Below, in pieces: positions 1 through 64,000 of a DNA stretch of 64,000 nt. This stretch comes from Amphiscolops sp. MND2022. Lineage: Eukaryota. The notes under the pieces were generated by a model. That model was not told the DNA's origin and did not search any database. It saw only the letters and a list, made by a program, of their open reading frames with translations. Location of the stretch: NCBI GenBank assembly GCA_964187785.1, contig OZ076409.1:48920001-48984000 (forward strand). Direction: 5' to 3'. How positions within the stretch are numbered: position 1 is the stretch's first letter; each line of letters begins with the position of its first letter. A program made the translations under genes and the position numbers.

Positions 1-1219
1 TGCGAGGTTCTCTGCCTGGTGACGGGGCGTGTGAAACAAGAGTACGAAGGCTCTATTCCCGCGCTAGACGAACCATTGTATGCTTGCAAAGGTAACGGGA
101 AGAACAAACCACCATTGTTGTAGGTTTTAGTTATTTGTCGGAACTGTGATGATAATTAGAAGGCACTGCAACTACTGAATATTGGATCCTTTTGTTCCTG
201 AATTTGTTTTCATCTTGGAAGAGGTATTTTCAGTTGAGATTTTCTTTTTACCTTATTTTTTTCCGAAGAATTGTAGTGTTCTTTTTCTGAAGGTGTTTTG
301 TAACAGTATACGAAAAATATCACAGTGCCACTGCGCCTCTTTTGTTAACGTTTCAGTTAAAAAGAAACGTTTTCCGAGTTATAAGGTCAACTTCGGAGAA
401 TTTTTAACACTGTGAGATCTATTATAATTTGACTAAAAACCACTCTGAGCATATTTTTTGACTTTGAAAATATGACAGCCGCAGTCTGGCAATTTATGTC
501 CTTAATGGATGCGTCGACTATTGCTTTTGAAATATCTTATTTCAATAAACAAGACGCCCTCTAAGCACCGGGATATTTTCCACCCTGTTCGCCTTCACCA
601 ACTGAGTCATAGCTATTTTGGGAGGGAATAGGATCTAAAGAATAAGATCTAAAATTTAGTGATTTTAGATCTTATTCCCGCCCTGAAATTTTAGATCTTA
701 TTCCCTTTTTTGACTTTAGATATTGTTCCCGCTGTATGCTATTTTAGTTACTTGACTATTTTAGTTACTAGTAGCTATATAAAATAGTCAAGTAATCAAA
801 AGGTGGAGAGTGTGGAGATTTGGCAAAATTTGGGAAAAAAACGCGTCACAGATCATGATTTTCCTCCCCCATTTATAAAATGTGGGGTCGGAAAATAATA
901 ATTACCATCTCTGACTGTATTAATGCCTTCGGGCAAGGCTTGCTGCGCACATGTGTCTCACAGTCTATATATGTGCTGACTATACTCACCCTTTAGTTTA
1001 ACTTTTAAAACATGGAACGACTTGAAATCTTCAATCAATTAAATCAGAATCGGATACATAATTTTGTTAAGTTCGATAGTCGCAATCCGCGATACATGGT
1101 AACTTTGTGTAGTCAGTAGTACTACTGTGATGATACCTCGACTGAGTTTAAAGCTTAAACTCAAAAGCGCTTCCTTAAATTATGATAATTAGTAAAGGAA
1201 CACTAGCATAAAAAAGTGT

Positions 1220-1953
1220 TGTAGCGATTACCTATCGAGTACACGATTTCGAAAATTTCGATGAAAATTTCGTTCAAAGGACTATATCCCCTCTACTGAA
1301 AAGTCATATTCCGCTGGACGGCAGCGTGTCTTTATTCAAGTACCTGCCCACAGAATTGAAGAGAATTTGAGCAAAAGACTCCGGGCAGACCCCAACCGAA
1401 CGAGAAGACTGCAGAAAAACACGGCCGCTGTCAGAAAAAGACTCAAATTTCTGTCAAAACGGACTGAACTTTGTTCTAGCCAGTGCTTTCTTCAGCGAAG
1501 CGTTACAAGACGCTGTGATTACCGAAAATGAGTCAATTGGCTTGACCAAGCATCCGTGCTTGTGTCCCCGGCTAATTGCTGCCTCAAAAGTGCTAATTAT
1601 GTAGTAATTTTCGTATTTTCTTGTTGTAACAGCTCGTGAGCTACTTATTTCGATTTCCTGTGTAACTTCGAAAAAACTTGATTTTTCCTTTCCACCACTT
1701 GCATTTTTTAAAGGCTATCTAAGCGTTGGTTCCGAAGAAAAAGCGTAATGCGCGCTACTGTTAGCAATTACAGACTGGATCAGGCCGGCGAGCACTTCTT
1801 AAGAAGCGGAATCCTCCTCTGACGGGACATTTCTTACCCGAAGGAGGCAAAATGGACTCATGGCCATGGGCGCCTGTCCCGGGCAAATACCCATGCCATG
1901 TGTTCCTCCTGCTCTTATGGTTACGGCGACAATGGTGAGAGCTTGTCGTTACA
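1220..1953 (+). repeat. 5' LTR (734 bp)
   Basis: TG...CA ends. Matches 19732-20465; the only difference seen is cgatttcGaaaa vs cgatttcAaaaa. Confidence 0.97.
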
Positions 1954-1969
1954 TGGAGAACACATTTTA

Positions 1970-1986
1970 TGGCGACCACAGAGGGA
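1970..1986 (+). promoter_or_regulatory. Putative primer-binding site, tRNA-Arg-like
   Basis: TGGCGACCACAGAGGGA resembles the complement of a tRNA-Arg 3' end (TGGCGACCACGAAGGGA, recalled from memory). It starts 16 nt after the LTR end. Confidence 0.6.
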
Positions 1987-4345
1987 TCGCTTCGAAGTGC
2001 TTCCCTTAATGGTTTTAAAATAGCCGACCCTCTGGTGATTGACGCCAAGTACGACCCGACTCTGATAAAAAGAAGAGAGAAGCAGAGTTTTTCCACGTTT
2101 TTACCCTGTGTGTGTTATTGAAGACTTCAAGCCCGGTGGATAAAGGTAAATCTTGTAAAAAAGCGCTGTATGTTGTGATTTTCATGCTTTTTCAGTAGTT
2201 GACAGGTAACGATCGAAATAGCCTACCCTCTTAACGGGTCACTCATAAAATTGGTCTAGCAAGCCGTTGGAAGGCTGCTAGAAGTGTTAGCAGGTGTTTT
2301 CTAGCCTTTTTCAGCTTTTTATGACCAATGAAGTGAGTGTTGAGAAGAGGACGATCCTTGCTCAGACGAATCTTACAATCTGCCGAAACGAGTTATACGA
2401 CTCACCGGTCCCATTTCTCGTACAGGCAACCTAGAGGAATGAAATTTGGTGGAGACGTACTACAAATGCTGACGTGTCTAATGGTGCAACTCGTTTGTCT
2501 CTAGCTGTTCTGGGTGATGAGCAAAAAGAACGAGAAGACACGACTCGTCAGTCCGGGTTGTATAATATTTTTGAGTCAGGTTGAAAAAATTTTTTGGGTT
2601 GCTCAAAATTTTGTGTACGACCACTTGCCAATGTTTTTACGAGCCTTCTGTAACTAGGTGTGTGCTTTTGCACCTGTTTTGTGCGAAAAAAGTGCGTTTT
2701 TTCATGTATTTTCGACGAAAAGTGCCAAATTTGGCCATTTTGAGGCGAAACACCTACATGAGCGCGAGCGCTCTTGGTGCTAGCCACACACCTGCAGAAA
2801 TTAAATAAAAGTAGCTCAGGACTCTAATGAGTTCGCAAAAAACGCGACGAACTGCTCAAAGTTGCCCGAAAAGGCACTTAGTATAAATTTTGTGAGGAAA
2901 AAACCCCGTTTTTGGAAGACTGAACATTTTTAGCACTTTGAATTTGTGGGGGAACTTGTATAGAAGCTTTTAAACACCCCCGTATGGTTGCAATTAGGTT
3001 GGGGTACACCTGCCGGTACCCAACAATACCCATTTTGGTAATTATAACCACTACTTCTTGAAAAAAGTTACGAGAACTGTGATTTTGAGGTTTTTCTATA
3101 GTACTCTTAGAAGAAACCCAATTTGACTATTGACGAACACTTTTACGCTTAGAATAGCCCCCGGGCTATTATTTTCAGTTTATTCAGTAAATTTAACGAT
3201 CTACAGTGAAGACCGCATCCCAAAATTCCTTTTCAGTGCTGAGAAAAGTAGAAAAATGCACTGAAAAACCTCCATTTTCCTAAAATCCGGACTGTCTCTG
3301 AGCTAAGGTCGGGTCATTGATTCTTGGACCTTAGCCAAAAGGTGGTTGCATTTTCATAACCACCACTAAAAAGAACGCTACTGCCGAAAATTTGGTGGAC
3401 GTAACTTTCACCAAAGTCGAAAAAAGTTCTCTAACGTTTCAACTTCAGGGGACTGTAAAACTGCCGAAATAATCCAAAACTGACGGACTGTCGGTGCCTC
3501 GTGTTTAACGGGCACACCTAATCGAGGGTTTATCCTAGTACTACGAGTAGTGGGGCAACACGTAGGTCCCATTTTTTTCAGCCCTACCACTTTTTGAGGT
3601 GACCCTCTTAGCCAATTTGTGAAAAAAGTAGTCCAAAGTTGTGTTTTTTTGAGTGTTGTCCAAGTAAGGTCGGAACCTCAAATAAGCGTCCGCGCTTTCA
3701 TTTGATGGTTTCACCGGCATTGTACACGCTCATCGACTGTAGCTACAAAGTTTCGTGTCAATCCAACCGGTACTTGGTGAGAAAATAGAAAAAACGTACC
3801 ACTCAAAAAGTTGGGCATAGAGGGTAATTTTTCAAATTTTTCCTGAGTGATCCGAGTACCTTAATTGAAAAACGAGGTTGAATTGCCGTTCATTTCTATC
3901 ATTTGTACCAGATACTACGTTGTTTTGCAAATTTTGAGCCCGCTAGCTTTTTTTCAGTAAAGCACAATCTTGAAATAAGCATGAAAATTGATGTATCTTG
4001 GTGACTAAGGGTACCGAACGTCCGAATCAGCCTGAATCTTGAAATAAGAACCTTAGCTTAGATTTGATTCTGCTATCGTGTAGTACACCTACCACAAGGT
4101 CAGGTGGCCAATTTTCAAGTGTCTCCGACGATTAGACGTTGCGCTCGAGGCATCTTAGTCATTTTTAAAGAAACCTGAAAAACTCAAAAATTGTCTGAAA
4201 ACTCGATTGTTTGCGAATTAGCTGTTCCGCAAGCCCCAAACGCACGGTTTCCGGCCCCACACCACGGTATCAACGCGCGCTGTGTAAGTTTCACGCCGGT
4301 ACGACCCCTAGATTGATTTTTGACTTTTTCGAGACGTGTGAAATC

Positions 4346-5294
4346 ATGAAAACTAACAGTTTGCGTAACCTTTGGAATTCTATAACGAGAACATTAAGCC
4401 GCACGAACACCCGGCGATGCTCTAATCTTTCAAGAGGGGGGAGGAAGGACACGTCGCGACGCGCTGAAGCATCGAAAACACCAGACCCAACGGGGTGCGA
4501 GACAAATCTCAGTGCAATATCAGACCTGACCTCAGACCCCAGGGAGGAAGATTGGCCAACTGATGACAGTTTCGTTATGGAACCCGATTTTTCAGACCCT
4601 ATGTCAGACGACGCATCGGAGAAGTATCAGGCCAAGCCGGTTGCCAGGACTACCGATGATATCGGAGGTTCAGCTGACGAGACAGGAAGTCAGACCCATA
4701 CTTCCAAATGGTTGCTGGACTTACCCAGCGCTGTCACACCCTATGGTGTAGATGACACTGGAGCGTGGCCTAACTCCAACAAGACGAATGAAGATGAAGT
4801 AGAAATGAGCTGCCTGAATGCGACGGGGCAATTCAAAGCTCCAAGCACTGCGAGTGAGGGCACAGCTCATACCACAGAAGTACTCCAACAAATGTCCTAC
4901 ATTGGGGGCATGGATTATGTCAGGGCACGTCTTCAAGAAGCTACGGCTCCCCGAGCATCTGGGAAGGGTAAGCAAGTACGGCCCCCAGCTTTATTAGCAC
5001 TAACCAGTACTACAGTACCTCATGGGGATTCACGCTCATCCTCACCCTCATCAAAAGCTGCATCTGCCCGATCTTCGGCATATCGAGCCGTACATGAAGC
5101 AGCGAAAGCGCGCAAAGCTCTATTAGATGCTCAGATAGGCGTGAAGCAAGCTGCTTCACAACTGTCTGAGCGCAAGGCAGGCAAGGTGCGATAGAGAGCA
5201 ACAGTCAATAATGGAGGAAATAGAAGCCGTGCAGGTTGAATTGCGAACATCAACTGAGCGACAAGCGCAAGGACATTAAATTCAGGCCGCCCGA
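4346..5294 (+). pseudogene. gag: Disrupted N-terminal part of gag (disordered region, then coiled coil)
   Basis: ATG at 4346. The frame ends at TAG 5192, but the +1 frame continues as a coiled coil (QARCDREQQSIMEEIEAVQVELR...) through TAA 5277 into the 5295 ORF. Confidence 0.7.
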
Positions 5295-8200
5295 ATGGAT
5301 GCTATGGGCTATCGAATGGCCGAAATGAAAGACATGGTGGCCGAAAGAGAGGTGCGCATGGAAGCTCAAATGCAAGAGGTATGTTCACAGATACAAGCAA
5401 TGGGCACTATGTTGAAAAATATCCAACCTCGACCCGCACCAGCGAGCAACACTATCAAAGAGTTGCTGCAAGACACTGATGTATCACTGCCAAAACCCAT
5501 GAAAAGCGTCTCCCTCAAGCCAAAAGAGAGTTTGACGACTGCAACAAACCCATCTGGCTCTAAACAGCACTTGGCGAGGTACGCGCCTTTGCCACAACCT
5601 CTGGTCTCAAATGGAGAGGCCGCATCAACCTCGACGAAATTTATCCCGTCTGCGGTATCAACAAAATATATTCCACCCACGACCAAAGCTCACAAGAAAG
5701 AACCAACGTGCGAGGTGAGAACTATCGACACTTCAAGCATGGGTATCACCGGCCTGCGAGAGCCCACACGCACAAACGATCTAACTGAAGTCACCAGCAC
5801 CTTCCAAACAGCAAATGCAACTTTGGGAGAATCAGCTGCAGAATTCCAAACCGCGGACGATGGGTTGCCCCCGGGCAACCCATGCGCCAGCAGCACCCGA
5901 CGCCGAGAAGTGACTATCCCCGAGAACACCGATGACTCTGTCAACTCAACGCGAGGCAGCAGTATCCCGCCACCAGCTATCACTGAAGAAGCGCCTATAT
6001 CACCGGAGCAACTCAGGTTTACCGAGGCAATATCCAAGGCCATGTCCAAGGAACTGGCGCCGCTAATTGCTAATCGAGATCAAACTAGGGTCCGCCCTAC
6101 GGTGTACAAAGGCACTAATGATGGTACTGTCGATGGATGGCTTCCAGTGATGAAGCGATTTCTAGAAAGGGTGCATGCAAAATCACCAAAGATCGACAAA
6201 GCCTGGGCTATCATCGACCACCTGGAAGGGGAGGCGAGAAATTATATAATCAACAAATCTGAACCTGAACGAGACGAGCCCGACAAGGTATTCTCTCTCT
6301 TGGCCAGCAGGTTTGGAACCGGTGGAAACCGCATGCACGTCAGGCAAACCTTCATGTCTCGCGTCCAACAGGAAAAAGAGGATTGGATGCAATTCTTGGA
6401 CGCATTGGAAGGTCTGCGCACCCAAGGTTTCCCAGACGAGCCTATCACTACACGTCGTTATGAAATCCTGCAACGTTTTATAGATGGCGTCAATGACCCG
6501 ACGCTGCGACAAGAGTTGGCCGTGGTGTACGCTTCGGAGACATATTTGACTGAGCCACCAACTGTAGAATCCCTGAGATTCACCACGAGACAATTGCAAC
6601 GGCATCGCCCAAACACGTCAAAACCTTACGACCCAAGGTATGCAATGAGATCGAGGCCTAATCCTTTCGTGCCAGGGAAATTGGTTCACCCGGCACCAGG
6701 CCTACCACAAAATGTGCTGCCTCCAAACCAAGGACAGCGAGAGGCAAAGCCCCAGATGGCCCCACCAGGCCCTGCATCGGTAAAACAGGCTCCTGCACAG
6801 CAGCAACCAGCGAGAGTGATTCCCCAAGGAGCATGCTTCAACTGTGGACTACCGGGTCACTTTGCGAGGGAATGCCCACATCGAGACCTAGCAAGGAAAC
6901 CCGCGGCTCGCGCTGCACCCGAAGAGCGAGTGAACCTGTGTGAGAACAATGTGGCCTCTGCATGTTCTGGCCCCGTATTCTGTGTTAACTGTGGCATGAC
7001 CGAACACTCTGCATCACAATGCCAAAATGTTCCAGTACATGAGGATTTGGCCTACAGCCTCTGGGCTGAACAGCCATCTGCTTCTCAAACGATGAGTGAC
7101 AGTGAAATGGTACTCATGCTACGCCCTGCTGAAGCCGCTCACGTGGCGACGCCTCTTACCGTCACATGTGGCAAAATCCAAATCCAGACGAACCCAGAGC
7201 CAACTACTTTTGATCCCTCGGGACGCACTATCATGTCTGCCCGACTACTGTTGGCGGTCGAGAGAGAAACCCGCCCAGAACTCACCATAGACGCTTTGAT
7301 AGAAGAGATGACCGCAAACGAGAATTGCCGGCAACTGACTCTGCCCCAACGGGAAGAGTGGCAAGTGAAAGGTGTCACTTCGACGTATCATGCCTATTCT
7401 CCGATTCCAGTCAAAGTCTGCATAGATGGTGTTGACATGCGTTTTGGCGCCACTATTATTACTGATGCGTTTCCTCCTGGAAACTGCTTGGGACCGCAAG
7501 AGCTGCGCTGCTATAACATTGATGCTCAAGAACCAACTGGTGAAGCGAGAATCGATGAGCGTGCGTCGCTCGTGGTTTCATTCGTGGTTCCCGATGCTGC
7601 TCCCGTGCCATTACGTGGTCTAATAGACACTGGATCAGGAGTATCCATCCTCACCTTCTCAGCCTACAATCGAGTCGCCGTGCGCACTGGCACACTCTTA
7701 CGACCTTATGGTATTGACTTATATGCCGCGAATGGGAAGACGATCAAAACTTTTGGTCTAGCGGAGAAAGTCAAATTCCAATTGGGAGGCTATGAATTGG
7801 AAACTAACTTAGTGGTAGTTGATGACGCTATGGGAGTGGAAGACTTCCTCCTGGGCAGAAACTTCCTAAGAGCTTATCAGGTCTTGGTAGACCTAACCGC
7901 GATGAAGGTCATTGTCCGAGCTCCCTCTGAACCGGTGTGGTACCATGCCCACGCGCAAGAAAGTAACGAATCGCTCAATTCGTCGGTAGCGATTGCACAG
8001 GACGTAGTGTTGCAACCTTTTGAACGCGCGATACTACGCGCTAGATTGCTTGTAGACAACTTAGAACCTTTCATGTTTCGAACCGTGCTAATCAATTTTC
8101 AAACACCTAACCGAATGTTAAAAAACGCCATCTTTTTAGAGGACACCGTGGCGACCGTGGGGGAAACTGGTTTCCTTTACGTCAGTTTAGGAAATCTCAC

Positions 8201-11174
8201 CAGCAACGTACAGCGGATCAAAAAGGGCACCCTTTTGGGAACCGCGGTACCCGTGACGATGGTTCATAAAGCCATCCCCCAAATTGTCCCCGGACAATCA
8301 AATGAAACTCTGCAGTCAAATGCAAATTATGTTTGTAAAGTTTACGAACAGATGAACCTTGATTCTTCTTCTGAATATAGTTCTTCATCTGAATTTGAGT
8401 TTTTGTCCTCTACCGAACCGTCAGAACTAGGCTTGTCCGAGCGTGAAATAAAAAAACGAACCGATCCGGCGCTAATGGCTCCGATACCGGGCCCGGAAGC
8501 ACAACTCGACGAAGTGCGCGGTTTGTGGGGCTCGACCGCCAGCGACACGCTTAGTAAACTTTTGAACGAATTTGATGATTTGTTTATGAAATTCAAAGCC
8601 GACATTGGCAAATGTAAAATCGCTATGCACCCGGTGGAAGTAGAGCCAGGGGCTATACCTCACCGTGAAGGTGCAAGACGAATGTCGCCTGACAAGGCAG
8701 AACGTGCTAACCAAGAAGTCCGTGACTTGCTAGCTTTGGGAATGATACAACCTTCCCTATCCCCTTGTGCGAGTGGAATTGTTATGGTCAAAAAGAAGAG
8801 TGGTGAATTGCGATTCTGTTGTGACTTTCGACCACTTAATGAAGTGACCATCAAAGACGCTTATCCCTTGCCACGTATCGATGAGAGTCTATCCCGATTG
8901 GGCAAAGCCAAAATCTATACCAGTATTGACTTGGCATGGGCATTCTGGAAAATTCCTGTCCGAAAAGCCGATCGTCAAAAGACTGCCTTCGCTTGTGAAC
9001 TTGGGTTATTTGAGTGGCGGCGTATGCCTTTTGGTATGTGTAACGCATCAGCAACATTTCAACGGGCAATAGCGCGAGCGCTACAAAGAATAGTGAACCG
9101 CGAAGGAAGTATGGTTATGGCCTATATCGATGACATTGTGATTGCTACCAAGACCATCGAGGATCACATGGATAGACTATGCGAAGTATTCCAATGCCTG
9201 CGTGAGGCCGGCTTCAAAATGAGAGTCTCCAAGTGTGATTTTATGAAATCGGAGATCAAATATTTGGGCCGAGTTGTATCCGCAGATGGTATCAAGCCAG
9301 ATCCAAAAGCTGTCGCCAAGCTGAAAGATTGGGATATCCCGCGAACCAAAACTGAATTGCAAAGTTTCTTGGGTTTTGCCAACTACTATCGGGATTTTAT
9401 CCCATGGCATGCAAAGCTAGTTGCCCCTTTACATGCGATGACGGGCACAGGCTCTCCATTTTTATGGGGGGAGGAGCAGCAGCGAGCCTTTAACAGCATC
9501 AAAGTGGCACTAATGGAAGCCACTGCTCTGGCGCAACCCGACACTGAAGGCGAATTTGTTCTTGACACCGATGCTAGTGGTGTAGCTATATCAGGTATTC
9601 TTCACCAATGGCAAGGACCACCTGAGAGTCGCAAATTGCGACCGATTGTATTCGGAAGCAAAAAGTTAACCTCTACGCAAGCAAAGTATGGAGCCCCAAA
9701 ACTGGAAATGTACGCTGCATACTATTTCATCTTGAAAAACCACAGCTATCTCTGTCCACGGAAATTCACACTGAGGGTCGACAATCAGGCCCTATCCTGG
9801 CTAAAGACATATTCGATGGATCAGGCGATTATTGGTCGATGGATTATGGCTCTTGAAAAATATCACTTCGGTATTGAGCACCGACCCAGAACGCAACATC
9901 GAAATGCTGATGGTCTTAGCAAACGAACAAATGACTACAAAAAACACGAAAAGCAATTAAAGGGTTTTCCCGCAATTGCAGACAAATGGGATTTCCTATC
10001 ACAAGAGGAATACAACAAACTCCCGCTAGCCCCATGGTTTGATGTCCACGGACGTGTGATACCAAATCACCCAGAATTGCCTGCACACTTGCAGAGGTTG
10101 GCTAGCCAAAGTTCACCCGAAACCACAGTTGCCGCTCCCACGCGAAGGAGCGGACAAAGCAAACGAAGTGCGATCATGCGCGACGAAGCCATGAGAGCAC
10201 CCCTACCTACATTGCCAAAACCAGAATTGGCACTGCCTGCCGAACTTTATCCAGAGTATCCTGAGGATTGGTTGGAACTGACCGAGGAATATCAACGAGA
10301 CTATTTGCTCCCCACGCATGCTGCTAACGTACCATCAAGAACCACTTATCCACTGACGGAAAAGCAAGCAACTAGCACCGCACCAGAGCACGTAAAACAA
10401 GCCGCGTTTGTGGTAAACAGTATATCGATGGAATTGCATGAACATGCTAACACAGTCCATGGGTTGAAAGATCTACTACTGGCACAAAACCGTGACGTCC
10501 ACGTCTTGGCTATCAAGAAATTGGTAATGCAAGAGTCAATAGATCATGACATCTTTCCGGAAAATGTACGTGCCTTTGCCAAAAACTACCACAAACAGAA
10601 GAAGAACCTTCTGCTGGTAAACGCCAACGGGGTTTTGTGTGTAAAGTACTCCAAAAGTCAAAGAATTTTGCATGAACGCCCCTGCATGATAGTGATGCCC
10701 CAATTGTATCAGCATGAGATATTGTTCAAGGCCCACGACGCGATGGGACATCAGGGCATCGCGAAAGTCTTGGCCAGAATTCAAGAGCGCCACACTTGGC
10801 CAGGCATCCGCCGCACCATTGGACAATACGTCAGCCAATGTATCACTTGTCAACAAGTACGTGACAAGCCTGGTGATGTACGCTTTCACTTGAAAAATAT
10901 CCAAAGCGGCTATTTTAACGAGCTAGTCCAATATGACCACATGAAAATTTGTCCCTCTGACGATGGTAACACAGGGATCTTGGTTATTATTGATCATTTC
11001 TCTAAGCTCGCAGAAGCTGTGCCGTGCAACCACGATGAGTATGATGCAGCGACCACTTCAAAATTGTTGTTGCAGAAATGGTTTGCCCGCCATGGAACGC
11101 CGACGAGAATGCAGTCAGACAATGCTCAGCAGAGGCTCCCAACTTCACCGCGGCAGTATCTGCTGAGTTTATGA
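5295..11174 (+). CDS. gag-pol: Gag-Pol: capsid-like region, two CCHC knuckles, pseudo-protease, aspartic protease, dUTPase-like insert, RT, RNase H, integrase N-terminal half
   Basis: CFNCGLPGHFAREC (6834), CVNCGMTEHSASQC (6981), LIDTGS (7626), FLLGRNFL, LRFCCDFRPLN, YPLPRID, MPFG, YIDD (9123), VLDTDAS, NADGLS, HHCC zinc finger, IIDHFSK, SDN. Confidence 0.95.
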   Translation: MDAMGYRMAEMKDMVAEREVRMEAQMQEVCSQIQAMGTMLKNIQPRPAPASNTIKELLQDTDVSLPKPMKSVSLKPKESLTTATNPSGSKQHLARYAPLPQPLVSNGEAASTSTKFIPSAVSTKYIPPTTKAHKKEPTCEVRTIDTSSMGITGLREPTRTNDLTEVTSTFQTANATLGESAAEFQTADDGLPPGNPCASSTRRREVTIPENTDDSVNSTRGSSIPPPAITEEAPISPEQLRFTEAISKAMSKELAPLIANRDQTRVRPTVYKGTNDGTVDGWLPVMKRFLERVHAKSPKIDKAWAIIDHLEGEARNYIINKSEPERDEPDKVFSLLASRFGTGGNRMHVRQTFMSRVQQEKEDWMQFLDALEGLRTQGFPDEPITTRRYEILQRFIDGVNDPTLRQELAVVYASETYLTEPPTVESLRFTTRQLQRHRPNTSKPYDPRYAMRSRPNPFVPGKLVHPAPGLPQNVLPPNQGQREAKPQMAPPGPASVKQAPAQQQPARVIPQGACFNCGLPGHFARECPHRDLARKPAARAAPEERVNLCENNVASACSGPVFCVNCGMTEHSASQCQNVPVHEDLAYSLWAEQPSASQTMSDSEMVLMLRPAEAAHVATPLTVTCGKIQIQTNPEPTTFDPSGRTIMSARLLLAVERETRPELTIDALIEEMTANENCRQLTLPQREEWQVKGVTSTYHAYSPIPVKVCIDGVDMRFGATIITDAFPPGNCLGPQELRCYNIDAQEPTGEARIDERASLVVSFVVPDAAPVPLRGLIDTGSGVSILTFSAYNRVAVRTGTLLRPYGIDLYAANGKTIKTFGLAEKVKFQLGGYELETNLVVVDDAMGVEDFLLGRNFLRAYQVLVDLTAMKVIVRAPSEPVWYHAHAQESNESLNSSVAIAQDVVLQPFERAILRARLLVDNLEPFMFRTVLINFQTPNRMLKNAIFLEDTVATVGETGFLYVSLGNLTSNVQRIKKGTLLGTAVPVTMVHKAIPQIVPGQSNETLQSNANYVCKVYEQMNLDSSSEYSSSSEFEFLSSTEPSELGLSEREIKKRTDPALMAPIPGPEAQLDEVRGLWGSTASDTLSKLLNEFDDLFMKFKADIGKCKIAMHPVEVEPGAIPHREGARRMSPDKAERANQEVRDLLALGMIQPSLSPCASGIVMVKKKSGELRFCCDFRPLNEVTIKDAYPLPRIDESLSRLGKAKIYTSIDLAWAFWKIPVRKADRQKTAFACELGLFEWRRMPFGMCNASATFQRAIARALQRIVNREGSMVMAYIDDIVIATKTIEDHMDRLCEVFQCLREAGFKMRVSKCDFMKSEIKYLGRVVSADGIKPDPKAVAKLKDWDIPRTKTELQSFLGFANYYRDFIPWHAKLVAPLHAMTGTGSPFLWGEEQQRAFNSIKVALMEATALAQPDTEGEFVLDTDASGVAISGILHQWQGPPESRKLRPIVFGSKKLTSTQAKYGAPKLEMYAAYYFILKNHSYLCPRKFTLRVDNQALSWLKTYSMDQAIIGRWIMALEKYHFGIEHRPRTQHRNADGLSKRTNDYKKHEKQLKGFPAIADKWDFLSQEEYNKLPLAPWFDVHGRVIPNHPELPAHLQRLASQSSPETTVAAPTRRSGQSKRSAIMRDEAMRAPLPTLPKPELALPAELYPEYPEDWLELTEEYQRDYLLPTHAANVPSRTTYPLTEKQATSTAPEHVKQAAFVVNSISMELHEHANTVHGLKDLLLAQNRDVHVLAIKKLVMQESIDHDIFPENVRAFAKNYHKQKKNLLLVNANGVLCVKYSKSQRILHERPCMIVMPQLYQHEILFKAHDAMGHQGIAKVLARIQERHTWPGIRRTIGQYVSQCITCQQVRDKPGDVRFHLKNIQSGYFNELVQYDHMKICPSDDGNTGILVIIDHFSKLAEAVPCNHDEYDAATTSKLLLQKWFARHGTPTRMQSDNAQQRLPTSPRQYLLSL

Positions 11175-14122
11175 AAGCCGCCCAAGTGACCAAAGTAACC
11201 TCAACTGCTGGCCACCCCAAGACTCAAGGGTTGGTAGAGCGACAAAACCGAACGTTACTCACCCTACTGCGTGTATTCTGCTCTAGACGAATGCGTGATT
11301 GGGACCAGTATTTAGATGAAGTCATGGGTGCATACAACTCCACACGTCATGCCACTACTGGGTTCTCCCCGTATATGCTGACCAGAGGCATGGAAAAAGC
11401 TATACCCCTGACTTTCTTGTATCCCGAATTTGCAACTCAGTCATTCGAATCACACGAAGCCTATGTGGAACATGTGCTGGCTCGACAGCAAGAGATTCAT
11501 GACTTAGTCCGTCGTAACACGCATCAAGCCCAGCAGCGACAAAAGTTGAAATACGACCGAGCAATTCGTGCTAAAGCCTTTGAAGTGGGCGAACCTGTTT
11601 GGGTATTCTGCCGATACATTCCTCAAAAAGGATCTCCTAAATTGATGAGAGCATGGCGTGGTCCTCACAAAGTAGCACGAGTGCTACAAGAGGGACGCGT
11701 CTACATACTTGACACTGGTCAGAAAGTACATTTCGAACGATTGAAACCGCACCATGGTGGTCCAACAGAATGGGCAGCTGTTCCTGCGCATAACGGCGAG
11801 GTTGCTATCATCATGGACCCTGACCCAGAACAATCCCACGAGGAAGTGAGAGACGATGCCTCGCAACCTTCTTATCGTGCGGAGGAACCAATTTCAGAAG
11901 CCAGTAATGCCTCTTTGCCTTCTCGACAAAGACATTGGATGGACACACGGTTGCGCACACGCATGCGCGCTGGTGGCAGCCGCCTACATTATCAACAATT
12001 TGACTATTCTTCGACTGAGTCTGACGACGAACGTTCTGATGTACTCCTGTCGAGTGTTCAGGCTAATCCCGATGAGAGTGCTATCTTGTCATCACATGTG
12101 GATGAACCTGCGCCTATTCCCGAAATACCAATATCACCACTGCCTGCTATGGAGGCTCTATTCTCAGAGAATGAAGCAGTGCCCGACGTCTTGGATATCG
12201 CCCCAAATCCTACTATCCACGCACCCACCAAAAGTGCCGGCACCTCTCTGACCGGTACATCCGCCCCATTATTGACAAATCCATCTCTTACGGATATGTT
12301 GAGTAACTTTCCCATTTGGCCCCTAATCGATGACAATGTTCTCAACCCCACCTTAGACGACAACGGTGCTGAAGCACCAATGACCAATGACGAAAAGGGA
12401 TTTATTCCCCCTACGACAGTTCCCACCAACAACAACGCAGCTACTACCACGAAACTCTCCAATGCTCCTAGAGGGCATAGACCGCGGGGACGTCCGCCAG
12501 GCAGAGCGAGGCCGCGAGCCTCGCTGCCACGTGGCCACCAACAGAGAGGTGCTATTAGAGGCGCTCGCAAAAGAGGCCGTCCCAGAGGAAGACCTCCTCG
12601 TACAACACACGCCAGACCTAACACCTCTACCCGTGTTCGTCGCACTCCATCTGTGGACACTGACTCTTCTGCCCCTAGCGCGGCGGTTACCTCAGATCAA
12701 GCAGCACCGCCAGAATCAACCAACGCTCGCTATGGCCTGCGACGCTATCGTATTCCCAGATATCGTTGCGGAACCTGTGGCCTACGAGACTGCGAATGTA
12801 ACTACATGGTCCACGCGGGCTTCCCAATTAAACCCCAGGGAGTCCTGCTAGCACGTGAACAGGAGAAATCGCTTCCAAGCGGCACGGTTGACCGTTTGGT
12901 TATTCGAGCCGAGAAGACTTATACTGGGCTACAACGCAGCGACACTCCATATCCTGTGGACTATATCCTATCCAAAATGAAAGATTCTACGATAGCAAAG
13001 GCCCCGTGCCCAAGGTTCAAGGAGTGGACCTATGATCTTATTGGTTTGGAATTCACATTACCTATCACTGTTCCCCCCTTGCCTACAAATATTGCTTTTG
13101 GTCCTTTCAACTATGAACGAGAGCCTATCCAAATGGTACGCTGTATTCCTGCTGACCTTTTGTATGACAAGTACAATATCACCGCAAAACCAGGAGACGT
13201 TTATCAGCCTGCAACCAACTGGTGGCTACTACTTACGGCCAAACAAGTGTCCGACCTGGTTCATCCCAATAACTTGAACACCTGTCTGGAGAGTTTGCGG
13301 ACAATGGCCTCTCCTGATAGAATCACTTGTTTCCACACCATAGACCTGTATCGTGGTAAAATTAAGTTTGAATGGTGGCTGGAACTTATCATAGCAGTCT
13401 TATCGAACTTTTCACGAATCCGATTCCTGGACGAATGGACACACTCATTTCCTAGTCCTGTATCACTCCAATCAGCCCTACACGCACTGGATACATGGTC
13501 CAGGGCTAACATTGATAATCAATCGTTGCCGCGATCTGTGTGGCAAGACTTGGGCGCCATTAAAGGCCTCCTTCCGAACACATGTGACGATGCTCTCTCC
13601 AATGACCCCGGACGAGAGTTAGTATACCATGGAGCCGTGAGACCTCAATTGGTTGACTATGTGCAGTATGCCAATACGGACTTCCTGCAAACTCCCCATC
13701 ATATTGTTTTATGTTGTCCCGCAAACCTTGAGACTAATTCTGCCGCTCTTCGTTACGTCATTCGTGAGCATGGTGCAGATGCAATCTTTCAACTTCGACC
13801 AGAGGTTGGCAATATTGTGACGCTACCCACATCTTTGATAGACGGCCATCCTCAGACTATCAACCTTTTAATCACACGAGCTACACCTCGCTGCCCTATG
13901 CTCGCTGATATTCTCTTTGGATGTCTTGATCATTTGAAAACGTTACTCGAGCGCTTAGAGGCGATAGAAATACACTTTGCCATCATTGATCCTGAGCGCC
14001 CAATACGTAATCTTTTCGACTTTTATACCTGTTTGATGGACGTATTCGCTGACACGCCCCTGACCGTCGTTCTTCACGATCGCGTTTACGTATCTATTGC
14101 AAGCGTCGCTAGCTTTCCGTAG
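11138..14122 (+). CDS. pol: Continuation of pol after an 11-bp insertion: integrase C-terminal half, disordered linker, AT-hooks, Cys cluster, two macrodomain-like repeats
   Basis: Removing 11127-11137 restores SDNAPNFT. Then HPKTQGLVER (catalytic E), AYNST.H.TTGFSPY, WRGPH (GPY/F) and VHFERLK. GRPRGRP motifs at 12480-12600. Confidence 0.9.
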   Translation, partial: PNFTAAVSAEFMKAAQVTKVTSTAGHPKTQGLVERQNRTLLTLLRVFCSRRMRDWDQYLDEVMGAYNSTRHATTGFSPYMLTRGMEKAIPLTFLYPEFATQSFESHEAYVEHVLARQQEIHDLVRRNTHQAQQRQKLKYDRAIRAKAFEVGEPVWVFCRYIPQKGSPKLMRAWRGPHKVARVLQEGRVYILDTGQKVHFERLKPHHGGPTEWAAVPAHNGEVAIIMDPDPEQSHEEVRDDASQPSYRAEEPISEASNASLPSRQRHWMDTRLRTRMRAGGSRLHYQQFDYSSTESDDERSDVLLSSVQANPDESAILSSHVDEPAPIPEIPISPLPAMEALFSENEAVPDVLDIAPNPTIHAPTKSAGTSLTGTSAPLLTNPSLTDMLSNFPIWPLIDDNVLNPTLDDNGAEAPMTNDEKGFIPPTTVPTNNNAATTTKLSNAPRGHRPRGRPPGRARPRASLPRGHQQRGAIRGARKRGRPRGRPPRTTHARPNTSTRVRRTPSVDTDSSAPSAAVTSDQAAPPESTNARYGLRRYRIPRYRCGTCGLRDCECNYMVHAGFPIKPQGVLLAREQEKSLPSGTVDRLVIRAEKTYTGLQRSDTPYPVDYILSKMKDSTIAKAPCPRFKEWTYDLIGLEFTLPITVPPLPTNIAFGPFNYEREPIQMVRCIPADLLYDKYNITAKPGDVYQPATNWWLLLTAKQVSDLVHPNNLNTCLESLRTMASPDRITCFHTIDLYRGKIKFEWWLELIIAVLSNFSRIRFLDEWTHSFPSPVSLQSALHALDTWSRANIDNQSLPRSVWQDLGAIKGLLPNTCDDALSNDPGRELVYHGAVRPQLVDYVQYANTDFLQTPHHIVLCCPANLETNSAALRYVIREHGADAIFQLRPEVGNIVTLPTSLIDGHPQTINLLITRATPRCPMLADILFGCLDHLKTLLERLEAIEIHFAIIDPERPIRNLFDFYTCLMDVFADTPLTVVLHDRVYVSIASVASFP

Positions 14123-14344
14123 AACTTTTTTTTTCCTTTCGCTCTTTTTTTGTTTTTTTTGTCCGCTCGATTAAGTTTAGTGAATCGACACGGAGTTTAC
14201 TTGAAACAAATACGTTACCTTTTCTTTTAATGTTAATTTGTGATATCCTATTACTTCCCCTGGTATTACCCTTAAAATGACCTATGGTGTTACCCTACTA
14301 TCAAGTGTGCTACAATCGACCTGCAGTCTTTCAGAGTTTCCGTC

Positions 14345-17300
14345 ATGAACCAAGGTGACGATGAAAGCAACTACGTCCCTCCAAGGTCTTCAGATGACTC
14401 TCCTGCCTTGGGGCAACGCGTTTACGACACTGCGCGTGTCCAGCGTACCCCACAAATTGCTTTCATTCGAGACAGACTCGACCAAGGTCTGTCGCCAGCT
14501 ACAGTAGCCGGGGTGGCGGCGATCATAGCCCAGATGGAGTCACAAGTGCAAGCCCCTATGCTGACGATATCTATCACTTCAGGCTTTCCTGGGTTCCAGC
14601 GATCTATGACGTTCCAAGATGGAGTGTGGTACGGCCATGATCTCACACATCACTTTACGGATGATCGTGCAGCGATCTCATACAGTCCTGCGAATGGCGG
14701 AGTCCATCAGACCAGATCTCTACAGATCCCCTCTTGCCCGCCTCCACCTCCACCGCCACCTCCTGTATCGATGCCACAAACAGTAGTGCGTGCAAGCACT
14801 TCTGCTCCTGCAGTACCTAACTTGTCCAATCAACCAATGGCAGAACAAGCAGTTATCTCAGCACTGCAAGCAGTAGCTATCAACCCTAATTACGCTGATT
14901 TCATGCGATCCATGGAGCAGTGTTGGCCTGAACTACGCCAAATTGCTCTGCCCACTGTCACTATTCGCAACGAAAACGCCACTTTGAACCAAACAAGTCA
15001 AGATGCTATCACTATTCCTCACGTCAATCCTCAGTCTGAACAGCCAGGGCACTCCCGCACCGTGACTGTAGAGCGCAGTCGTTCGCCTTCCCGCTCTTCT
15101 CAAAAGGGGGGAGGAGAGAGCCGCCCTGCCTCCAGAAAACGCAATGACCGTTCTCCAACAAGAATGAGTGCTCAACAACCACTAACTGCTCGTGACAGCC
15201 CCTCGAGCAAGCCACCACCCGACAAAAGGATCTCCAACGAGAAGGCCACAACCTCCAAGACGCCAAACCAAACAAAATCAAAAGTGTCGGAAGCATCCGT
15301 GCTTCCCTCACCCCAGCCACAACCAAACGCAACAGGCGAACAACAAGGACTGCCGCAGCCACCATCCACGCAGTCTACAACACGCGAGTCGCTGGCTCAA
15401 CGAGCGATTCCTAAGCCTTCTACATCAAGACAGCCACAAACGGAGCAAACTGTGGGTTATCAAGGCACCCCTGAACCGCAGCGAACTGTCAAGGACATAA
15501 TGGGTGATTACCCAGGATTGAAGGTAACCAACAGTGGTCCAACTGGAACCCCACTCCGCAAACAGGCAATTCAACACCCAACTAAGAGGACCTTTACAAA
15601 GCAACCGACGTACCTGAGTCCAATGCAAAACACGAAGGGCACGCTGATCACCAAGGACTCCCGACGTATCTGGGAATCGGCAGTTATTGTATCACCCGAA
15701 TGGCTGTTTGAAAAGAACATGTGTCCTCCGAATGACGAAGAGCATGCGAAATTGAAGAAGGCGAATGTACCTGTATTCATGAATCGTCCAATTCGCCCCG
15801 ACCACACCCCTACTAATGAGCCGCCATGGCTAGGGAAGGCAATGAATATTCTGCCAAACGTAGAAGACAACTACTTGGACGCCCTCAACATTGACCTTCG
15901 TGGGCAATTCGCTGACCGATACTTCCTCAACGCTGGAGAGACCTTCGAGATCAACCCGCGGTACGCCCGTGACCTCGAAGCCCAGCTACCAATGCCAAAA
16001 GAAAGGTTGCAGCGTGCGCGCTTCGCCTTACTTGTAGACTCGACCTTCCTCAAAAATATCCCTATTGACAATGTGCTGTCAGACGTGATGGTTTTCACTC
16101 TACCGCTGTCACGTATCCCCGAGATGGCTGAAGTGTTGGTCACCATGTTTGACCCCGAGATGACGGGGACCTTCAAAGAGCCACCCCCACGCAGAGTGAT
16201 CATCAGTAACGTTTTCGATCACATGGCCTGTGAAGGACTAATGGCCCAGATCGCGAACGTTGAAATCATAAATCCAACTCCAGCACAGCAAGCAACAGTA
16301 CGCAACGCAGCACTGAATGTGGCCCGAGCCATGGAAAAAGCCCAAAATATCCTAAAGAATAAACTCAACGTGCCAGTCTTGTTTGTAACACCCCCAGGTT
16401 TCTGCCAGTGGCATCCCGCCTTGCAGAGATTTATCTATATGGTAACAGAAATTTGCAAATGTAGAGAAATAGACTTTGCGATCTGCGCGCCCAATATGCG
16501 GATCAGCTCCGACGACTTGCGTCCCTCCTGGCTTTCCTACATGGGGTACGTTGCCTCAGTGTCTAAAGTGCTACAGTCAGTGGAAAAGACAGGGAACGCG
16601 CAGCTGACAATCGATGATGCCATCTATTTTGATCACGGCACTCGTATGGGCTTGTTAGTATTCAACAACAACGGAGAAAGGCGAGTCCCAGAACCTAGCA
16701 CGGCTGAATGTGAGGCAATCCGCCTGAATAACTGGATGGAGCGCGCGCGCTCCTCCGGTGGAAAGACTTGCATTAAAACTGATCTTGCGGAAGTCACCGC
16801 CATAATGAGCAAAATCCCCAGCGACCGAGAAGTGGAACGAGCCATCCCGCGAGTTCAATTTGCCCAGGACCTCACTATTGACCAACTATCAGTGGGAATG
16901 AGGTATATCGCTGCAAAATTGACGAGCGAGACTCAGGCTGAAATCCAAGCCTTCAGCAGCACCTACGACGCTTGGTACCAGCGGCTGCAAACTACCACCG
17001 TAGCAGACATTGCAAAAGAACTTGGGATGTCAACCGACCAATTTGCCATCTGTTTGGGATTGGGTTGGAGTCCCGATGTTATTCGAGTTGAGTTCGGCTT
17101 GGACGAACACTGGTTGATCGAAATCAGCAAGATTATCGGCACCATGCAAGTAAACGAACTCTTTGCACTGATAATCACCTTCGGGCAGAAACGCTTCGTA
17201 GCTGGCCCAATTATGATATTGACCGACCTGGTTACTGAGTGTAATCTGGAATGGCTATTTTCGTGTTTAGTGATTGCGCGAGGCAATATCTCAGGCCTCA

Positions 17301-18715
17301 CCGCCTTAGCCAAGCTGCTACAACGAAAAGACGCTCAGGATTATCCCGCTCACCTGGAGCGCATGACAACTTCGTTATATCACTGGATATACTGCAGTCT
17401 GGTCTTTGCCTCGGGACTTTTCGTGGGCGTAGATAAGCACCAACCATTATATGACGGACGTCAGCTGGTGACCGAGGTAGCTGGATTTCTGACACCTAAC
17501 CAGCTGGCAGATTTCACTTTGGCTGAAGTCGAAGACCTTGTACCGGTGTTAGCACCCGTGCTAACTCCGATATTTGGCCCAACCGGGATACTTCGCTATC
17601 CCACCAAGCCTCTGCGACTCGCCTGGGAGACACCAACAGTATCCATTCTGACTTTTCTGAAGAATGTAAAACCGTACAACTATCAGCAGATGCTTGAACG
17701 CGGGCTGTTCCTGCTAATACCCCGCATGTCTACCACCATAAAGAACGAAACGCAGCAGGACGAAAACCTGGCCGGCATTCTCAAAGCCCGGACAAAGAAG
17801 GCGTGCCCTTTACCTCGCGAATACGGCCCGGTGAATTGGTACAATTCGCCCCTAGATCACCATGGAATCCCACAGCGATTCAATTGGAGTTTCGCACACC
17901 TCAGGAAGTACGTGACCGAATGCGTACAAGCCATGGGCGGTCACACAAACCAGGGGTATAATTTTCAGAAGATCAAGCTTCCAGCCAGGTACTGGCGAGG
18001 ACCCATCGGCTATGCGCGGGCTAAGCCAATCAGCATGGTTGAGAAAGGCTTTCATGAGCAGTACGCCTATCGCGATCACTACAAACTAGGCGTGTGGATG
18101 TGAAGGACCCTGGAGGAACGCCAAGGGCGCCTAAAAGTCTTGATCATCCCTCCACAGACAATGCCAGTTTGGAATCCAGAGGCGAGGGTCACTATGGGAA
18201 GCGACATGCCAGCGGAGACCTGCTACCATGTCATGGAACTGCTGAGTGATCCCCTCGGACCAGAATGGGAAGCCTCCAGGCAAATTATAGAACATGAAAA
18301 CAGGGACAACTGGTCCAGAGCCTGCGGGCTCTGGGGCCGACCTGATCTACGCCCGAAACTCAGTGCCAAGCAGAAACGACCCATTGCCACCCGCAATAGA
18401 CCGCTAGATCTACCACACCTGTTTAATGCCAGTAGATTGGATGTGCAGATCCCAACCTCCACGTCGACCACAAGTTCTGCCAATGTTAGCGGCTCAGCCA
18501 ATGCAGCGCAAGAACATTCGCCAGAAGTCTCAACTCCCGTAGCTGCAGAAAATGGCCCTAGTGGCTCAAACACGACTCCCAGGACCCATGAAACTGCCAG
18601 CGCCGAACCAAGGCCAGTCCTGCGAGAAGGAAATGTGCGAAGAGGATCCCTGTCCGAATCACAACCGAAAGCCGACGTCTCCCCCAGAGCGCGTCACTTA
18701 TCCGCCACCCAGTAA
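14345..18715 (+). CDS. Extra ORF3 in env position (about 1,456 codons, one internal TGA at 18101): Pro/Ser/Gln-rich N-terminus, SGNH-hydrolase-like domain, helical C-terminal region
   Basis: The 1252-aa ORF and the 18140-18715 ORF share a frame and are separated only by a single TGA. Both lie inside the LTR pair. No signal peptide is visible. Confidence 0.8.
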
Positions 18716-19721
18716 AACAAACCTAACATTATTGCCATTCTGTTTTAAACTTCAATAGTCCTGTGGTAAATGAACCTTTGCGAAACCTCATGGTTTCAAC
18801 CACTGTTGTTGCTAAACTTTGATTTTGGAAGTGCCAATTGGTCATGGGTAAAAACCTCCAAGTGGAGATGAAGCCCCCGGGCTTCATCCTCCTCATTATT
18901 CCGTTTTGGGACCGGCAACCCAACCATAAAACTACGCCTTTGCCTTGCCTTAGTTAAATGCAATATTCAATTTGCAATTTGTGTTTGCAGTTAGTGCTTT
19001 TTCAAGCTACCTTATGCTACCTTATGGATGCGCTGTGCGCACTCCGTGCTCTGAATTTTCGGTGCTATTACACCCTTTTAGTTACTAGTTATTGTTTACA
19101 CTGTTGCTATTGTCGAAAAAGACAAAAGGAAAAAAATGAAGGAAAAGGAAACAAAAGGAGAGAGATTAGAAATGGATAGAATAAAAAGATTGATGGACCT
19201 CGACCATTGTTTTTTCTTTGAGTTACCTGATAGGATTGAGAGTAAGTCTCGCAAAAGAAATTTTAAATTGACTGTACTTATTGGTTGATTTTATGGCAAC
19301 TGCTTATCAAAAGAACTTTTATCAAACGCCAAGCAGTGCGAAGCTCCCGAGCTTCGGAAAATAAATTTTGAACTGTCATGTGATGGTCGTTGACCTTAAA
19401 ACAAGTTTTAACACTAACGGCAATAAAAATTTTTTTGTATGAAAGGCCGAAAAGAAATTTTAACGCCTGAATTGCTCACGACAGGCTACAAAATGTAATA
19501 ACCTTGCCGTATAAGATTTGTATACGAAGTTGTATTGATTTGATCAAAATGCAGCAACGCTGGGTCAAAAACACTTCCACGAGGCCAACTTTACGACGTC
19601 CCAATGAACTGCCCAGCGCTACTTGATGTGCACTCTACCTCCTCAGTGGGACATAGATGACCCTGGGTAAAGACTCGATGATGCCAACCCACACTTGACG
19701 GGGACGTCAAGACTAGACCCC

Positions 19722-19731
19722 GGGGAGTGTA
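19722..19731 (+). promoter_or_regulatory. Short polypurine tract (GGGGAG + TGTA) before the 3' LTR
   Basis: Purine run immediately upstream of the 3' LTR, preceded by the hairpin CTTGACG-GGGA-CGTCAAG (19694-19711). Confidence 0.6.
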
Positions 19732-20465
19732 TGTAGCGATTACCTATCGAGTACACGATTTCAAAAATTTCGATGAAAATTTCGTTCAAAGGACTATATC
19801 CCCTCTACTGAAAAGTCATATTCCGCTGGACGGCAGCGTGTCTTTATTCAAGTACCTGCCCACAGAATTGAAGAGAATTTGAGCAAAAGACTCCGGGCAG
19901 ACCCCAACCGAACGAGAAGACTGCAGAAAAACACGGCCGCTGTCAGAAAAAGACTCAAATTTCTGTCAAAACGGACTGAACTTTGTTCTAGCCAGTGCTT
20001 TCTTCAGCGAAGCGTTACAAGACGCTGTGATTACCGAAAATGAGTCAATTGGCTTGACCAAGCATCCGTGCTTGTGTCCCCGGCTAATTGCTGCCTCAAA
20101 AGTGCTAATTATGTAGTAATTTTCGTATTTTCTTGTTGTAACAGCTCGTGAGCTACTTATTTCGATTTCCTGTGTAACTTCGAAAAAACTTGATTTTTCC
20201 TTTCCACCACTTGCATTTTTTAAAGGCTATCTAAGCGTTGGTTCCGAAGAAAAAGCGTAATGCGCGCTACTGTTAGCAATTACAGACTGGATCAGGCCGG
20301 CGAGCACTTCTTAAGAAGCGGAATCCTCCTCTGACGGGACATTTCTTACCCGAAGGAGGCAAAATGGACTCATGGCCATGGGCGCCTGTCCCGGGCAAAT
20401 ACCCATGCCATGTGTTCCTCCTGCTCTTATGGTTACGGCGACAATGGTGAGAGCTTGTCGTTACA
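19732..20465 (+). repeat. 3' LTR (734 bp)
   Basis: Direct repeat of 1220-1953. Confidence 0.97.
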
Positions 20466-20513
20466 TGTAGTTTGATGAAAAACGTCCGGAAGCTGTTCAG
20501 TCATCTCCAATGA

Positions 20514-20995
20514 TAGTCGACGCTTTTAGTTATCTACAACTGCCAGACTATTACAGTCTTTTTCCTTCGAGACAGACATAGCCTAAAAAACTAAGGAGCC
20601 TAATAAAACAGAAGCTTAAGAGTCCTTCATTTGAATTTTGCTTTTTCATCACTTTTTCATCACCTTCATGAAAACGTGCAGAGGTTCTTTTCTTGGATTT
20701 CTGGCACTGTGCTACTTTCTTCCCCCGAAAATTTTTCATTTCTTCAAAGGCTTTCTCCTTTAGTTTTTTGACATTTTGAGGTGAGAAAAGGCTCTTTTAA
20801 GCCCAAAAATGTTTGCGAGTTTTTTGATTTTTTTTGTTATTTGCTGTCAGGAAAAAGCTCTTTTGAGCCCAAACTACTGTTTTTCAGCAATGTGAGATTT
20901 TTCAGAATTTTCATAAAAACAGCCTTTTAGAATATTTGAAAGACTTAGCAGTTTTTCAAGTCTTTCGGAGACGCCGACTTTAGACGTTCTCGTCC
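20514..20995 (-). mobile_element. Helentron/DINE-1-like non-autonomous element, diverged copy
   Basis: Reverse complements of the family 5' end (GACGAGAACGTCTAAAGTCGGCG) and 3' end (GACTGTAATAGTC...AAAAGCGTCGACTA). Confidence 0.6.
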
Positions 20996-21029
20996 TATAC
21001 TATTATAATGGCAATAAATTACAACTTAC

Positions 21030-21368
21030 TCGTTTCTTGGCAGGAAAAAATGCCGACTGTGTGTTTATGGTAAGCTGAGCTTTCCTGATCTGGTTCATTG
21101 TCCGGCCCTCCAAAGTGTCTGTGATTCTCCGGGTCTGACCTTTGAACCCGCAAAAGCCCCGGGGGGTAGATGAGGGCCTTCACAATATGTCGAAACTTCA
21201 TCCTGAATCCCGCTTTCCAAGACTTCTCCACAAATAACTGCACGCATGGATGAGCAATGAATTCTTTGCAATCCACAAAAGCAGCAATGTCGACAACTCT
21301 GGTCGAAGAAAGATTCTCGATAGAACGAGCCAAAAGTCTCATTGCCACGCCTTCACATGTGTCCAGGG
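21030..21368 (-). CDS. TRPM-family channel exon (MHR4 / pre-S1 region)
   Basis: ALDTCEGVAMRLLARSIENLSSTRVVDIAAFVDCKEFIAHPCVQLFVEKSW matches the TRPM FIAH.C.Q.LL...W motif. TTTTAG acceptor, GTAAGT donor, phase 1-1. Confidence 0.88.
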
Positions 21369-22012
21369 CTAAAAATCCAGAGATTAGACCAATGCAGGTA
21401 GATTATTAACTAGCCACCAGAAACCTGGGATCCAACCCTGAGTTTTTTGGTTTCATGTCTTTACTTGAACACGAGTATTGAGTACCAGTGCAGACGCTTC
21501 ATGCATGAAAACACATGTTTTAAAAAAGTTTTTAAAAATTACCGAAAATAATTTAATACAAATTCTCGCCCCAGACAAAATCGCTGACATTACACAGTAA
21601 AAGTTCCCAAGTCATAAAAGCCCGAATCAAAAGCGACGGGTGGTTTGAAAACTCTTTTTCCACAACCATTGTTGAATTTCGTCACTCCAATTAAATTAAT
21701 GTCAGTTTTCCTTTCTATCAAAATGCAATACCCATCAAGAAATTAGTTTATCTTTTTAAGAAGTGCCAAAATTAGCAGTTTAAGTGGTTTTTAATTATGA
21801 ATTAATAGTTGTGAAAATGCTACTTTGGGTATTACCACAGAAGTATTATATCCATTCGGCGCCTTCAAGTCGAGACGGAACAGTTTTACTCAAACTACAG
21901 TAATACACTTCGCGTTGGGGCGCCTTTGACTGGGGCGCTTTTGTCTGTAAACGAATATATCGACCTCAAGATTAAAAAGAAAATACTTATCGAAACTTCC
22001 TAAACATCGGAC

Positions 22013-22527
22013 TGTAACGGCACCCTTTGGTGCAGCAAAATCAGTAGCGGAAACCCTATGTAGCGGAAACCGTTAAAATGAGTCTTTTTGCCTAAAAATC
22101 TTTGTTTGGTACTTGGAGCCCATGCTCCCCAGCTTGTAGCCATGTGGTCTGCCAGATTTATGCCTGCTTTGATGCATTTCCACTGTTTTTAGCTGTAATT
22201 ACCAGCCCGAGAGCTAGTTTTGGCAATTTTAGATACTATTCCGATGTCACCCTGGAACCGGAAATTCACCTTATTCTTGGCATTGTTTTTAATTGCTAGT
22301 TAAGTGGTGGTCTTTAGAGAGTCAGGAAGATGCCCGTTACTATTAGCAATCAAAGGATAGGACCGGTTGGACTGTATTCGTCGAAGCAACCACGGCCCCG
22401 TGGCGTATTTCACCCCTGGAGGAAAATGGATCTGTGGCGATCGCCTGTCCTAAGCGATTCACCCTTTCCTGCAGTTTCCTCCACCTCTGCTAACGCGTTA
22501 AGTGACCGATAACAGCTTGCCGTTACA
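22013..22527 (+). mobile_element. Solo LTR related to the giant element's LTR, internally deleted copy
   Basis: TGTAACGGCA...TGCCGTTACA ends. Similar to 24949-25433. Flanks GAC/AAC. Confidence 0.8.
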
Positions 22528-23650
22528 AACGTTCTATAATTATATTCATTCTAATCTGGAGGCTGATAATTTAGTGTACAGACAAAGCGCCCATTTTATA
22601 CAGTCATAATCTTCCGAGTCAGCGACTCAAAATATCGAAACTACAGCAAATCAGAAATACGAAAGTATCATGAAAAATCGCAAATATTGGGAGCATTGAA
22701 CATCGGAATGCCTATATTAACAACCCGTGTGATTTCATCCGCACGCTCATTTCAGAGATCAGGAGCTATGTATTTTTAGTATATTTAGCATATTTTTCAA
22801 ACAAACGCATTTGTAAACTAGATAAAAATCTGAGAAACTTTTACTTTTACCATTTTTCAAAATTCACTGCCGTTTGTGAGATATTCGATCTTGAGATTTA
22901 CCTCATGTTGCTTTTTGCAGAATCACTACTGTACTGTGCTGTTTACTCAAATTTGATATTGCCAACACTTCCGAATCTAATGGTCAATTAAATTCGCCAG
23001 ACATGGGCGTGGTTTGCATCGATATCAGCTGAAAATGCCTATTTTGAATCCAAATTATGGGCGGGATTTTTTCGTGCGAACTTTAGAACAAAGGCTTACT
23101 TAACAAAGACGTTGCATCAAAATTATAGAAAAAAATGTCAATGTTGCTAAAAATACGATTACTAAAACTACTATACCGCTGTGTACTTCAAATTACACTC
23201 TCTGTAATGTCTCATCAATTGTAATTTTTGTTGAAAATCCGAGGCAACGAGTAAGTTCACAATTCAGACTCATACTAACAAGTAATCGAGAAATAGTGTT
23301 AAAACTATTTTTCTCGAAGTTCATTTGTGAAATAAATTGAACATATAGCAGGTATGTGTACATCAAACGTTAAAACGATTAAATTGATTTTCATTCTGAT
23401 CAAATCAAGTTCAGAAAATTAATTTCTGGGTTTACTTGAATTGAAATGTACCATGAATGACGTTCACACCTTCAAGCTTCTATGCCGTTCACTTCATCCT
23501 GCCTTTTGTAGGAACATAAAACGCTAAATTGCTAATAAAACTAACAAAAATGCCTATGATTTACCAATACAACACTGAAAGTTTCAAGTAAAGCAAACCT
23601 ACCCTACTGCAAAAGTTAGGCGACATTATCAAATATATCAAGAACAATAC

Positions 23651-23875
23651 CTTTGGAGAGCAGGTTCACAGAGTGTTTGACAAAAGTGCGTTCGATCTCT
23701 ACAAAACTTTTCTTGATGGCCTTTTCGTCTGCGGAGAGGTAGGAGCAGCAGGACTTTGCCAGCGCTGGGGCCATGAGAGCCAGTGCTAAGGGGGTCCGAC
23801 TCACCCGCCAGAACATCTCAGCCGTGTCCAGACGCGCAGCAAACACAGCCCATATGAACAATTCACGAGCCGGGT
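23651..23875 (-). CDS. TRPM-family channel exon (MHR4)
   Basis: DPARELFIWAVFAARLDTAEMFWRVSRTPLALALMA matches TRPM P..ELFLWAVL..R..MA..FW......ALA. AG/GT boundaries, phase 1-1. Confidence 0.9.
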
Positions 23876-24239
23876 CTAAAACGAACAAGTTCCTTGTTGT
23901 ATATTCATCATTAACAATCAGTACCCCATATCAGCAATCCAACGCTGCAAGAAATTTCATGCGTGCAAGATTATGGAAAATCAGAATCATAGCCAATAAT
24001 GGAAACCTGCATAATGTAGAACATTTGGTAAGAGCAAAAAAAGTTTTTTGAGGCTGATTTTATGATTAACCATGGTTTTCATCAGCGGTCACATGTCAGA
24101 ATTCTATTAATCCATAAAATGTTTCGAAATTAAGAATTCTGAGAATGGAATGGTATGATACGCTTGGCACGATCATGCAAGCATTGGTAAAATCATGTCA
24201 GGTCATAGTAACATCTTTGACAATGAGTTTCCATGGATC

Positions 24240-25615
24240 CGGGAACGGCCCAAGTCGGTGCCATATCTAAGGCTCAAAAAAGCAAAAGGACTTCAAAGTG
24301 TCAAAGTATTCTCTTTTACAGTACCCAAAAAACCCAAAAGTTGGACCGAATTGGCGCGCCAGGGGGAACGTTTTGAGATTTTTCCCCATTCTGTCGCAAA
24401 CCATCGGCATTTTTTTGGATTTTGTAACATCCATTGTTGCAAAACATCAAAAAATTGAAGGGGGACCCTTTGGGGAAAATTTTTTACGAAAAAAAGTCTC
24501 ACAACGCCAAAGAAAACTGAAAGGGGGACCCTTTGGGATTTTCAACGTCCATTCTGTTGCAAAAATGAAAGGGCCATTTGGAGAAAAATTTCAAAAAAAA
24601 GTCGCACAATTCCGAAAAAAAACTGGAAGTGGTGACCATTTAGTCTCGTCCGGTATTGTATGTAACGGCAAGCTCTGGTACAGCAATATCAACCGATTTT
24701 GCAACTTTGACATGTTCAGAAATTTTGTCAAAAATTCTAATCCGATGTGTGACGTGGCACTGAGCATGTGATTGCTCTTTTCGCTGTTTCCACGAAATTG
24801 ACAGGTACTTCGACAACAAAGAGCAAGAACGAGCAAAAACACGGGCGCGCCGCCATGACAGAAGCCAGAGACGGCAAGAACATCCGAAAATAGACTCTTT
24901 TTGAGGTGCTAACACCGGTTTTATCGATTTTCAGCATTATGCTACCTTATGTAGCGGAAACCGTAAAAATGAGTCTTTTCGCCTAATTGTCCTTGTTTGG
25001 TGCTTGGAGCCCCTGCGCCCCAGCTTTTTAGCTGTGTGGTTTGCCATATTCGTGCCTGTTTTCATGTATTTTCAGTGATTTTGGCTGTATTCAGTAGCGT
25101 TAGCGCTAGTTTAGATCTTATTCCCCAATTTTAGATCTTATTCACATGTCACCCTGGAACTGGAAATTTACCTTATTCTTGGCATTGTTTTTATATGCTA
25201 GTTAAGCGGTGGTCTTTAGAGAGTCAGAAAGATGCCCGTTACTATTAGCAATCAAAGACTAGGACCGGTTGGACAGTATTCGTCGAAGCACCCACGGCCC
25301 CGGGACGTATTTCACCCCTGGAGGCAAAATGGATCTGTGGCGATGGGCGCCTGTCCCGAGCGATTCACCCATTCCTGCAGGTTCCTCCACCTCTGTTAAC
25401 GTGTTAAGCGACCGATAACAGCTTGCCGTTACAGTATCTTACGCGGAAAGAAAGGAAAAACGTTTTTGGTTCAGTTTGCTGGGCCAACAGGTACATTTTG
25501 GCGACACCTTAAAAATTTGCAGAACTTTTAGTAGTACTATTTTGGTCACTTCATGTGTATCAAAAAAAAACACTGACAAAAAACTATGACTATAGTCGAC
25601 TCTTTTCTCAAGAAA
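24240..25615 (+). mobile_element. Helentron/DINE-1-like element split by the solo LTR at 24661-25433
   Basis: Starts CGGGAACGGCCCAAGTCGG and contains GGGGACCCTTTG repeats. Resumes at 25434, colinear with the intact copy at 57898-58399. Confidence 0.75.
24661..25433 (+). mobile_element. Solo LTR (773 bp) of a family related to the giant element
   Basis: Perfect 14-bp terminal inverted repeat TGTAACGGCAAGCT/AGCTTGCCGTTACA. GTA/GTA flanks. The last ~230 bp align to the 3' part of LTR 1220-1953. Confidence 0.85.
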
Positions 25616-26442
25616 AAAATTCGAAGATTATAAAGAACACTATACTTTCGGTGCAACCAGCCGATACTCAATCTAAAGGCTCATTTCACCCAACAACGAC
25701 TATTTCTACTCGTTTTCAATATAAAAATGTTTCAATCCACTGAAACAAATTTGCATGCTTTCCAGCTTTCTTCGAGCATATTTCAGCAGCCTTGTTATTG
25801 CTGGAAACGGCGGTCATTGCCCGGTTTGGGTAGTGATTCAGGTCGAGGCTTTTCTGACGCTGTTGCTGGCGACAGTTGTGCGATTGATAGTACAATTTAA
25901 TCAGTCTAAATAAACACCTTCAGGACTCTTCAGTCAAATTTTATACCTTGTTAACGGAAAATTGTCATGTCTAACATTGTAAATCTGCATAGATATTGAT
26001 TTTTGTTGACCTTCTTTCAGATTTGTTTTAACCAAATAGGATTTTATCAGATTTTTTTTGGGAACATGGCTCTCTTGATAAGATCTTACCATGGCAAAAT
26101 GAATACCATGGCAAAATGAATACCATGGCAAGAACTTGCCAAGATCTTACCAAGATATCCATGGAAGGTCAACCCGTGTAAATATAACTTTGCTACCTAT
26201 ACCCACAGATTATAAGGTCCTTTCAATGTCAAAAGAAACCTTTGAAGGTAAATGTAAATATTTGATGCAATATTTTCAAATGTATTTAAAGGTTTTCCTT
26301 CAATGACCTTTGATGGTGGTATACATTGTTGTATGTTTAGCGATACTTCCAGGTAAAATAGAAAAGGAGCTTTAGCTTAGTATTGCTACCAGTTGACAGG
26401 GAAATGTATGATATACGATTTATCAAGATCGATTGACTGGAG

Positions 26443-28848
26443 AGCGACTTAACATACGTTTGTTTAGCACATTGTGCATACATTTTAAAATCAAAAACGA
26501 AGAATGAAATGAAACAGAAATCGGATCTTTCAAATATCAACCATTTTCTTTATTTTTGTTCAGTTTTTGGATAAATTGTCAGGATATACGTATGAATTCA
26601 ACATCATAATTATCAGCGTCATAGTTCAAAAAAGTTTTCAGCCTTTTAAAAAAAGTTTATAGGCTCGAGTCCACAAGTGTGGGACGGAAAAAGTCCCGGT
26701 GCTCTACGGGTGTCTTCAACGAAAAAGAAATCGTGATGGATTTTGCTGATAATTTTAGCAGGACTAACCCTGAATATTTTAGGTACGAAAAATTTTACGG
26801 CATTCAGGATTACCAGATCTCCAGTTCATCCACATGGTCCGATTACTTTACTGCCTAACTAAAATCGTTCAGTCAACCGTTTTACTTTCAGTTAACTTTT
26901 CACTGTTCGAACCATTCCCTACTGGGGAATTAAGTGAAAACATCCGAAGTTTCTTACATTCAAACTTACTAGGTAGCAACTCAAATGAGAAACTATAAAC
27001 CGGCTAAAAAGAAGAAAACTATTGTCGTATTAGGCGATAAATTTTGTGACTTTATAGCAACTCTAGTGGCAAACTTTTTTCGGCTTTGAAGCAAGCATGA
27101 AACGAAGCCGAAATTGATTTTCAGTATTCAGAAACTTTTATTTTACTCGTAAAAGTGGGGGGCGAATTATGTGCAAACACCTTTTGCGGTGTGATGTCAA
27201 AGGTTACAGATACTTCACCCTATTTTTCACTATTCACTAAATATCGACTGGTAAATCTCGTTGAGAGTAGAATAATCAGTTGCTTGTGGGCGCGTATCAC
27301 TTCCAAGAAAGCGCAGACTAAAGGTGCCTACAGCTTCGGCATACAAAGTAAAGGATGAAAGAATTGATGCCGTTGCAGGAACTGATTCAAATTTTTTAGA
27401 AGATAAAACACGTGAACAGTTTGATTGAATCGATTTTAAAATTGATTAGAACTAAAAATCGATCTTTGCGTGAAATATTTCACGTTTCAGTGACAAAAGA
27501 CAAAATACATTCTTCTATTAACAAAAAATGCAAGCTTGGAAAAGATCGACAAAAGAATCGATAACCACTGCTATTTCTCAAAGGTTTCACAGAGATGTCT
27601 CTAAGTTGATGTGAAACAACTGTCGATTATCGCAATTGCTGCAAACTAATGATGCTGTATACACTATGCAACAAAAGTAACCGTCGACGTTTTTACTAGG
27701 ATGATTTTCGAAGGTTTAAATTCACATCCTATTTTTTCAGCTATTACCATTCCAATGCCAGGTTCTTAAACTCGACAGTAATGTCGTCCTCAAATGAGGA
27801 CAGCGATTTTTTTCGCAATCAATAATAAATTACGACACGCAAAAAGCATAGAGGAAAACGAAAAATTGTCTTTCTTATCGACAATCTTCTATTGAACTAT
27901 CTGGTGTGAATTGTTATTTGTGTCAATATAGATTTTTTCCGAGCCACTGGCAAAAAAGTAACTGAAGAAAAGTGAAAAATTGCAATAAAGTACAATTCAA
28001 AAAATTCGTTTTTTCTCAATAACTGAACAACTGTTTGCTAAGTTACTGTCCCACTCTAGTAACACAGTTTGCCACCATTGAAATTGCACATAGAAGTTTT
28101 TTTTCAATGAAGCTTTAGTTATGAGTTCAACCGATATTTCAAAGGCCCGGCGTAGCCTATTTCAAGTGGCGCCGACTCGCGACCTAACAAGTGCGCATTT
28201 GAAAGCTTAGGTAAAGGGCTTTCAGGAACAGAAAACCGATTGGAGCTGCGGCTATTATTTGTGGAGAAATGAAGCTTTGAAAAACATTTTTGTCAATTTT
28301 TCGACTTCTCGGTAAACTGTCGAGGTTATGCTCTGAATCTCCTCTATCAAGTTTCCAAATGACGCTTCAGCGTCAGCAAAACATGAATCATCAAAACAGT
28401 TTGTAATGAACCTTTCAGTTCATAATATAGCTGAAATATATATGAAAAGTTCATTTCGAGTTGATTTGCTGATTCACGTTTTAATGGCGTGCTCGAACCG
28501 TAAAATTTTTGGTACCTAATATATTCAGGGTTAGTCCTGCTAAAATTATCAGCAAAATCCATCACGATTTCTTTTTCGTTAAAGACACCCGTAGAGCACC
28601 GGGACTTTTTCCGTCCCACACTTGTGGACTCGAGCCTATAAACTTTTTTTAAAAGGCTGAAAACTTTTTTGAACTATGACGCTGATAATTATGATGTTGA
28701 ATTCATACGTATATCCTGACAATTTATCCGAAAACTGAACAAGAAAATGGTTGATATTTGAAAGACCCGAATTCTGTTTCATTTCATTCTTCGTTTTTGA
28801 TTTTAAAATGTATGCACAATGTGCTAAACAAACGTATGTTAAGTCGCT
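26443..28848. repeat. Long inverted repeat pair (arms 26443-26800 and 28498-28848, about 355 bp) around a 1.7-kb spacer
   Basis: Arms are near-identical reverse complements (AGCGACTTAACATACG... / ...CGTATGTTAAGTCGCT). Confidence 0.9.
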
Positions 28849-29004
28849 TGTTTTTGCTGTTCATTTTTGCTATGGGTTTTACTCTCGGGAAATCAATAAA
28901 ATAATTAGTCACTTTTCTGTTCATTTTTAATCGTCGACTATAGCACTGGCTAGAAAAACAATTTAGGACCAACGAAGTGACAGGTTTTATAAGCTTTATA
29001 AGTT

Positions 29005-29262
29005 GTAACGTATACCGGATATAACGTTCCTTTGAGAAGTTTCAAAGCTGTAAAAAGTGCTTAGGTGTCCCCTTCGACAATAACACAACCCATACTGGAT
29101 TCAGCACACACCGGGTATAACAAATTCCGGATATAACGCATACCGGATAAAACGTTTTTGAGGAGATTTTTGCAATGTTACAAAAAGGACCCACTTTGGA
29201 TTTTTTGCGCAAACCTGATTTAATGCAAACCGGATATAACGAATTTCGGATATAACGTTTCT
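29005..29262 (+). repeat. Cluster of about six CCGGATATAACG-like motifs, likely a subterminal-repeat remnant of a DNA transposon
   Basis: Copies near 29015, 29111, 29127, 29143, 29230 and 29246. Confidence 0.55.
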
Positions 29263-29514
29263 CGTTTATTGAGTCTTATGCGAATCCCTTTGGGTATCTT
29301 TTGGCACTGTAAAAACGATGAAATTTTAACAATAGTGACCTTGTGCATATTAAAAAACTTTACTCTTTCGAACATTGATCGGGCAGCCGATTTGATCGTT
29401 CACGGCCTGTTTGAATCAATTGAAAAAATTTTTTGCCAAATACTCCAATTATTTTCTGGTTGAGGTATTTGGATCTTCTAATACACATGAAATTGTAGAA
29501 CAATATGACATAAC

Positions 29515-30117
29515 TGTCGGAACGACTAATTGAAGCGGTTGCTAGTGCGTTTGCTACGTTATCTTCTCTATTACTAGTGGCAAACTTTTCGGTTAAGGTC
29601 TTCACTAAACTGGTTAACTCGCCAATCTGTCGATTCATGTCAGAGATTCTGATTCATTCATGTTCTCTTCCCTGAACCTCCAAGTAATCTTCTCATCTTT
29701 ATTCTCGATGTCTTTAGAATGAAATTCAGGGGAGCTAGATGTCTCATCATTGTCGAAGTAATCATTCAATGTTTCAGTTTTTCTATTTCTAATAAAAAAA
29801 TTGCAGTTTAATGAATGATTTGAATTGAAGTAATATAGTTTTCAATAACAGTAGAGTGATGGCGACTATCAGTCGTGGAAGTACAAATTCTTGTGGTTTT
29901 GTCACCTGCCAAACAGGTTTCAACGCAATACTGGTAGCTCGTCCTGTCAAGTGACTGTGCTAGCCAATCATAGCACGTTTCTTGATTGGTGCTAATTAGC
30001 GCAATTATTGATCTACTGCTTTGAGGGCTACTGTATGACAGCGCGTTCCAGTCGTCAAGGCAACTGCATATTGCAGTTAAAGCAACTACCTGATTAGAGT
30101 AGAGATTAATCATCACA
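29515..30117 (-). mobile_element. Probable solo LTR containing a gag-like N-terminal frame (family C, copy 1)
   Basis: Minus strand runs TGTGATGATTAA...CGACA. Same ends and TTGGTGCTAATT motif as 61581-62433. No TSD found. Confidence 0.5.
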
Positions 30118-31299
30118 ATTTGCTGTACTCATCGGTACTTAAATTTACAACTGCATGTTGATGAATAATGTCACAATGGTATTTAATGAAAGGGTATAGC
30201 GTGGACGACTGATTGTTCCAGTCATACTTTCATGTTAAAATGAAATGGTGAATATCACAACGATATGTCTTTCACAATTTGTTAAATGGTATGATGATGA
30301 AAAACGAATATTATGATGATGGACAAGGAATTTTATGATGATGGACAAGGATTGTTATGATGACCGGTTATCCATGTCTTTGAAAGTATTGTTTTAGGAT
30401 GAAAGCAGGATCAATAAATAAATCTAGGGCATAGTTAAATAAGATGACTTGTAGTTTCAACCATGTATTTTAGTGTATTTCATGTATCTCATCGGTAAGA
30501 TAGTTTTGAGTTTACTCCTGTCTTCTTCAATCTTGCCATACGGGATGACAATAACGCTCTTCAGAATGAAACATGTCGGGAACAGCCCAGTTACAGTACC
30601 AAAAAGTACCAATTGGGATACGCAAAAGGATAACATCAGGCAGTCAATGTTACAAAATTTCGATGAAAAATTCGAAATGTGCGGTATCAAATAACCACAT
30701 TCAAGATGGCCCACCCGGCAGGTACGAAAGTCGTAGAAGAACCAAAAAAAACGTACATACAGACCACCGCGTAGTTCCCGACACCCGAAGGCACTCGGAA
30801 GAGGCTGAAAAAAGAGCGAAACCCAGTGTGGTGCCATATCATCCAGGAAAATGTCGGAAAAGACCCTCCAGAATCAAGGTGCAACCTGTCAGTGGATCTT
30901 TGCAAGAAATCTGGAACCTTCTTAAAGATGCTCAAGGAACTCTTAGTAGTTAATTTCATTGTTATTGATGTTTGTGGCAGATTTGTAATAAAATTGGATC
31001 TAGCAGATCCCAATTTTGCTCATTTTAGATATAATTCTGCAAATATAATGTCCTTTTGCTGAACACCGTTTTTGGACCTCGGAAGTGTGTAGGAGTCGCG
31101 AGAACACGCTAGAAACCTTAGGATTTGTTTTTACAGGCTTGTGGGGCGTGTCCAGACTTTGAGAGTGCCGGCGCGTCGCCTCGGATCTCTAACAAGATGA
31201 GCTTCCTTAGACGTCAGAAATGTCCCCCTAGGAGACTTGTTTCAGCACCGTAGGCATTGTCCCTCTTCCTATATGTGCGCCGCTAGCCGGACGTTACAA

Positions 31300-31933
31300 A
31301 GACTCGAACACCGCTTTTCCTCAACTTGAAACATCAAAAAAACTGATTTTCTAAAGGAGAAAAAAATGAATTTTCCGAAAAATTGTTTCTTCGAGCAAAT
31401 GTTCCATAGTGCCGATAAGGAGGCTTTGCACTCGGGAAATACTTATTTCATTCGATGCTTCTTTCGAAAACATTCATCAAATTAAAGGGGTAGAAACAGT
31501 AAATTATTCGCGAAATCATTGAGATAACTCATCAGTTCCACAGGAACAAAGAAAGTTTCAAAAAAGAAAAACGCAAATGATGCGACCCTTTGGGCTTTTT
31601 TATCATCCAGTTGGGTGCAAAAAAAAACAAAATAACCAAAGAGGGGACCCTTAGGCGACTTGAAAAAAAATTCGAGGAAAAAAGTCTGAATGCCGAAAAA
31701 CCAGTAAAAGCGATCCTTTTGATTTGTCTAGTAACGAAAAAAGCTCCAAAAACTATGGTGCCCAATAGTGGAACCCTTTGGAACCACCGGAGTTTGCTTT
31801 CTAGTAAGGTAGGAAGGCCTAAGAAATTCTGTAAAAAGTGGACCTTTCAGTATGAGGCCTGTAGTCTGGAGAAAAAGGAGGGTCACTGTAAGAGTCGGGC
31901 ATTTTTTGTTTTCCAAAAAGCGCCGACAAAAAC
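31300..31933 (+). mobile_element. Helentron/DINE-1-like element, diverged
   Basis: GACCCTTTGG motifs and the family 3' end AGTCGGGC...AAAAGCGCCGACAAAAA. Confidence 0.6.
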
Positions 31934-33593
31934 CGGTTTTTTCAGACAATTCTGGATTTTTCTCATTGCTAAACTAAAACGTTTTCTAATTTTCCGGAAA
32001 CGTAATCGTGTTCCTGTCAAACTACGAAGTTTTTCTTATTCACGAAAACAGATACGAAAGTTGCGTAAAACGTCCGAAACTTCAGTTTTTGCTTTTCGTG
32101 GAATGTTGAGCTTTTTATTCAGAAAAATATCACATTGCTTTTTCAAGAATGTAAATGGTTCTGTTTTTGAATACTAGGTACATGCATACTATCCAAAGCC
32201 TTGCGAAAACGAACAAAAAATGCATAAAAAGTCAAAAGCTAAAAAAGGTACTTCATTTTAATGCCTAATGGACAATTTGTGGGCAAAAGACTACAGAGCT
32301 CGCTCCTGAAATGCGTGCTAGATAGCTTATTGTTTTGTCGTTGATATCTATGGATGTTCTCCACAAAGAACTCTCAACAACTGCCTCAATAATGCATGAA
32401 ACGGTCATTTGAAAAGGATGCTTGAAAATATTGCATGAAAATTTTAAAAAGGGATGCAGTGTGTGAAGAATATTTGCGATTTCTCAAAAAAAAGTGCGAT
32501 ATACAAGATAATGCAAAGTTGCTCTGCGTTTTATCGCTCAACGCTGTGGTCATTCATACCTAAAATCTGCACAAAATTCTCTTGAAAATAATAATCAAAG
32601 TTGGAAGATTTTGGTTTTTTGTTTATTTCTGGGTCATTCTGGGTCTCTTTGTTTCAGGCACTCTTGACAAAAAAACCGAAAAAACCTACGCCACTATTTT
32701 TACGGTAGTTAAACTCTATGGGGAACTTCTACAATCTGTGTATGAAATTGGAACATGACAAAATACTCGACAGAGCTCGTAAATTCCCCATGTATGAAAC
32801 CAATCCCCGTGGACGGAAAATAGTGAAAGTTTCTTGAGAATCTTATAAATTGAAAATTTTGACGAGGTGGCACCTTTCCAGCTCATCTTTTCAGGGTCGT
32901 TCGTGACAGAGTATCAGAACCGTAGATAATTTGCATGAATCATTGAATATGAACATGAACATGAAAATTTATTCATCTGAATGTATCCATAGATCAAATG
33001 AATGATATATATAAAATAGCAATCGGCGGCGACAGAACAAGAGGTAATCAGCTTGTCTAGAATTTGTTTGCCCCTGAGAATCAATTTGTGAATGATTCAA
33101 ACAAATAAAATTGGGCATGCTCTGAATTCATATTTCAATTTGATACAACAGTTCGAATAATCTGCTGTAAACACTGCATTTGTGTTTTCCACAGTTTCTT
33201 ACATGCTGCATCCATATTGGCAAAAAGTTATCCGACTTAAAGTTGAGTGTTTTCAACCAATCATAAGTTTTCGTGGAAAAATTACATCGAGTTTTTGCAT
33301 TATTAGTTTTGAGTGAGGTTCTATTGGTGAAATTCAATAGATTTGTTTGAAATACCCATGTTTGACGAATTGATGCTTTTTTTGAATTAGCGGTGCTAGA
33401 TCGTTTCTGTTAATCTCCACCCACAGTAAGCGCGAAAATTCTGAGAACCACCTCTCCCCAGTATCAGCGATTAGTTTCAGTTGCAGTTGGAGTTATAAAA
33501 ATTTGCAATTTGATTGGTTGTTCCCAGGCGTGCTCAATAAATGATTATGGGAAAGAATGTTGGAGGATATTCATTGAGTCGAAATGAAACAAA

Positions 33594-33800
33594 AGTATTA
33601 GAGCGTCGAAATTAAAAATATCTATTCATCGCCTCGGAAACAATTGGAAGTATTCAAAGCGTCGAAAAGTTCCACATTATACGAAGCGTCAAAAAGTTCC
33701 AAAGCTTTCAAAGCGTCGAAGTTTTCCAACGTATTCAAAGCGTCGAAACTTTCCCAAACATTCGAAGCGTCAAAATTTTCCAAAGTATTCAAAGCGTCGA
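33594..33800 (+). repeat. 27-bp minisatellite (TTCAAAGCGTCGAA core)
   Basis: AGCGTC recurs about every 27 bp from 33658 to 33793. Confidence 0.85.
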
Positions 33801-33814
33801 CATTCACTAAACTA

Positions 33815-33969
33815 CAGTAAAAACTGCTTAATAGCGATTCGCAAAATAGCAATTAATGTATATCAGCAAGACGCCTATAAGAACGAACCAATCATAACGT
33901 ACAAAATGATTTTTTATTGGCAAGATTTAAAGAATCACGAAGCGACTTGCTATTAAGCGGTTTCTACTG
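33815..33969. mobile_element. Tc1/mariner-pogo-type MITE
   Basis: About 28-bp imperfect TIRs (CAGTAAAAACTGCTTAATAGC / GCTATTAAGCGGTTTCTACTG) with TA on both sides. Confidence 0.8.
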
Positions 33970-36810
33970 TATTCATTGAGCCGAGAAATTGTTACTTTCT
34001 GTTGACTGCTGGTTCGTATCACAGCGTTGAAAATGAAGACTTGGTCCCACGGCGCAATTTATGTGTAATTAATGCATTTCATCCTAGCAATTATGGAAGC
34101 CAATTGTTGCATTTGGACTATGTTCAAGCAAAATATCGAAGATAGGCTTGTACTAAATTAAGAAATTAAATGAAGGCGGGCATCATTACGTATCGTGATG
34201 CTCAGGGCTAGCTGCCGGGGTTGCTAGCGCCGTGGTGAGGCCTTGTTAAGGTACAACCCAATTAGTACTGGACTGAGTCTCTCATTGGGAGAGGCATCTT
34301 ACTTTTCTCAAAGTTTGTTTTCAAAAATTCCTAAAATGTGCATAAGATGACCAATGCCACTACCAAGCCCCACCACTACATACAAAATGCCACTACTACA
34401 TGATTATTCGACGCTGTGGGAAATTCCTTTGACTGCTATTCATTTCTCCGATAGTAAGTAAGAGTAATAACAAAATCAATTTTTATTATTGATAACAAAA
34501 TCAAATGAATCAAATCATCGAAGTATGTTCGAAGTTTTCATTACGTTTCCGCACATACGGAACCGATCGATAACCAATTCTTTCACCAGAGAAAAGCCCA
34601 TTTTTCAAAACTGTAGTGTTTTCATTCAAATCACGTCATTTCCGACGCAGTGCCGATGGGTTTTGCCCAAGGGTGGCATTTATCAGAGTTCTTTCGCGCT
34701 TCAGAAATCGAATCGCGAGCCAAAGATATTTTGCTGCACTTTTTTTATTTAAAGCTCTCAATGGCATTGTTGGTACGCAATATTTTTAGTCTGTCCCATA
34801 CATTCAACAATTCGAGGGGGGTTGGGGGTATGGTATAAAAGTTGATAAAAAGTAAAAAACACTTCAGAATTTCTTCGAGTTCAGGATATTTTTGTAGTTA
34901 TTCGGTTGTCGTTTTCAAACCACAAAGTATTCCCATCTTTGGGCCCATCTGAGCTAAGGGCAAAAAACCCACAGACGAAATTTTCCGAATGATTTTTCCC
35001 AAGTTCTTGTCTTTCGGCCGGCTTTCGCCACAATTATGGTAGAAAGGTTAAGAAATAGTTGGGGCGCAGACTTGAAAGTACCATCACAGAGTACTACTTT
35101 GCATGTAGCCAAAGTTTATACCATTTTGTCAGTGGCGAAGAGATAGACCCCAAAATTGTTACATTTCTGAAGAAAAAACGCTTACTGCTATTTGTGAGGG
35201 CCCACTCAGCTCAACTTTTGATGTTCCTAGGTGTTTTGACAGAAGGGGCAACTCCTTCACCCTTGCTTGATAAAAGCCACTTTTAACGGACGAGAGAAAA
35301 GGTGCGTTAAATTTGGAAATCCCTAGAGAACTTGCTGATAAGTGATTTTCATTGTTTGTGTCGGATTTGATTTATTTTTCTTTTCCATAACATTCAAAAA
35401 TAACATTTCTGCGTTTTCACGACTTCACCTTCTTGATCTTTGCGAAGTCCATGAAATTTCAACATTTTCGTCAAATTTTGGATCATAACAAGTTGCGCAA
35501 CGCCTTTTTGCACACCATTCAAATAAACAATGTTTTTGTATTTTTATTAACTTTGTAACAATATTTGCGGTAAAATACGTATTGCCCCCTGGGGGAAGGA
35601 ATACTTTCGATATTGACGTTTTCGGTATCCATTGAAAATAAACTGACTTTTATTTTGAAACCTTTTTGTGTTTTTCTTTCTTTTTTGTCAAATTTGGTCC
35701 CGGAAACTGAAAATTAACCAGTTGGCGCCGGAAATCAACAAATAGGAACGCGCAATTTCTACAACATACCAGAAGTTCAAAAACTACTCAAATTTTATAG
35801 GCTGGCTGAAATTCAATTTTCGGCACGATGAATAGCTTTCAAACTTTCGACGCTTTGAATTTTAGACGGTTTGGGAATCCGTAAGAATGATTATAAAAAA
35901 TATGAATAAAAATAATTATTTTGAACCTGTTAGACTAAAAGTACAGGTCGCAAGTTATTTTGATGGCTAGCAACAAATATTGGACGGTTTGTGATGTTGG
36001 GAGCATGATTTAAGTTTTTGTTGATATCCGTTTTTCTCTGAGAACAATCCGTTTTATCGCTGAGGTCCGTAATAGTGTTGCTTTCAATCGGTTGAGTTAG
36101 CATTCAACTTACTACATTTATATCAATCTTGCATAGCAAAGAAATTTGAGTGAAAACTTAATTTCCACACAAAGAATTGGTCATTGCGGAAAAAGTAACA
36201 GTGTAACCCTATGTAAAAGAATTATTTGTTATCATTATTCAAGAGAGTTGCCTTGTGAGATATGCCAATTTGAAAGAAAATTTTCTAATCAAAAATTATA
36301 GTCCAATTTTTTTTTTATTGTTGTATCAAATCATGCAATAAAAACAATAATGTTCCTTACGGGACTAAGATTTAGAAACAAGCAAAAGTTTGTCACTTGA
36401 AGCAATGAAAGTGAGAAACCGGGCAATTGGATCTATTTGAAATCAGTTGCTTCAATTCTGTCAAAAACTGACAGCACACTATTTTCCTTTTCGCTACAGG
36501 GATTAAATTGGGGATTTCACTCCATTTTTCCAAAAAATCCGAGATTCTGCCAATCTTGTGTTCACTGCTAAGTTTATCTGGCATGATGTCCAAATGTCCA
36601 AATTCTTGTTTTATTTGTATTCGCAAGTGTTTCCTCCTCCCAGCTTGATGGTATTACAAAGTACTAGAAGTTATTTATTCTCTAATTAGATTTTTCCCAT
36701 GAACTGCAGTTTTCTTAATCTGAATTTGATACACGGTAACTAGATAATCTGCTTGTAAGTTATTTTGAAATTCGGAACACTTGATACTTACTTAGTTGCT
36801 TAAAAGTAAC

Positions 36811-37010
36811 NNNNNNNNNNNNNNNNNNNNNNNNNNNNNNNNNNNNNNNNNNNNNNNNNNNNNNNNNNNNNNNNNNNNNNNNNNNNNNNNNNNNNNNNNN
36901 NNNNNNNNNNNNNNNNNNNNNNNNNNNNNNNNNNNNNNNNNNNNNNNNNNNNNNNNNNNNNNNNNNNNNNNNNNNNNNNNNNNNNNNNNNNNNNNNNNNN
37001 NNNNNNNNNN
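36811..37010. other. Assembly gap (200 N)
   Basis: Run of N. Confidence 1.
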
Positions 37011-37986
37011 AGATAAAAGAGCTCAAAGACGTTGTAACAATTTCACCTAAAAGTTTTTCACAAAAGCATAACGTCCCGTACGTTTAATATGACCATAGAA
37101 CTCCTTACAAACCGCGGGTGCCAAGTTGACAATCATGGCTCCTTCTCGGAATTCAATCCATCATAGATTTTTCATGTGAATACCTTCAACTTCATGGAGA
37201 TTCATGAATGATTTCTTGTTACATTCCATCATCATCCATAATCATCCCAACTTTCCATAATCATCCTTCGTTATTTTCATTACATTCGAATCATGCCTAA
37301 TCAAACATGATCATGGCTACAATGCTTGACAGCCATACAAAAAGTCATATATGATGTATGATATCAACCAAGTCATACGATGGCAATACAAAAGAAAAAA
37401 ATCATAGACAACGATTACTATAGTGTAGTATTTTATGGACTAAATGCTTTCTATACATTGAAAATTAGCATAACGTAGTCAAGAAACGCCCAGCTTGATG
37501 AATTTGTTGGCTACTCGTTAGCAATGAACCAATTCCTATCAAACACTTAAGAATATATTCACAATTACGACTTTATGCAATATGATGTTGATTTTCTCAT
37601 GACCTCGTTTCGAGCACAAATCTCACTGAAAAGGAGTATGACTGTAACAAAAGAGTTGATGATAATATAAAATGAAGTCGAACCATTTCATAACATCTTC
37701 ATTGTTTGTGTATGCAAAATTTTTCAATGTATCCGTTTTCGATAGACGCCAAGATGGTGTTATCTCCTGTTCCAACTTCAGCCTAAATAGCCGAAGGCCA
37801 TTACTGTGCAAAAAAAATCTTTGGGAAAAAATTCAGTTTGCTACATTCTTTTTTTGAAAACCTGGGAGTCCTACAATGACCATGTATAAAAGGTTTAGTT
37901 CATACAAAAACCATATATAAAAACATTTCAGTCATAGCATTATCATAAGAAAATTTTTATGTAGGCATCTAGTTTCCATATATGGA

Positions 37987-38412
37987 ACAAGACGGGAACG
38001 TCTCAAGTCGGCGCTATATCTAAGGCTCAAAAAGCGCAAAACATTTTTTTTGGAAAAAAAACTTGAAATTTTCGAAAAAAAAAATTTCTTTCGGAAAATG
38101 TCGCACAGTGCCCAAAAAATGTAAAAAGAGGGACCCTTTTTGATTTATAAACACGCATTCTGTAGCAAAATAACAAAAAACTCAAAGGGGGGACCCTTTG
38201 GGGACATTAAAAAATTTTTGAAAAAAAGTCGCACAGTGCCGAAACAAATCCAAAGGGGGGACCCTTGAGGCACGTCCGGTATTGTAGGTTACGCTAAAAA
38301 AGTAAAAAAAGAAAGGGGGACCCTTTGGAGACAAAAAAAATTGGAAAAGAAGTCGCACAGTGCCAAAAAAATTGAAAGGGGGGAGGGACCCTTTAGGCAC
38401 GTCCGGATGTGT
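37987..38412 (+). mobile_element. Helentron/DINE-1-like element, 3'-truncated and fused to a BEL/Pao fragment
   Basis: ACAAGACGGGAACGTCTCAAGTCGGCGC start and GGGGACCCTTTG repeats. Confidence 0.75.
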
Positions 38413-39141
38413 ATGTAGGGAATACAATGCCGTTGTCCAAGCTGCAATTATGACTGACTTACCAAGACTGAGGGTGGAGAAAGTTGAATTCCCTCTTGCT
38501 TATGTTGGAGTCGATTACTTTGGGCCCATTGAGGTGAAAAACATGAGAGAGAGATAATAAAAAGATGGATGTGTGTCTTTCCCCATTAAAAAGATGGGTG
38601 TGTGTTCTGAAAGGTCAAAGGCTTACTGACGAGCTTTTAGCTACAATTCTTTGTCTCACTGAGCAACTGCTAAACTCTTGCCCACTCACGCCTATTTCTA
38701 ATGATCCTTTTGACATGGAAGTTTTACCACATCATCATTTTCTATTGGGCCGGTCGAGTGGTGCTATTCCTTATTTGCCTGATAGCAAAAGTACCAAAAT
38801 CACATAAAGATGTTCCGAGTGGCTTAAACTCACATAGACAACAATTGGGCAAGATGGCTGAAATGGTGCATCTTCCAGTGCATAATATTCGCCTGAAATG
38901 GTACAAGGAACGTCCGCAATTGAAAGTACATGATCGGGTGTGGATTATCGACCATCGTGAAAAACGTGGGTTTTTACCGGCTTTGAAGAGTCAAAAAGAG
39001 TCATTTTGGTAATTATGGCGATATTCGATCTTGTGACATCCTAACCCAACCTGGAGTTGTCTCTCGACCTACAGTCAAGTTTTCCCGTGTGTTGGGAGAC
39101 ATTGAGTGTGTTCCTCCCCAAGAGAAACAGAGGGCAGGGGA
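38413..39141 (+). pseudogene. Duplicated BEL/Pao integrase 3' segment plus PPT
   Basis: Near-identical to 47180-47900 (VGVDYFGPI; AGAGGGCAGGGGA PPT). Confidence 0.9.
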
Positions 39142-39418
39142 TGAAAAGGCCTGAAAACCAGTACAAAAAACGACCTCAAAATGTGTGACTTTGCAGAGCT
39201 ATAACTCCGACCCCATTGAAAGAATCAACCCCAAAACAGAAGTGATCGCCCATTTTTGAGCCAAATTACCGATTCAGTACAAAGAACTTGAAATCGAAGC
39301 AACTTTTTCTCAAAAAAAGTTTTTATGGAGTTTTTTTTTACTTTGCATTCAATATATCACTTTAGGCCTCATATTTGTCTCTGATTGTGCGAACATATTT
39401 GAGTATTTGCAGCCATTA

Positions 39419-40461
39419 CTTTAGAGTGCATAGGCAGGCTAAATATGCTCAAAGCACAATTTTGTGCTTTCATTACCTCGGATTCCACGACCATACTTTT
39501 AACCGTGCAAAATTGGCAAATTACGTCATAAGTCCCGGATCCCACGGTTTATATCGTGGATTCCAGTAACAAATGCTTAGCTGTATGTACTGTCGACATG
39601 CTGCTTTGTCCTGGATTCCACAAAAACATAATGTTTGCAAAATGAACCAATCAGATTGCAGAATCATAAATTCCCTGGATTCCACGACTTTATGCGTGAC
39701 GCGTTACGCGGCATCTCTACTTGGATTAAATTCAAGTAGAAGATTGAACAAACATTATATTATGCGCTACTTTTCGTAAATTTATTCAAAATGATTCAGA
39801 CTAACACAACAATATTGCAGAAATATTCGTATTTTTCAAAGTTTAGTACCAGTTTTGAACAGACTGCCAGATCATCACAATCTGCCATTATTTGATGACA
39901 TGCTGCAATTTTGGTACCAGTCATGAGTAACTCTATTCGTACTTTGTGATTTTTCGTGTCAATCAAAACAATTTCCGTTGATACAAAATTGATTTAACTT
40001 TTGTTCTTCTGACGTTCCAATAATGATCATGCCAAATGAATGTTATATTACACAAGTATTCGTATTTTTCAAAGTTTAGTACCAGTTTTGAACAAGCTGC
40101 CAGATCATCACAATCTGCCATTATTTGATGAGATGCCGCAATTTTGGTACCATACATGAGTATCTTTATTCGTACTTTGGGATTTCTCGTGTCAATCAAA
40201 ACAATTTCCATTGATCAAAAATTGATTCAATTCAAGTTCTTCTGCTTTTCCAATAACGATCACTCAAAATCAGCGGACCAATCAGAGAGCAGTCATTATA
40301 GCAGCAGTATTGGCGTGGAATCCAGGACAAGCACTGTCGTAGAATCCAAGACACGCTCAAAATCAAAGAGAAATTTGGTCCTGGATTCCACGACTTTTCT
40401 CAATTTTCGTGTCCCGGATTCCACGACAAGCAGCAAAAGAGCTTGCCTATGCACTGTAATG
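39419..40461. mobile_element. Non-autonomous TIR DNA element inserted in the BEL 5' LTR
   Basis: About 22-bp TIRs (CTTTAGAGTGCATAGGCAGGCT / AGCTTGCCTATGCACTGTAATG), TA flanks and repeated subterminal GGATTCCACGAC. Absent from the 3' LTR. Confidence 0.85.
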
Positions 40462-43400
40462 TATTAGCCTACATAGATTGGCAGATTGTGTCCAGGATTT
40501 TTATTGATCACGAAAGTTTAGTTACTTATTGTAAATCAGCGTATTTACTCTCATACCTTCATATTTACGCATAAATAGTTGCTTCAATATTTTTCACGCT
40601 GAAAGTCGATGTTCCTGAAATATTGTATAAACATAATGGAACGGAAAACTGACGTCTTGGAAGCAAGTTGTGGGTGTTTATAGAAGTTGAAGTATCCAGT
40701 TTCCATCACGGATTCGTAATGTTTTCGCAAACTTCACAATTTTTTGCAAGTTGAACTTATCCGAGTTCAGGCCGACGGTTCGAACGTATTAGCTACTAGA
40801 ATCAGCCTTTACTTTTTGGTGCTGCAACCCGCAACGGTTGCGTTATTATTCACTTTCTTTGACTTCTGCTGTTCTTCAATTCTCAGCTTTGGTAGGTTTG
40901 CAGATACCCACCTGGTTTGCTTATATCTCAAAGGAGAGCGAAAATCATATTTAATTGGACATTGCATTCTCGTCAGAGAGGACCTGATACGATCCCTGTC
41001 GGGTTGACCAATTAACTACATAGCTGTAATTTTAGCTGAAGTTACTGTACGAAGATGGCAAAGTTTGATTTGACCAACCCGAAGGTAATGACAGTGCAAA
41101 GCGGAACAACACAGGTGTTGTTATTTTCAAATGCATTGAAAAATTCATCAAACCCCTGAGAATTGCGAGAACACGGAAAATGATTAGCTAAAACAGTTTG
41201 AGCAATAGCACAGATGATTCCGAAATTCGAGGAACTGAAAGTTAAAGGAAAGGATTACGAACCCGGTATATGCGAATTGGGTAGTCTTTGTCAAGATCAT
41301 AGCAAATACATTGAAGGAATAAATAACGAATGCCTCAGTTGCATTCACTTGCTGAAAGACAAGTATCAACCAGAGCGTCGCAAGGTCTTGCATTGTCAAA
41401 CCAAAGATCTTGAACAATTTTTTAAAGAATGCTCAACAATGTTAAGCAAACTGAAAGGATGTTCAACAGTTCACCTTCTTTTGACGGATAAATGTCAGTT
41501 TTTACGATACTGTAAATTATCAGGCAAAATTAACGACGCCCGTGTCAAGATTCAAGGCAAAATTTCCAAGACGGAATCAAAAATTGCAAAAAGCGCCAGA
41601 TCAACTAAAGTTAAGTCAGCTTTACCAGAAGTCCGAGAGATGAAAGACGTAATAAATAAAACTCTGAACGAGCAACGAACACTGATGAATTCGGAATTTG
41701 CCATTGTCAATCAAAACTTCTTTTCATCGGAGGCTATGTAGATCGAGACAGCAGAGAAATGTATTTTCAGTCAGAAAAAAATTAGGATGACGATGCAACA
41801 TTAGCCAAAGAATGTTCGGAAACTCAAGATCTTTCAGCTAATGCTGAAACAGACCAGGTCAAACGCAAGAAAAATGCTGTCCAGAAAATGGACCAAAACT
41901 TGAAACTTTTGAAGAGTCTTAACGACACATTTTCATGAGACGATTCAAAAAAGTACGGGGCGGGTCTACTAAGTACAATGCTCCAGCAGACGTGAGTCAT
42001 GAGTTGGAGCAATCCACTAGCATTATCCAAATCCATCCACAATGAAAACTTTAGCCAGTAAGCCTTCGAAATGTCAGCACTCCAACACCGGTTCACGATC
42101 ATCACGACTCAGTGAACGTCATCAACTTGAGAGTCGAGCGAAATTTCTGGAACAAGAATCACGAATGACGATTGGGAAAAAAGAAAAAGAACTCGAGCTA
42201 AAACGCAAGCAGCGGGTAAAAGTAATAGAAGCAGTGCTAAGAGAAACTGGGTTAGCTGATTTACGATATCAAACATCCCTAAAGATGCACGAAATGAAAC
42301 TGCAAATCAAGAGGAGCAGGAGGCTCTTGTCCTGGGTCAACTGCCAGTCTGATGTCGTTATCAATTGATTGGCGACATCGAAAGCTAGTTAGATTCAACC
42401 ACCGATGTTATGGATATTCAAAAGCAATATTCGCAGAATGTTGTCAAAACGGCAGAACAAAGCACTGTTGTCTCAAACGATCCAGTGACTTCGCGAAGTA
42501 GAGGACAGCCACTGAAAGTAATTGAGAGAAAAGATCCTTCTACCGAACGCAAAGGCAGACGGGTAAGTGGCTGAGGTGATAGAAGCCGAAGCTTTCCAAA
42601 TCAAGATCAATCTGACCGAAACGATATCTCAATGTTAACAGCGAAGTACTCAACAGGGTTTCACATCTCAACTCATTGCCTATTCAACAAGTTTGTACCC
42701 CAATGGACAGTTCAGACATCCAGTCTAACAAAATAGAAGATGAATGAATTTGTAGGTGATCCTCTGGAGTGGCCCGAATGGTCCAGTCTGTTAATGCAGT
42801 TATTCACAATGCGCCAATCGACGAGAAGTCAAAAATGAAACATTTGAAGATGCTGGTGGAGGCAAAGCTAAAGCGGTCATTGCAGGTTTTGATTACTGTG
42901 GGCGTTGTATCACACTGCCTGGGACACGTTGGTCCGCAACTTTGGTCGACCCCAGAGAGTGGTTAATGCTCAAATGAAACTTATCCACACGAACCCTTTC
43001 ATCAAATTCCACGACTCAGCGGCTATCATTAAACATGCCCAACTTATAACAGTATGTGTTAATGATAGTTTTGATAAAAGTCTCGAATCAGTACGGTTTC
43101 ACCAGTGACCTTAGCTCAGAGTCTGTATTGAACAGCGCTGTAAGAAAACCACCTCAAGAATTGAAAACGAAATGGTTGTTCTATGCAAAAGGAGAAAATT
43201 ACCAAACTGCAAACTTCAATAAATTTTGTGAGTGGTTGAACGACGTTAATTTGGTTCATGACGAACTGCCGGTTCAATTCAGACAAAGCAGCGACAAGAA
43301 GCAGTCAGCGTTGACCGACCGAGCAAGAACAGCAGGATCATCCATGTCGTCGACAAACAACGAGACTGGGTTGTCTACATTCAATGCTAGACCTAAGGCT

Positions 43401-44360
43401 CCACTTAAATGAGTGGTCTGTGGTAATGCCCATGGACCATGGGCTTGTGACGTTTTCAAGAAACTTGCTCATATCGACCGATACAAAAAGATGAAAGAGA
43501 ATAAATTGTGCTTTCTATGTACATGTGGTGGACATGCTGTGAAGGATTTCAAAATGAAAGAAATCCCTAACATAACATCAACGGAGACTGTAGAGACCCA
43601 GGTAAGTTTGAACACTTTTGGCATGTTAACTGTGTACCAAGGGGAACTCTCAAAAAATGGAAAAGAGCAAGGGTTCTTGCGTTAGTCGATAGTGGATCTA
43701 GTCTGTCATGGAAAAATGCGCCGTCAGCAGATCAACTGAATCTGCAGGAAGTCAAACGGAGTCTAACGGTTAGCGGACCAAATGATACCGAATGTCACAA
43801 TAGTGAGCTTCTCAAAGTCACCATCCATTCAAAGAGTTATGGAAACGAAGAAATCTGCAGGGCAATTCATCAAAACTTAGTAATCGGCGACAGTTTTTAT
43901 GATATTCGACGTATTCGGAGTCAATACACGCAACTGTTCAAAGTTCCGTCAAGCATTTTCAATCTTAAGGATGTCAAAGTTATCCTTGGAACATATTGAT
44001 TCTCATTAACTTGATCTTTAGATTGTCAGCGAGGTGAGCCAGGTGAACACTGGGCTGTTCGATGTTCTTTGAGAGGGACAGTCAGTGGCCCATTTCCAAA
44101 AAAAATGTGTCGCCGCTGACATCATGTCATACAGATCGGATGTTAAAGCACTTAAAAATATCGCGAATACAACGCAGCACTGTGAAAATGACATGTACAC
44201 TGTTGGAGTGTTGTAGAGTTCTCCCCGTTCCGGCCTTCCAAACAACTATCGATGTGCAGTTAAGCAGTTCTTGTCACTCGAAAACCCACTGGCCAAGAAT
44301 CCAGAACTCCAAGCTTCGTTTTCTGCTATAATCTAGGCGGGCCAAGAGTCGGGTCATTCT

Positions 44361-45410
44361 CGGATACTTGAACTAGCTGAGCTTCAATTGAATAGAAATG
44401 ATCCTCAAGTGTATTTGCCCCATCAACCAGTAATTAACCCGAACAAACCTGAAGAAGTGAGGCGCGTCTGAAATGCAGCGAGCGAACTCGAAGGACAATT
44501 CTTGAACAAAAGTCTCTTCATTGGTCCAGGTTTATTGCAAAATCTCGTGGAAATAGTCTTTCGGTCCCAGGAGAAGCCGTTTGGCATGATCGCAGGCAAC
44601 AAAGCTTTGTTCTTGCAGCTACAAGACTCTCCAGAAGATGCAAAATGCCTTCATTTCGTTTGGCAAGAAAATCAATCAGATGACATGTCCACGTATCAAA
44701 ACACTAATTTTTTGATACTTGAACCAGCTGAGACTCAAGAGAATAGAAATGATCCTCAGGTGTATTTGTCCCATCAACCAGTAATTAACCCGAACAAACA
44801 TGAAGAAATGAGGCGCGTCTGCAATGCGGCGAGCGATCTCGAGGGACAATCCTTGAACAAAAGTCTTTTCATTGGTCCAGGTTTATTGCAGAATCTTGTG
44901 GAAATAGTCTTTCGGTCCCAGGAGAAGCCGTTTGGCATGATCGCAGGCAACAAAGCTTTGTTCTTGCAGGTACAAGACTCTCCAGAAGATGCAAAATGCC
45001 TTCATTTCGTTTGGCAAGAAAAACAATCAGATGACATGTCCACGTACCAAAACACTAGTTTTCGGATACTTGAACCAGCTGAGATTCAAGAGAATAGGAA
45101 TGATCCTGAAGTGTATATGCCCCATCAACTAGTAATTAACCCGAACAAACATGAGGAAGTGAGGCGCGTCTGCAATGCGGCGAGCGAACTCGAGGGCAAT
45201 CCTTGAACAAAAGTCTCTTCATAAATCCAGATTTATTGCAGAATCTTGTGGGAATAATCTTTTGGTTCCAAGAGAAGCCGTTTGGCTTGAGCGCAGACAA
45301 AGAAGCAATGTTCTTGCAGATACAAGTCTCTCCAGAAGATTCAAAATGCCTTCAATTCGCTTGGCGAGAAAATCAATCAGATGACATGTCCACGTATGAA
45401 TACACTCGGC
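44361..45410 (+). repeat. 351-bp tandem triplication inside the BEL RT region
   Basis: Unit starts at 44361, 44712 and 45063 (GATACTTGAACCAGCTGAG). Confidence 0.9.
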
Positions 45411-48400
45411 AAATATTCCACGCCAAGGACTCGCCAACACTTGCAAATTTTGCTTTATGACGTAAGCCACAGAGAATGAGGAAGAAGTCCCAGTCGCTTA
45501 AAAAATTGTGAAGACGAAACTTCTATTTAGACGACATTTTGCATTTCGCCGAAAATATCCAGGAAGCCTAATCTTTGAAACGATATCTCATCTCGCCACA
45601 ACAAAAGGGTGGTTTCAAGCTTCATAATCGACAATCAAACGTTAACGAATTGTATGAGCAGGAGGGTGGTAAAGAGAGTGTTACTGCTTTGGGATTGGAA
45701 TGGAACCTTTTCGCAGACGATCAAAATTATGACGTGGGTTTGCTGGTAAAGAACATTCAGTTATTAATCACAGAGTAGTTTTGTCAGTAGCGTTGTCATT
45801 ATTTCACCCACTGGATGTAGCATCACTATTCGGAATTAGAATTCAGCTGCTTCTACGACTTATATGGCAGAAGGCTTTGAAATCTTGGATTGAAGCAATT
45901 CCGCAAGATATTGCAAAACGGTATCTTGATTGGCTTCAAAAACTTTCAGCACTGAAGGAACTCTCCATAGACAGATACTATGGCTGGCAGCGTGGCAGTA
46001 ATGTAGAATTACGTGTTTTTGCCGATGCATCCGAAATGGGATTTGTGTCGTCGCTTACTCGAGGTTTGAGAATGATGATAAAATCAAAGTTTCTTTCGTT
46101 ATGGGGAAAACATTAGTGGCGACTATCAAAACTAACACGATTTCAAAACTGGCACTCCAAGCAGCCCTTCATGCGTCACGGATAGAAGTATACACCATTG
46201 AGGAACATTGTTTGACAATAGACTTCCGTGGAGGTGATAGTCTATACAGCCTTAATTGGAAGATTAAGTACCTGCCTACGAAGTATAAAAGACATTCCTT
46301 ACTTGTTCAGTTGATGCTACATTTTTATATCTAATACAGTTCGATGATACTAGTTGTTTAAGAAACATACTCTGTCTTAACTTGAGCATCCTTGCCTTCA
46401 TTCGTTTAACAAGTCTACAACAATTTCAAAAGATGCAACAACTTTTTGATGCGAACCGTAATAGAGAGATTTTGGAAAACACCAAACTTGGTGAATGGAA
46501 TCATATCTCTGGCGCACAACATCTAGCAGATCTTGGAACACGAGGAATGATAGCCAATGAATATGCAAGAAGTGTCTGGCTAAACATGTCGGCGTGGCTG
46601 AGTGACAACGAAGCTCACTGGTCAAATCTGTTGCTGCGTACACTCTTGTCGAGGACGCATTAGAAACCTCTGCACTAGTTACCATATTGCTGAACAAATC
46701 ACTCAAAATACAATGGGAACAAATCAGCGTTTGGACTAAACTAATTCGCAATTTTGCTACATTTTGCGCTGGAGACGACTAAATCAAGTTAGAAGAATGG
46801 TTCCATTGGACGAATATTACTATGCAGAGCGAATCATTCTCAAAGTTAATCAAAACGAAGCATTCCTGGCTGATTAGGATGCAGTTGTCAATGGAAACGA
46901 GATCTCGTCCAAATCAAACATTGCAAAATTTTGTCGGTTTTTCGACGATCAGGGTATTATGAGAGTACGTGGGCGTTTATCAAAAGCTGATTTCGATTTC
47001 GATACTAAACATTCAATCATTCTACAATCTAAACATCCTGCAACACGGCTGATGATGCTGAATTGCCATTTGAACAGTTATCATCAAGGCGTTGAAAGTA
47101 TGCGACATGTATTGCAACAGAAATTCCAGATTATGGGCATCAGAAACGCCTTGCGGAGTATCAAATGTCGCTGCCTTCGATGTAGGGAATACAATGCCGT
47201 TGTCCAAGCTGCAATTATGACTGACTTACCAAGACTGAGGGTGGAGAAAGTTGAATTCCCTCTTGCTTATGTTGGAGTCGATTACTTTGGGCCCATTGAG
47301 GTGAAAAACATGAGAGAGATTTTAAAAAGATGGATGTGTGTCTTTCCCCATTAAAAAGATGGGTGTGTGTTCTGAAAAGTCAAAGGCTTACTGACGAGCT
47401 TTTAGCTACAATTCTTTGTCTCACTGAGCAACTGCTAAACTCTTGCCCACTCACGCCTAATTCTAATGATCCTTTTGACATGGAAGCTTTACCACATCAT
47501 CATTTTCTATTGGGCCGGTCGAGTGGTGTTATTCCTTGTTTGCATGATAAGCAAAAGTACCAAAATCACAGAAAGATGTTCCGAGTGGCTTAAACTCACA
47601 TAGACAACAATCGGGCAAGATGGCTGAAATGGTGCATCTTCCAGTGCATAAAATTCGCCTGAAATGGTACAAGGAACGTCCGCAATTGAAAGAACATGAT
47701 CGGGTGTGGATTATCGACCATCGTGAAAAACGTGGGTTTTTATCGGCTTTGAAGAGTCAAAAAGAGTCATTTTGGTAATTATGGCGATATTCGATCTTGT
47801 GACATCCTAACCCAACCTGGAGTTGTCTCTCGACCTAGTCAAGTTTTCCCGTGTGTTGGGAGACATTGAGTGTGTCCCAAGAGAAACAGAGGGCAGAGGA
47901 TGAAAAGGCCTGAAAACCAGTACAGACAAACGACCTCAAAATGTGTGACTTTGCAGAGCCATAACTCCAAACCCAATGAAAGAATCAACCCAAAATAGCA
48001 GTGATCCCCTTTTTTGAGCCAAACTGCCGATTGAGCTCAAAGAACTGGAAATCAAAACAACCTTTTTTATGGTTTTTTTGGACTTTTCGATCAAATATAT
48101 CACTTTTCTGGCAAATACTGCCCTCCATTTGAGTTTTTCTAGCCCATATTAGCCTACTTAGATAGGCAGAAAGTGTCCAGGATAGTGTATTTACTGTTCA
48201 CGAAAGTGTAGTTACTTTTTTTAAATCGACGGTTATACCCTCATAACTTCATATTTACGCATTAATTTTTGCTTCTATCTTTTTACTCTCAAAGTCGATG
48301 TACTGGAGATATCGTATAATTATATTAGAACGGAAACTTGACTTCTTGAAATCAAGTTGTGAGTGTTTATCGAAGTTGAAGTATGCTGTTTTCATCACGG

Positions 48401-48908
48401 ATTCGTAAAGTTTTCGCAAACTCAAAATTTTTTGCAAGTTAAATTATCCGAGGGACAGGCCGACGGTTCGAACGCATTAGATACTAGAATCAGCCTTTAC
48501 AGTTTTCCTCTGGAAATTGTTAAAACCAACAATGTGGAATCTAAATCTAAAATATCTTGTGCAACCAAAATTTCAGTCCGCCATACTTTGGGAAAAGTTC
48601 TATTCCACATCATCAAAAACAAAAGAATGGAAGTATTATGGCTTACTAAAATTGATTTGAAGGAGCTTCATCCATGATCTATTGACATTCTGTTTTTTCA
48701 TCCATGAACCACGGATATCTTTCCATATTCATGAAACTTTTCTCGGCACAGCAAATCCATGAATGATGTGAATGATGAATGAAATGGCATGGCCTATGAA
48801 CCTAGACTTTTCCTTGAAACTGATGACCACAACATCTTCTCGTCTTTTCATCAATGTCATATCGGTGTTCTACTGAAACCCTTACAAACAACTATCGCTA
48901 GAACTAAG

Positions 48909-49830
48909 AAGCCGGGAACGGCCCACGTCGGCGTCATATCTAAACCTCAAAAATAGCGAAAGGACTTCAAAGTTTCAAAGTGTTCTCTTTTACAGTACCC
49001 GAAAAACCCAAAACTTGGACCGAATTCGCGTGCCGGGGGGGATCCTCCGAGATTTTTCATCCATTTTGTCGCAAATCATCAAAAAAAATGAAGGGGTACT
49101 TTTGAAAACAAGTCTGACAATGCCGAAAAACTGAAAGGGGGTGACCCTTTGTTGTCGTCCAGTTTTGTATGTTATGCTAGAAAAAGAACAACTCTTTTAT
49201 TCCAGTTCAGGTCAGGTGTATCGAAAAACAAGACGGGAACGTCTAAAGTCGACGCTATATCCAAGGCTCAAAAAGCGCATAACATTATTTTTGAAAAAAA
49301 CTAACATACATTCTGTTGCAAAATATCAAATATCAAAGAAATTGAAGGGGGACCCTTTGGAGGACAAAAAATTTTTAAAGAAGTCTCACAATGCCGAAAA
49401 ACTGAAAGGGGGACCCTTTGAGGTTTTTCAACATCCATTCTGTCGCAAAACATGAAAAAATTGAAGAAATTTTTTTTATTTTCGGGAAAAAATCTCACAA
49501 TGCTGAAAAAAACTGAAAGGGGGGACCCTTTGGGATTTTTCAACATCCATTTTGTCGCAAAACATCAAAAAATATAAAAGGGGGGAGGGCAAAGTTTGTT
49601 AAAGTTTTTTTTTGTAAAAAGGGGAAACACTTTGGGTTATTCGAAAATACAGTTTGTTGCAAAATATCAAAAAAAATGAAGGGGGCCTTTGGAAACATTA
49701 AAAAATTTCGAAATGTCCCACAAAGCCGAAAAAGGGGCAGGGAAAATCCCATAGTTCCAAAAAATTCGAAAGGAGGACCCTAGACCCTTCTGGGTTTTGC
49801 ATTTCAAGTTAGAGGCTTTTAGGACACAAA
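48909..49830 (+). mobile_element. Two adjacent or nested Helentron/DINE-1-like copies
   Basis: Family 5' ends at about 48909 and 49228; GGGGACCCTTTG repeats. Confidence 0.7.
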
Positions 49831-50071
49831 CCTACTTTTTCGGCATTGAACGCTTTGTACTCCAAAATCATACAGCTGCAATTTTGAGTTTCAAGCTTCT
49901 ATCCAACTTTTACAATAGCTACCTTTTGCTGGATGAAAATTCCTGTATATTTCGTACTGAATGTTTTTATGGCAATCAAGTTCGAAAAACCTTCAGCGAA
50001 GAGTCATTTTTCTTTCACAGTGTAAGCACTTTTAATGAAGCCAGGCAGTTATTAAATCTAATCCGACTAAC

Positions 50072-50598
50072 CTTGAAAACAATCGTCCTGAGATTCTAAT
50101 ACTTTTGATTGCGGTAAAACAGCGCAGAGGTTGAAACACAGGGAATAAATGTGTTCGAGCCGCACTTTCTTCTGGAAAAAGTCTTGATAAAGTTCGTTTG
50201 AATTCTTTCTCTGTTGGTAATTTTTTTGCAGATAAGGTTCGAAAGCTGCTCTCATGTAATCGAAATTCACAATTAGATAGTCGTACAGGTATTCGATACG
50301 ATTACTGTTCAGAAACGACGAAAACTCGAACCCCAAATCTGTGAACAATTTGATGAAATCGAGTTTTGATTCGATGAGTGCTTCAGTTACGAGACTGTTC
50401 ACGTTCGGTCGGCAGTTTATGTCGCCCTCTTGCAACAGAATCTCGCGAATGACGTCATCGCATCTGTTCCATTTGAGGGCTAAGCTGATTGGATCATACT
50501 TCTGCACAGTTTGGCCAGTTAGAAGGGCTCTTAGGATACATTGGTCGAGTCTCAGACCAACTGCGGGCTTATCCATTCGGTACACGGTCACAAAACGT
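50072..50598 (-). CDS. TRPM-family channel exon (MHR3)
   Basis: LDQCILRALL...ISLALKWNRCD...ALIESKLDFIKLFTDLGFEFSSFLNSNRIEYLY. Splices in frame to 23875 to give CFQDPARELFIW. Confidence 0.92.
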
Positions 50599-51031
50599 CT
50601 AAAATTCACAAGCGACATGCCAATAAAAATACATTTAGAAACTCTTGTTTTGGCAAATGAATGCCTTATCCCGATGTTTCGATCATGTGAAAAAAAAGAT
50701 GAAATTGTATATTTAAATTGAATGAACAAAAATGGTTAGCAGATTTCAAGAAAAGATAATGAAACCAAACGACCATCATTGCTATCTTGAATAGCTAAAA
50801 TTAATGTATTTTCCGCCCATTTTACTTTTCTGGTGTTAGAAATAAAGAAAAGGCAATCCACGAATTTCTCAACTTATGCAGTGGGGAAGAATGGATTCCA
50901 CCAAAGGCCTATCGGCGGTGTGAACCAAAAGCCTGCAAGCACATGATTTAACGGCGATTCTAGTAGCGAACTTGGAGACCGATAGTTCTATTAACTTATA
51001 AGCGCAATCAGCGAAAACCCGGATGTCTAAC

Positions 51032-51245
51032 CTGTACTTAACACAGGTCCTCAAATGCACTATTTGGGGAGCGGCGTTCATGAGTTTGGTGGAATAGAGG
51101 GAGTTGTTGTCCTGATATGACGAGAAGAGAGACTGCAGTCGGCGGGTGAGGATCTTCTCCTGGTAGGGTCTCAGCTGGTCCCCGAACAGGTGTGCAGTCG
51201 CCATTCTGATCGCACATAGAATTATATCGGCAACGCCTCCAGATC
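51032..51245 (-). CDS. TRPM-family channel exon (end of MHR2)
   Basis: (G)SGGVADIILCA completes the PVVICQGSGGVAD motif. AG/GT boundaries, phase 1-2. Confidence 0.88.
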
Positions 51246-54200
51246 CTTAAACATGTGAAAAAGAACAGTTGTAAAACTTTGAAGGTACTCTTGAAGAAGG
51301 ATTAATTTCTCCAATACGGTGGGGTGGTGGATTATTTAAAAAATTCTGCCTTCGAGGAAAATAATGTTCTCGTAGCAAATTTAAATGCAATCAATCGGTC
51401 GAACGAAGCCGAGGCAACATAATTTGTAAGAAACGTCGAAGTTCACATCGTTTCTATTTTGTCTATATTTTCTATTTGGAAGTTATTTTTTTCACTAAAT
51501 GGTTAAAATTAAATGGCCTTTTGTCTAGAACTCTTGAAATTAAAATAAACCATCAACGTTTTGCCGACCTTAGACAAAGAACTGTTCACCTACAAACTCC
51601 GATTCTCTCGTGAGTTTCATTTTCAAATAGCATTCCCAAATTTCATCTCAGTTTCTATGTTCATAGAGAAAAGACTCAAGTTCATAGAAAACAAGACCTA
51701 GTTTCACATAGAATGCAACAAAGCTGAGTTGTTGCTTGAATTAATCTTTGCTTGAATAGTTGACCTCAAGTTCATTTTGTGAGCACCGGAAAACCTTCAT
51801 ACTTCGTCTCAAAATTCCATGCACTGAGATTGAAACAGAACACAAGTTGCAATGTCCTCGCCAGTCAAGAACCAATGATTTTTTCTATAAACTTTCACTA
51901 TTTAAAAGGGTTTTTCAAACAAATTTCCGCTGTGACTTTACTTATGAAATCTAAGTCCCTCCGCGGAGACTTTTCTTATGAAGCCGCTAACATGTTGATA
52001 ACTTTAATAAACAGTTGTCGAGTCAATATTAAAAAATCTTCAAGCTAAAATTATCAAAGCGAAATTTTTAGTCACTAGGTCGCCTAGGACGCATTTCGAA
52101 TGGTTTCAATTTGAAGAAATGAGATTCTGATTTTCATCTCCGATTGGAAAAAGGAAATGTCACATATCGAAGAAACGTTTGTCACATTTCATCTGTCAGT
52201 AGCATTTTTTTTTCAATTTGATATTGACTTTTTCGTTGTTGTGTGTGATTGTGTTAAAAAGTCATTAGAGAGGCAGCAGGCTTGCTGGAATTGAGCAACC
52301 AAGAACTTACGCATTGTCCAAATATCTGTCAAAATGTTGATCACCGTAGAAGAAATACCCGAGTAAAGGCTGTCATTTTAGTGCAATTTTGTTCATAGAT
52401 TGTTTTTCAATAACAGGTGAAATTTCATTCATTGTAAAAAAATGCCACATTGTCAAAAATTTTCCACTTTTCAAAACCTTGGGTAAACACTGTTCTAGAC
52501 GAAGAGAAAGAGTAAAAATCAAGGATAAATTGACTGAGAAGAAAAGATTCCTCATAGTTTGCTCACGTTTTTTGCACCAATTGCTAGAATATTTCAATCG
52601 AAAGAAAAAAAAAGAAAAAATATATTACATTAGACTTTTATCAAAGCAATTACAGAACCGTTAGGAAGTACAAATCATGATCTGTGAGACACGTTGACAG
52701 ATATCATTTTCAGTTCGATTTTCAGTTGATTTTTGACATTTTTAATTGGTTCGCATTTCTGATTTACTTCCAAAAACTGTTGTTAGAACTCCGAAAGCTC
52801 TCGGAACATCGAAATACCGTGATATAAATTGGTATTCAAAATCGTGTGTAGAGAGTTGGTTTTGGAACAAAACGGTGAGTTTGAATTCTGCAGAAGCAAG
52901 TTTTTTGTCAGAACACTCAATGTTCATCTTTAACAGAATTTCGAGCCAAATTTCACCATTCGGCATAGTGGTTATTATACGTGCTCCAAGTCGCGCAAAG
53001 AACTGATTTTTCTCATGTTTGCAAATCTAATTTGGGCCAGTTGAAAGTGCTCGAAACTTTTACATGCTTTTACAGGTTGCAAGGCAAATTTATTATGTTT
53101 TTGAAAGCTGCTCAGTGAAGTTTTCATGCTCGAATTTTTCAAGCTGCGTCCCTAATCCTTCAGGTAGTTATTACGATTCCTCTTCAATTTGGCGGGTTTT
53201 CTAAGCAACATCAATGAAGTTAAGTCGAATTATTTGACTCGAATTTTGTAGGTTTTTGAAGGCAATGTCTCGAACTTTGCAAGCACAGGTTTGAGACATA
53301 AACAAACAGTCTATGAGTGCCAGTGTGGCAAACAATTTCGTAAAACTGGAAGTTTTTAGGTGGAAACGTTTTTTGCTTGCAAACAGTTGACTTTTTTATA
53401 ACTTTTCGAAGTTGGAGAAACCAAAACACTCGCATAATAAAAAAGTGAGGGTTTATTAATAAACTGTTTTTAGGTAACTACTTTGAGACCAGAATGTCAC
53501 ATTCAGCTGATTTGATAGCTTGAAGCTTCCCGATGTTTTCAGTGACGAAATCTGCAAAAAAATCTAAAATACTGAAAACAAGTAGGCTTTTGTGACTTTT
53601 GTGAGCATTTGTAATTAAATTGCTTGCGAAAGCTCGAATATTTGTCATTTTGTATTCTGAAAAACAATTTTTTATTTCTTTAAAATTAGAATTCGGAGAA
53701 AATAGTCAAATTGCTGAAGTTCCCGAGTTCATTTCTGATACATTATAAAATACAGTCAACCCAAATAAAACTTCAGGTCTTGATACTTTTAGATTTTAGT
53801 TCAGTCACGAATTTTTTTATCATCTTCCCTTTGAATATTATTTTTGGTGACTTTGGTGACTTTATTACCATTAACTTTGGTGACTTTGGATCTTATTCTT
53901 TAGATCTTATTTCCCCTCCAGCAATACGAACTAAGCCTATTGGCAGGAGGAATAAGATAAGAATGAATGAGATCTAAAGTTTTCGACCGTATTAATTTCA
54001 GCTCTTATTTCTTTTTTTTTCACTTTAAATCTTATTTCTCATCCAGCGATACGAACTAGAGATTGGGAAAAATGTAAAGGTGTAAGATCTATAATTTTTG
54101 ACTTTATTCTTTTTAGTATTCCACTGTTTAGGATTTTTTCCCGGTATTAGACGTCATATTCTCAACGTCTTTTCTATAGTCTAGAGTCTCAGAAGTGTCA

Positions 54201-56223
54201 AACTTCCATGAGTTCTCTAGCACTGCTCAAGTTAAAATCCTAATATTCAAAATCTCATTAGCACACTCTAGTTTGCATGAGACGTGAGATTCACCATCGA
54301 CGTTCTTACTCTTTTGGGTTTTTTGCTCTGACAATTGTTACGTATGATTATGTTTTTATTTCAGACCCAGTGAATGTGGTGCTTTCCTGCAACTGCAGAT
54401 GCCTGATGGGGTTGGTAGTGAGTCCTTGGTTGCAACAGCTCTAGCTCCAGCGTCGTTGATTGGAACAACTTGTCACTCTATGCGTTGTCTTCTATTAGGT
54501 GATGAAATTTTTTGTAGTTTATGTCCAGCTGTAACTAATGCTCTTTCTTTTTTACGCAGCGTAGTACAAATGTAGATCACGTGAGAAATAAAATTCAAAA
54601 GGCCCTTAAATAGGCCTTTTTGGCCTTTTTCCGAAAAGTTTCCTCAAAATTGCTTGGATTTTTTCCAAACATTTTCTAGACTGCAGCTATTTTTCTTCAA
54701 CTGTGAATGGATCTGCTTGGAGGATTTTGTAGGTTGCATGACGATTTTACAAAAATATAAACTTTTTCCATGCGTATTTTCAGTATTTTCTATGTTCCTT
54801 AGAAATTTAAGATGCATGCATGAATGCAACATGGAAAACTTTCCGGCAGGTTCGACTAGGGTAGACAATCTGTGGAAAAACTTCGAATGACAAATTGTTA
54901 CTGAAAAATCAAGTTTGAAAAAATTAGTTGAAATGCGCCTGTTTAAATGTACATAGTATTGGTTTTAGGTACTTTGATGGCTTACGCTAGCATTGGAAAC
55001 AATTTTCGTTCTTTAAAGCAACTTTGAAAGCAGTGTTGCGGAGCAAGTATAGTTAATCAATGAAAAAACCGAATTACAAGCTTGGATAGTTGAAAGGTAG
55101 AATTTCAGACTGTCAATCAACGAAATGTAGGTTCGCACTCCGGTGTTTTGAATAATTCTGTTCGCGACCCACGAGTTGTCCACCCATGTCAACCTCAAAA
55201 TGTATTTTGGTCACCGTGGTGGCTACCGGCAGATTTGTCATGGGGCACCCGGTTGTCAACCTGGGTTCTTGTTCATTTATTTTGTCTTCCGCTTTCTGGC
55301 TTTTATGAGAATTAACATTCACAAAGTTTAAATTGATATGTAATTGGGGGTGAAGTGTCTCAATAATTTCAATTTTACTTATGAGCTCAGTACTAATTGT
55401 CAAGTACCTAAAGTTTCTTGAAACTGTTCCTTTCGAAGCTGAGTTTTTTGCAGCAATTCGAAGCACACGGGTTACTGTAAAAGCATGCATTCTCCCAAGT
55501 TGTTGTTTTCCACCGTAACGTCCTGAGAATTTTAATTCCATCTGTAAATCTATTGTCTCATCTTTTTATCTCATTTTTATTATTTTGTGACGTCAATCGC
55601 TTTGTAACTGCACAGAGCAGTGCCAATTTGTATTGTTAACAATAGTGATGAGGGATTAAATTTTTAGTAAAAGAACGTGCAATCATATTTGACACTTCAA
55701 AACTGATTCAATATGGGGGTTTTGAGCTAGAATATATAACGTTTGAAGTTGATTAGACATCGAATATAGATTCCGAAAGTGAAGTCTTCGAACAAATCAA
55801 ATAAATAAAAATCTGCTGAATGAAAACAATTTTCTGAAAATATAACGTGGCCCAGAAAATGAACCATTGTTCATCTCTATTATATAGGTGAATAAAGGGT
55901 CATCTAGATTATCTACACGAGATCTCCATTCATTAGAGCATTTGAGTTGTAAGGGAGCACATCATGTTTTTATGTCAATATTCCGTCAAAAAGCCATTCT
56001 ATTAAAGTAATTTATTGTTTGTTTTTTTTTTCGGAAAACTTGTGTCGACAATTGAACCGACAGACAACGCACAAGTTTGTTTCACATCTAACTACAAACC
56101 GGTGTGAAAATGGCACGTTATTAGGTCGTCACGTGGCGAGTATGACTATTGTTTTTTAGAAATTGAAAGAAGTTTTGAACAAAAGTCTCAGTTGAAATCC
56201 TGTATCGGAATTCTCACACCCAC

Positions 56224-56436
56224 CTTGACAAATGACAACTGGAATTTGATTAGACACTGTTCTTGCAACATGTTCTAGGTTGCCGACGTCTCCACCAATC
56301 AGAATTTGCACTAGAGGAATACCGAGGCCTGGGTTCATGGATGCCACGTCAGAGTCAAGCGCTTTGCAGAGAAACTCCTCAGTCATGCATCTCACCTCAA
56401 GCTCTTGTGACTTCATCCCTTTGACTCCACCTTGAA
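56224..56436 (-). CDS. TRPM-family channel exon (MHR2 / SLOG region)
   Basis: GIPLVQILIGGDVGNLEHVARTVSNQIPVVICQG. AG/GT boundaries, phase 1-1. Confidence 0.9.
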
Positions 56437-57037
56437 CTGTGACGCAAAAGGGATTTCAAAACCTCAAATTGAAATCAAAGACACCCAATTTTTGAATTAC
56501 ATTTTTCCAGAAATAAGAAACTGATTCGAATCAAAAAATTGTTAACAAGCCGAGAGACGTTTACAATTTGCAACACGATCAGGTTTCAAAATGTAAATTA
56601 TACAGTCCCACTCACGTTTTCTAAACTTTACTCAAGATTATTATTTAATTAGAACTTCATAAATTGCACTGCCTTATCATCTTATTTAGTTGAGTGCAAA
56701 CCCGAACCAGAAAGAAGTTTTTTTGCAACTGAACGTCAGAAATTGAATATTAAATCAGTTGTTATCTTCAGAAAATTGGTCAATAAAGGAGAAATTGCAT
56801 ATAATGTCAACTTCAGCTGATGTATTTTAATACCTCTGTATACAGGTTAGCATAACAGATAACTTAATTATGTTACTCATTAATTACTCCCTATTAATTT
56901 GAAAATTATTGTTTTCGTACATTGTACTTTGGTATCAAAACATAATAGTATATATAATTATTATCAACAGTATTCTAATATTTATATTGGTATTGATAGA
57001 TATTGGTATTGGGTATTGAGTGTCGGTAATGAAATGC

Positions 57038-57265
57038 CTGCAATGAAGTGCGAAAAGAAAGGGTTCAAGGAAACAGTGAGTTGCTGAGTTGATTGATCGA
57101 AGTTGGCTTTTCGTTGTCTAATGAAGTATGGGAAAGGCTGTTTTTGTTCCTGCTCGAAAAACCACTTGTTGGCAGGTTGTTTGTTGTCCACACAATCCCA
57201 GTTTGTGAATGCAATCAAATAGAAACGAGACTCACATGTCTCTAACCACTCCAGATATTGCATCT
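57038..57265 (-). CDS. TRPM-family channel exon (MHR1/2), predicted GC donor
   Basis: LIAFTNWDCVDNK...LNPFFSHFIA resembles TRPM IGIA.WG.V.N...LN..HSHFILV. Confidence 0.75.
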
Positions 57266-57897
57266 CTGAAACGCAATCATTCCCATATAAAACCCTTTTG
57301 CAAATATTCTTCTAATTGGAAATAGATTTTTGGTTTCCAATCATAATGATTATTCATAAAATGATATAAACCCGAAAATCTAAGGCTTGATAAGTATTCC
57401 ACTTCTAGTGAATAAAAATTTTGATACATGCCATCAAATTCGAAACTTTATGACGAAAGAATTGACTTTTCAAGATTAAATTCTTTTTCGAAATCTGGGT
57501 TTTCTCCTATTTTTTTTTGTTTCTGAGTACCTTTCGAGAGGGGTTATATTTCATAACAATGCTTACAACTAAAAATCTTCCTTTTTATGATTTTTACATC
57601 AATTACGTTTTTAAACTCGAATATTCCGCCCATTGATTCAACAGAAACATCATGGAAAAGACCTCGAACCTTTTATTGCACCTTCAAAACAAATACCGGA
57701 ATTGGAACCCTTACCAATCACTCCTTTTTGTACCATACAGTTTCTTTCAAATCAAAACTGCTCTTTTTTTCTGAATAGACATATTTTTATTTTAAGACAA
57801 AGAAAGGTAAAAATGCTTATTTTCGAGATTCTCAATAATGGTTACTAGAAAGGAATCTGAGCACCGTTATATTCCTACCCAGCTGGCTTCTAATATA

Positions 57898-58399
57898 ACA
57901 AGCCGGGACCGGCCCAAGTCTGCACCATATCTAAGGCTCAAAAATTTCAAAAGGACTTCAAAATGTCAAACTATTGGTGAATTGGGGACCTTTTTATGAA
58001 AAGAAATTTTTTAAAAAAAGTCTCACAAAAATGCCGAAAAAACTGAAAGGGGGAACCTTTTTGGATTTTTCAACATCCATTTTGTCTCAAAACTCAAAAA
58101 AAATTGAAGGGGGACCCTTTGGGGAAAATTTTTTTCCCGAAAAAAAGTCTCGCAATGCCGAAAAAACTGAAAGGAGTGACCCTTTGGTCTCGTCCGGTAT
58201 TGTATGTTACGTGGCAAACCCTTTTGGTCCAGTTCCTTGGGCCAACGGGTACAATTTGGCGGCTTCGTAAAATTTTGTAGAACTTTTGGGGTAGAACTAT
58301 TTTGGTCACTTCAGGTGTATCGAAAATTTTTTAAAAAAACACTGACGAAAAGCCATGACTATAGTCGACTCTTTTCTCTAGAGAAGCGCCGACTAAAAA
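57898..58399 (+). mobile_element. Helentron/DINE-1-like non-autonomous element, intact
   Basis: ACAAGCCGGGAC start; 3' end GACTATAGTC...CTTTTCTCTAGAGAAG hairpin...CGCCGACTAAAAA. Confidence 0.75.
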
Positions 58400-60022
58400 T
58401 GCAGTATAATCAAATCCAGTTATGTAGCTTTTATAGGATGTGGCTGCGCTTTGAGATTGTTCGTCTTCTAGGGCCTGAACAGAAAATTTAAGTCCCTGTT
58501 CTTGCTTTTGATGCCACCAAAACGGGTACTGATATCCTTCACCAACGGGTACTGATATTCTAGATGTGAGACAAAAAAGGCCAACAACTCATGCTCTGTT
58601 TTATTCAGCATTGGTTCCAGAACAGCATTCTGTTTCGGTATGATACGTATTGGTAATAATTCAGATACCTGATACTAAAATGTGTTGAAAAAGTTTGGAC
58701 AATTGAATCTGATTGGTCAGATGACCCAGTGCAAAATATCTTGAAACGCTTGCAAGACTCTTGAAACCAAGATCTTGCATACTCTTACATATTCCCGTTT
58801 ACTCCTAAAAGGCTTGATAAGATCTTTCCGGGTTGACATAACATTTAGTCAATACAATGTTTTCATATATGGAAAATAGAGGCCATACAAGAAAACCACT
58901 TTATGACTATTCTATGACTCAAAGTTTTTCAAATGTGGTCATTTTTTAAAAACAAAATGTTTTCATGTATGGTTAATGGATAACTTGAATGGTTTCCATG
59001 AAAGATAATTCTAAAACTGAGTTCATTTCTAAGAAACTTTTCGAGTAGTAATGACCTTCTGCTGTTTACGCTGAAGCTGGAACCGGAGACCTCTCCAGCT
59101 TTACCTCCAGCATCGAAAACATATACAATGAAAACTTTTGTATGAAAAAGATGCGAACTAGTAAGATGATGAAGAAAATTTTGATACTTTCTATGTCAGC
59201 ATTTACTCTTGTTTCAGCTATATTCATTTTCCGAGAAGTTATGTGGTTCAAACGAGATCAATCATGAATAAATGCGCAGAAGATACCAAAAATTGGTGAT
59301 TTTGATGATATTCTTAGATAGAAATTGGTACATTGACTGAAGAGCAGGCAACAAATTCATCAACTTGAGTGGCAAATGACTACATTATGCTTCTTTGCCA
59401 TGTAGGGAAAACTTTTGGTCCATAAAAGTACCTTGTTATGGTCATTGTATGATTGGAATGTTTTTTCTCCAGAATGCTCATTGCATGACTTAGCTGATTC
59501 CATAGATCACCAGTTATGCATTTTTCTGATCCAGATGTTTTTTCTATGGAGGTCAACCCTGGTTAATTATTCTTTCTTCGCACAAACTTTTTGACTTTCA
59601 TATCAGGAGCTTGGTTAGTATCCTTTGAAGGGTATCAAGAAAAATTTCAACTTGGAAAACAAACAACACTTTGTTTACATTTACTTTGCTATTGTTCGCA
59701 CTGCCAGAGACCTTTTCATATTTGGAGTGTTGTTTATGGGACAACAAAAAATATTTAAGTTCAGGGCAATGATAGTTTGGTTGATAGCGTGAAGCAGTTG
59801 ACGATGGTTTTTGTTAAATTTCTTTCACATTTGTTAGCTTTTTCCTGCAGAAACCTTTTGTCAAGATCTCGCAATATCGTACATATTCGTGCGTTCTTCA
59901 TTAGAATCTAGCCAAGATTCTTCCAAACGTGTAACGAAACCGCAGGAACATTATCAGGAATTCCAAGAAATTACTCACCGGGGAAAAACTTGACGTAGCA
60001 GAACGAGTTGAAAATAAAGAAA

Positions 60023-61015
60023 ACAAGACGAGAACGCCTCAAGTCGGCGCTATATCTAAGGCTCAAAAAGCGCAAAACATTTTTTTGGAAAAAAACTTGA
60101 AATTTTCGGAAAAAAAATTTCTTTCGGAAAATGTCGCACAGTGCCGAAAAATGTAAAAGGGGGGACCCTTTTTGATTTATAAACACGCATTCTGTAGCAA
60201 AATAACAAAAAACTCAAAGGGGGGACCCTTTGGGGACATTAAAAAAAATTCGAAAAAAAATCTCACAGCGCCGAAAAAAAATCGAAAGGGGGGGGGGTGT
60301 ACGAAACTTTAGTCCCGTCCGGGCTTGTATGTAGCGTTGAAAAAGTAGATGAATGCGCTCTCCGTGTTTGCCTTTAGCGGTCCAGTAGTTTAGTACTTTT
60401 AGTAGGTGAACGTTAATTTTAACGTTCGTCGCTTCGAGTCTGTCTTAAATAAAAAAAAAGAAAAAAAAACGAGTGACTGTAATAGTCGGGCTCTTTTCTT
60501 AAGAAAAGCGCCGACTAAAAACAAGACGAGAACGCCTCAAGTCGGCGCTATATCTAAGGCTCAAAAAGCGCAAAACATTTTTTTGGAAAAAAACTTGAAA
60601 TTTTCGGAAAAAAAATTTCTTTCGGAAAATGTCGCACAGTGCCGAAAAATGTAAAAGGGGGGACCCTTTTTGATTTATAAACACGCATTCTGTAGCAAAA
60701 TAACAAAAAACTCAAAGGGGGGACCCTTTGGGGACATTAAAAAAAATTCGAAAAAAAATATCACAGCGCCGAAAAAAAATCGAAAGGGGGGGTGTACGAA
60801 ACTTTAGTCCCGTCCGGGCTTGTATGTAGCGTTGAAAAAGTAAATGAATGCGCTCTCCGTGTTTGCCTTTAGCGGTCCAGTAGTTTAGTACTTTTGGTAG
60901 GTGAACGTTAATTTTAACGTTCGTCGCTTCGAGTCTGTCTTAAATAAAAAAAAAGAAAAAAAACGAGTGACTGTAATAGTCGGGCTCTTTTCTTAAGAAA
61001 AGCGCCGACTAAAAA
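60023..61015 (+). mobile_element. Head-to-tail dimer of the Helentron/DINE-1-like element (period about 498 bp)
   Basis: ACAAGACGAGAACGCC starts at 60023 and 60521. Subterminal inverted pair AGTCGGCGCT/AGCGCCGACT; 3' hairpin CTTTTCTTAAGAAAAG. Confidence 0.85.
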
Positions 61016-61580
61016 TCGGTTCGTACAGAGCAGTTTTACAGTTAATAGGAATGTGCGCCATCTGACATTCGACGGAAACAAAGAGACTGTTCAAAAACCA
61101 TTTCGAAGGACCTGAAGTCAAACTGCAACACAAAAACTTTTCAACTTGGTAAAAACATTTGTGAAAAATTACACACCCTTGGAATTGATTATAATCACGT
61201 TTTGTGATAAAACTCTGGGATACTCATATCCTCTCAAACTTTTAAAAATTGCACACCTGTTGCAAAAAAAAATCGGCAATTAAGAAGAAAAGGCTCAATA
61301 CCACAAATTCTACGGTCGGGGATTCAAACATACGTTCCAAATATTATCTGACTATGACAAATCCACAGTCACATAGCTGCAGCCACGTGGACAATAGATT
61401 GTGGGGTTAGAGGTGTGGTTTCGAAGAGCCTTGTTGTAGATCACATGGGTGTGACTGCTTGTCGTTACTATTTCCATTTTTGTTTTCTCAGCTGAATACT
61501 TTCTTTCATGAGTATAAACCTAAGCTAAAGATGAAAAAACCAATGAAGTTGAGTTGAGTTGAGAGATGTTTGAACTTGAT

Positions 61581-62433
61581 TGTCGAGCCCTACCGTGTGG
61601 GCCGGCTTTGAAGGACCTTTCGAAGTTGATGGCCGACTTTCACTCTCTGTCTTATTTATAACGGCCATCATTAAGTCCTTCAGTTGACTAAACTCATTTT
61701 GCAAGTCGTTTATTTTCCTTTCGTAACTTTCTCTTATTTCAGACAACTGAGAAGAGATGTCTGAAGTTTCGTTGCTATCAGAGTCATGGGCAGACGTCTG
61801 GGCCATGTCTGGATCAGTTGGAATAGATGTTTCAGACGAGGAACTAATAATTTTACCACTTCTGAGCTCAGTACCTTGTTCTGGATTCATATAGACGAGG
61901 GAAAAGGATTATGAGTGAAGACTGGATTATCTGAGATGTTATTGCGATGTATTTTTGCTGTTCTATTCGATTGTAATCTCTAATTCACTAAGTTTGAACA
62001 GAGATGTTTTAACGATGATTAGTATAAATAAGCAAGTCGTAAGGAAAGTAGTAGGAAATTAGCAAGGTGAATAGGAAAGTTCATCCAATTTTCATCGCAG
62101 TTGCAGATGTACATGAGAAAGTAGTTAGCTTGCGATTTTGCAGTTTTCAGTGATGAAATAGAGATGTATTTTCTGGTGAAATTCGACGTTGAGTATCCTA
62201 CTGGATGGTAGCTAATCACAATTCGGTCTGAGTAATGTTTAATGGCGGTCCAATTTACAGCAGTTCACGTGTCTTTTCAGGCTGGTAAGACGCTAAATCT
62301 CTTACCAGCCACCTCTTATTGGCTATTGCCAGTTGGTGCTAATTGGTAAGTCACGTGACCGGTGTTGTGAACTGCCGCAAGTTGGCTGAACCACATGGTA
62401 CATCTACATATGCTAATTATGATTAATCATCAC
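61581..62433 (-). mobile_element. Probable solo LTR containing a gag-like ORF start (family C, copy 2)
   Basis: ORF 61890-> MNPEQGTELRSGK... with a coiled coil, reading out through the CGACA end. Ends match 29515-30117. Confidence 0.5.
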
Positions 62434-62559
62434 TTTACAATGTCGCAATTACCTGCACGCAGCATCATAGTTTCTATAGCAACCCAAATCATTCAAAAAT
62501 GTACTAATTTCAAGTCAAACCAGAGTAAACTGTATCACAGGATGAGAAAACGATGTTTT

Positions 62560-63370
62560 CCAACTAATTCTAGCACCAAAATCAATACTTCAAAACTAAA
62601 GATGGAAATGCGATGAATTTGTCAGAATATTTGCTGATTTTCAAGTCTAGTTTAGCTCTGGATGAAAATGCGATGAATGGTGGTCTTTTCGCTCGAAAAT
62701 CAACACTATATAAACTGACGATGATAAAAGGATGAACTCTCCATAAAATTTGCCAATTTCCAGCACTGATTAAAATGACGATAAATTCAGGATGAATCCA
62801 CTCAGAAAATGCTATTTCTAGCGCATGATCAGTTTTAGCGATGAGTTTAGGATGAACTCGTGAATTAAAACAGCAACTATCGAAGCAATTCAAACTAGCG
62901 ATGAGTTTAGGATGAACTCATCCACTAAAATGGTAATTTCTCAACACAAGGTGAAATCATGATGAATTAATGATGGATTTGCTAAACAAATCAGATAACC
63001 AGCGCAATCACTCTTTTTTAGGATGGGTTAAGGATGTACTTTCTCATTTCTCTTCTATGTTAGTATGACGATGAATAAAGGATGTCTTACTGTCCTTAAG
63101 AAATGAGAAGCACTTTTGTGAGTTTCTACATGAAATATAACGATGAATTAGTGATGGAGTTTAACTAAAATGAGTCCCGTAAAATCCGCTGATGGATTTA
63201 TGATGAAAAGTAAAGTTTATTGTCCCATGCGTGGTTCATTCGCAATCTCGGAGATGGGATTGCGATGAACTTTGTTAACAGCACCAGTAAATCCGCTGAT
63301 GGATTTAAATGAAATCAAATCAGAATCATCACTAAATTAGACGATGAATTTGTGATGTATCTTTGATGAA
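62560..63370 (+). repeat. Degenerate array of GATGAA/GATGGA-centred motifs
   Basis: Recurrent (GC)GATGAATT and GGATGAACTC; exact repeat of TAGCGATGAGTTTAGGATGAACTC at about 62836 and 62896. Confidence 0.65.
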
Positions 63371-64000
63371 ATTTGTCACAACTACAAACTCTGAGGCGGG
63401 GAGCTAGTAGAAGTTATAACTTTCATCGTTTCTATATCTCGCGGTCCAGTCTGACCGGAAAACTTCTCTCCCTTGTCGTGACAAACCAATATTTAAGAAA
63501 AGTAGCACATCTAAGGCTAATGGCAAGATCATTTATGCCGACACCGGAACTAGAGCGCTCAGTATTAAGTAGATATATATAACTCACACTCAAAGGGGGA
63601 AGGGATTAAGGTACAAGTAACGTAGGGTTGCTCACAACCATGGCTCTTCTTATATGACTTCATATTGCCCATATCTAAGTACATAAGACATAATATTTAC
63701 ATTACAGATATTTAGTAGATTATATTTCCATCATGCTGGCATGACACTCCCGGGGGTGGGATTTGGACTGAGAGTGCAGGGGCCAAATGTGCAGAGGATG
63801 GTTGTCTCGGCGTTGGCTTCGACTGTTTCCTTCGTTTTGTTGGGGAGAAAATGTCCTTCGTTGGTTCTGAATTGGCATGTCCTTCGTTTGTTCTGTCCTG
63901 TGAGAGCTTCTCTGAGAAGAGGACCTTCGGTAATCGTCATTTCTGGCATCATCCTGGGTGATTTCGGTTAAAAATTTTCGACGCGGCAACTCTATTTCTT

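Follow-up and report, generated by a model that had tools for sequence, protein, structure and literature searches.

Positions 1220–20465 of the window (the whole 64-kb stretch of DNA that was analysed) are occupied by a young 19.2-kb gypsy-like LTR retrotransposon, and the evidence supports its assignment to a gypsy-like lineage of its own that is marked by a constant set of accessory modules; the tree computed comprises members of this lineage only. The initial annotation had proposed such a lineage, and the accessory set is indeed fixed across six copies and three sister families, while several of the modules proved to be weaker or better precedented than had been assumed. The architecture was described accurately: the LTRs, reported as near-identical, are 734 bp each with TG..CA ends and 1 mismatch between them, and enclose an internal part of 17.8 kb; the leader from the LTR end to the Gag-Pol ATG, reported as 2.4 kb, spans 1954–4345 (2,392 bp); the gag-pol frame, predicted at ~3,250 aa once repaired, has ~3,258 codons; and the third ORF, predicted at ~1,450 aa, matches the natural protein P0001 (1,456 aa) end to end at 96%. 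In the window copy, frame changes near 5170–5210 and 11115–11130 interrupt Gag-Pol, and the natural proteins P0098 and P0094 each read through one of these two breaks. The element probably belongs to an autonomous gypsy-like LTR family and is a copy that inserted recently and has since decayed slightly. No tandem repeats were found in positions 1–21000 and no tRNA genes in the 64-kb window. The features of the element are listed in Table 1.

Table 1. Coordinates of the features of the element in the window (all on the + strand).
Feature	Position	Remarks
5' target-site duplication	1217..1219	TGT
5' LTR	1220..1953	734 bp, TG..CA, imperfect terminal inverted repeat
Spacer from LTR to primer site	1954..1969	16 nt, T-rich tract at end
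Primer-binding site	1970..1987	18/18 nt complementary to 3' end of host tRNA-Arg(TCG)
Non-coding leader	1988..4345	
Leader block conserved between families, non-coding	3161..4022	74% with family B; 58–76% in ten non-redundant relatives
Gag-Pol	4346..14122	~3,258 codons, single frame; ATG 4346, stop 14120–14122
Gag capsid-like conserved region	6000..6520	56–72% identity across families
Two CX2CX4HX4C zinc knuckles	6834..7022	
Candidate degenerate protease-like duplicate	7101..7529	no DTG motif
Aspartic protease (PR)	7545..7919	DTGS at 7626
dUTPase-like segment, candidate	7935..8279	between PR and RT
Reverse transcriptase (RT) core	8787..9269	YIDD at 9123
RNase H (RH)	9540..9863	
Integrase (IN): zinc-binding domain, core	10698..11671	split by frame change; GPY/F-like WRGPHK at 11654
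Three AT-hook cores (R/P-GRP)	12485..12595	3' of low-complexity linker
Conserved CxxC-x4-CxC cluster	12767..12799	possible zinc site
Macrodomain 1	13088..13438	best: S. coelicolor 5e3b, Z 10.8, rmsd 2.7, 111 aligned
Macrodomain 2	13673..14086	best: TARG1 (Z 12.9, rmsd 2.7, 123 aligned), DarG (Z 11.6)
ORF3, not env-like	14345..18715	1,456 codons; in-frame stop 18101–18103 in window copy
SGNH-like segment of ORF3, candidate	16001..16720	Asp-Ser 16037–16042; Arg at 16520
Short purine tract	19722..19729	2 nt 5' of 3' LTR; common to families
3' LTR	19732..20465	
3' target-site duplication	20466..20468	TGT

The initial annotation had proposed the collection of further genomic copies and had held that copies without ORF3 and the integrase tail would point to a chimera or misassembly. 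Six further full-length copies (19.19–19.23 kb, LTR pairs with 0–2 mismatches) are collinear with the window element and 97–99% identical to it, at least three sister families (B, C, and D; 18.9–19.2 kb) have the same gene order as the window family, and all of these carry both ORF3 and the tail. The two frame breaks and one stop of the window copy might be read as signs of a chimera or misassembly, but the six collinear copies, the three sister families, and the recovery of the same proteins from independent public assemblies leave this explanation a negligible probability. First-look candidates in the genome number 2,053 for the LTR and 3,196 for ORF3, and those scored (40 LTR and 144 ORF3 candidates) were all 94–100% identical. 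The combined pattern of LTR end, spacer, and primer site occurs 4,541 times genome-wide versus 936 times for a reversed control, which leaves ~3,600 5' junctions above control (several thousand genome-wide), and the lineage may account for a considerable share of the genome, at most ~6% of 1.07 Gb if all junctions are full length. Between families, synonymous sites are saturated (pS 0.68–0.96) and the aligned modules hold 27–89% identity; within families, pN/pS is noisy (0.10–0.99 in 6 non-independent pairs, ~1 for RT and the dUTPase-like segment). Judging from sequence comparison, purifying selection is acting on all modules, ORF3 included. No relatives beyond the host genome were found in JGI metagenomes (query P0313) and none in IMG/VR (query, the macrodomain-2 alignment). 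Used as queries, two distant ORF3 relatives, P0284 (at 1e-60) and P0322 (at 1e-40), drew no match in G000, an absence that hints at other hosts without proving them.

The closest solved relative is yeast Ty3 (E 5.7e-110; next distinct protein 7.2e-55), whose RT-RH gave an alignment of 260.8 bits and whose GPY/F motif aligns with WRGPHK, and the Gag capsid-like region gave a weak PNMA match (E 0.052) in the sister protein P0153. If the element follows the usual Ty3/gypsy cycle, transcripts started in the 5' LTR would be translated as one Gag-Pol frame, which the DTGS protease would cut before packaging. The tandem protease described in the initial annotation holds for the second copy, which has the DTGS motif; the first is a weak candidate (profile-profile E 0.0067 across 37 columns) with no visible catalytic motif. 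Similarly, a segment is in place where a dUTPase-like insert had been described, with PDB matches at E 0.75–1.3 only and no visible catalytic motifs. None of the accessory modules had a match in Pfam, PHROGs, or PDB sequences. As in Ty3/gypsy elements (Metaviridae), there are TG..CA LTRs, a tRNA primer site, Gag knuckles, the order PR-RT-RH-IN, and a GPY/F-like motif; unlike them, the element is 19 kb long and has a primer site 15–16 nt off the LTR, an integrase tail of ~800 aa with two macrodomains, and a non-env ORF3. Its 3-bp target-site duplication (TSD), in place of the 4–6 bp typical of Ty3/gypsy (PMC12440569), is the reason that it is filed as gypsy-like with membership unproven.

The 3-bp TSD, noted earlier for this copy (TGT/TGT), recurs as an exact duplication flanking TG..CA ends in 32 of the 34 scorable insertions from four families (pairs chosen from the youngest LTR matches), the chance of an exact 3-bp duplication being 1 in 64 per insertion. 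LTR ends are TG..CA in all four families, a TSD of 4–7 bp was found in 0 of the 20 insertions of the scripted set, and a set of 20 TSDs, with 17 different triplets among them, showed no preference for a target. TSD length mirrors intasome geometry, and the integrase would join both cDNA ends with a 3-bp stagger. A 2025 paper by a Repbase author treats the 3-bp TSD as a hallmark of one proposed superfamily and unique to Troyka (PMC12440569); a 3-bp stagger in a TG..CA lineage breaks this link, and such a lineage provides a natural comparison. Troyka/Kuafuorterviruses have a 3-bp TSD, a single Gag-Pol, and no env, as here, whereas Troyka has CG..CG ends, LTRs of 100–400 bp, an internal part of 1.5–7.7 kb, a CX2CX8-10HX4C knuckle, and no GPY/F, compared with TG..CA, 734 bp, 17.8 kb, two CX2CX4HX4C knuckles, and a GPY/F-like motif here (PMC12440569, PMC11673190); membership in Troyka was ruled out by the ends, the LTR and internal lengths, the knuckle, and GPY/F. 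Placement in a superfamily of its own outside Metaviridae, linked to Troyka by the 3-bp stagger, would accommodate the TSD, the single Gag-Pol frame, and the lack of env, but it is very improbable given the TG..CA ends, the canonical knuckles, and the Ty3-aligned GPY/F-like motif and RT-RH, which differ from the descriptions of Troyka.

The primer-binding site lies 15–16 nt from the LTR in all families examined, a site absent from the initial annotation. The 18 nt of the primer sites match host tRNA genes, either tRNA-Arg or, in families C and D, tRNA-Lys, from which reverse transcription would start in each case. The alternative of a site adjoining the LTR end was discarded, as its TGG start is not conserved in the other families. 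Priming 15–16 nt past the LTR implies that linear cDNA should bear a 15–16-bp extension at the U5 end, which would be trimmed before joining; the offset, kept despite the tRNA switch, points to an unusual step of end processing, a prediction open to checking by sequencing of cDNA ends. The structured LTR RNA suggested earlier found no support: the LTR had no Rfam match, region 1690–1990 folded at z −1.54 with 10 of 100 shuffles equally good, and the single window out of 12 that reached z −3.6 in an LTR scan has a counterpart at the same offset in family D and none in family B. For the conserved leader block, folding gave z −1.81, and covariation amounted to 34 two-sided changes at 84 pairs versus 17–34 in slid controls, a count equalled or exceeded by 80 of 300 random sets, which gives no support for an RNA structure in the block. 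Of the 16 loci, 6 were left out of this comparison (2 of short coverage at 141–292 columns, 1 at 550, and 3 redundant).

The AT-hooks and tandem macrodomains of the initial annotation are borne out by three AT-hook cores and, at the level of fold, two macrodomains. In a structure model of moderate quality (mean pLDDT 62.9, built from 19 sequences), both tail domains share the TARG1/DarG-class macrodomain fold, which alone shows no function, and a wide fold search returned macrodomains at Z 11.7 and 11.6 with unrelated folds at ≤8. Identity to the best fold matches is only 11–13%, and the ESM Atlas match for the tail was Macro at 11% (all ESM Atlas matches were below 0.9 and are leads only). 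An Arg invariant in seven of seven tail sequences sits near the expected position of the catalytic Lys (84/80) of the TARG1/DarG class, in approximate register, and Gly-rich loops were not seen. The leading reading of the tail (AT-hooks, Cys cluster, and macrodomains), given about an even chance, is that of a chromatin tether rather than an enzyme, which would bind AT-rich DNA and ADP-ribosylated or other chromatin partners. The macrodomains could alternatively be active erasers for counter-defence, stripping ADP-ribose off element proteins or single-stranded cDNA, since their closest fold matches (TARG1, DarG, and SCO6735) are hydrolases of exactly this class. SCO6735 is active even though it lacks the TARG1 Lys84/Asp125 pair (PMC9411070), so altered residues here leave room for activity, and SIRT6 ADP-ribosylation of KAP1 silences L1 (PMC4695847). 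However, the low identity, the invariant Arg, and the unseen Gly-rich loops count against erasers, which are judged rather unlikely; TARG1, DarG, and SCO6735 have the same fold, but here the domains are in tandem, fused to integrase, and without evidently kept catalytic residues. Counter-defence is one hypothesis, and the location of the domains at the end of the integrase suits a role in targeting no less well. In chromoviruses, the integrase C-terminus bears a reader-type domain assumed to steer insertion (PMC6317226), with a chromodomain there and macrodomains and AT-hooks here; with macrodomains in the place of a chromodomain, it can be tested whether ADP-ribose steers the insertion of retrotransposons or works against it. 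The short 3-bp footprint and the two macrodomains on the integrase together hint at an unusual mode of target choice and entry.

The SGNH assignment of ORF3 stood in part: an Asp (98%), Ser (86%), and Asn (95%) pattern was recognized by eye, the expected catalytic His is replaced by Arg (86%), and no library match to the SGNH fold was obtained for ORF3. The ESM Atlas match for ORF3 was VWA-like, below 0.9 and a lead only, and no alignment to families C and D was obtained for the low-complexity and pre-SGNH parts. A putative helical region follows the SGNH-like segment. ORF3 is tentatively read as a scaffold with a non-catalytic SGNH fold that would serve to localize particles or RNA, and not as an envelope. 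A role as a replacement for env, with lipid binding letting particles pass between cells, would agree with the env position of ORF3, with selection in all families, with hydrophobic stretches of 2.1–2.3 in two sister proteins, and with the binding of phospholipids and liposomes by a retrotransposon SGNH esterase (PMC3905857). By contrast, a hydropathy scan and Pfam revealed no signal peptide, no clear transmembrane helix in the window family, and no env-family match, the N-terminus of the window copy being unlike a signal and its hydropathy peaking at 1.73, and the env replacement is considered improbable. Membership among env-bearing gypsy elements was rejected, as ORF3 has no signal peptide or transmembrane anchor.

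Neither integrase macrodomains nor TG..CA ends with a 3-bp TSD were found in a search confined to the literature. The family might already be catalogued in Repbase, Dfam, or GyDB or belong to a described animal Gypsy clade whose traits are known to curators, since any repeat library for the genome would contain so abundant a family, and TARG1-like domains are annotated inside some arthropod gypsy Pol proteins. Giant size, a dUTPase, and an SGNH ORF3 likewise each have precedents (PMC6431247, PMC5408684) and are less new than the initial annotation implied. Against a catalogued family stand the view of 3-bp TSDs as unique to Troyka (PMC12440569), literature searches on macrodomains with LTR elements, which turned up nothing beyond general reviews, and the lack of a name for any relative among the matches listed, and we regard it as fairly unlikely. 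Elements of 19 kb are also too long for the range of LTR distances admitted in at least one animal survey (2.5–11 kb; PMC6238403). An undescribed, currently expanding giant clade with a 3-bp stagger reached by a second, independent route, 15–16-bp trimming, tandem TARG1/DarG-class macrodomains reading or erasing ADP-ribose, and an Oskar-like pseudo-esterase ORF3 in the place of env is possible, if doubtful as a whole; if true, it would tie the host's ADP-ribosylation to targeting or defence in LTR elements.

Among known elements, Burro/GYPSM1 of planarians is likewise giant, present in thousands of copies, and endowed with a multi-domain polyprotein, and it has a dUTPase-like segment between PR and RT, where the candidate one lies here; however, it carries MATH, BIR, BCL2, ankyrin, and env-like parts, to which there is no Pfam match here, and the review mentions no macrodomain, compared with two at the integrase end here (PMC6431247). 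Membership in Burro was rejected on size (19.2 kb and ~3,250 aa here versus >30 kb and a polyprotein of 4,900–5,100 aa). Vesta of bdelloid rotifers has TG..CA ends, as here, together with a dUTPase between PR and RT and a GDSL/SGNH ORF3 in place of env, the positions of the two candidate segments in the present element (PMC5408684), and membership was rejected on LTR length (159–551 bp versus 734 bp here). The SGNH catalytic residues of Vesta are intact, whereas the ~1,450-aa ORF3 of the present element has Arg at the His position, and the Vesta paper mentions no macrodomain, whereas two stand at the integrase end here (PMC5408684).

The gypsy-like LTR retrotransposon at window 1220-20465 carries the near-identical LTRs and 2.4-kb leader described in the initial annotation, with a single base differing between the LTRs and TGT at both flanks (see table). 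Every break in the reading frames of the window copy is spanned by natural proteins from public assemblies (P0098, P0094, and P0001), and Gag-Pol of sister families in the same genome (B, C, and D) is a single open frame of 3,111–3,220 aa. For these reasons, the frame breaks are judged peculiar to the window copy and Gag-Pol is predicted to be one frame of ~3,250 codons, followed by a predicted third ORF (ORF3) of 1,456 codons to which P0001 corresponds, in agreement with the ~3,250-aa repaired frame and ~1,450-aa ORF first proposed.

Features of the element and of the surrounding window
Feature	Window position	Description
5' LTR	1220-1953	734 bp, begins TG, ends CA; direct repeat
Primer-binding site	1970-1987	18 nt, 16 nt beyond LTR; fully complementary to 3' end of host tRNA-Arg(TCG)
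Leader	between 5' LTR and Gag-Pol	2,392 bp
Leader hairpins	3231-3266, 3302-3335	together hold the majority of compensatory changes on both sides of a pair (cells: 10 and 8; ten relatives, not independent)
Gag-Pol coding frames	4199-5194, 5280-11174, 11045-14122	
RNase H-integrase linker	9900-10650	~250 aa; kept across families (37–55% identity), matches no assigned family
Modelled integrase tail	12701-14119	mean pLDDT 62.9
ORF3 frame	14276-18103	in-frame continuation 18104-18715
SGNH-like segment of ORF3	16001-16720	82-row alignment
3' non-coding DNA	after ORF3, inside LTRs	~1 kb
3' LTR	19732-20465	734 bp, begins TG, ends CA; direct repeat
Dispersed repeat family	24239-24667, 37983-38420, 48912-49695, 57894-58211, 60019-60831	internal subrepeats ~105–128 bp
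Likely non-autonomous DNA transposon	26443-28848	2.4 kb; ~360-bp terminal inverted repeats, 98% complementarity; no long ORF
Assembly gap	36811-37010	200 bases
Decayed Pao/BEL element	38413-48433	direct repeats ~8,766 bp apart; Peptidase_A17 matches 45733-46331, integrase zinc domain 46878-47351
Exon-like frame, suggesting a host gene	50070-50735 (-)	TRPM2-like match, E 1.3e-7
Exon-like frame, suggesting a host gene	61528-61908 (-)	PBC-domain match, E 2e-4

Further genomic copies, which the initial annotation had proposed collecting, were found in the 1.07-Gb assembly, where the LTR gave 2,053 first-look candidates (40 scored, all 99–100% identical) and the ORF3 core 3,196 (144 scored, 94–100% identical). 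Six copies retrieved over their full length proved collinear, 19.19–19.23 kb long, and 97–99% identical, with 0–2 mismatches between paired LTRs and each copy having its own breaks. Families B, C, and D measure 18.9–19.2 kb, with LTRs of ~710–726 bp and an unchanged gene order. Synonymous sites between families are saturated (pS 0.68–0.96) and aligned modules are 27–89% identical, with two low-complexity or upstream ORF3 segments giving no alignment to families C and D; pN/pS inside the window's family ranges from 0.10 to 0.99 (six non-independent pairs). A search of 1.84 billion representatives gave 829 relatives of ORF3 at E 0.001, and each one that was looked up proved to be an ENA record without a name; the queries used did not recover two distant relatives in this assembly, which hints at other hosts. 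An internally deleted 12.4-kb copy retains ORF3 (G000:C11:18542490-18554916), and one family C copy (L035) has a rearranged LTR.

The 3-bp target-site duplication (TSD) noted for the window copy recurs exactly in 32 of 34 scorable insertions from four families, among pairs drawn from the youngest LTR matches: 7/7 full copies and 3/3 solo LTRs in the window's family (five of its eight single-LTR loci turned out to be element ends and could not be scored), 2/2 and 9/10 in family B, 1/1 and 10/10 in family D, and 0/1 in family C, where the pair has one mismatch; another two copies could not be scored. The triplets varied among the scripted pairs, and none of 20 such pairs had a 4–7 bp duplication. 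In the available text of Kojima (2025), 3-bp TSDs are unique to the proposed superfamily Troyka and other elements have 4–6 bp (PMC12440569), as do 13,566 plant elements (PMC6317226), for which the finder used may omit TSDs below 4 bp. Membership in Troyka was rejected, since Troyka is described with CG..CG ends, short LTRs, a 1.5–7.7-kb interior, and a knuckle of greater length, and as lacking the GPY/F motif (PMC12440569), and the window element differs in each of these; the Kuafuorterviruses, which include Troyka, are mostly 5–6 kb (PMC11673190).

The primer site is displaced from the LTR in all families examined. Family B also uses tRNA-Arg(TCG), with a 15-nt spacer, the primer of families C and D is tRNA-Lys(TTT), 16 nt from the LTR, and fourteen more loci, chosen by pattern, have 15–16-nt spacers with a T-rich run at the end. 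The LTR-end/spacer/primer pattern occurs 4,541 times versus 936 for the control. Since the primer site sets the cDNA end by the standard mechanism, the U5 end would carry the 15–16-nt spacer, which would be lost before joining. Plant Athila elements have shorter LTR-primer spacers. Long tandem arrays of tRNA-Arg(TCG), and apparently tRNA-Lys(TTT), genes lie on G000:C9 (starting at 57.54 Mb) and G000:C7 (starting at 5.22 Mb); genome-wide pattern matches number 273 and 729 for these two primers of the lineage.

After a GPY/F-like motif, the integrase continues into a low-complexity linker, three AT-hook cores (one or two in sister proteins), a cluster of conserved Cys residues, and a pair of domains whose models have macrodomain folds, which bears out the predicted AT-hooks with tandem macrodomains. 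The modelled tail matches TARG1 (Foldseek E 4.4e-6); its second domain aligns with TARG1 (Z 12.9, rmsd 2.7, 123 residues) and DarG (Z 11.6), and its first with the S. coelicolor macrodomain 5e3b (Z 10.8, rmsd 2.7, 111 residues), with Z of only 7–7.5 in a wide fold search. The two halves are weakly alike (E 0.0042 across 114 columns, against 0.076–0.76 in seven control pairs). TARG1-like domains also occur in some arthropod gypsy Pol annotations. An invariant Arg lies, in approximate register, near the place where the TARG1 motif would put Lys, and no Gly-rich loops were seen in the alignment; the catalytic residues are Lys84 and Asp125 in TARG1 and Lys80 in DarG, with neither in SCO6735 (PMC9411070). 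A chromatin-reading tether, at roughly even odds, is favored because the tail occupies the position of the chromodomain in chromoviruses. An ADP-ribose eraser, the activity that the TARG1 match would suggest, is considered less likely, and the remaining probability falls to a scaffold no longer able to bind ligand. Literature searches returned no paper on macrodomains in LTR elements, only general reviews (among them PMC4695847).

ORF3 has no signal-like N-terminus and no env match (top hydropathy 1.73). The proposed SGNH domain is partly upheld by a series seen by eye, comprising a hydrophobic strand followed by Asp-Ser, a Pro-containing second block, and Asn-x-x-Asp, but Asp-Leu-Arg-Pro stands where Asp-x-x-His is expected. 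The segment, which has no match in the libraries searched, probably adopts an SGNH fold, and catalytic activity is considerably more doubtful; non-catalytic SGNH proteins such as Oskar exist, and a lipid-binding SGNH esterase is found in the ORF1 of a LINE (PMC3905857). Of the other proposed modules, the tandem protease retains a 37-column alignment between protease and duplicate (E 0.0067), but the duplicate is without the DTG motif; the dUTPase-like insert retains 7 dUTPase chains among 17 matches, but only at E 0.75–1.3 and behind thioesterase matches. A structured LTR RNA was not supported, and base pairing in an 860-bp leader block conserved across families was no better than controls.

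The combination of TG..CA ends with a 3-bp TSD, a primer site displaced by 15–16 nt, and tandem integrase macrodomains was not found in the openly accessible literature searched. The host is probably an animal, judging from the nearby exon-like frames with PBC-domain and TRPM-like matches and from the decayed Pao/BEL element. Gypsy elements are abundant in one acoel genome, described without element anatomy in the available text (PMC6451197), and any bearing on the present lineage is a guess. The element probably belongs to Ty3/gypsy, but proof is prevented by its atypical TSD and by an RT-RH tree (28 rows) that separates the families yet includes no named reference clades. Rotifer Vesta elements combine an intact GDSL ORF3 with a dUTPase (PMC5408684), and the planarian giant Burro exceeds 30 kb (PMC6431247), so that 19.2 kb is not a record size; the closest solved relative is Ty3, and the element appears to work like Ty3/gypsy.

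Follow-up and report, generated by a model that had tools for sequence, protein, structure and literature searches.

Comparison of Ty3/gypsy LTR retrotransposons within one genome supports the existence of an uncatalogued plus-strand cis-acting RNA structure, under selection and lying within the likely transcript. Comparison of natural copies shows a long hairpin (helices P2, P3 and P4), a complementarity between its loop and a 7-mer upstream (P1), a second complementarity between an A-rich bulge and the spacer that follows the LTR (P5), and a U5 hairpin that crosses the LTR end. The leader and dimer signals of LTR retrotransposons found in searches of the literature are mainly those of yeast Ty1 and Ty3, with the Ty1 hetero-loop model disputed, and this clade offers a fold of 90 nt for which 14 lineages supply natural compensatory variants. 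As to function, we tentatively favour, with a little less than even confidence, a non-catalytic leader switch in which head-to-tail RNA dimerisation would be combined with gating of the tRNA primer.

The window (the whole stretch of 64,000 nucleotides analysed here) holds one element of this clade and two further LTRs:

1220..1953, plus strand: 5' LTR of a family A1 Ty3/gypsy element, 734 bp, TGTA...TACA, 99.6% identical to the 3' LTR
5280..11174, plus strand: gag-pol frame with zinc knuckle, protease, RT, RNase H and the start of integrase
19732..20465, plus strand: 3' LTR, with a motif copy at 20335-20422 and no spacer behind the motif
22013..22527, plus strand: eroded, shortened family B LTR, with a damaged motif at 22398-22483
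24661..25433, plus strand: solo family B LTR flanked by a target duplication of 3 bp, motif at 25301-25389

The start of the 5' LTR is placed where the flanks differ in 28 of 30 copies, and its end, 1953, by the pattern of LTR end plus primer site. The element shows the PR-RT-RH-IN order, paired LTRs, primer site and purine tract of the Ty3/gypsy group. Its gag-pol frame, which is preceded by a leader of more than 3 kb, stops within integrase in the window copy; in the interval 11045-18715 the end of the pol frame is followed by an overlapping 1,025-aa frame, and a 1,275-aa ORF within the same interval has no match in Pfam, Atlas or PDB. RT matches elsewhere in the genome sit in open frames of up to ~3,300 aa.

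A first-pass annotation had placed a pseudoknotted structure at 1823..1910, and all of its hairpin helices, loop and upstream 7-mer are found there, as are its other three copies in the LTRs above. The parts are as follows:

1813..1819, plus strand: C-rich tract, a possible but weak alternative partner (P0) of the GGAG strand
1823..1829, plus strand: P1 5' strand, complementary to the apical loop; 91/98 cells paired across 14 lineages, five double-change pair types
1842..1846, plus strand: P2 5' strand, pairing with 1906-1910; 51/56 cells, three double-change types
1847..1853, plus strand: A-rich bulge, AAA invariant in 29/29 rows
1849..1854, plus strand: P5 5' strand, the A-run and next bases; 79/88 cells
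1854..1905, plus strand: long hairpin of P3 (16 bp), P4 (3-5 bp) and loop
1854-1870/1890-1905, plus strand: P3 strands; 208/222 cells, 26 double-change types
1872-1874/1882-1884, plus strand: P4 strands; 48/56 cells
1875-1881, plus strand: apical loop, complementary to the P1 5' strand
1906..1910, plus strand: P2 3' strand, pairing with 1842-1846

P3 has one U·U mismatch in the window copy, and its base lies 20-22 steps from the loop in 14/14 lineages. Some of the finer claims change on comparison. The solo copy was said to keep every helix, and it mostly does, but its GCC/GGC stem contains one C·A, with an outer C-G pair as replacement. The bulge, described as identical, keeps only its A-run across the clade, and the two LTRs, described as otherwise dissimilar, align at 46-65% identity from ~1705 to the LTR end and at 26-51% upstream. 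The limits 1823..1910 suit the helices, but the structured region runs past the motif and the LTR end (1953) to the primer site.

The comparisons cover a single genome (1.07 Gb, 1,929 contigs) and elements with the tRNA-Arg primer site. A pattern of LTR end plus primer site has 3,212 genome matches against 6 for a control pattern, and for the motif in its A/B form the counts are 1,862 and 0. Forty sites were picked for differing spacers from the first 100 matches listed, and 39 parsed; 30 further sites came from a pattern that selects E copies deviating in the spacer, a choice biased against P5. Eight of these 70 primer-anchored loci were dropped (six eroded, deleted or rearranged, two duplicates), and 24 old copies, eight of them unparsed, were picked out of 69 matches. 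The final set is 78 copies in 14 lineages (A1-A3, B, C1-C3, D1, D1b, D2, E, F, G and H), each represented by one natural copy that was selected on sequence similarity without regard to structure. Relative to the window element, RT identity is 81-91% in A-D and 73% in E; RT relatives at 53-66% identity are present in protein collections and absent from this genome. A scan of metagenomes found two short, distant loci, and a scan of viral sequences none. At one locus (L168, G000:C8:50381016-50384679) an old family G LTR fragment has been amplified as a tandem repeat of ~695 bp.

Folding of single sequences gives the hairpin a z of -3.2 in the window copy and only -1.4 in the solo copy. Given 17 C and D copies in a plain MAFFT alignment, RNAalifold predicts P3 and P4 without guidance. 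In this C+D alignment 93.3% of the 493 cells of the named structure pair, against 36-54% in slid controls, and the covariation score of 0.366 exceeds the 0.252±0.014 of shuffled alignments (0/500 as high), bearing out the proposal of a conserved, covarying structure; the double-change pairs number nine, which is equalled in 33/500 shuffles. A covariance model built from families C and D gives 41.2 bits to the window copies, 39.9 to the solo copy and 29-46 to A and B copies, misses the damaged motif at 22398-22483 and detects just 1/10 E loci (15.9 bits). Under a null in which the positions evolve independently along a tree from a paired root, a structural alignment of the 14 lineages gives P 5e-5 for P3 and joint P values of 1e-4 for P1, 2e-4 for P4, 7e-4 for P2 and 0.012 for P5 (0.33 for its double-change count alone), values that are optimistic because the alignment was built around the helices and the E register was set by structure. 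The complementarity of loop and upstream 7-mer is kept, as had been claimed. The strand proposed from G-U pairs also stands: G·U cells exceed A·C cells by 64 to 17 of 432, and plus-strand RNA is therefore what folds.

In family E three P1 pairs and two P5 pairs are changed on both sides and all five still pair, so that loop and upstream 7-mer remain complementary; the P5 changes are at adjacent pairs, U-A to C-G and G-C to U-A. The P1 code is common to A-D and F-H and different in E, and its core is near-invariant outside E, with position 1 running through C-G, U-A and U·G within A-D. Predicted duplex energies are matched by family, since P1 of E with E reaches -13.1 kcal/mol and the E 7-mer with other loops -5.6 to -9.7, and P5 reaches -5.3 kcal/mol for E with E, where the E bulge attains at best -1.9 on the spacers of other families. 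The two-sided changes in E and the variation at P1 position 1 argue against the view that the hairpin alone is real and that P1 and P5 are chance complementarity of short G/C-rich and A/U-rich blocks whose conservation has other causes. We give that view scarcely any credence, even though the P1 and P5 compensation is mostly that of a single lineage, placed in register by its structure, and G-rich and C-rich blocks allow several interchangeable pairings.

Rfam covariance models, run over window positions 1100-4200 at E up to 10, gave two chance matches, neither of them on the motif, and none at eight loci of other families; searches of open-access literature text returned no description of motif or spacer. 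HDV-like, hammerhead, twister and pistol ribozymes and retrozymes are also small, structured and carried by retroelements, and crossed pairings occur in some of them; the motif shows no family match with these and no catalytic core. HDV-like ribozymes have a P3 with an L3 loop between P2 and the P1 3' strand, a P1.1, and a catalytic C in J4/2. A descriptor of this type, used without a positive control, fits 0/14 lineages on either strand, and the window copy has only 4 nt between the helix and the P1 3' strand; an alternative HDV-like fold (GGC/GCC, with the loop pairing to CCCAT) is broken in the window copy, and its P3b covaries as a plain helix. The hammerhead core (CUGANGA and GAAA) is likewise in 0/14 lineages on either strand, and the lack of fit to both families agrees with the first-pass annotation. 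ENE triple-helix elements have a U-rich internal loop, and the bulge here is A-rich in 14/14. A new self-cleaving ribozyme or exonuclease-blocking fold would suit the compact crossed pairing, the invariant A-run and a P1 core conserved beyond the needs of pairing. To the missing matches are added, on the other side, that almost no unpaired bases besides the A-run are invariant, that a cut here would separate R from U5 and the primer site, and that a full tRNA primer is in use, so that a self-made primer is unnecessary; we consider such a fold very improbable.

The probable place of the motif in the RNA is read from a landmark upstream:

1704..1715, plus strand: T-run (1704-1709) and then A(A/C/T)A, common to the 12 aligned LTRs, the probable U3/R boundary

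Conservation climbs sharply behind the T-run. With the T-run, this rise and the switch points of chimeric LTRs (see below) suggest that R spans ~1700-1765 and that U5 holds the motif, ~115 nt into the RNA; the RNA 5' end would be near 1710, or else the T-run may be a TATA-like box with the start ~30 nt later. A canonical poly(A) hexamer is present downstream of the T-run in 2/11 LTRs, and none is common to all.

Downstream, the structure extends across the LTR end:

1912..1960, plus strand: U5 terminal hairpin that spans the LTR end and takes in spacer bases, in 11/11 lineages
1954..1969, plus strand: spacer from LTR end to primer site, 16 nt, of which 1963-1968 is the P5 3' strand
1970..1987, plus strand: primer binding site, 18/18 complementary to the 3' end of host tRNA-Arg(TCG)
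2028..2047, plus strand: stretch ending CGCCA, with pairing to the primer site possible in families A-D and not in E

The spacer, unusually long for its place, measures 15-16 nt in 65/70 loci (range 11-20), and in this clade it is linked to an LTR hairpin. Neither the pairing of bulge and spacer nor the U5 hairpin was in the first-pass annotation. P5, by comparison a newly seen pairing possible only in the 5' leader, would join the bulge (1849-1854) to the complementary U-rich spacer (1963-1968); of 62 copies, 59-62 keep its first six pairs, and only 49 and 30 keep pairs 7 and 8. In nearest-neighbour folding ensembles its probability is at most 0.05 in 11/11 leaders. The spacer lowers the fold energy of the U5 hairpin by 1-11 kcal/mol in 11/11 lineages, and as random 8-mers achieve this in 1-135 of 300 trials, this hairpin is strong on its own only in A3 and E. 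Both P5 and the extension of the U5 hairpin need the spacer that follows the 5' LTR, and the 3' LTR copy can form neither. Retroviral U5-IR and U5-leader stems also form a hairpin beside the primer site that involves the LTR end; here, in contrast to U5-IR, a 15-16 nt spacer parts the LTR end from the primer site and pairs with two partners. The stretch at 2028-2047 may compete with the tRNA for the primer site. A match to the tRNA body of at least 6 nt, within the motif and common to all seven families tested, was not found.

Self-priming was rejected, as the spacer is complementary to the hairpin 3' strand in A and poorly so in B, and the primer site fully matches the tRNA; the 18/18 match to host tRNA-Arg(TCG) excludes a self-primed element of the Tf1 type. 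The genome has a tandem array of tRNA-Arg genes (G000:C9:57537788-57576392; L228, L229) with a period of ~174 bp, and 99 of the first 100 listed among the 254 genome matches to the tRNA-Arg pattern lie in it.

The motif had been called a pseudoknot, and the P1 complementarity does covary as such a fold would require, but the lengths make it doubtful that it forms in a single molecule while the basal stem stays closed. With 2.8 Å per pair and 6 Å per free base, a coarse estimate, a straight monomer with P1 formed and P2 closed needs 87-92 Å, and the linker gives 36-84 Å (14/14 lineages); with P2 open, 76-81 Å are needed and 108-150 Å available (14/14). That leaves three ways for P1 to form: as an intermolecular helix, with P2 opened, or with the hairpin sharply bent.

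The switch that we tentatively favour takes up the first of these. Two hairpins would lie antiparallel, each loop pairing with the partner's 7-mer beside the hairpin base, so that two P1 helices would make a head-to-tail dimer that requires no long linker. The dimer would also place the invariant A-run next to the G-C-rich P1 helix, on which it might dock. In an alternative state P2 would open and the A-run would pair with the spacer (P5), gating the primer site. RT copies the spacer first and would therefore strip P5; and as only the 5' LTR has the spacer behind it with which to form P5, its fold would differ from that of the 3' LTR. In keeping with this model every helix covaries, the P1 and P5 energies are family-matched, and P1 and P2 both covary in 14 lineages whose straight closed-P2 monomers are all too long. 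Weighing against it, P2 opening or hairpin bending also fixes the length without a dimer, family E is the sole source of P5 compensation, the nearest-neighbour probability of P5 is low as given above, and the P1 5' strand has local competitors. These are the upstream C-rich tract and the linker, weak candidate partners for the GGAG and P1 strands: the P0 pairing is favoured in whole-leader folds of several families, but its hairpin has a z below -1 in only 2/14 lineages, and P0 was set aside as the main GGAG partner.

The chief rival has a sizeable minority chance in our judgement. In it P1 would be an intramolecular pseudoknot or kissing pair with no role in dimers: P2 opens or the hairpin bends, GGAG pairs upstream, and P1 would compact the leader for tRNA placement and the start of RT, much as does the Ty1 5' pseudoknot, which according to PMC4974528 is required for efficient initiation. 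The linker is long enough with P2 open in 14/14 lineages, whole-leader folds often favour the upstream GGAG partner, and P5 and the U5 hairpin link the motif to the primer site. The covariation of P2 (joint P 7e-4) and the weakness of the upstream hairpin run counter to it, and it leaves unexplained the pattern of chimeras between families.

Chimeric LTRs switch parent at -257, -230, -221, -202, -198 (twice) and -189 from the LTR end, and no switch point falls within P1-P4 in 12 trios; two lie at -48, the 3' edge of the motif. U3 and R-U5 have been exchanged between families as modules at L097, L110, L111, L231, L234, L246 and L259. On the 3' side, 30 loci combine a B-type spacer with a non-B leader start; in nine of these B R-U5 is joined to a C/D-type leader start, and the E leader is in none. 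The switch is at the primer site in 5/5 B/C-D chimeras tested; all families have the identical 18 nt there, and a switch at that place therefore needs no further homology. An E LTR end followed by an A-D leader start has no match genome-wide, and 0/10 distinct E loci contain a non-E part; among the first 100 sites listed the main E spacer occurs 25 times and the B spacer ten. Families with the same P1 code recombine, and E, with another code, showed no chimeras, a pattern that fits P1 as a partner code of the kind that HIV-1 DIS represents but is confounded, in that E is more distant (RT 73% vs 81-91%) and a few events may have been amplified. Gag specificity, timing or unfit chimeras would give the same lack of E chimeras.

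The chimeras bear also on a role in RNA fate, in which the structure would distinguish the 5' from the 3' LTR in 3'-end formation or serve as a protein platform for nuclear export or translation. The restriction of P5 and the U5 hairpin extension to the 5' copy, the lack of a canonical poly(A) hexamer common to the LTRs and the leader of more than 3 kb before gag-pol are all congenial to such a role. All 5'-side chimera switches, though, are at or upstream of -189, which suggests that the motif is in U5 and missing from the 3' end of the RNA. Among Rfam families, no export element or IRES matches, and a 7-bp covarying loop pair is not needed for such control; we think it improbable. Of the functions first suggested for the motif, then, packaging or dimerisation and RT initiation gain from its position, the spacer pairing and the chimeras, and ribozyme-like or nuclease-resistant action gains nothing.

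By analogy, the motif would work most like the Ty1 SL1a-SL3a pair, in which membership is not claimed. PMC5454406 describes complementary 7-nt loops and proposes for them a symmetrical two-kiss dimer and a Ty1/Ty2 recombination barrier, its authors stating that they lack physical evidence; a later study (PMC6844567) found no support for that kiss in dimers. Both systems have two non-palindromic complementary 7-mers in the 5' RNA of an LTR retrotransposon, here with compensatory change. They differ in that Ty1 is a Ty1/copia element with its motif partly in gag, whereas this is Ty3/gypsy and wholly in the LTR, and in that one partner here is carried on a hairpin of 20-22 steps, with comparative rather than genetic support. 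This partner is displayed in a hairpin loop, and the hairpin for the upstream 7-mer is the weak one noted above. In the Ty1 5'-terminal pseudoknot S1/S2, as outlined in PMC4974528 and PMC5454406, S1 joins the first 7 nt of the RNA to a site downstream of the primer site. P1 resembles it as a 7-bp crossed helix in the 5' region tied to the initiation of reverse transcription, but is local and upstream of the primer site, the link to which is made by P5.

According to PMC3187697 the HIV-1 DIS kissing loop limits recombination, and according to PMC11381356 Ty3 uses a 5' palindrome. As there, a short leader code would choose the co-packaged partner and so limit recombination; unlike those palindromes, the loop here is not self-complementary and needs a second strand. 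A DIS of the palindromic type was rejected, since the loops are not palindromic and no 6-nt palindrome occurs at one place in all 11 leaders. Loop palindromes do occur elsewhere in the leader, in 7/11 lineages at +36 to +48 and in 6/11 at -16/-17, which counts against the dimer switch. Family E and families A-D form a natural swap pair, with which the idea of a dimer code is directly testable using short RNAs.

A stronger version of the dimer switch, which we rate as unlikely, is that this is a new fold coupling partner choice to priming, so that reverse transcription starts only on the dimer. If true, a non-palindromic loop/7-mer code would be a barrier between retrotransposon families that is readable in the chimeras of a genome, and the A-run would either dock on the dimer helix or lock a 15-nt spacer before the primer site. 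Such a spacer would imply the removal of ~15 nt from one cDNA end at integration, in an element with 3-bp target duplications.

The 15-16 nt spacer would make the cDNA end longer than the LTR by that length, and integration would therefore call for much more trimming than the customary 2 nt. Target duplications of LTR elements are usually 4-6 bp. In family B solo LTRs with both ends readable the duplication is exactly 3 bp in 7/7 (24661-25433 in the window, and L032, L043, L044, L046, L061 and L065); a search of open-access literature for 3-bp target duplications returned nothing relevant. The solo LTR at 24661 sits within one copy of a dispersed repeat family of short GGGG-ACCC-TTT units, found in the window at 24232-24670, 37983-38420, 48905-49700, 57894-58211 and 60019-60963. 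Nearby, at 26443-28848, is a 2.4-kb element with terminal inverted repeats of ~360 bp that are 98% complementary.

What the first reader, a model, noticed from the sequence alone, without database searches (positions are those of the whole stretch)
16010..16590. SGNH/GDSL-hydrolase-like domain in a non-env third ORF of an LTR retrotransposon
Seen, in SGNH block order: RFALLVDS (GDS-like, Ser at 16040), VMVFTLPLSRIPEM (block II, normally PGA.I), VIISNVFDH (block III, normally VGTND), VLFVTPP, and SSDDLRPSWLSYMGYVASV (block V, normally DGLHP). The His position is CGT, one base from CAT. Known: SGNH domains occur in ORF1p of L2/CR1-group LINEs (lipid binding) and, in inactive RNA-binding form, in Oskar. 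Inference: a membrane-, lipid- or RNA-binding accessory protein in place of env. The long disordered N-terminus would suit condensates.
Basis: partly seen in the sequence, partly recalled or inferred. Interest (0 to 1): 0.82.

Follow-up and report, generated by a model that had tools for sequence, protein, structure and literature searches.

The report
Dead esterase kept by gypsy retrotransposon
A very abundant jumping gene carries, where retroviruses keep their envelope gene, a large extra gene under strong selection with a predicted esterase-shaped domain that lacks the usual catalytic residues, so it likely works as a binding module rather than an enzyme.

Summary
16010-16590 lies in ORF3 of a complete 19.2-kb Ty3/gypsy element. 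Pfam and profile searches miss the domain, but it folds confidently (pLDDT 86) and its structural matches are SGNH hydrolases (Z up to 12). ORF3 follows pol in 6 of 6 full elements from three lineages 35-50% identical in this domain and is under purifying selection (dN/dS 0.06-0.16), so it is no nested LINE or one-off capture. Corrections: Arg at the His position is family-wide (59 of 59 loci), not a recent slip; the triad Asp and, by inferred register, both oxyanion residues are lost too. SGNH ORF3s in LTR elements are published (bdelloid Vesta, active sites intact, PMC5408684), and this scan noted an SGNH cargo in a copia element elsewhere. New here: a selected pseudo-esterase inside a 1,450-residue non-env protein of otherwise unmatched fold. 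The ligand is untested; binding of RNA or anionic membrane for particle assembly is my best guess. An invariant Ser/His/Arg set leaves a rewired active site open. Side results: a degenerate macrodomain ends Pol, and target-site duplications are 3 bp in 14 of 17 copies examined. New variant of a known kind.

The parts
1220..1953 (+). 5' LTR (TG...CA)
   Evidence: 99.7% identical to the 3' LTR over 742 nt; ends
1217..1219 (+). 3-bp target-site duplication, left copy (right copy 20466-20468)
   Evidence: 3-bp match, no 4-bp match
1970..1987 (+). primer-binding site complementary to tRNA-Arg(TCG), 16 nt inside the 5' LTR end
   Evidence: matches the 3' end of the host tRNA-Arg gene L088
4349..14122 (+). 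gag-pol, broken in this copy into three frames (4199-5194, 5280-11174, 11045-14122)
   Evidence: ORFs; zf-CCHC, aspartyl protease, RVT_1, RT_RNaseH, integrase H2C2 and rve
13601..14119 (+). degenerate macrodomain-like module at the C-terminus of Pol
   Evidence: hhalign 92%, E 7e-7 to a Pfam Macro-positive domain of another gypsy family; Atlas lead PF01661 on 14% of a cluster, score 0.89; dN/dS 0.05-0.09
14327..14334 (+). candidate splice acceptor (pyrimidine run plus AG) 11 nt before the ORF3 ATG; inferred
   Evidence: similar pyrimidine-AG signals upstream of ORF3 in lineages A, B, B2, C, C2, read by eye
14345..18103 (+). ORF3, 1252 codons to a premature stop in this copy; the frame runs on to 18715 and is open for about 1,430-1,490 codons in many other copies
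14430..14700 (+). conserved N-terminal segment of ORF3
   Evidence: 35-42% identity between lineages; present in P0271
14750..15650 (+). Pro/Ser/Thr/Gln-rich, poorly alignable linker with two conserved basic patches (RKR, PPPDKR)
   Evidence: 86% disorder-promoting residues in aa 201-400; alignment
16010..16590 (+). SGNH-fold domain (ORF3 aa about 556-749): Ser566 kept; Leu588, Phe624, Asp723 (variable) and Arg726 at the inferred oxyanion Gly, oxyanion Asn, triad Asp and triad His positions; invariant Asn622, Asp625, His626
16865..17413 (+). confidently predicted all-helical domain with no structural match found
   Evidence: pLDDT mostly above 90 for model residues 50-220 (folded from natural copy L050); no Foldseek hit with E<=0.001, no Z>=5, searched only as part of a 581-residue model
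18104..18715 (+). C-terminal remainder of ORF3 behind the premature stop
   Evidence: aligns in frame with P0001 and P0008
19722..19729 (+). short polypurine tract
   Evidence: GGGGAG shortly before the 3' LTR in 6 of 6 full elements and the window
19732..20465 (+). 3' LTR

Best explanation
The stretch encodes a predicted SGNH-fold domain in the third gene of a Ty3/gypsy retrotransposon clade, kept under purifying selection with Arg in place of the catalytic His, so it is likely a dead esterase that would bind RNA or negatively charged membrane to gather and place the element's particles inside the cell. Shown: element anatomy, linkage of ORF3 to pol, selection, the family-wide residue changes. 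Predicted: the fold. Inferred: residue register, loss of catalysis (about 0.8 on its own), a separate spliced message, the ligand, the role in particle assembly, and descent from a transposon-borne esterase.
For: Fold. Register: end points of the structural alignments put model residue 39 on TesA Ser10 and residue 199 on TesA His157 and PAF-AH His195 if the terminal segments are ungapped (ranges 30..221 to 1..179 and 14..220 to 20..216; those catalytic numbers are recalled). The Ser-to-block-II spacing of 22 equals S143-G165 of the ZfL2-1 esterase (PMC3905857). That position is Leu in 51 of 57 homologs and never Gly; the inferred oxyanion Asn position is Leu/Phe/Ile/Met in 52 of 58; the triad Asp position is Asp in 9 of 56; the His position is Arg in 47 of 57. 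Selection: domain dN/dS 0.16 (22/187 synonymous vs 12/608 non-synonymous, P 2e-7), 0.06 and 0.07 in three within-lineage pairs; RT 0.02-0.05. Linkage: LTR-gag-pol-ORF3-LTR in 6 of 6 fetched elements. Homologs at 25-38% identity; two of them (P0096, P0181) have no near-identical match in this genome. Known behaviour of the fold: Oskar OSK lacks the catalytic residues and binds RNA (PMC5785220); ZfL2-1 esterase binds anionic liposomes even with active-site mutations (PMC3905857). Intact transposon esterases occur in the same genome, in a LINE ORF1 and behind the integrase of another gypsy family.
Against: No binding, localisation or expression data. The domain is not strongly basic (net charge -2 to +3, pI 5.7-8.8 in five lineages, against +6 for the intact gypsy esterase), which weakens simple electrostatic binding of RNA or membrane. 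ZfL2-1 esterase did not bind oligo-A RNA (PMC3905857). Ser, His626, Asp625 and Arg are nearly invariant, which an enzyme would also show. No sequence or profile link to any transposon esterase was found, so the donor is unknown. Most of ORF3 has no assigned fold. dS is near saturation in two of the three pairs.
Confidence: 0.5

Rival explanations
1. The domain is a dead enzyme used as a structural core or protein-binding surface of a large nuclear or counter-silencing protein that helps the element evade host control; it binds neither RNA nor lipid.
For: Near-neutral domain charge and bulky residues at the inferred oxyanion positions. Conserved basic patches in the linker read like nuclear localisation signals (by eye). 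The 460 residues behind the domain are under equally strong selection (dN/dS 0.05-0.15). The family is very successful: about 3,300 candidate places in the first look, 131 scored. The Pol macrodomain is also degenerate.
Against: No known silencing-suppressor or DNA-binding fold was matched. Invariant polar residues cluster at the old active site, which suggests a ligand there.
Confidence: 0.22
2. The site is rewired and still catalytic: Ser566 is the nucleophile, the invariant block III His626 acts as base, and Arg726 replaces the oxyanion hole.
For: Asp565-Ser566-Thr567, Asn622, Asp625, His626, Arg726, Pro727 are kept in 57-59 of 59 loci and in most remote homologs. His626 lies one or two residues from the usual oxyanion Asn, which lines the active site in the ZfL2-1 esterase (PMC3905857).
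Against: One remote homolog has Thr for the Ser (P0271) and one has Tyr for the His (P0159). The Asp-Ser-Thr motif can be kept for structure. Leu and Phe at the inferred oxyanion positions would crowd the site. PAF-acetylhydrolase also has a non-catalytic His after block III (recalled).
Confidence: 0.13
3. ORF3 stands in for env and carries particles across membranes between cells.
For: Env position and a likely spliced message. The idea was raised for GDSL ORF3s in PMC5408684 and PMC6431247.
Against: No signal peptide; no furin site in lineages A, C, C2 and only a terminal one in B, B2; a single Pro-rich hydrophobic stretch (hydropathy 1.7-2.3). No fusion-protein fold. PMC5408684 itself judged an env-like role unlikely for GDSL ORFs without TM or coiled-coil parts.
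Confidence: 0.1
4. ORF3 is a nested LINE ORF1 or a captured host gene that drifts neutrally.
For: LINEs with esterase ORF1 exist in this genome (L081, L082, L085). This copy has a premature stop.
Against: Same place in 6 of 6 full elements of three deep lineages; no endonuclease or second RT behind it; dN/dS 0.08-0.20 over the whole ORF.
Confidence: 0.01

Closest known systems
Vesta LTR retrotransposons of bdelloid rotifers with a GDSL esterase/lipase ORF3 (PMC5408684; main text read, parts 1-3 of 5)
   Same: LTR element with gag, PR-RT-RH-IN pol and a non-env ORF3 holding an SGNH domain; no TM anchor.
   Different: Vesta ORF3 is about 1.3 kb with intact S, G, N, H residues, low copy number and no selection seen among the copies tested. 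Here ORF3 is 4.4 kb, multi-domain, G/N/D/H are replaced, selection is strong between lineages, copy number is high. No sequence comparison with Vesta was possible.
ORF1p esterase of non-LTR elements, ZfL2-1 (L2/CR1/RTEX/Penelope) (PMC3905857; passages and part 3 of 6 read)
   Same: Transposon-borne SGNH fold; Ser-to-block-II spacing 22; membrane binding there does not need the active site.
   Different: Active enzyme with a full triad, oxyanion hole and the transposon-specific His191; gag-like position; basic surface; coiled-coil dimer. The His191 position is Phe/Ile here in the favoured register.
Oskar OSK domain (PMC5785220, one passage; structure 5a4a)
   Same: SGNH fold without catalytic residues; structural match Z 8.7.
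   Different: Host germ-plasm protein; no Pfam OSK hit here; it scores below the active hydrolases, so no special kinship is shown; RNA binding untested here.
Catalytically dead GDSL derivatives of Athena-L Penelope-like elements (PMC5408684, one sentence)
   Same: Retroelement-borne SGNH that lacks catalytic residues.
   Different: Not an LTR element; no function shown; not compared by sequence.
Second gypsy family in this genome with an intact-motif SGNH domain behind integrase (L073, P0312)
   Same: Ty3/gypsy element with an SGNH domain 3' of integrase.
   Different: RT-RNase H only 38% identical; domain fused to Pol; GDS, G, GxND and DxxH motifs intact, Pfam E 7e-15; no detectable sequence link.

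Membership tests
SGNH/GDSL hydrolase fold | five-stranded parallel alpha/beta/alpha fold matching solved SGNH structures | tested here: met
   pLDDT 85.8; Z 11.9, rmsd 4.1, 177 aligned to 1bwp; Z 11.3, rmsd 3.1, 156 aligned to 3hp4
SGNH/GDSL hydrolase fold | sequence match to Pfam Lipase_GDSL, Lipase_GDSL_2 or OSK | tested here: not met
   0 of 78 homologs match at E<=0.5
active SGNH esterase | block I nucleophile Ser | tested here: met
   Ser in 57 of 59 loci and 38 of 46 homologs
active SGNH esterase | block II oxyanion Gly | tested here: not met
   Leu 51, Cys 2, His 2, Ala 1, Phe 1 of 57; register by spacing and secondary structure, not by coordinates
active SGNH esterase | block III oxyanion Asn (GxND) | tested here: not met
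   hydrophobic in the favoured register, Asp in the alternative one; an invariant Asn lies two residues earlier; register inferred
active SGNH esterase | block V Asp-x-x-His | tested here: not met
   Arg in 59 of 59 loci; His 1 of 57, Asp 9 of 56 homologs
active SGNH esterase | hydrolytic activity | not testable with these tools
   needs an assay
Oskar OSK-type RNA-binding pseudo-hydrolase | RNA binding by a basic surface | not testable with these tools
   only net charge computed: near neutral
LINE ORF1p esterase (ZfL2-1 type) | position upstream of an endonuclease-RT ORF2 | tested here: not met
   downstream of gypsy pol, inside LTRs
LINE ORF1p esterase (ZfL2-1 type) | structural closeness to the ZfL2-1 esterase | tested here: inconclusive
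   no row with that title among those listed; the crystal form is domain-swapped
Ty3/gypsy LTR retrotransposon | TG...CA LTRs, PBS, PPT, order PR-RT-RH-IN | tested here: met
Ty3/gypsy LTR retrotransposon | 4-6 bp target-site duplication (range recalled) | tested here: not met
   3 bp in 14 of 17 elements examined, none longer; 2 lacked the 5' end in the fetched stretch, 1 is rearranged
retroviral or errantiviral env | signal peptide, furin site, C-terminal TM anchor | tested here: not met
   hydropathy and motif scan of six copies; simple scan, no dedicated predictor
Vesta clade (bdelloid) | RT phylogeny and dUTPase between PR and RT | not tested
   no reference sequences at hand; no dUTPase Pfam hit

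The most novel reading that the evidence does not exclude
An undescribed gypsy lineage, marked by 3-bp target duplications, has rebuilt a captured esterase into a new kind of site (Ser with a block III His and a block V Arg) or into an Oskar-like RNA-granule organiser, inside a 1,450-residue accessory protein with a new helical fold, and this protein underlies its spread to thousands of copies.
Probability: 0.2. Interest if true: 0.8.

Novelty: new variant of a known kind. Interest (0 to 1): 0.52.

Why it matters
What non-env third ORFs of LTR retrotransposons do is an open question (PMC5408684, PMC5718144), and the rotifer study saw no selection among the copies it tested. Here the ORF is plainly selected while the canonical catalytic residues are gone, which would mean that what retroelements gain from SGNH domains can be binding, not hydrolysis, as the ZfL2-1 liposome data hinted. 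It would also be an independent case of the Oskar-type turn from esterase to non-enzyme. One genome holds intact LINE esterases, an intact gypsy Pol-esterase fusion and this dead form, a ready comparison set. The 3-bp target duplication, if not already described, points to an unusual integrase geometry and means that LTR finders set to 4-6 bp would miss these elements.

Tried and rejected
Sequence searches for the fold: Pfam, PDB sequences, ESM Atlas (10, no usable hit), hhalign against four intact transposon esterases (57, 58; diluted alignments, thin template): all blank. Profile search of the large protein set returned 117 family members, none with a Pfam domain, so no bridge to active esterases. 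Expression: no RNA holder was listed; no evidence either way. Dimer of the domain: no answer, score 0.00, alignment not used, fold uncertain; no evidence either way. Context of remote homologs: two metagenome scans found no relative; two earlier requests were not run because the alignment was too diverse; so linkage to pol outside this genome is not shown. C-terminal region of ORF3: model pLDDT 60.7, no match; searched only whole at 581 residues, so a weak match may be missed. A second macrodomain repeat at about 13100-13450, seen by eye, was not confirmed (hhalign 0.7%). Rejected: recent single-base loss of His; nested LINE or neutral cargo; canonical env. One remote homolog labelled as a bacterial metagenome protein (P0140, 816-bp contig) I take as likely host contamination, untested. 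Literature: ten full-text searches found only PMC5408684 and two reviews citing it for SGNH in LTR elements, and 0 papers for pseudoenzyme+SGNH+transposon; one search was a guess at the host group and was not followed. The library lacks most subscription journals and Repbase Reports. No supplements were read.

Full report
1. Context. The finding lies in a complete LTR retrotransposon at 1220-20465. The LTRs are 99.7% identical, so the insertion is young. The primer-binding site at 1970-1987 matches a host tRNA-Arg gene. [quoted passage not shown] This copy is broken: gag-pol falls into three frames and ORF3 has a stop at 18101-18103. ORF3 starts at 14345, 222 nt behind the pol stop. The genome (1.07 Gb) gave 3,283 candidate places for the domain, of which 131 were scored, all 95-100% identical; many lie in open frames of about 1,479 codons. 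These are not copy numbers.

2. The observation. All quoted motifs are present in frame and in order. Sequence methods do not recognise the domain. I collected homologs (31; 414 at E<=0.001, best 150 listed), aligned the window domain with 77 of the 181 proteins then held, chosen for covering it, and folded it: mean pLDDT 85.8, pTM 0.81. Three libraries agree on SGNH: Foldseek PDB best E 1.6e-4, viral models best E 5.8e-5, and the wide structural search with Z 11.9 for PAF-acetylhydrolase, 11.5 for a GDSL lipase, 8.7 for Oskar OSK; TesA scores 11.0-11.5 at rmsd 3.0. The tool warns that a best Z of 7-8 is common by chance; 12, with SGNH proteins filling the list, is above that. The matched span equals 16010-16591.

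3. The active site. The end points of the alignments place Ser566 on the nucleophile and Arg726 on the catalytic His of both TesA and PAF-acetylhydrolase if the terminal segments are ungapped (catalytic numbers recalled). Ser+22 is the oxyanion Gly in the ZfL2-1 esterase (PMC3905857) and is Leu588 here. In block III the strand ends at Ser621 and a helix starts at Val623, which favours Asn622 = Gly, Phe624 = oxyanion Asn, Asp625 = Asp; a shift by one would put Asp625 at the Asn. Counts among homologs that cover each column: Ser 38 of 46; Leu 51 of 57, no Gly; Leu/Phe/Ile/Met 52 of 58 at position 624; Asp 9 of 56 at the triad Asp; Arg 47, Cys 5, Gln 2, His 1 of 57 at the triad His. In 59 fetched loci (57 distinct places, the best hits of five searches plus five full elements, not a random sample) Arg is in all 59, as CGT 51 times and CGC 8 times. 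So the canonical triad and oxyanion hole are gone in the whole family, and the Arg is old and kept. Against a simple dead-enzyme reading: His626, Asp625, Asn622 and the Asp-Ser-Thr motif are almost invariant; exceptions are one Thr for Ser and one Tyr for His in remote homologs.

4. ORF3 belongs to the element and is selected. Six full elements from three lineages (domain identity to the window 95-100%, 47-49% and 36-37%) all show LTR, gag-pol, an open ORF3 of 1,430-1,491 codons, LTR; one of them has a rearranged 5' end. Pairwise dN/dS for the domain is 0.16, 0.06 and 0.07 within lineages; for all of ORF3 0.20, 0.08, 0.09; for RT 0.02-0.05. The first pair is unsaturated (P 2e-7); the other two have 62-70% of synonymous sites different, so their values are rough. 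Two remote homologs (P0096, P0181) have only 32-37% matches in this genome, whereas P0046 and P0067 have 99-100% matches, so the family likely occurs in other genomes; their linkage to pol there could not be checked.

5. The rest of ORF3. About 100 conserved N-terminal residues; a Pro/Ser/Thr/Gln-rich linker with conserved basic patches; the SGNH domain; a confidently predicted helical domain of about 180 residues and a poorly modelled tail, neither matched. No signal peptide, internal furin site or clear anchor. Pyrimidine-AG signals before the ATG suggest a spliced message (by eye).

6. How it most likely works. Shown: a selected accessory gene whose SGNH-like domain lacks the canonical catalytic set. 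Inferred: the domain is a non-catalytic binding module (about 0.8 that it is dead). Both studied non-catalytic uses of this fold involve polyanions: RNA for Oskar (PMC5785220, one passage) and anionic membranes, independent of the active site, for ZfL2-1 (PMC3905857). I therefore favour binding of RNA or membrane to assemble or place the element's particles (0.5). The near-neutral charge of the domain counts against this and keeps a protein-scaffold or counter-silencing role in play (0.22). A rewired Ser-His-Arg enzyme (0.13) and an env substitute (0.1) are less likely.

7. What is known. PMC5408684 (main text read) describes GDSL ORF3s in bdelloid Vesta LTR elements with intact catalytic residues, and mentions dead GDSL derivatives in Penelope-like Athena-L. 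PMC5718144 and PMC6431247 (passages) repeat this. PMC6338049 and PMC9025612 held nothing relevant in term look-ups. Ten searches found no paper on a selected dead SGNH domain in an LTR element; the library is incomplete. In this genome a distant gypsy family has an intact-motif SGNH domain fused behind integrase, and LINEs have esterase ORF1s. SGNH capture by retroelements is thus recurrent. It works like a transposon-borne SGNH module; it is not a member of the active SGNH esterases, the LINE ORF1p esterases or env.

8. Side results. Pol ends in a degenerate macrodomain, a second enzyme fold that seems to have lost its canonical motifs in the same element. Target-site duplications are 3 bp in 14 of 17 elements examined, outside the 4-6 bp I recall for LTR elements; this was not checked in the literature.

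9. Verdict. Real, well supported as a predicted fold, with a published precedent for the arrangement. New variant of a known kind; interest 0.52.

Noticed in passing
window 1217-1219 and 20466-20468; loci L049-L066, L097-L116: Target-site duplications are 3 bp, never 4 or more, in 14 of 17 elements examined across lineages A, B2, C, C2; 2 had no 5' end in the fetched stretch, 1 is rearranged. The usual range for LTR elements is 4-6 bp (recalled); not searched in the literature.
   Followed up: partly
window 13601-14119: Pol ends in a degenerate TARG1-type macrodomain (hhalign 92%), under purifying selection. A possible second repeat at about 13100-13450 was not confirmed.
   Followed up: partly
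window 12480-12620: Several Arg-Gly-Arg-Pro motifs, AT-hook-like by recall, in the long Pol extension behind integrase.
   Followed up: no
L073:1438-2409, L075, L078, L084; P0312: A second, distant gypsy family in this genome carries an SGNH esterase with intact motifs fused behind integrase.
   Followed up: partly
L094-L096: A third gypsy family carries a canonical TARG1-like macrodomain at the end of Pol.
   Followed up: partly
L081, L082, L085-L087: LINE elements with an esterase ORF1 upstream of an endonuclease ORF.
   Followed up: no
L061-L066: Lineages C and C2 differ little in RT (dS 0.15) but much in ORF3 and the Pol tail (dS 0.9-2.1): likely recombination between the RT region and the 3' module.
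   Followed up: no
window 1954-1987: The primer-binding site starts 16 nt behind the LTR end, with a variable spacer, in lineages A, B2, C; the 5' leader to the first ORF is about 2.4 kb.
   Followed up: partly
L089, L090 (G000:C9 from about 57.54 Mb): A tandem array of tRNA-Arg genes, unit about 174 bp; the search pattern has 255 matches in the genome, nearly all of the 100 listed in this array; this is the element's primer tRNA.
   Followed up: no
window 26443-28848: Long terminal inverted repeats (about 355 nt, 98% complementary) around 1.7 kb without a long ORF: probably a non-autonomous DNA transposon.
   Followed up: no
window 44356-45406; 33650-33800; 24239-60963: 351-bp tandem repeat, a 27-bp tandem repeat, and a dispersed family of short repeats with G-runs.
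   Followed up: no
window 36811-37010: Run of 200 N.
   Followed up: no

Follow-up and report, generated by a model that had tools for sequence, protein, structure and literature searches.

A giant Ty3/Gypsy-type LTR retrotransposon lineage that probably makes 3-bp target-site duplications independently of Troyka

The target-site duplications of foamy virus and MLV, at 4 bp, are the shortest among the retroviruses discussed in PMC4358916 and PMC9410886; those of HIV and Ty3 are 5 bp long, and those of ASV and MMTV 6 bp (PMC4358916, PMC9410886, bioRxiv 10.1101/2021.07.27.453949). During integration, the two CA-3' ends are joined to phosphates that are staggered between the target strands, and the gap is then filled in by repair. 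In retroviral integrases, the length of the duplication has been attributed to active-site spacing together with target bending (PMC4358916). A survey of plant LTR elements found 13,566 of 13,566 flanked by 4, 5 or 6 bp, but the finder that was used required a duplication (PMC6317226). The only LTR group for which I found 3-bp duplications in the literature is Troyka, also known as the Kuafuorterviruses (Kapitonov and Jurka 2008, as cited; Kojima 2025; PMC12440569). Its diagnostics are CG...CG termini (CGCCA...TGGCG), LTRs of 100-400 bp and an internal part of 1.5-7.7 kb (PMC12440569; Gong and Han 2024, PMC11673190), as well as a CX2CX8-10HX4C knuckle, no GPF/Y motif and an RT motif that reads IADD, VADD or LADD (PMC12440569, PMC11673190). 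One case of a 4-bp duplication is on record for Troyka, which occurs in aquatic animals (PMC12440569). Among giant elements, the planarian Burro is Gypsy-like and more than 30 kb long, and its polyprotein includes MATH, BIR, BCL2-like and env-like domains (PMC6431247). In the literature outside Repbase Reports, subscription journals and the supplements of the Troyka papers, I found no 3-bp duplication for a TG...CA-ended Gypsy lineage, nor did I find an intasome structure from an LTR element with 3-bp duplications. A sequence-only reading of the locus described here had taken as its premise that LTR integrases give 4-6 bp, which is right as a rule but omits the 3 bp of Troyka (PMC12440569). 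Because Troyka already makes 3 bp, the novelty here is a second, TG...CA-ended, Gypsy-type case and not a first case.

The locus lies in Amphiscolops sp. MND2022 (assembly GCA_964187785.1, contig OZ076409.1, positions 48,920,001 to 48,984,000). This whole stretch of 64 kb is what I call the window. It holds one full element of 19,246 bp (1220-20465), with an internal part of 17.8 kb, two solo LTRs, an empty site paralogous to one of them, and a tentative fourth site:

1217..1219, + strand: left target-site duplication of the full element, TGT
1220..1953, + strand: 5' LTR, 734 bp, TG...CA
1954..1969, + strand: 16-nt spacer from the LTR end to the putative primer site, with predicted pairing to U5 at about 1891-1910
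1970..1989, + strand: putative tRNA primer-binding site, TGG and then sequence that resembles a complement to the acceptor and T arm of a tRNA
4199..5194, + strand: upstream open frame of 331 codons, no family match
5280..11174, + strand: gag-pol first frame, with two CX2CX4HX4C knuckles, protease, RT (YIDD), RNase H, integrase zinc finger and the first two catalytic Asp
11045..14122, + strand: gag-pol second frame, with the remaining integrase core (Glu), the WRGPH (GPY/F-type) motif and a long tail with a probable OARD1/TARG1-like macrodomain
14276..18103, + strand: extra ORF of 1275 codons, with 32 homologues in related families at 40-97%
19722..19731, + strand: G-rich tract at the position of the polypurine tract, not purine-pure
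19732..20465, + strand: 3' LTR, 734 bp
20466..20468, + strand: right target-site duplication of the full element, TGT
22010..22530, + strand: older solo LTR (22013-22527) with its flanks, between the arms 21933-21994 and 22532-22592 of an inverted-repeat element
24658..25436, + strand: younger solo LTR of 773 bp with its GTA/GTA duplication, inserted in a host repeat
30626..31301, + strand: tentative fourth site, a decayed LTR-like insertion (30629-31298) with flanks AAG/AAG, 5' end uncertain
58202..58204, + strand: GTA present once in the sister host repeat, at the paralogous site that is empty, from flank alignment

Within the window, the full element is flanked by TGT on both sides, the younger solo LTR (24661-25433) by GTA on both sides, and the older solo LTR by GAC (22010-22012) on the left and AAC (22528-22530) on the right, a mismatch of one transition. 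These were the flanks that the sequence-only reading had claimed, and all coordinates and triplets check; 3-bp flanking repeats around these LTR insertions are thus confirmed. All LTRs, those of the full element and both solos alike, have TGTA...TACA termini, and their ends are not in doubt because they form terminal inverted repeats (14 bp and perfect in the younger solo, 10 bp in the older solo and 8 of 9 bp in the full element). At these exact ends, none of the three sites shows a perfect flank match of 4-10 bp. When the ends were moved by up to three bases, a single alternative appeared across the three sites: a 4-bp GTAT at the younger solo, with the first T counted as target. Shifted likewise by one base, the full element reads TGTT/TGTA and the older solo GACT/AACG, both mismatched, so the GTAT reading does not generalise. 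The earlier statement that no 4-6-bp duplication fits stands for the exact ends, where it extends to 10 bp. Two further readings were tried and rejected, namely shorter LTR ends with a 5-bp duplication, for which the flanks disagree, and an 8-bp duplication at the younger solo, which matches at 6 of 8 positions but is confronted by a 3-bp overlap at the empty paralog.

How surprising these flanks are can be put in numbers. Pairs of 3-mers drawn at random from the window match at all three positions in 1.9% of cases and at two of three in 14.9%; two perfect sites together with one that matches at two or more positions have P = 1.6e-4, a value not corrected for the fact that several lengths were tried. 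Relative to no duplication, the log10 likelihood ratios sum to +3.6 for 3 bp, -18.7 for 4, -13.4 for 5 and -18.5 for 6, with assumed per-site divergences of 0.2%, 10% and 5%. The older solo's own log10 ratio is +0.15, which is almost uninformative alone. As a control, a Gypsy element from outside the clade described below (L082) reads as a clean 4-bp CATA/CATA by the same approach.

The younger solo can also be compared with its empty site. A sister copy of its host repeat, at 58100-58385, is without the LTR. When the two flanks are aligned to it separately, the left one ends at 58204 and the right one starts from 58202, so that they share exactly 3 bp, and at the duplicated triplet both flanks equal the sister repeat base for base. 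The 3-bp overlap that had been claimed for an empty site near 58195 is borne out by this alignment. The host repeat family has copies at 24232-25616, 30566-31750, 37983-38410, 48905-49700, 57894-58400 and 60019-61016, which start near ACAAG and have inside them tandem units about 125 bp long as well as GGGGACCC motifs. I presume that it resembles non-autonomous Helentron-type elements. It receives the younger solo LTR and probably the fourth candidate as insertions.

The older solo is 515 bp long with an internal deletion and is 85% identical to the younger one over 490 bp. It interrupts an inverted-repeat element (21933-22592) near its centre, and the AAC on its right continues an arm of this palindromic host element, which weakly suggests that GAC may be a mutated copy of AAC. 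The solos and the full element represent different LTR families (76% over 96 bp by blastn; nhmmer E 4e-25). The claim thereby widens from one family to a lineage, but the solos are tied to the integrase of the full element only indirectly, by LTR similarity.

The fourth site is a segment (30629-31298) of a third LTR-like family inside the host repeat. It terminates in CGTTACA, interrupts a decayed copy of the younger solo's host repeat and, compared with both LTR families, outscores 600 of 600 background windows, also with its terminal eight bases trimmed. An nhmmer profile of the three LTRs returned no further copy and did not recover this fourth candidate at E <=10. Its left end matches its own terminal repeat at 9 of 13 positions (the next best placement reaches 8 of 13) and adjoins an A-rich flank, and its AAG/AAG flanks support a 3-bp duplication weakly. 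A start at 29004, which would make a 2.3-kb LTR with a 4-bp near-match, was rejected, as that position sits in a different short repeat.

The two LTRs of the full element differ at 1 of 734 positions. The break between its gag-pol frames falls inside the integrase core near 11120, where relatives at 96% identity have one open frame. The tail of pol probably holds an OARD1/TARG1-like macrodomain (about 13600-14120), as suggested by a family profile (E 2.5e-22) and by a Pfam Macro match in the relative L002 (E 4e-4); a search with the window's sequence alone gave no match to a macrodomain. In P0081, a further member of the family, a GDSL/SGNH-like domain follows the integrase. The extra ORF matched no family in Pfam, gave no usable match in an Atlas search, and showed no similarity by tblastn to the extra ORFs of the relatives L002 and L005; the extra ORF of L002 itself has a weak IBR match. 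A low-confidence structural model of the extra ORF (mean pLDDT 46.5) contains one alpha/beta domain with weak SGNH-like structural matches (best Z 7.5), and Foldseek returned no match to the model at E <=0.001.

The remainder of the window contains several other features. A 2.4-kb element at 26443-28848 is bounded by terminal inverted repeats, about 358 bp long and 96% identical, and has no long ORF. Two repeat copies that start with ATGTAGGG, at 38413-40812 and 47180-48501, are 93% identical over 954 bp and then 83% identical over 357 bp, and the copy at 38413-40812 is enlarged by a 1.1-kb insert that has a 15-bp terminal repeat. The segments 38413-39363 and 47180-48106 were considered as an LTR pair and rejected, since there are no clear TG...CA ends on both and no coding match. 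On the minus strand, a TRPM2-like domain (Pfam PF25508, E 1.3e-7) is encoded in the open frame 50067-50735, which is probably a host exon and suggests that the host is an animal. Tandem repeats of 351 bp and 27 bp lie at 44357-45406 and 33650-33800, respectively, a 498-bp tandem duplication at 60020-61015, and a 200-N assembly gap at 36811-37010.

Judged by its proteins, the element is of Ty3/Gypsy type, with duplication length as a variant trait. Its best match among solved structures is Ty3 Gag-Pol (PDB 7Q5B), to which it aligns continuously over RT-RNase H and through the C-terminal domain of the integrase. WRGPH/WRGPF is aligned there to the GPF of Ty3, and the GP(H/F/W)-type motif follows the catalytic Glu by 141-142 residues. 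Trees of RT-RNase H (FastTree, rooted at the midpoint and lacking named references) were built after near-identical homologues had been thinned and distant hits subsampled; in them, the element falls in a long-branched clade of 44 of the 126 sequences with local support of 1.0, and repeat trees agree. Y(I/V)DD was found in 24 of the 29 clade proteins checked and IADD, VADD or LADD in none, the other five being without a match. The clade members L002 and L005, which are on long contigs, are also giant and have a large ORF behind pol. Ten clusters of pol homologues were looked up, and four large ones among them have from 448 to 2307 members, counted as protein pieces; of the members read, none bears a name. 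Among the best 120 hits to a distant clade member, none is named as a described element; those that bear names are two frog proteins (38-39% identity), a bacterial-bin protein and entries with generic labels.

Further insertion sites of the clade were sought in 80 metagenome loci, kept from 554 confirmed ones, and in 39 loci from bacterial genome bins, with LTR pairs scanned for in loci of at least 4 kb. No clade locus among these 80 and 39 has both LTR ends. Both outer LTR ends were present in two loci, both outside the clade: L082, by the tree, and L107, which at 33% identity is also placed outside. L107 sits in a TC microsatellite, so its flanks are uninformative on duplication length. Viral contigs gave 26 pattern matches and no relative. 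Two of the bins contain clade fragments; in these, searching for LTRs produced only E > 0.5 and the end-plus-primer pattern was no commoner than its reversed control, and 40 further small contigs of one of the bins (G001) contained no LTR. The bacterial species bins (L081-L119) carry many eukaryotic Gypsy-type contigs, which are host contamination; L082, intact and with its 4-bp duplication, is one of these.

The putative primer site at 1970-1989, which might be complementary to the acceptor and T arm of a tRNA, begins 16 nt from the LTR end. The offset is 7 nt in the relative L001, and 1, 1 and 5 nt in three outgroup loci. No tRNA genes were found within the 64-kb window. Folding predicts that the spacer pairs with U5 (z -2.4, with 5 of 200 shuffles as stable); a U5-spacer hairpin in L001 is unsupported (z -0.5). 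The spacer is complementary to the U5 segment TTCCTCC, which lies 51-52 nt before the LTR end and is kept in both LTR families, and this complementarity could reflect a U5-leader stem or a self-priming arrangement. If the tRNA-like site is the true primer site, the right cDNA end would be longer than usual. With so distant a primer site, the integrase of this clade might then have to trim a far longer end than the usual two bases.

What kind of integration would leave such flanks? I consider it probable that the lineage, consisting of giant (about 19-kb) Ty3/Gypsy-type LTR retrotransposons, makes mainly 3-bp duplications and does so independently of Troyka. Its integrase would attack the two target strands at phosphates 3 bp apart, joining a CA-3' end to each, and gap repair would then leave a 3-bp duplication. 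In work on retroviral and Ty3 intasomes, a duplication is as long as the offset between the two strand transfers; by analogy, the intasome of this lineage may have active sites set closer together, or a more sharply kinked target, than the foamy virus complex with its 4 bp, in line with the altered intasome geometry that the sequence-only reading had proposed. The protein diagnostics suggest that the trait arose independently of Troyka. None of the integrase residues compared explains the 3-bp stagger. A Gly-to-Ala change two residues after the second Asp is limited to the window's subclade while the wider clade has Gly, and Ty3, at 5 bp, is also without Gly at this position. The subclade has in addition a two-residue insertion before the first integrase core helix. 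The position that corresponds to Ala188 of the foamy virus integrase is Pro in this element. The lineage-level claim of the sequence-only reading is partly supported and is the reading that fits best: two related LTR families at 3 bp and one empty paralog speak for it, and the number of sites (only three firm, one doubtful) speaks against it.

It is unlikely that the lineage makes mixed 3- and 4-bp duplications of which the window holds the short ones, 3 bp perhaps not being the mode. Mixed lengths are on record for RSV/ASLV, with 5 and 6 bp (PMC9410886), and for HIV integrase in vitro (PMC4358916), Troyka has once given 4 bp, and the younger solo allows a 4-bp reading after the one-base shift; however, no site has a clean 4 bp at its exact TG/CA ends, and a minority length would not be expected at three of three sites. 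I give a similarly small weight to the explanation that the real duplications measure 4-6 bp or do not exist, and that the 3-bp matches are due to chance, to small deletions after insertion or to assembly errors at the LTR junctions. The sample is small, and the flanks of the full element partly echo its internal junctions: AGTGT resembles AGTGTA on the polypurine-tract side, though only with a one-base offset, and TG.AG recurs on the primer-site side. Given this likeness, a consensus error at the full element's junction is possible, and the break in the pol frame could itself be a sequence error. Against this stand the joint pattern, with P of about 2e-4, and the flanks of the younger solo, which match the host's sister repeat at the duplicated triplet and overlap there by 3 bp; independent deletions, for their part, would need to leave one and the same duplication length at two or three sites.

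A single origin of the 3-bp stagger, with the element being an aberrant Troyka/Kuafuortervirus or a Gypsy element with a Troyka-derived integrase, seems very improbable. Its attraction is that Troyka is the sole LTR group found with 3-bp duplications in the literature and lives in aquatic animals. However, the TG...CA ends, the LTR and internal lengths, the knuckles and YIDD contradict the published diagnostics, and the integrase itself contains a GPY/F-type motif and aligns with Ty3 through the C-terminal domain. The reading that I prefer is a lineage with mainly 3-bp duplications that arose apart from Troyka. Whether this reaches to a widespread, unnamed clade of giant Gypsy-type elements, with a Troyka-independent 3-bp stagger, TG...CA ends kept and a primer site 7-16 nt from the LTR, is evenly balanced.

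If it does, no canonical Gypsy or retroviral-type integrase would be known with a stagger shorter than these 3 bp. The geometry of an intasome can be read directly from the length of its duplication, and a 3-bp integrase that can be aligned end to end with those of Ty3 and foamy virus would make a comparable pair for the study of spacing, the integrases of Troyka being more remote. It would also uncouple the 3-bp duplication from CG ends, which together form the Troyka signature in PMC12440569. LTRharvest has a default minimum duplication of 4 bp and a default maximum LTR distance of 15 kb (PMC2253517), so that with these defaults the element would be rejected twice, by duplication length and by size. 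With protein clusters of hundreds to thousands of members, a large fraction of the genome may be mis-delimited in some animals.

Finally, the element can be set beside the known systems. Like Ty3/Gypsy elements, it has the pol order PR-RT-RH-IN with no tether domain (by Pfam positions), direct LTRs with TG...CA ends, CCHC knuckles, YXDD, and a D,D35E integrase with a GPY/F-type motif. It differs from them in its far larger size, its extra ORF, its probable macrodomain and a putative primer site 16 nt from the LTR end, and in a duplication of 3 bp where 4-6 bp is typical, a trait by which the family is not defined. The integrases of foamy virus and of this element can be aligned, but foamy virus and MLV are env-bearing retroviruses with a 4-bp stagger. 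Burro is likewise a giant Gypsy-like element with accessory domains and many copies, but the element here is 19.2 kb long and has no Pfam match to MATH, BIR, BCL2-like or env-like domains, which sets it apart from Burro as described. With Troyka it has in common that it is an LTR retrotransposon of an animal host, with PR-RT-RH-IN order and 3-bp duplications (two perfect and one with one mismatch, of three here). In contrast, its termini are TGTA...TACA and not CG...CG, its LTRs of 734 and 773 bp and internal part of 17.8 kb compare with 100-400 bp and at most 7.7 kb, it has two CX2CX4HX4C knuckles in place of CX2CX8-10HX4C, its integrase carries WRGPH/WRGPF where Troyka has no GPF/Y motif, and its RT motif is YIDD and not IADD, VADD or LADD. 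On these sequence characters, the element is very probably not a member of Troyka, and among the Troyka diagnostics compared it shares the 3-bp trait alone.
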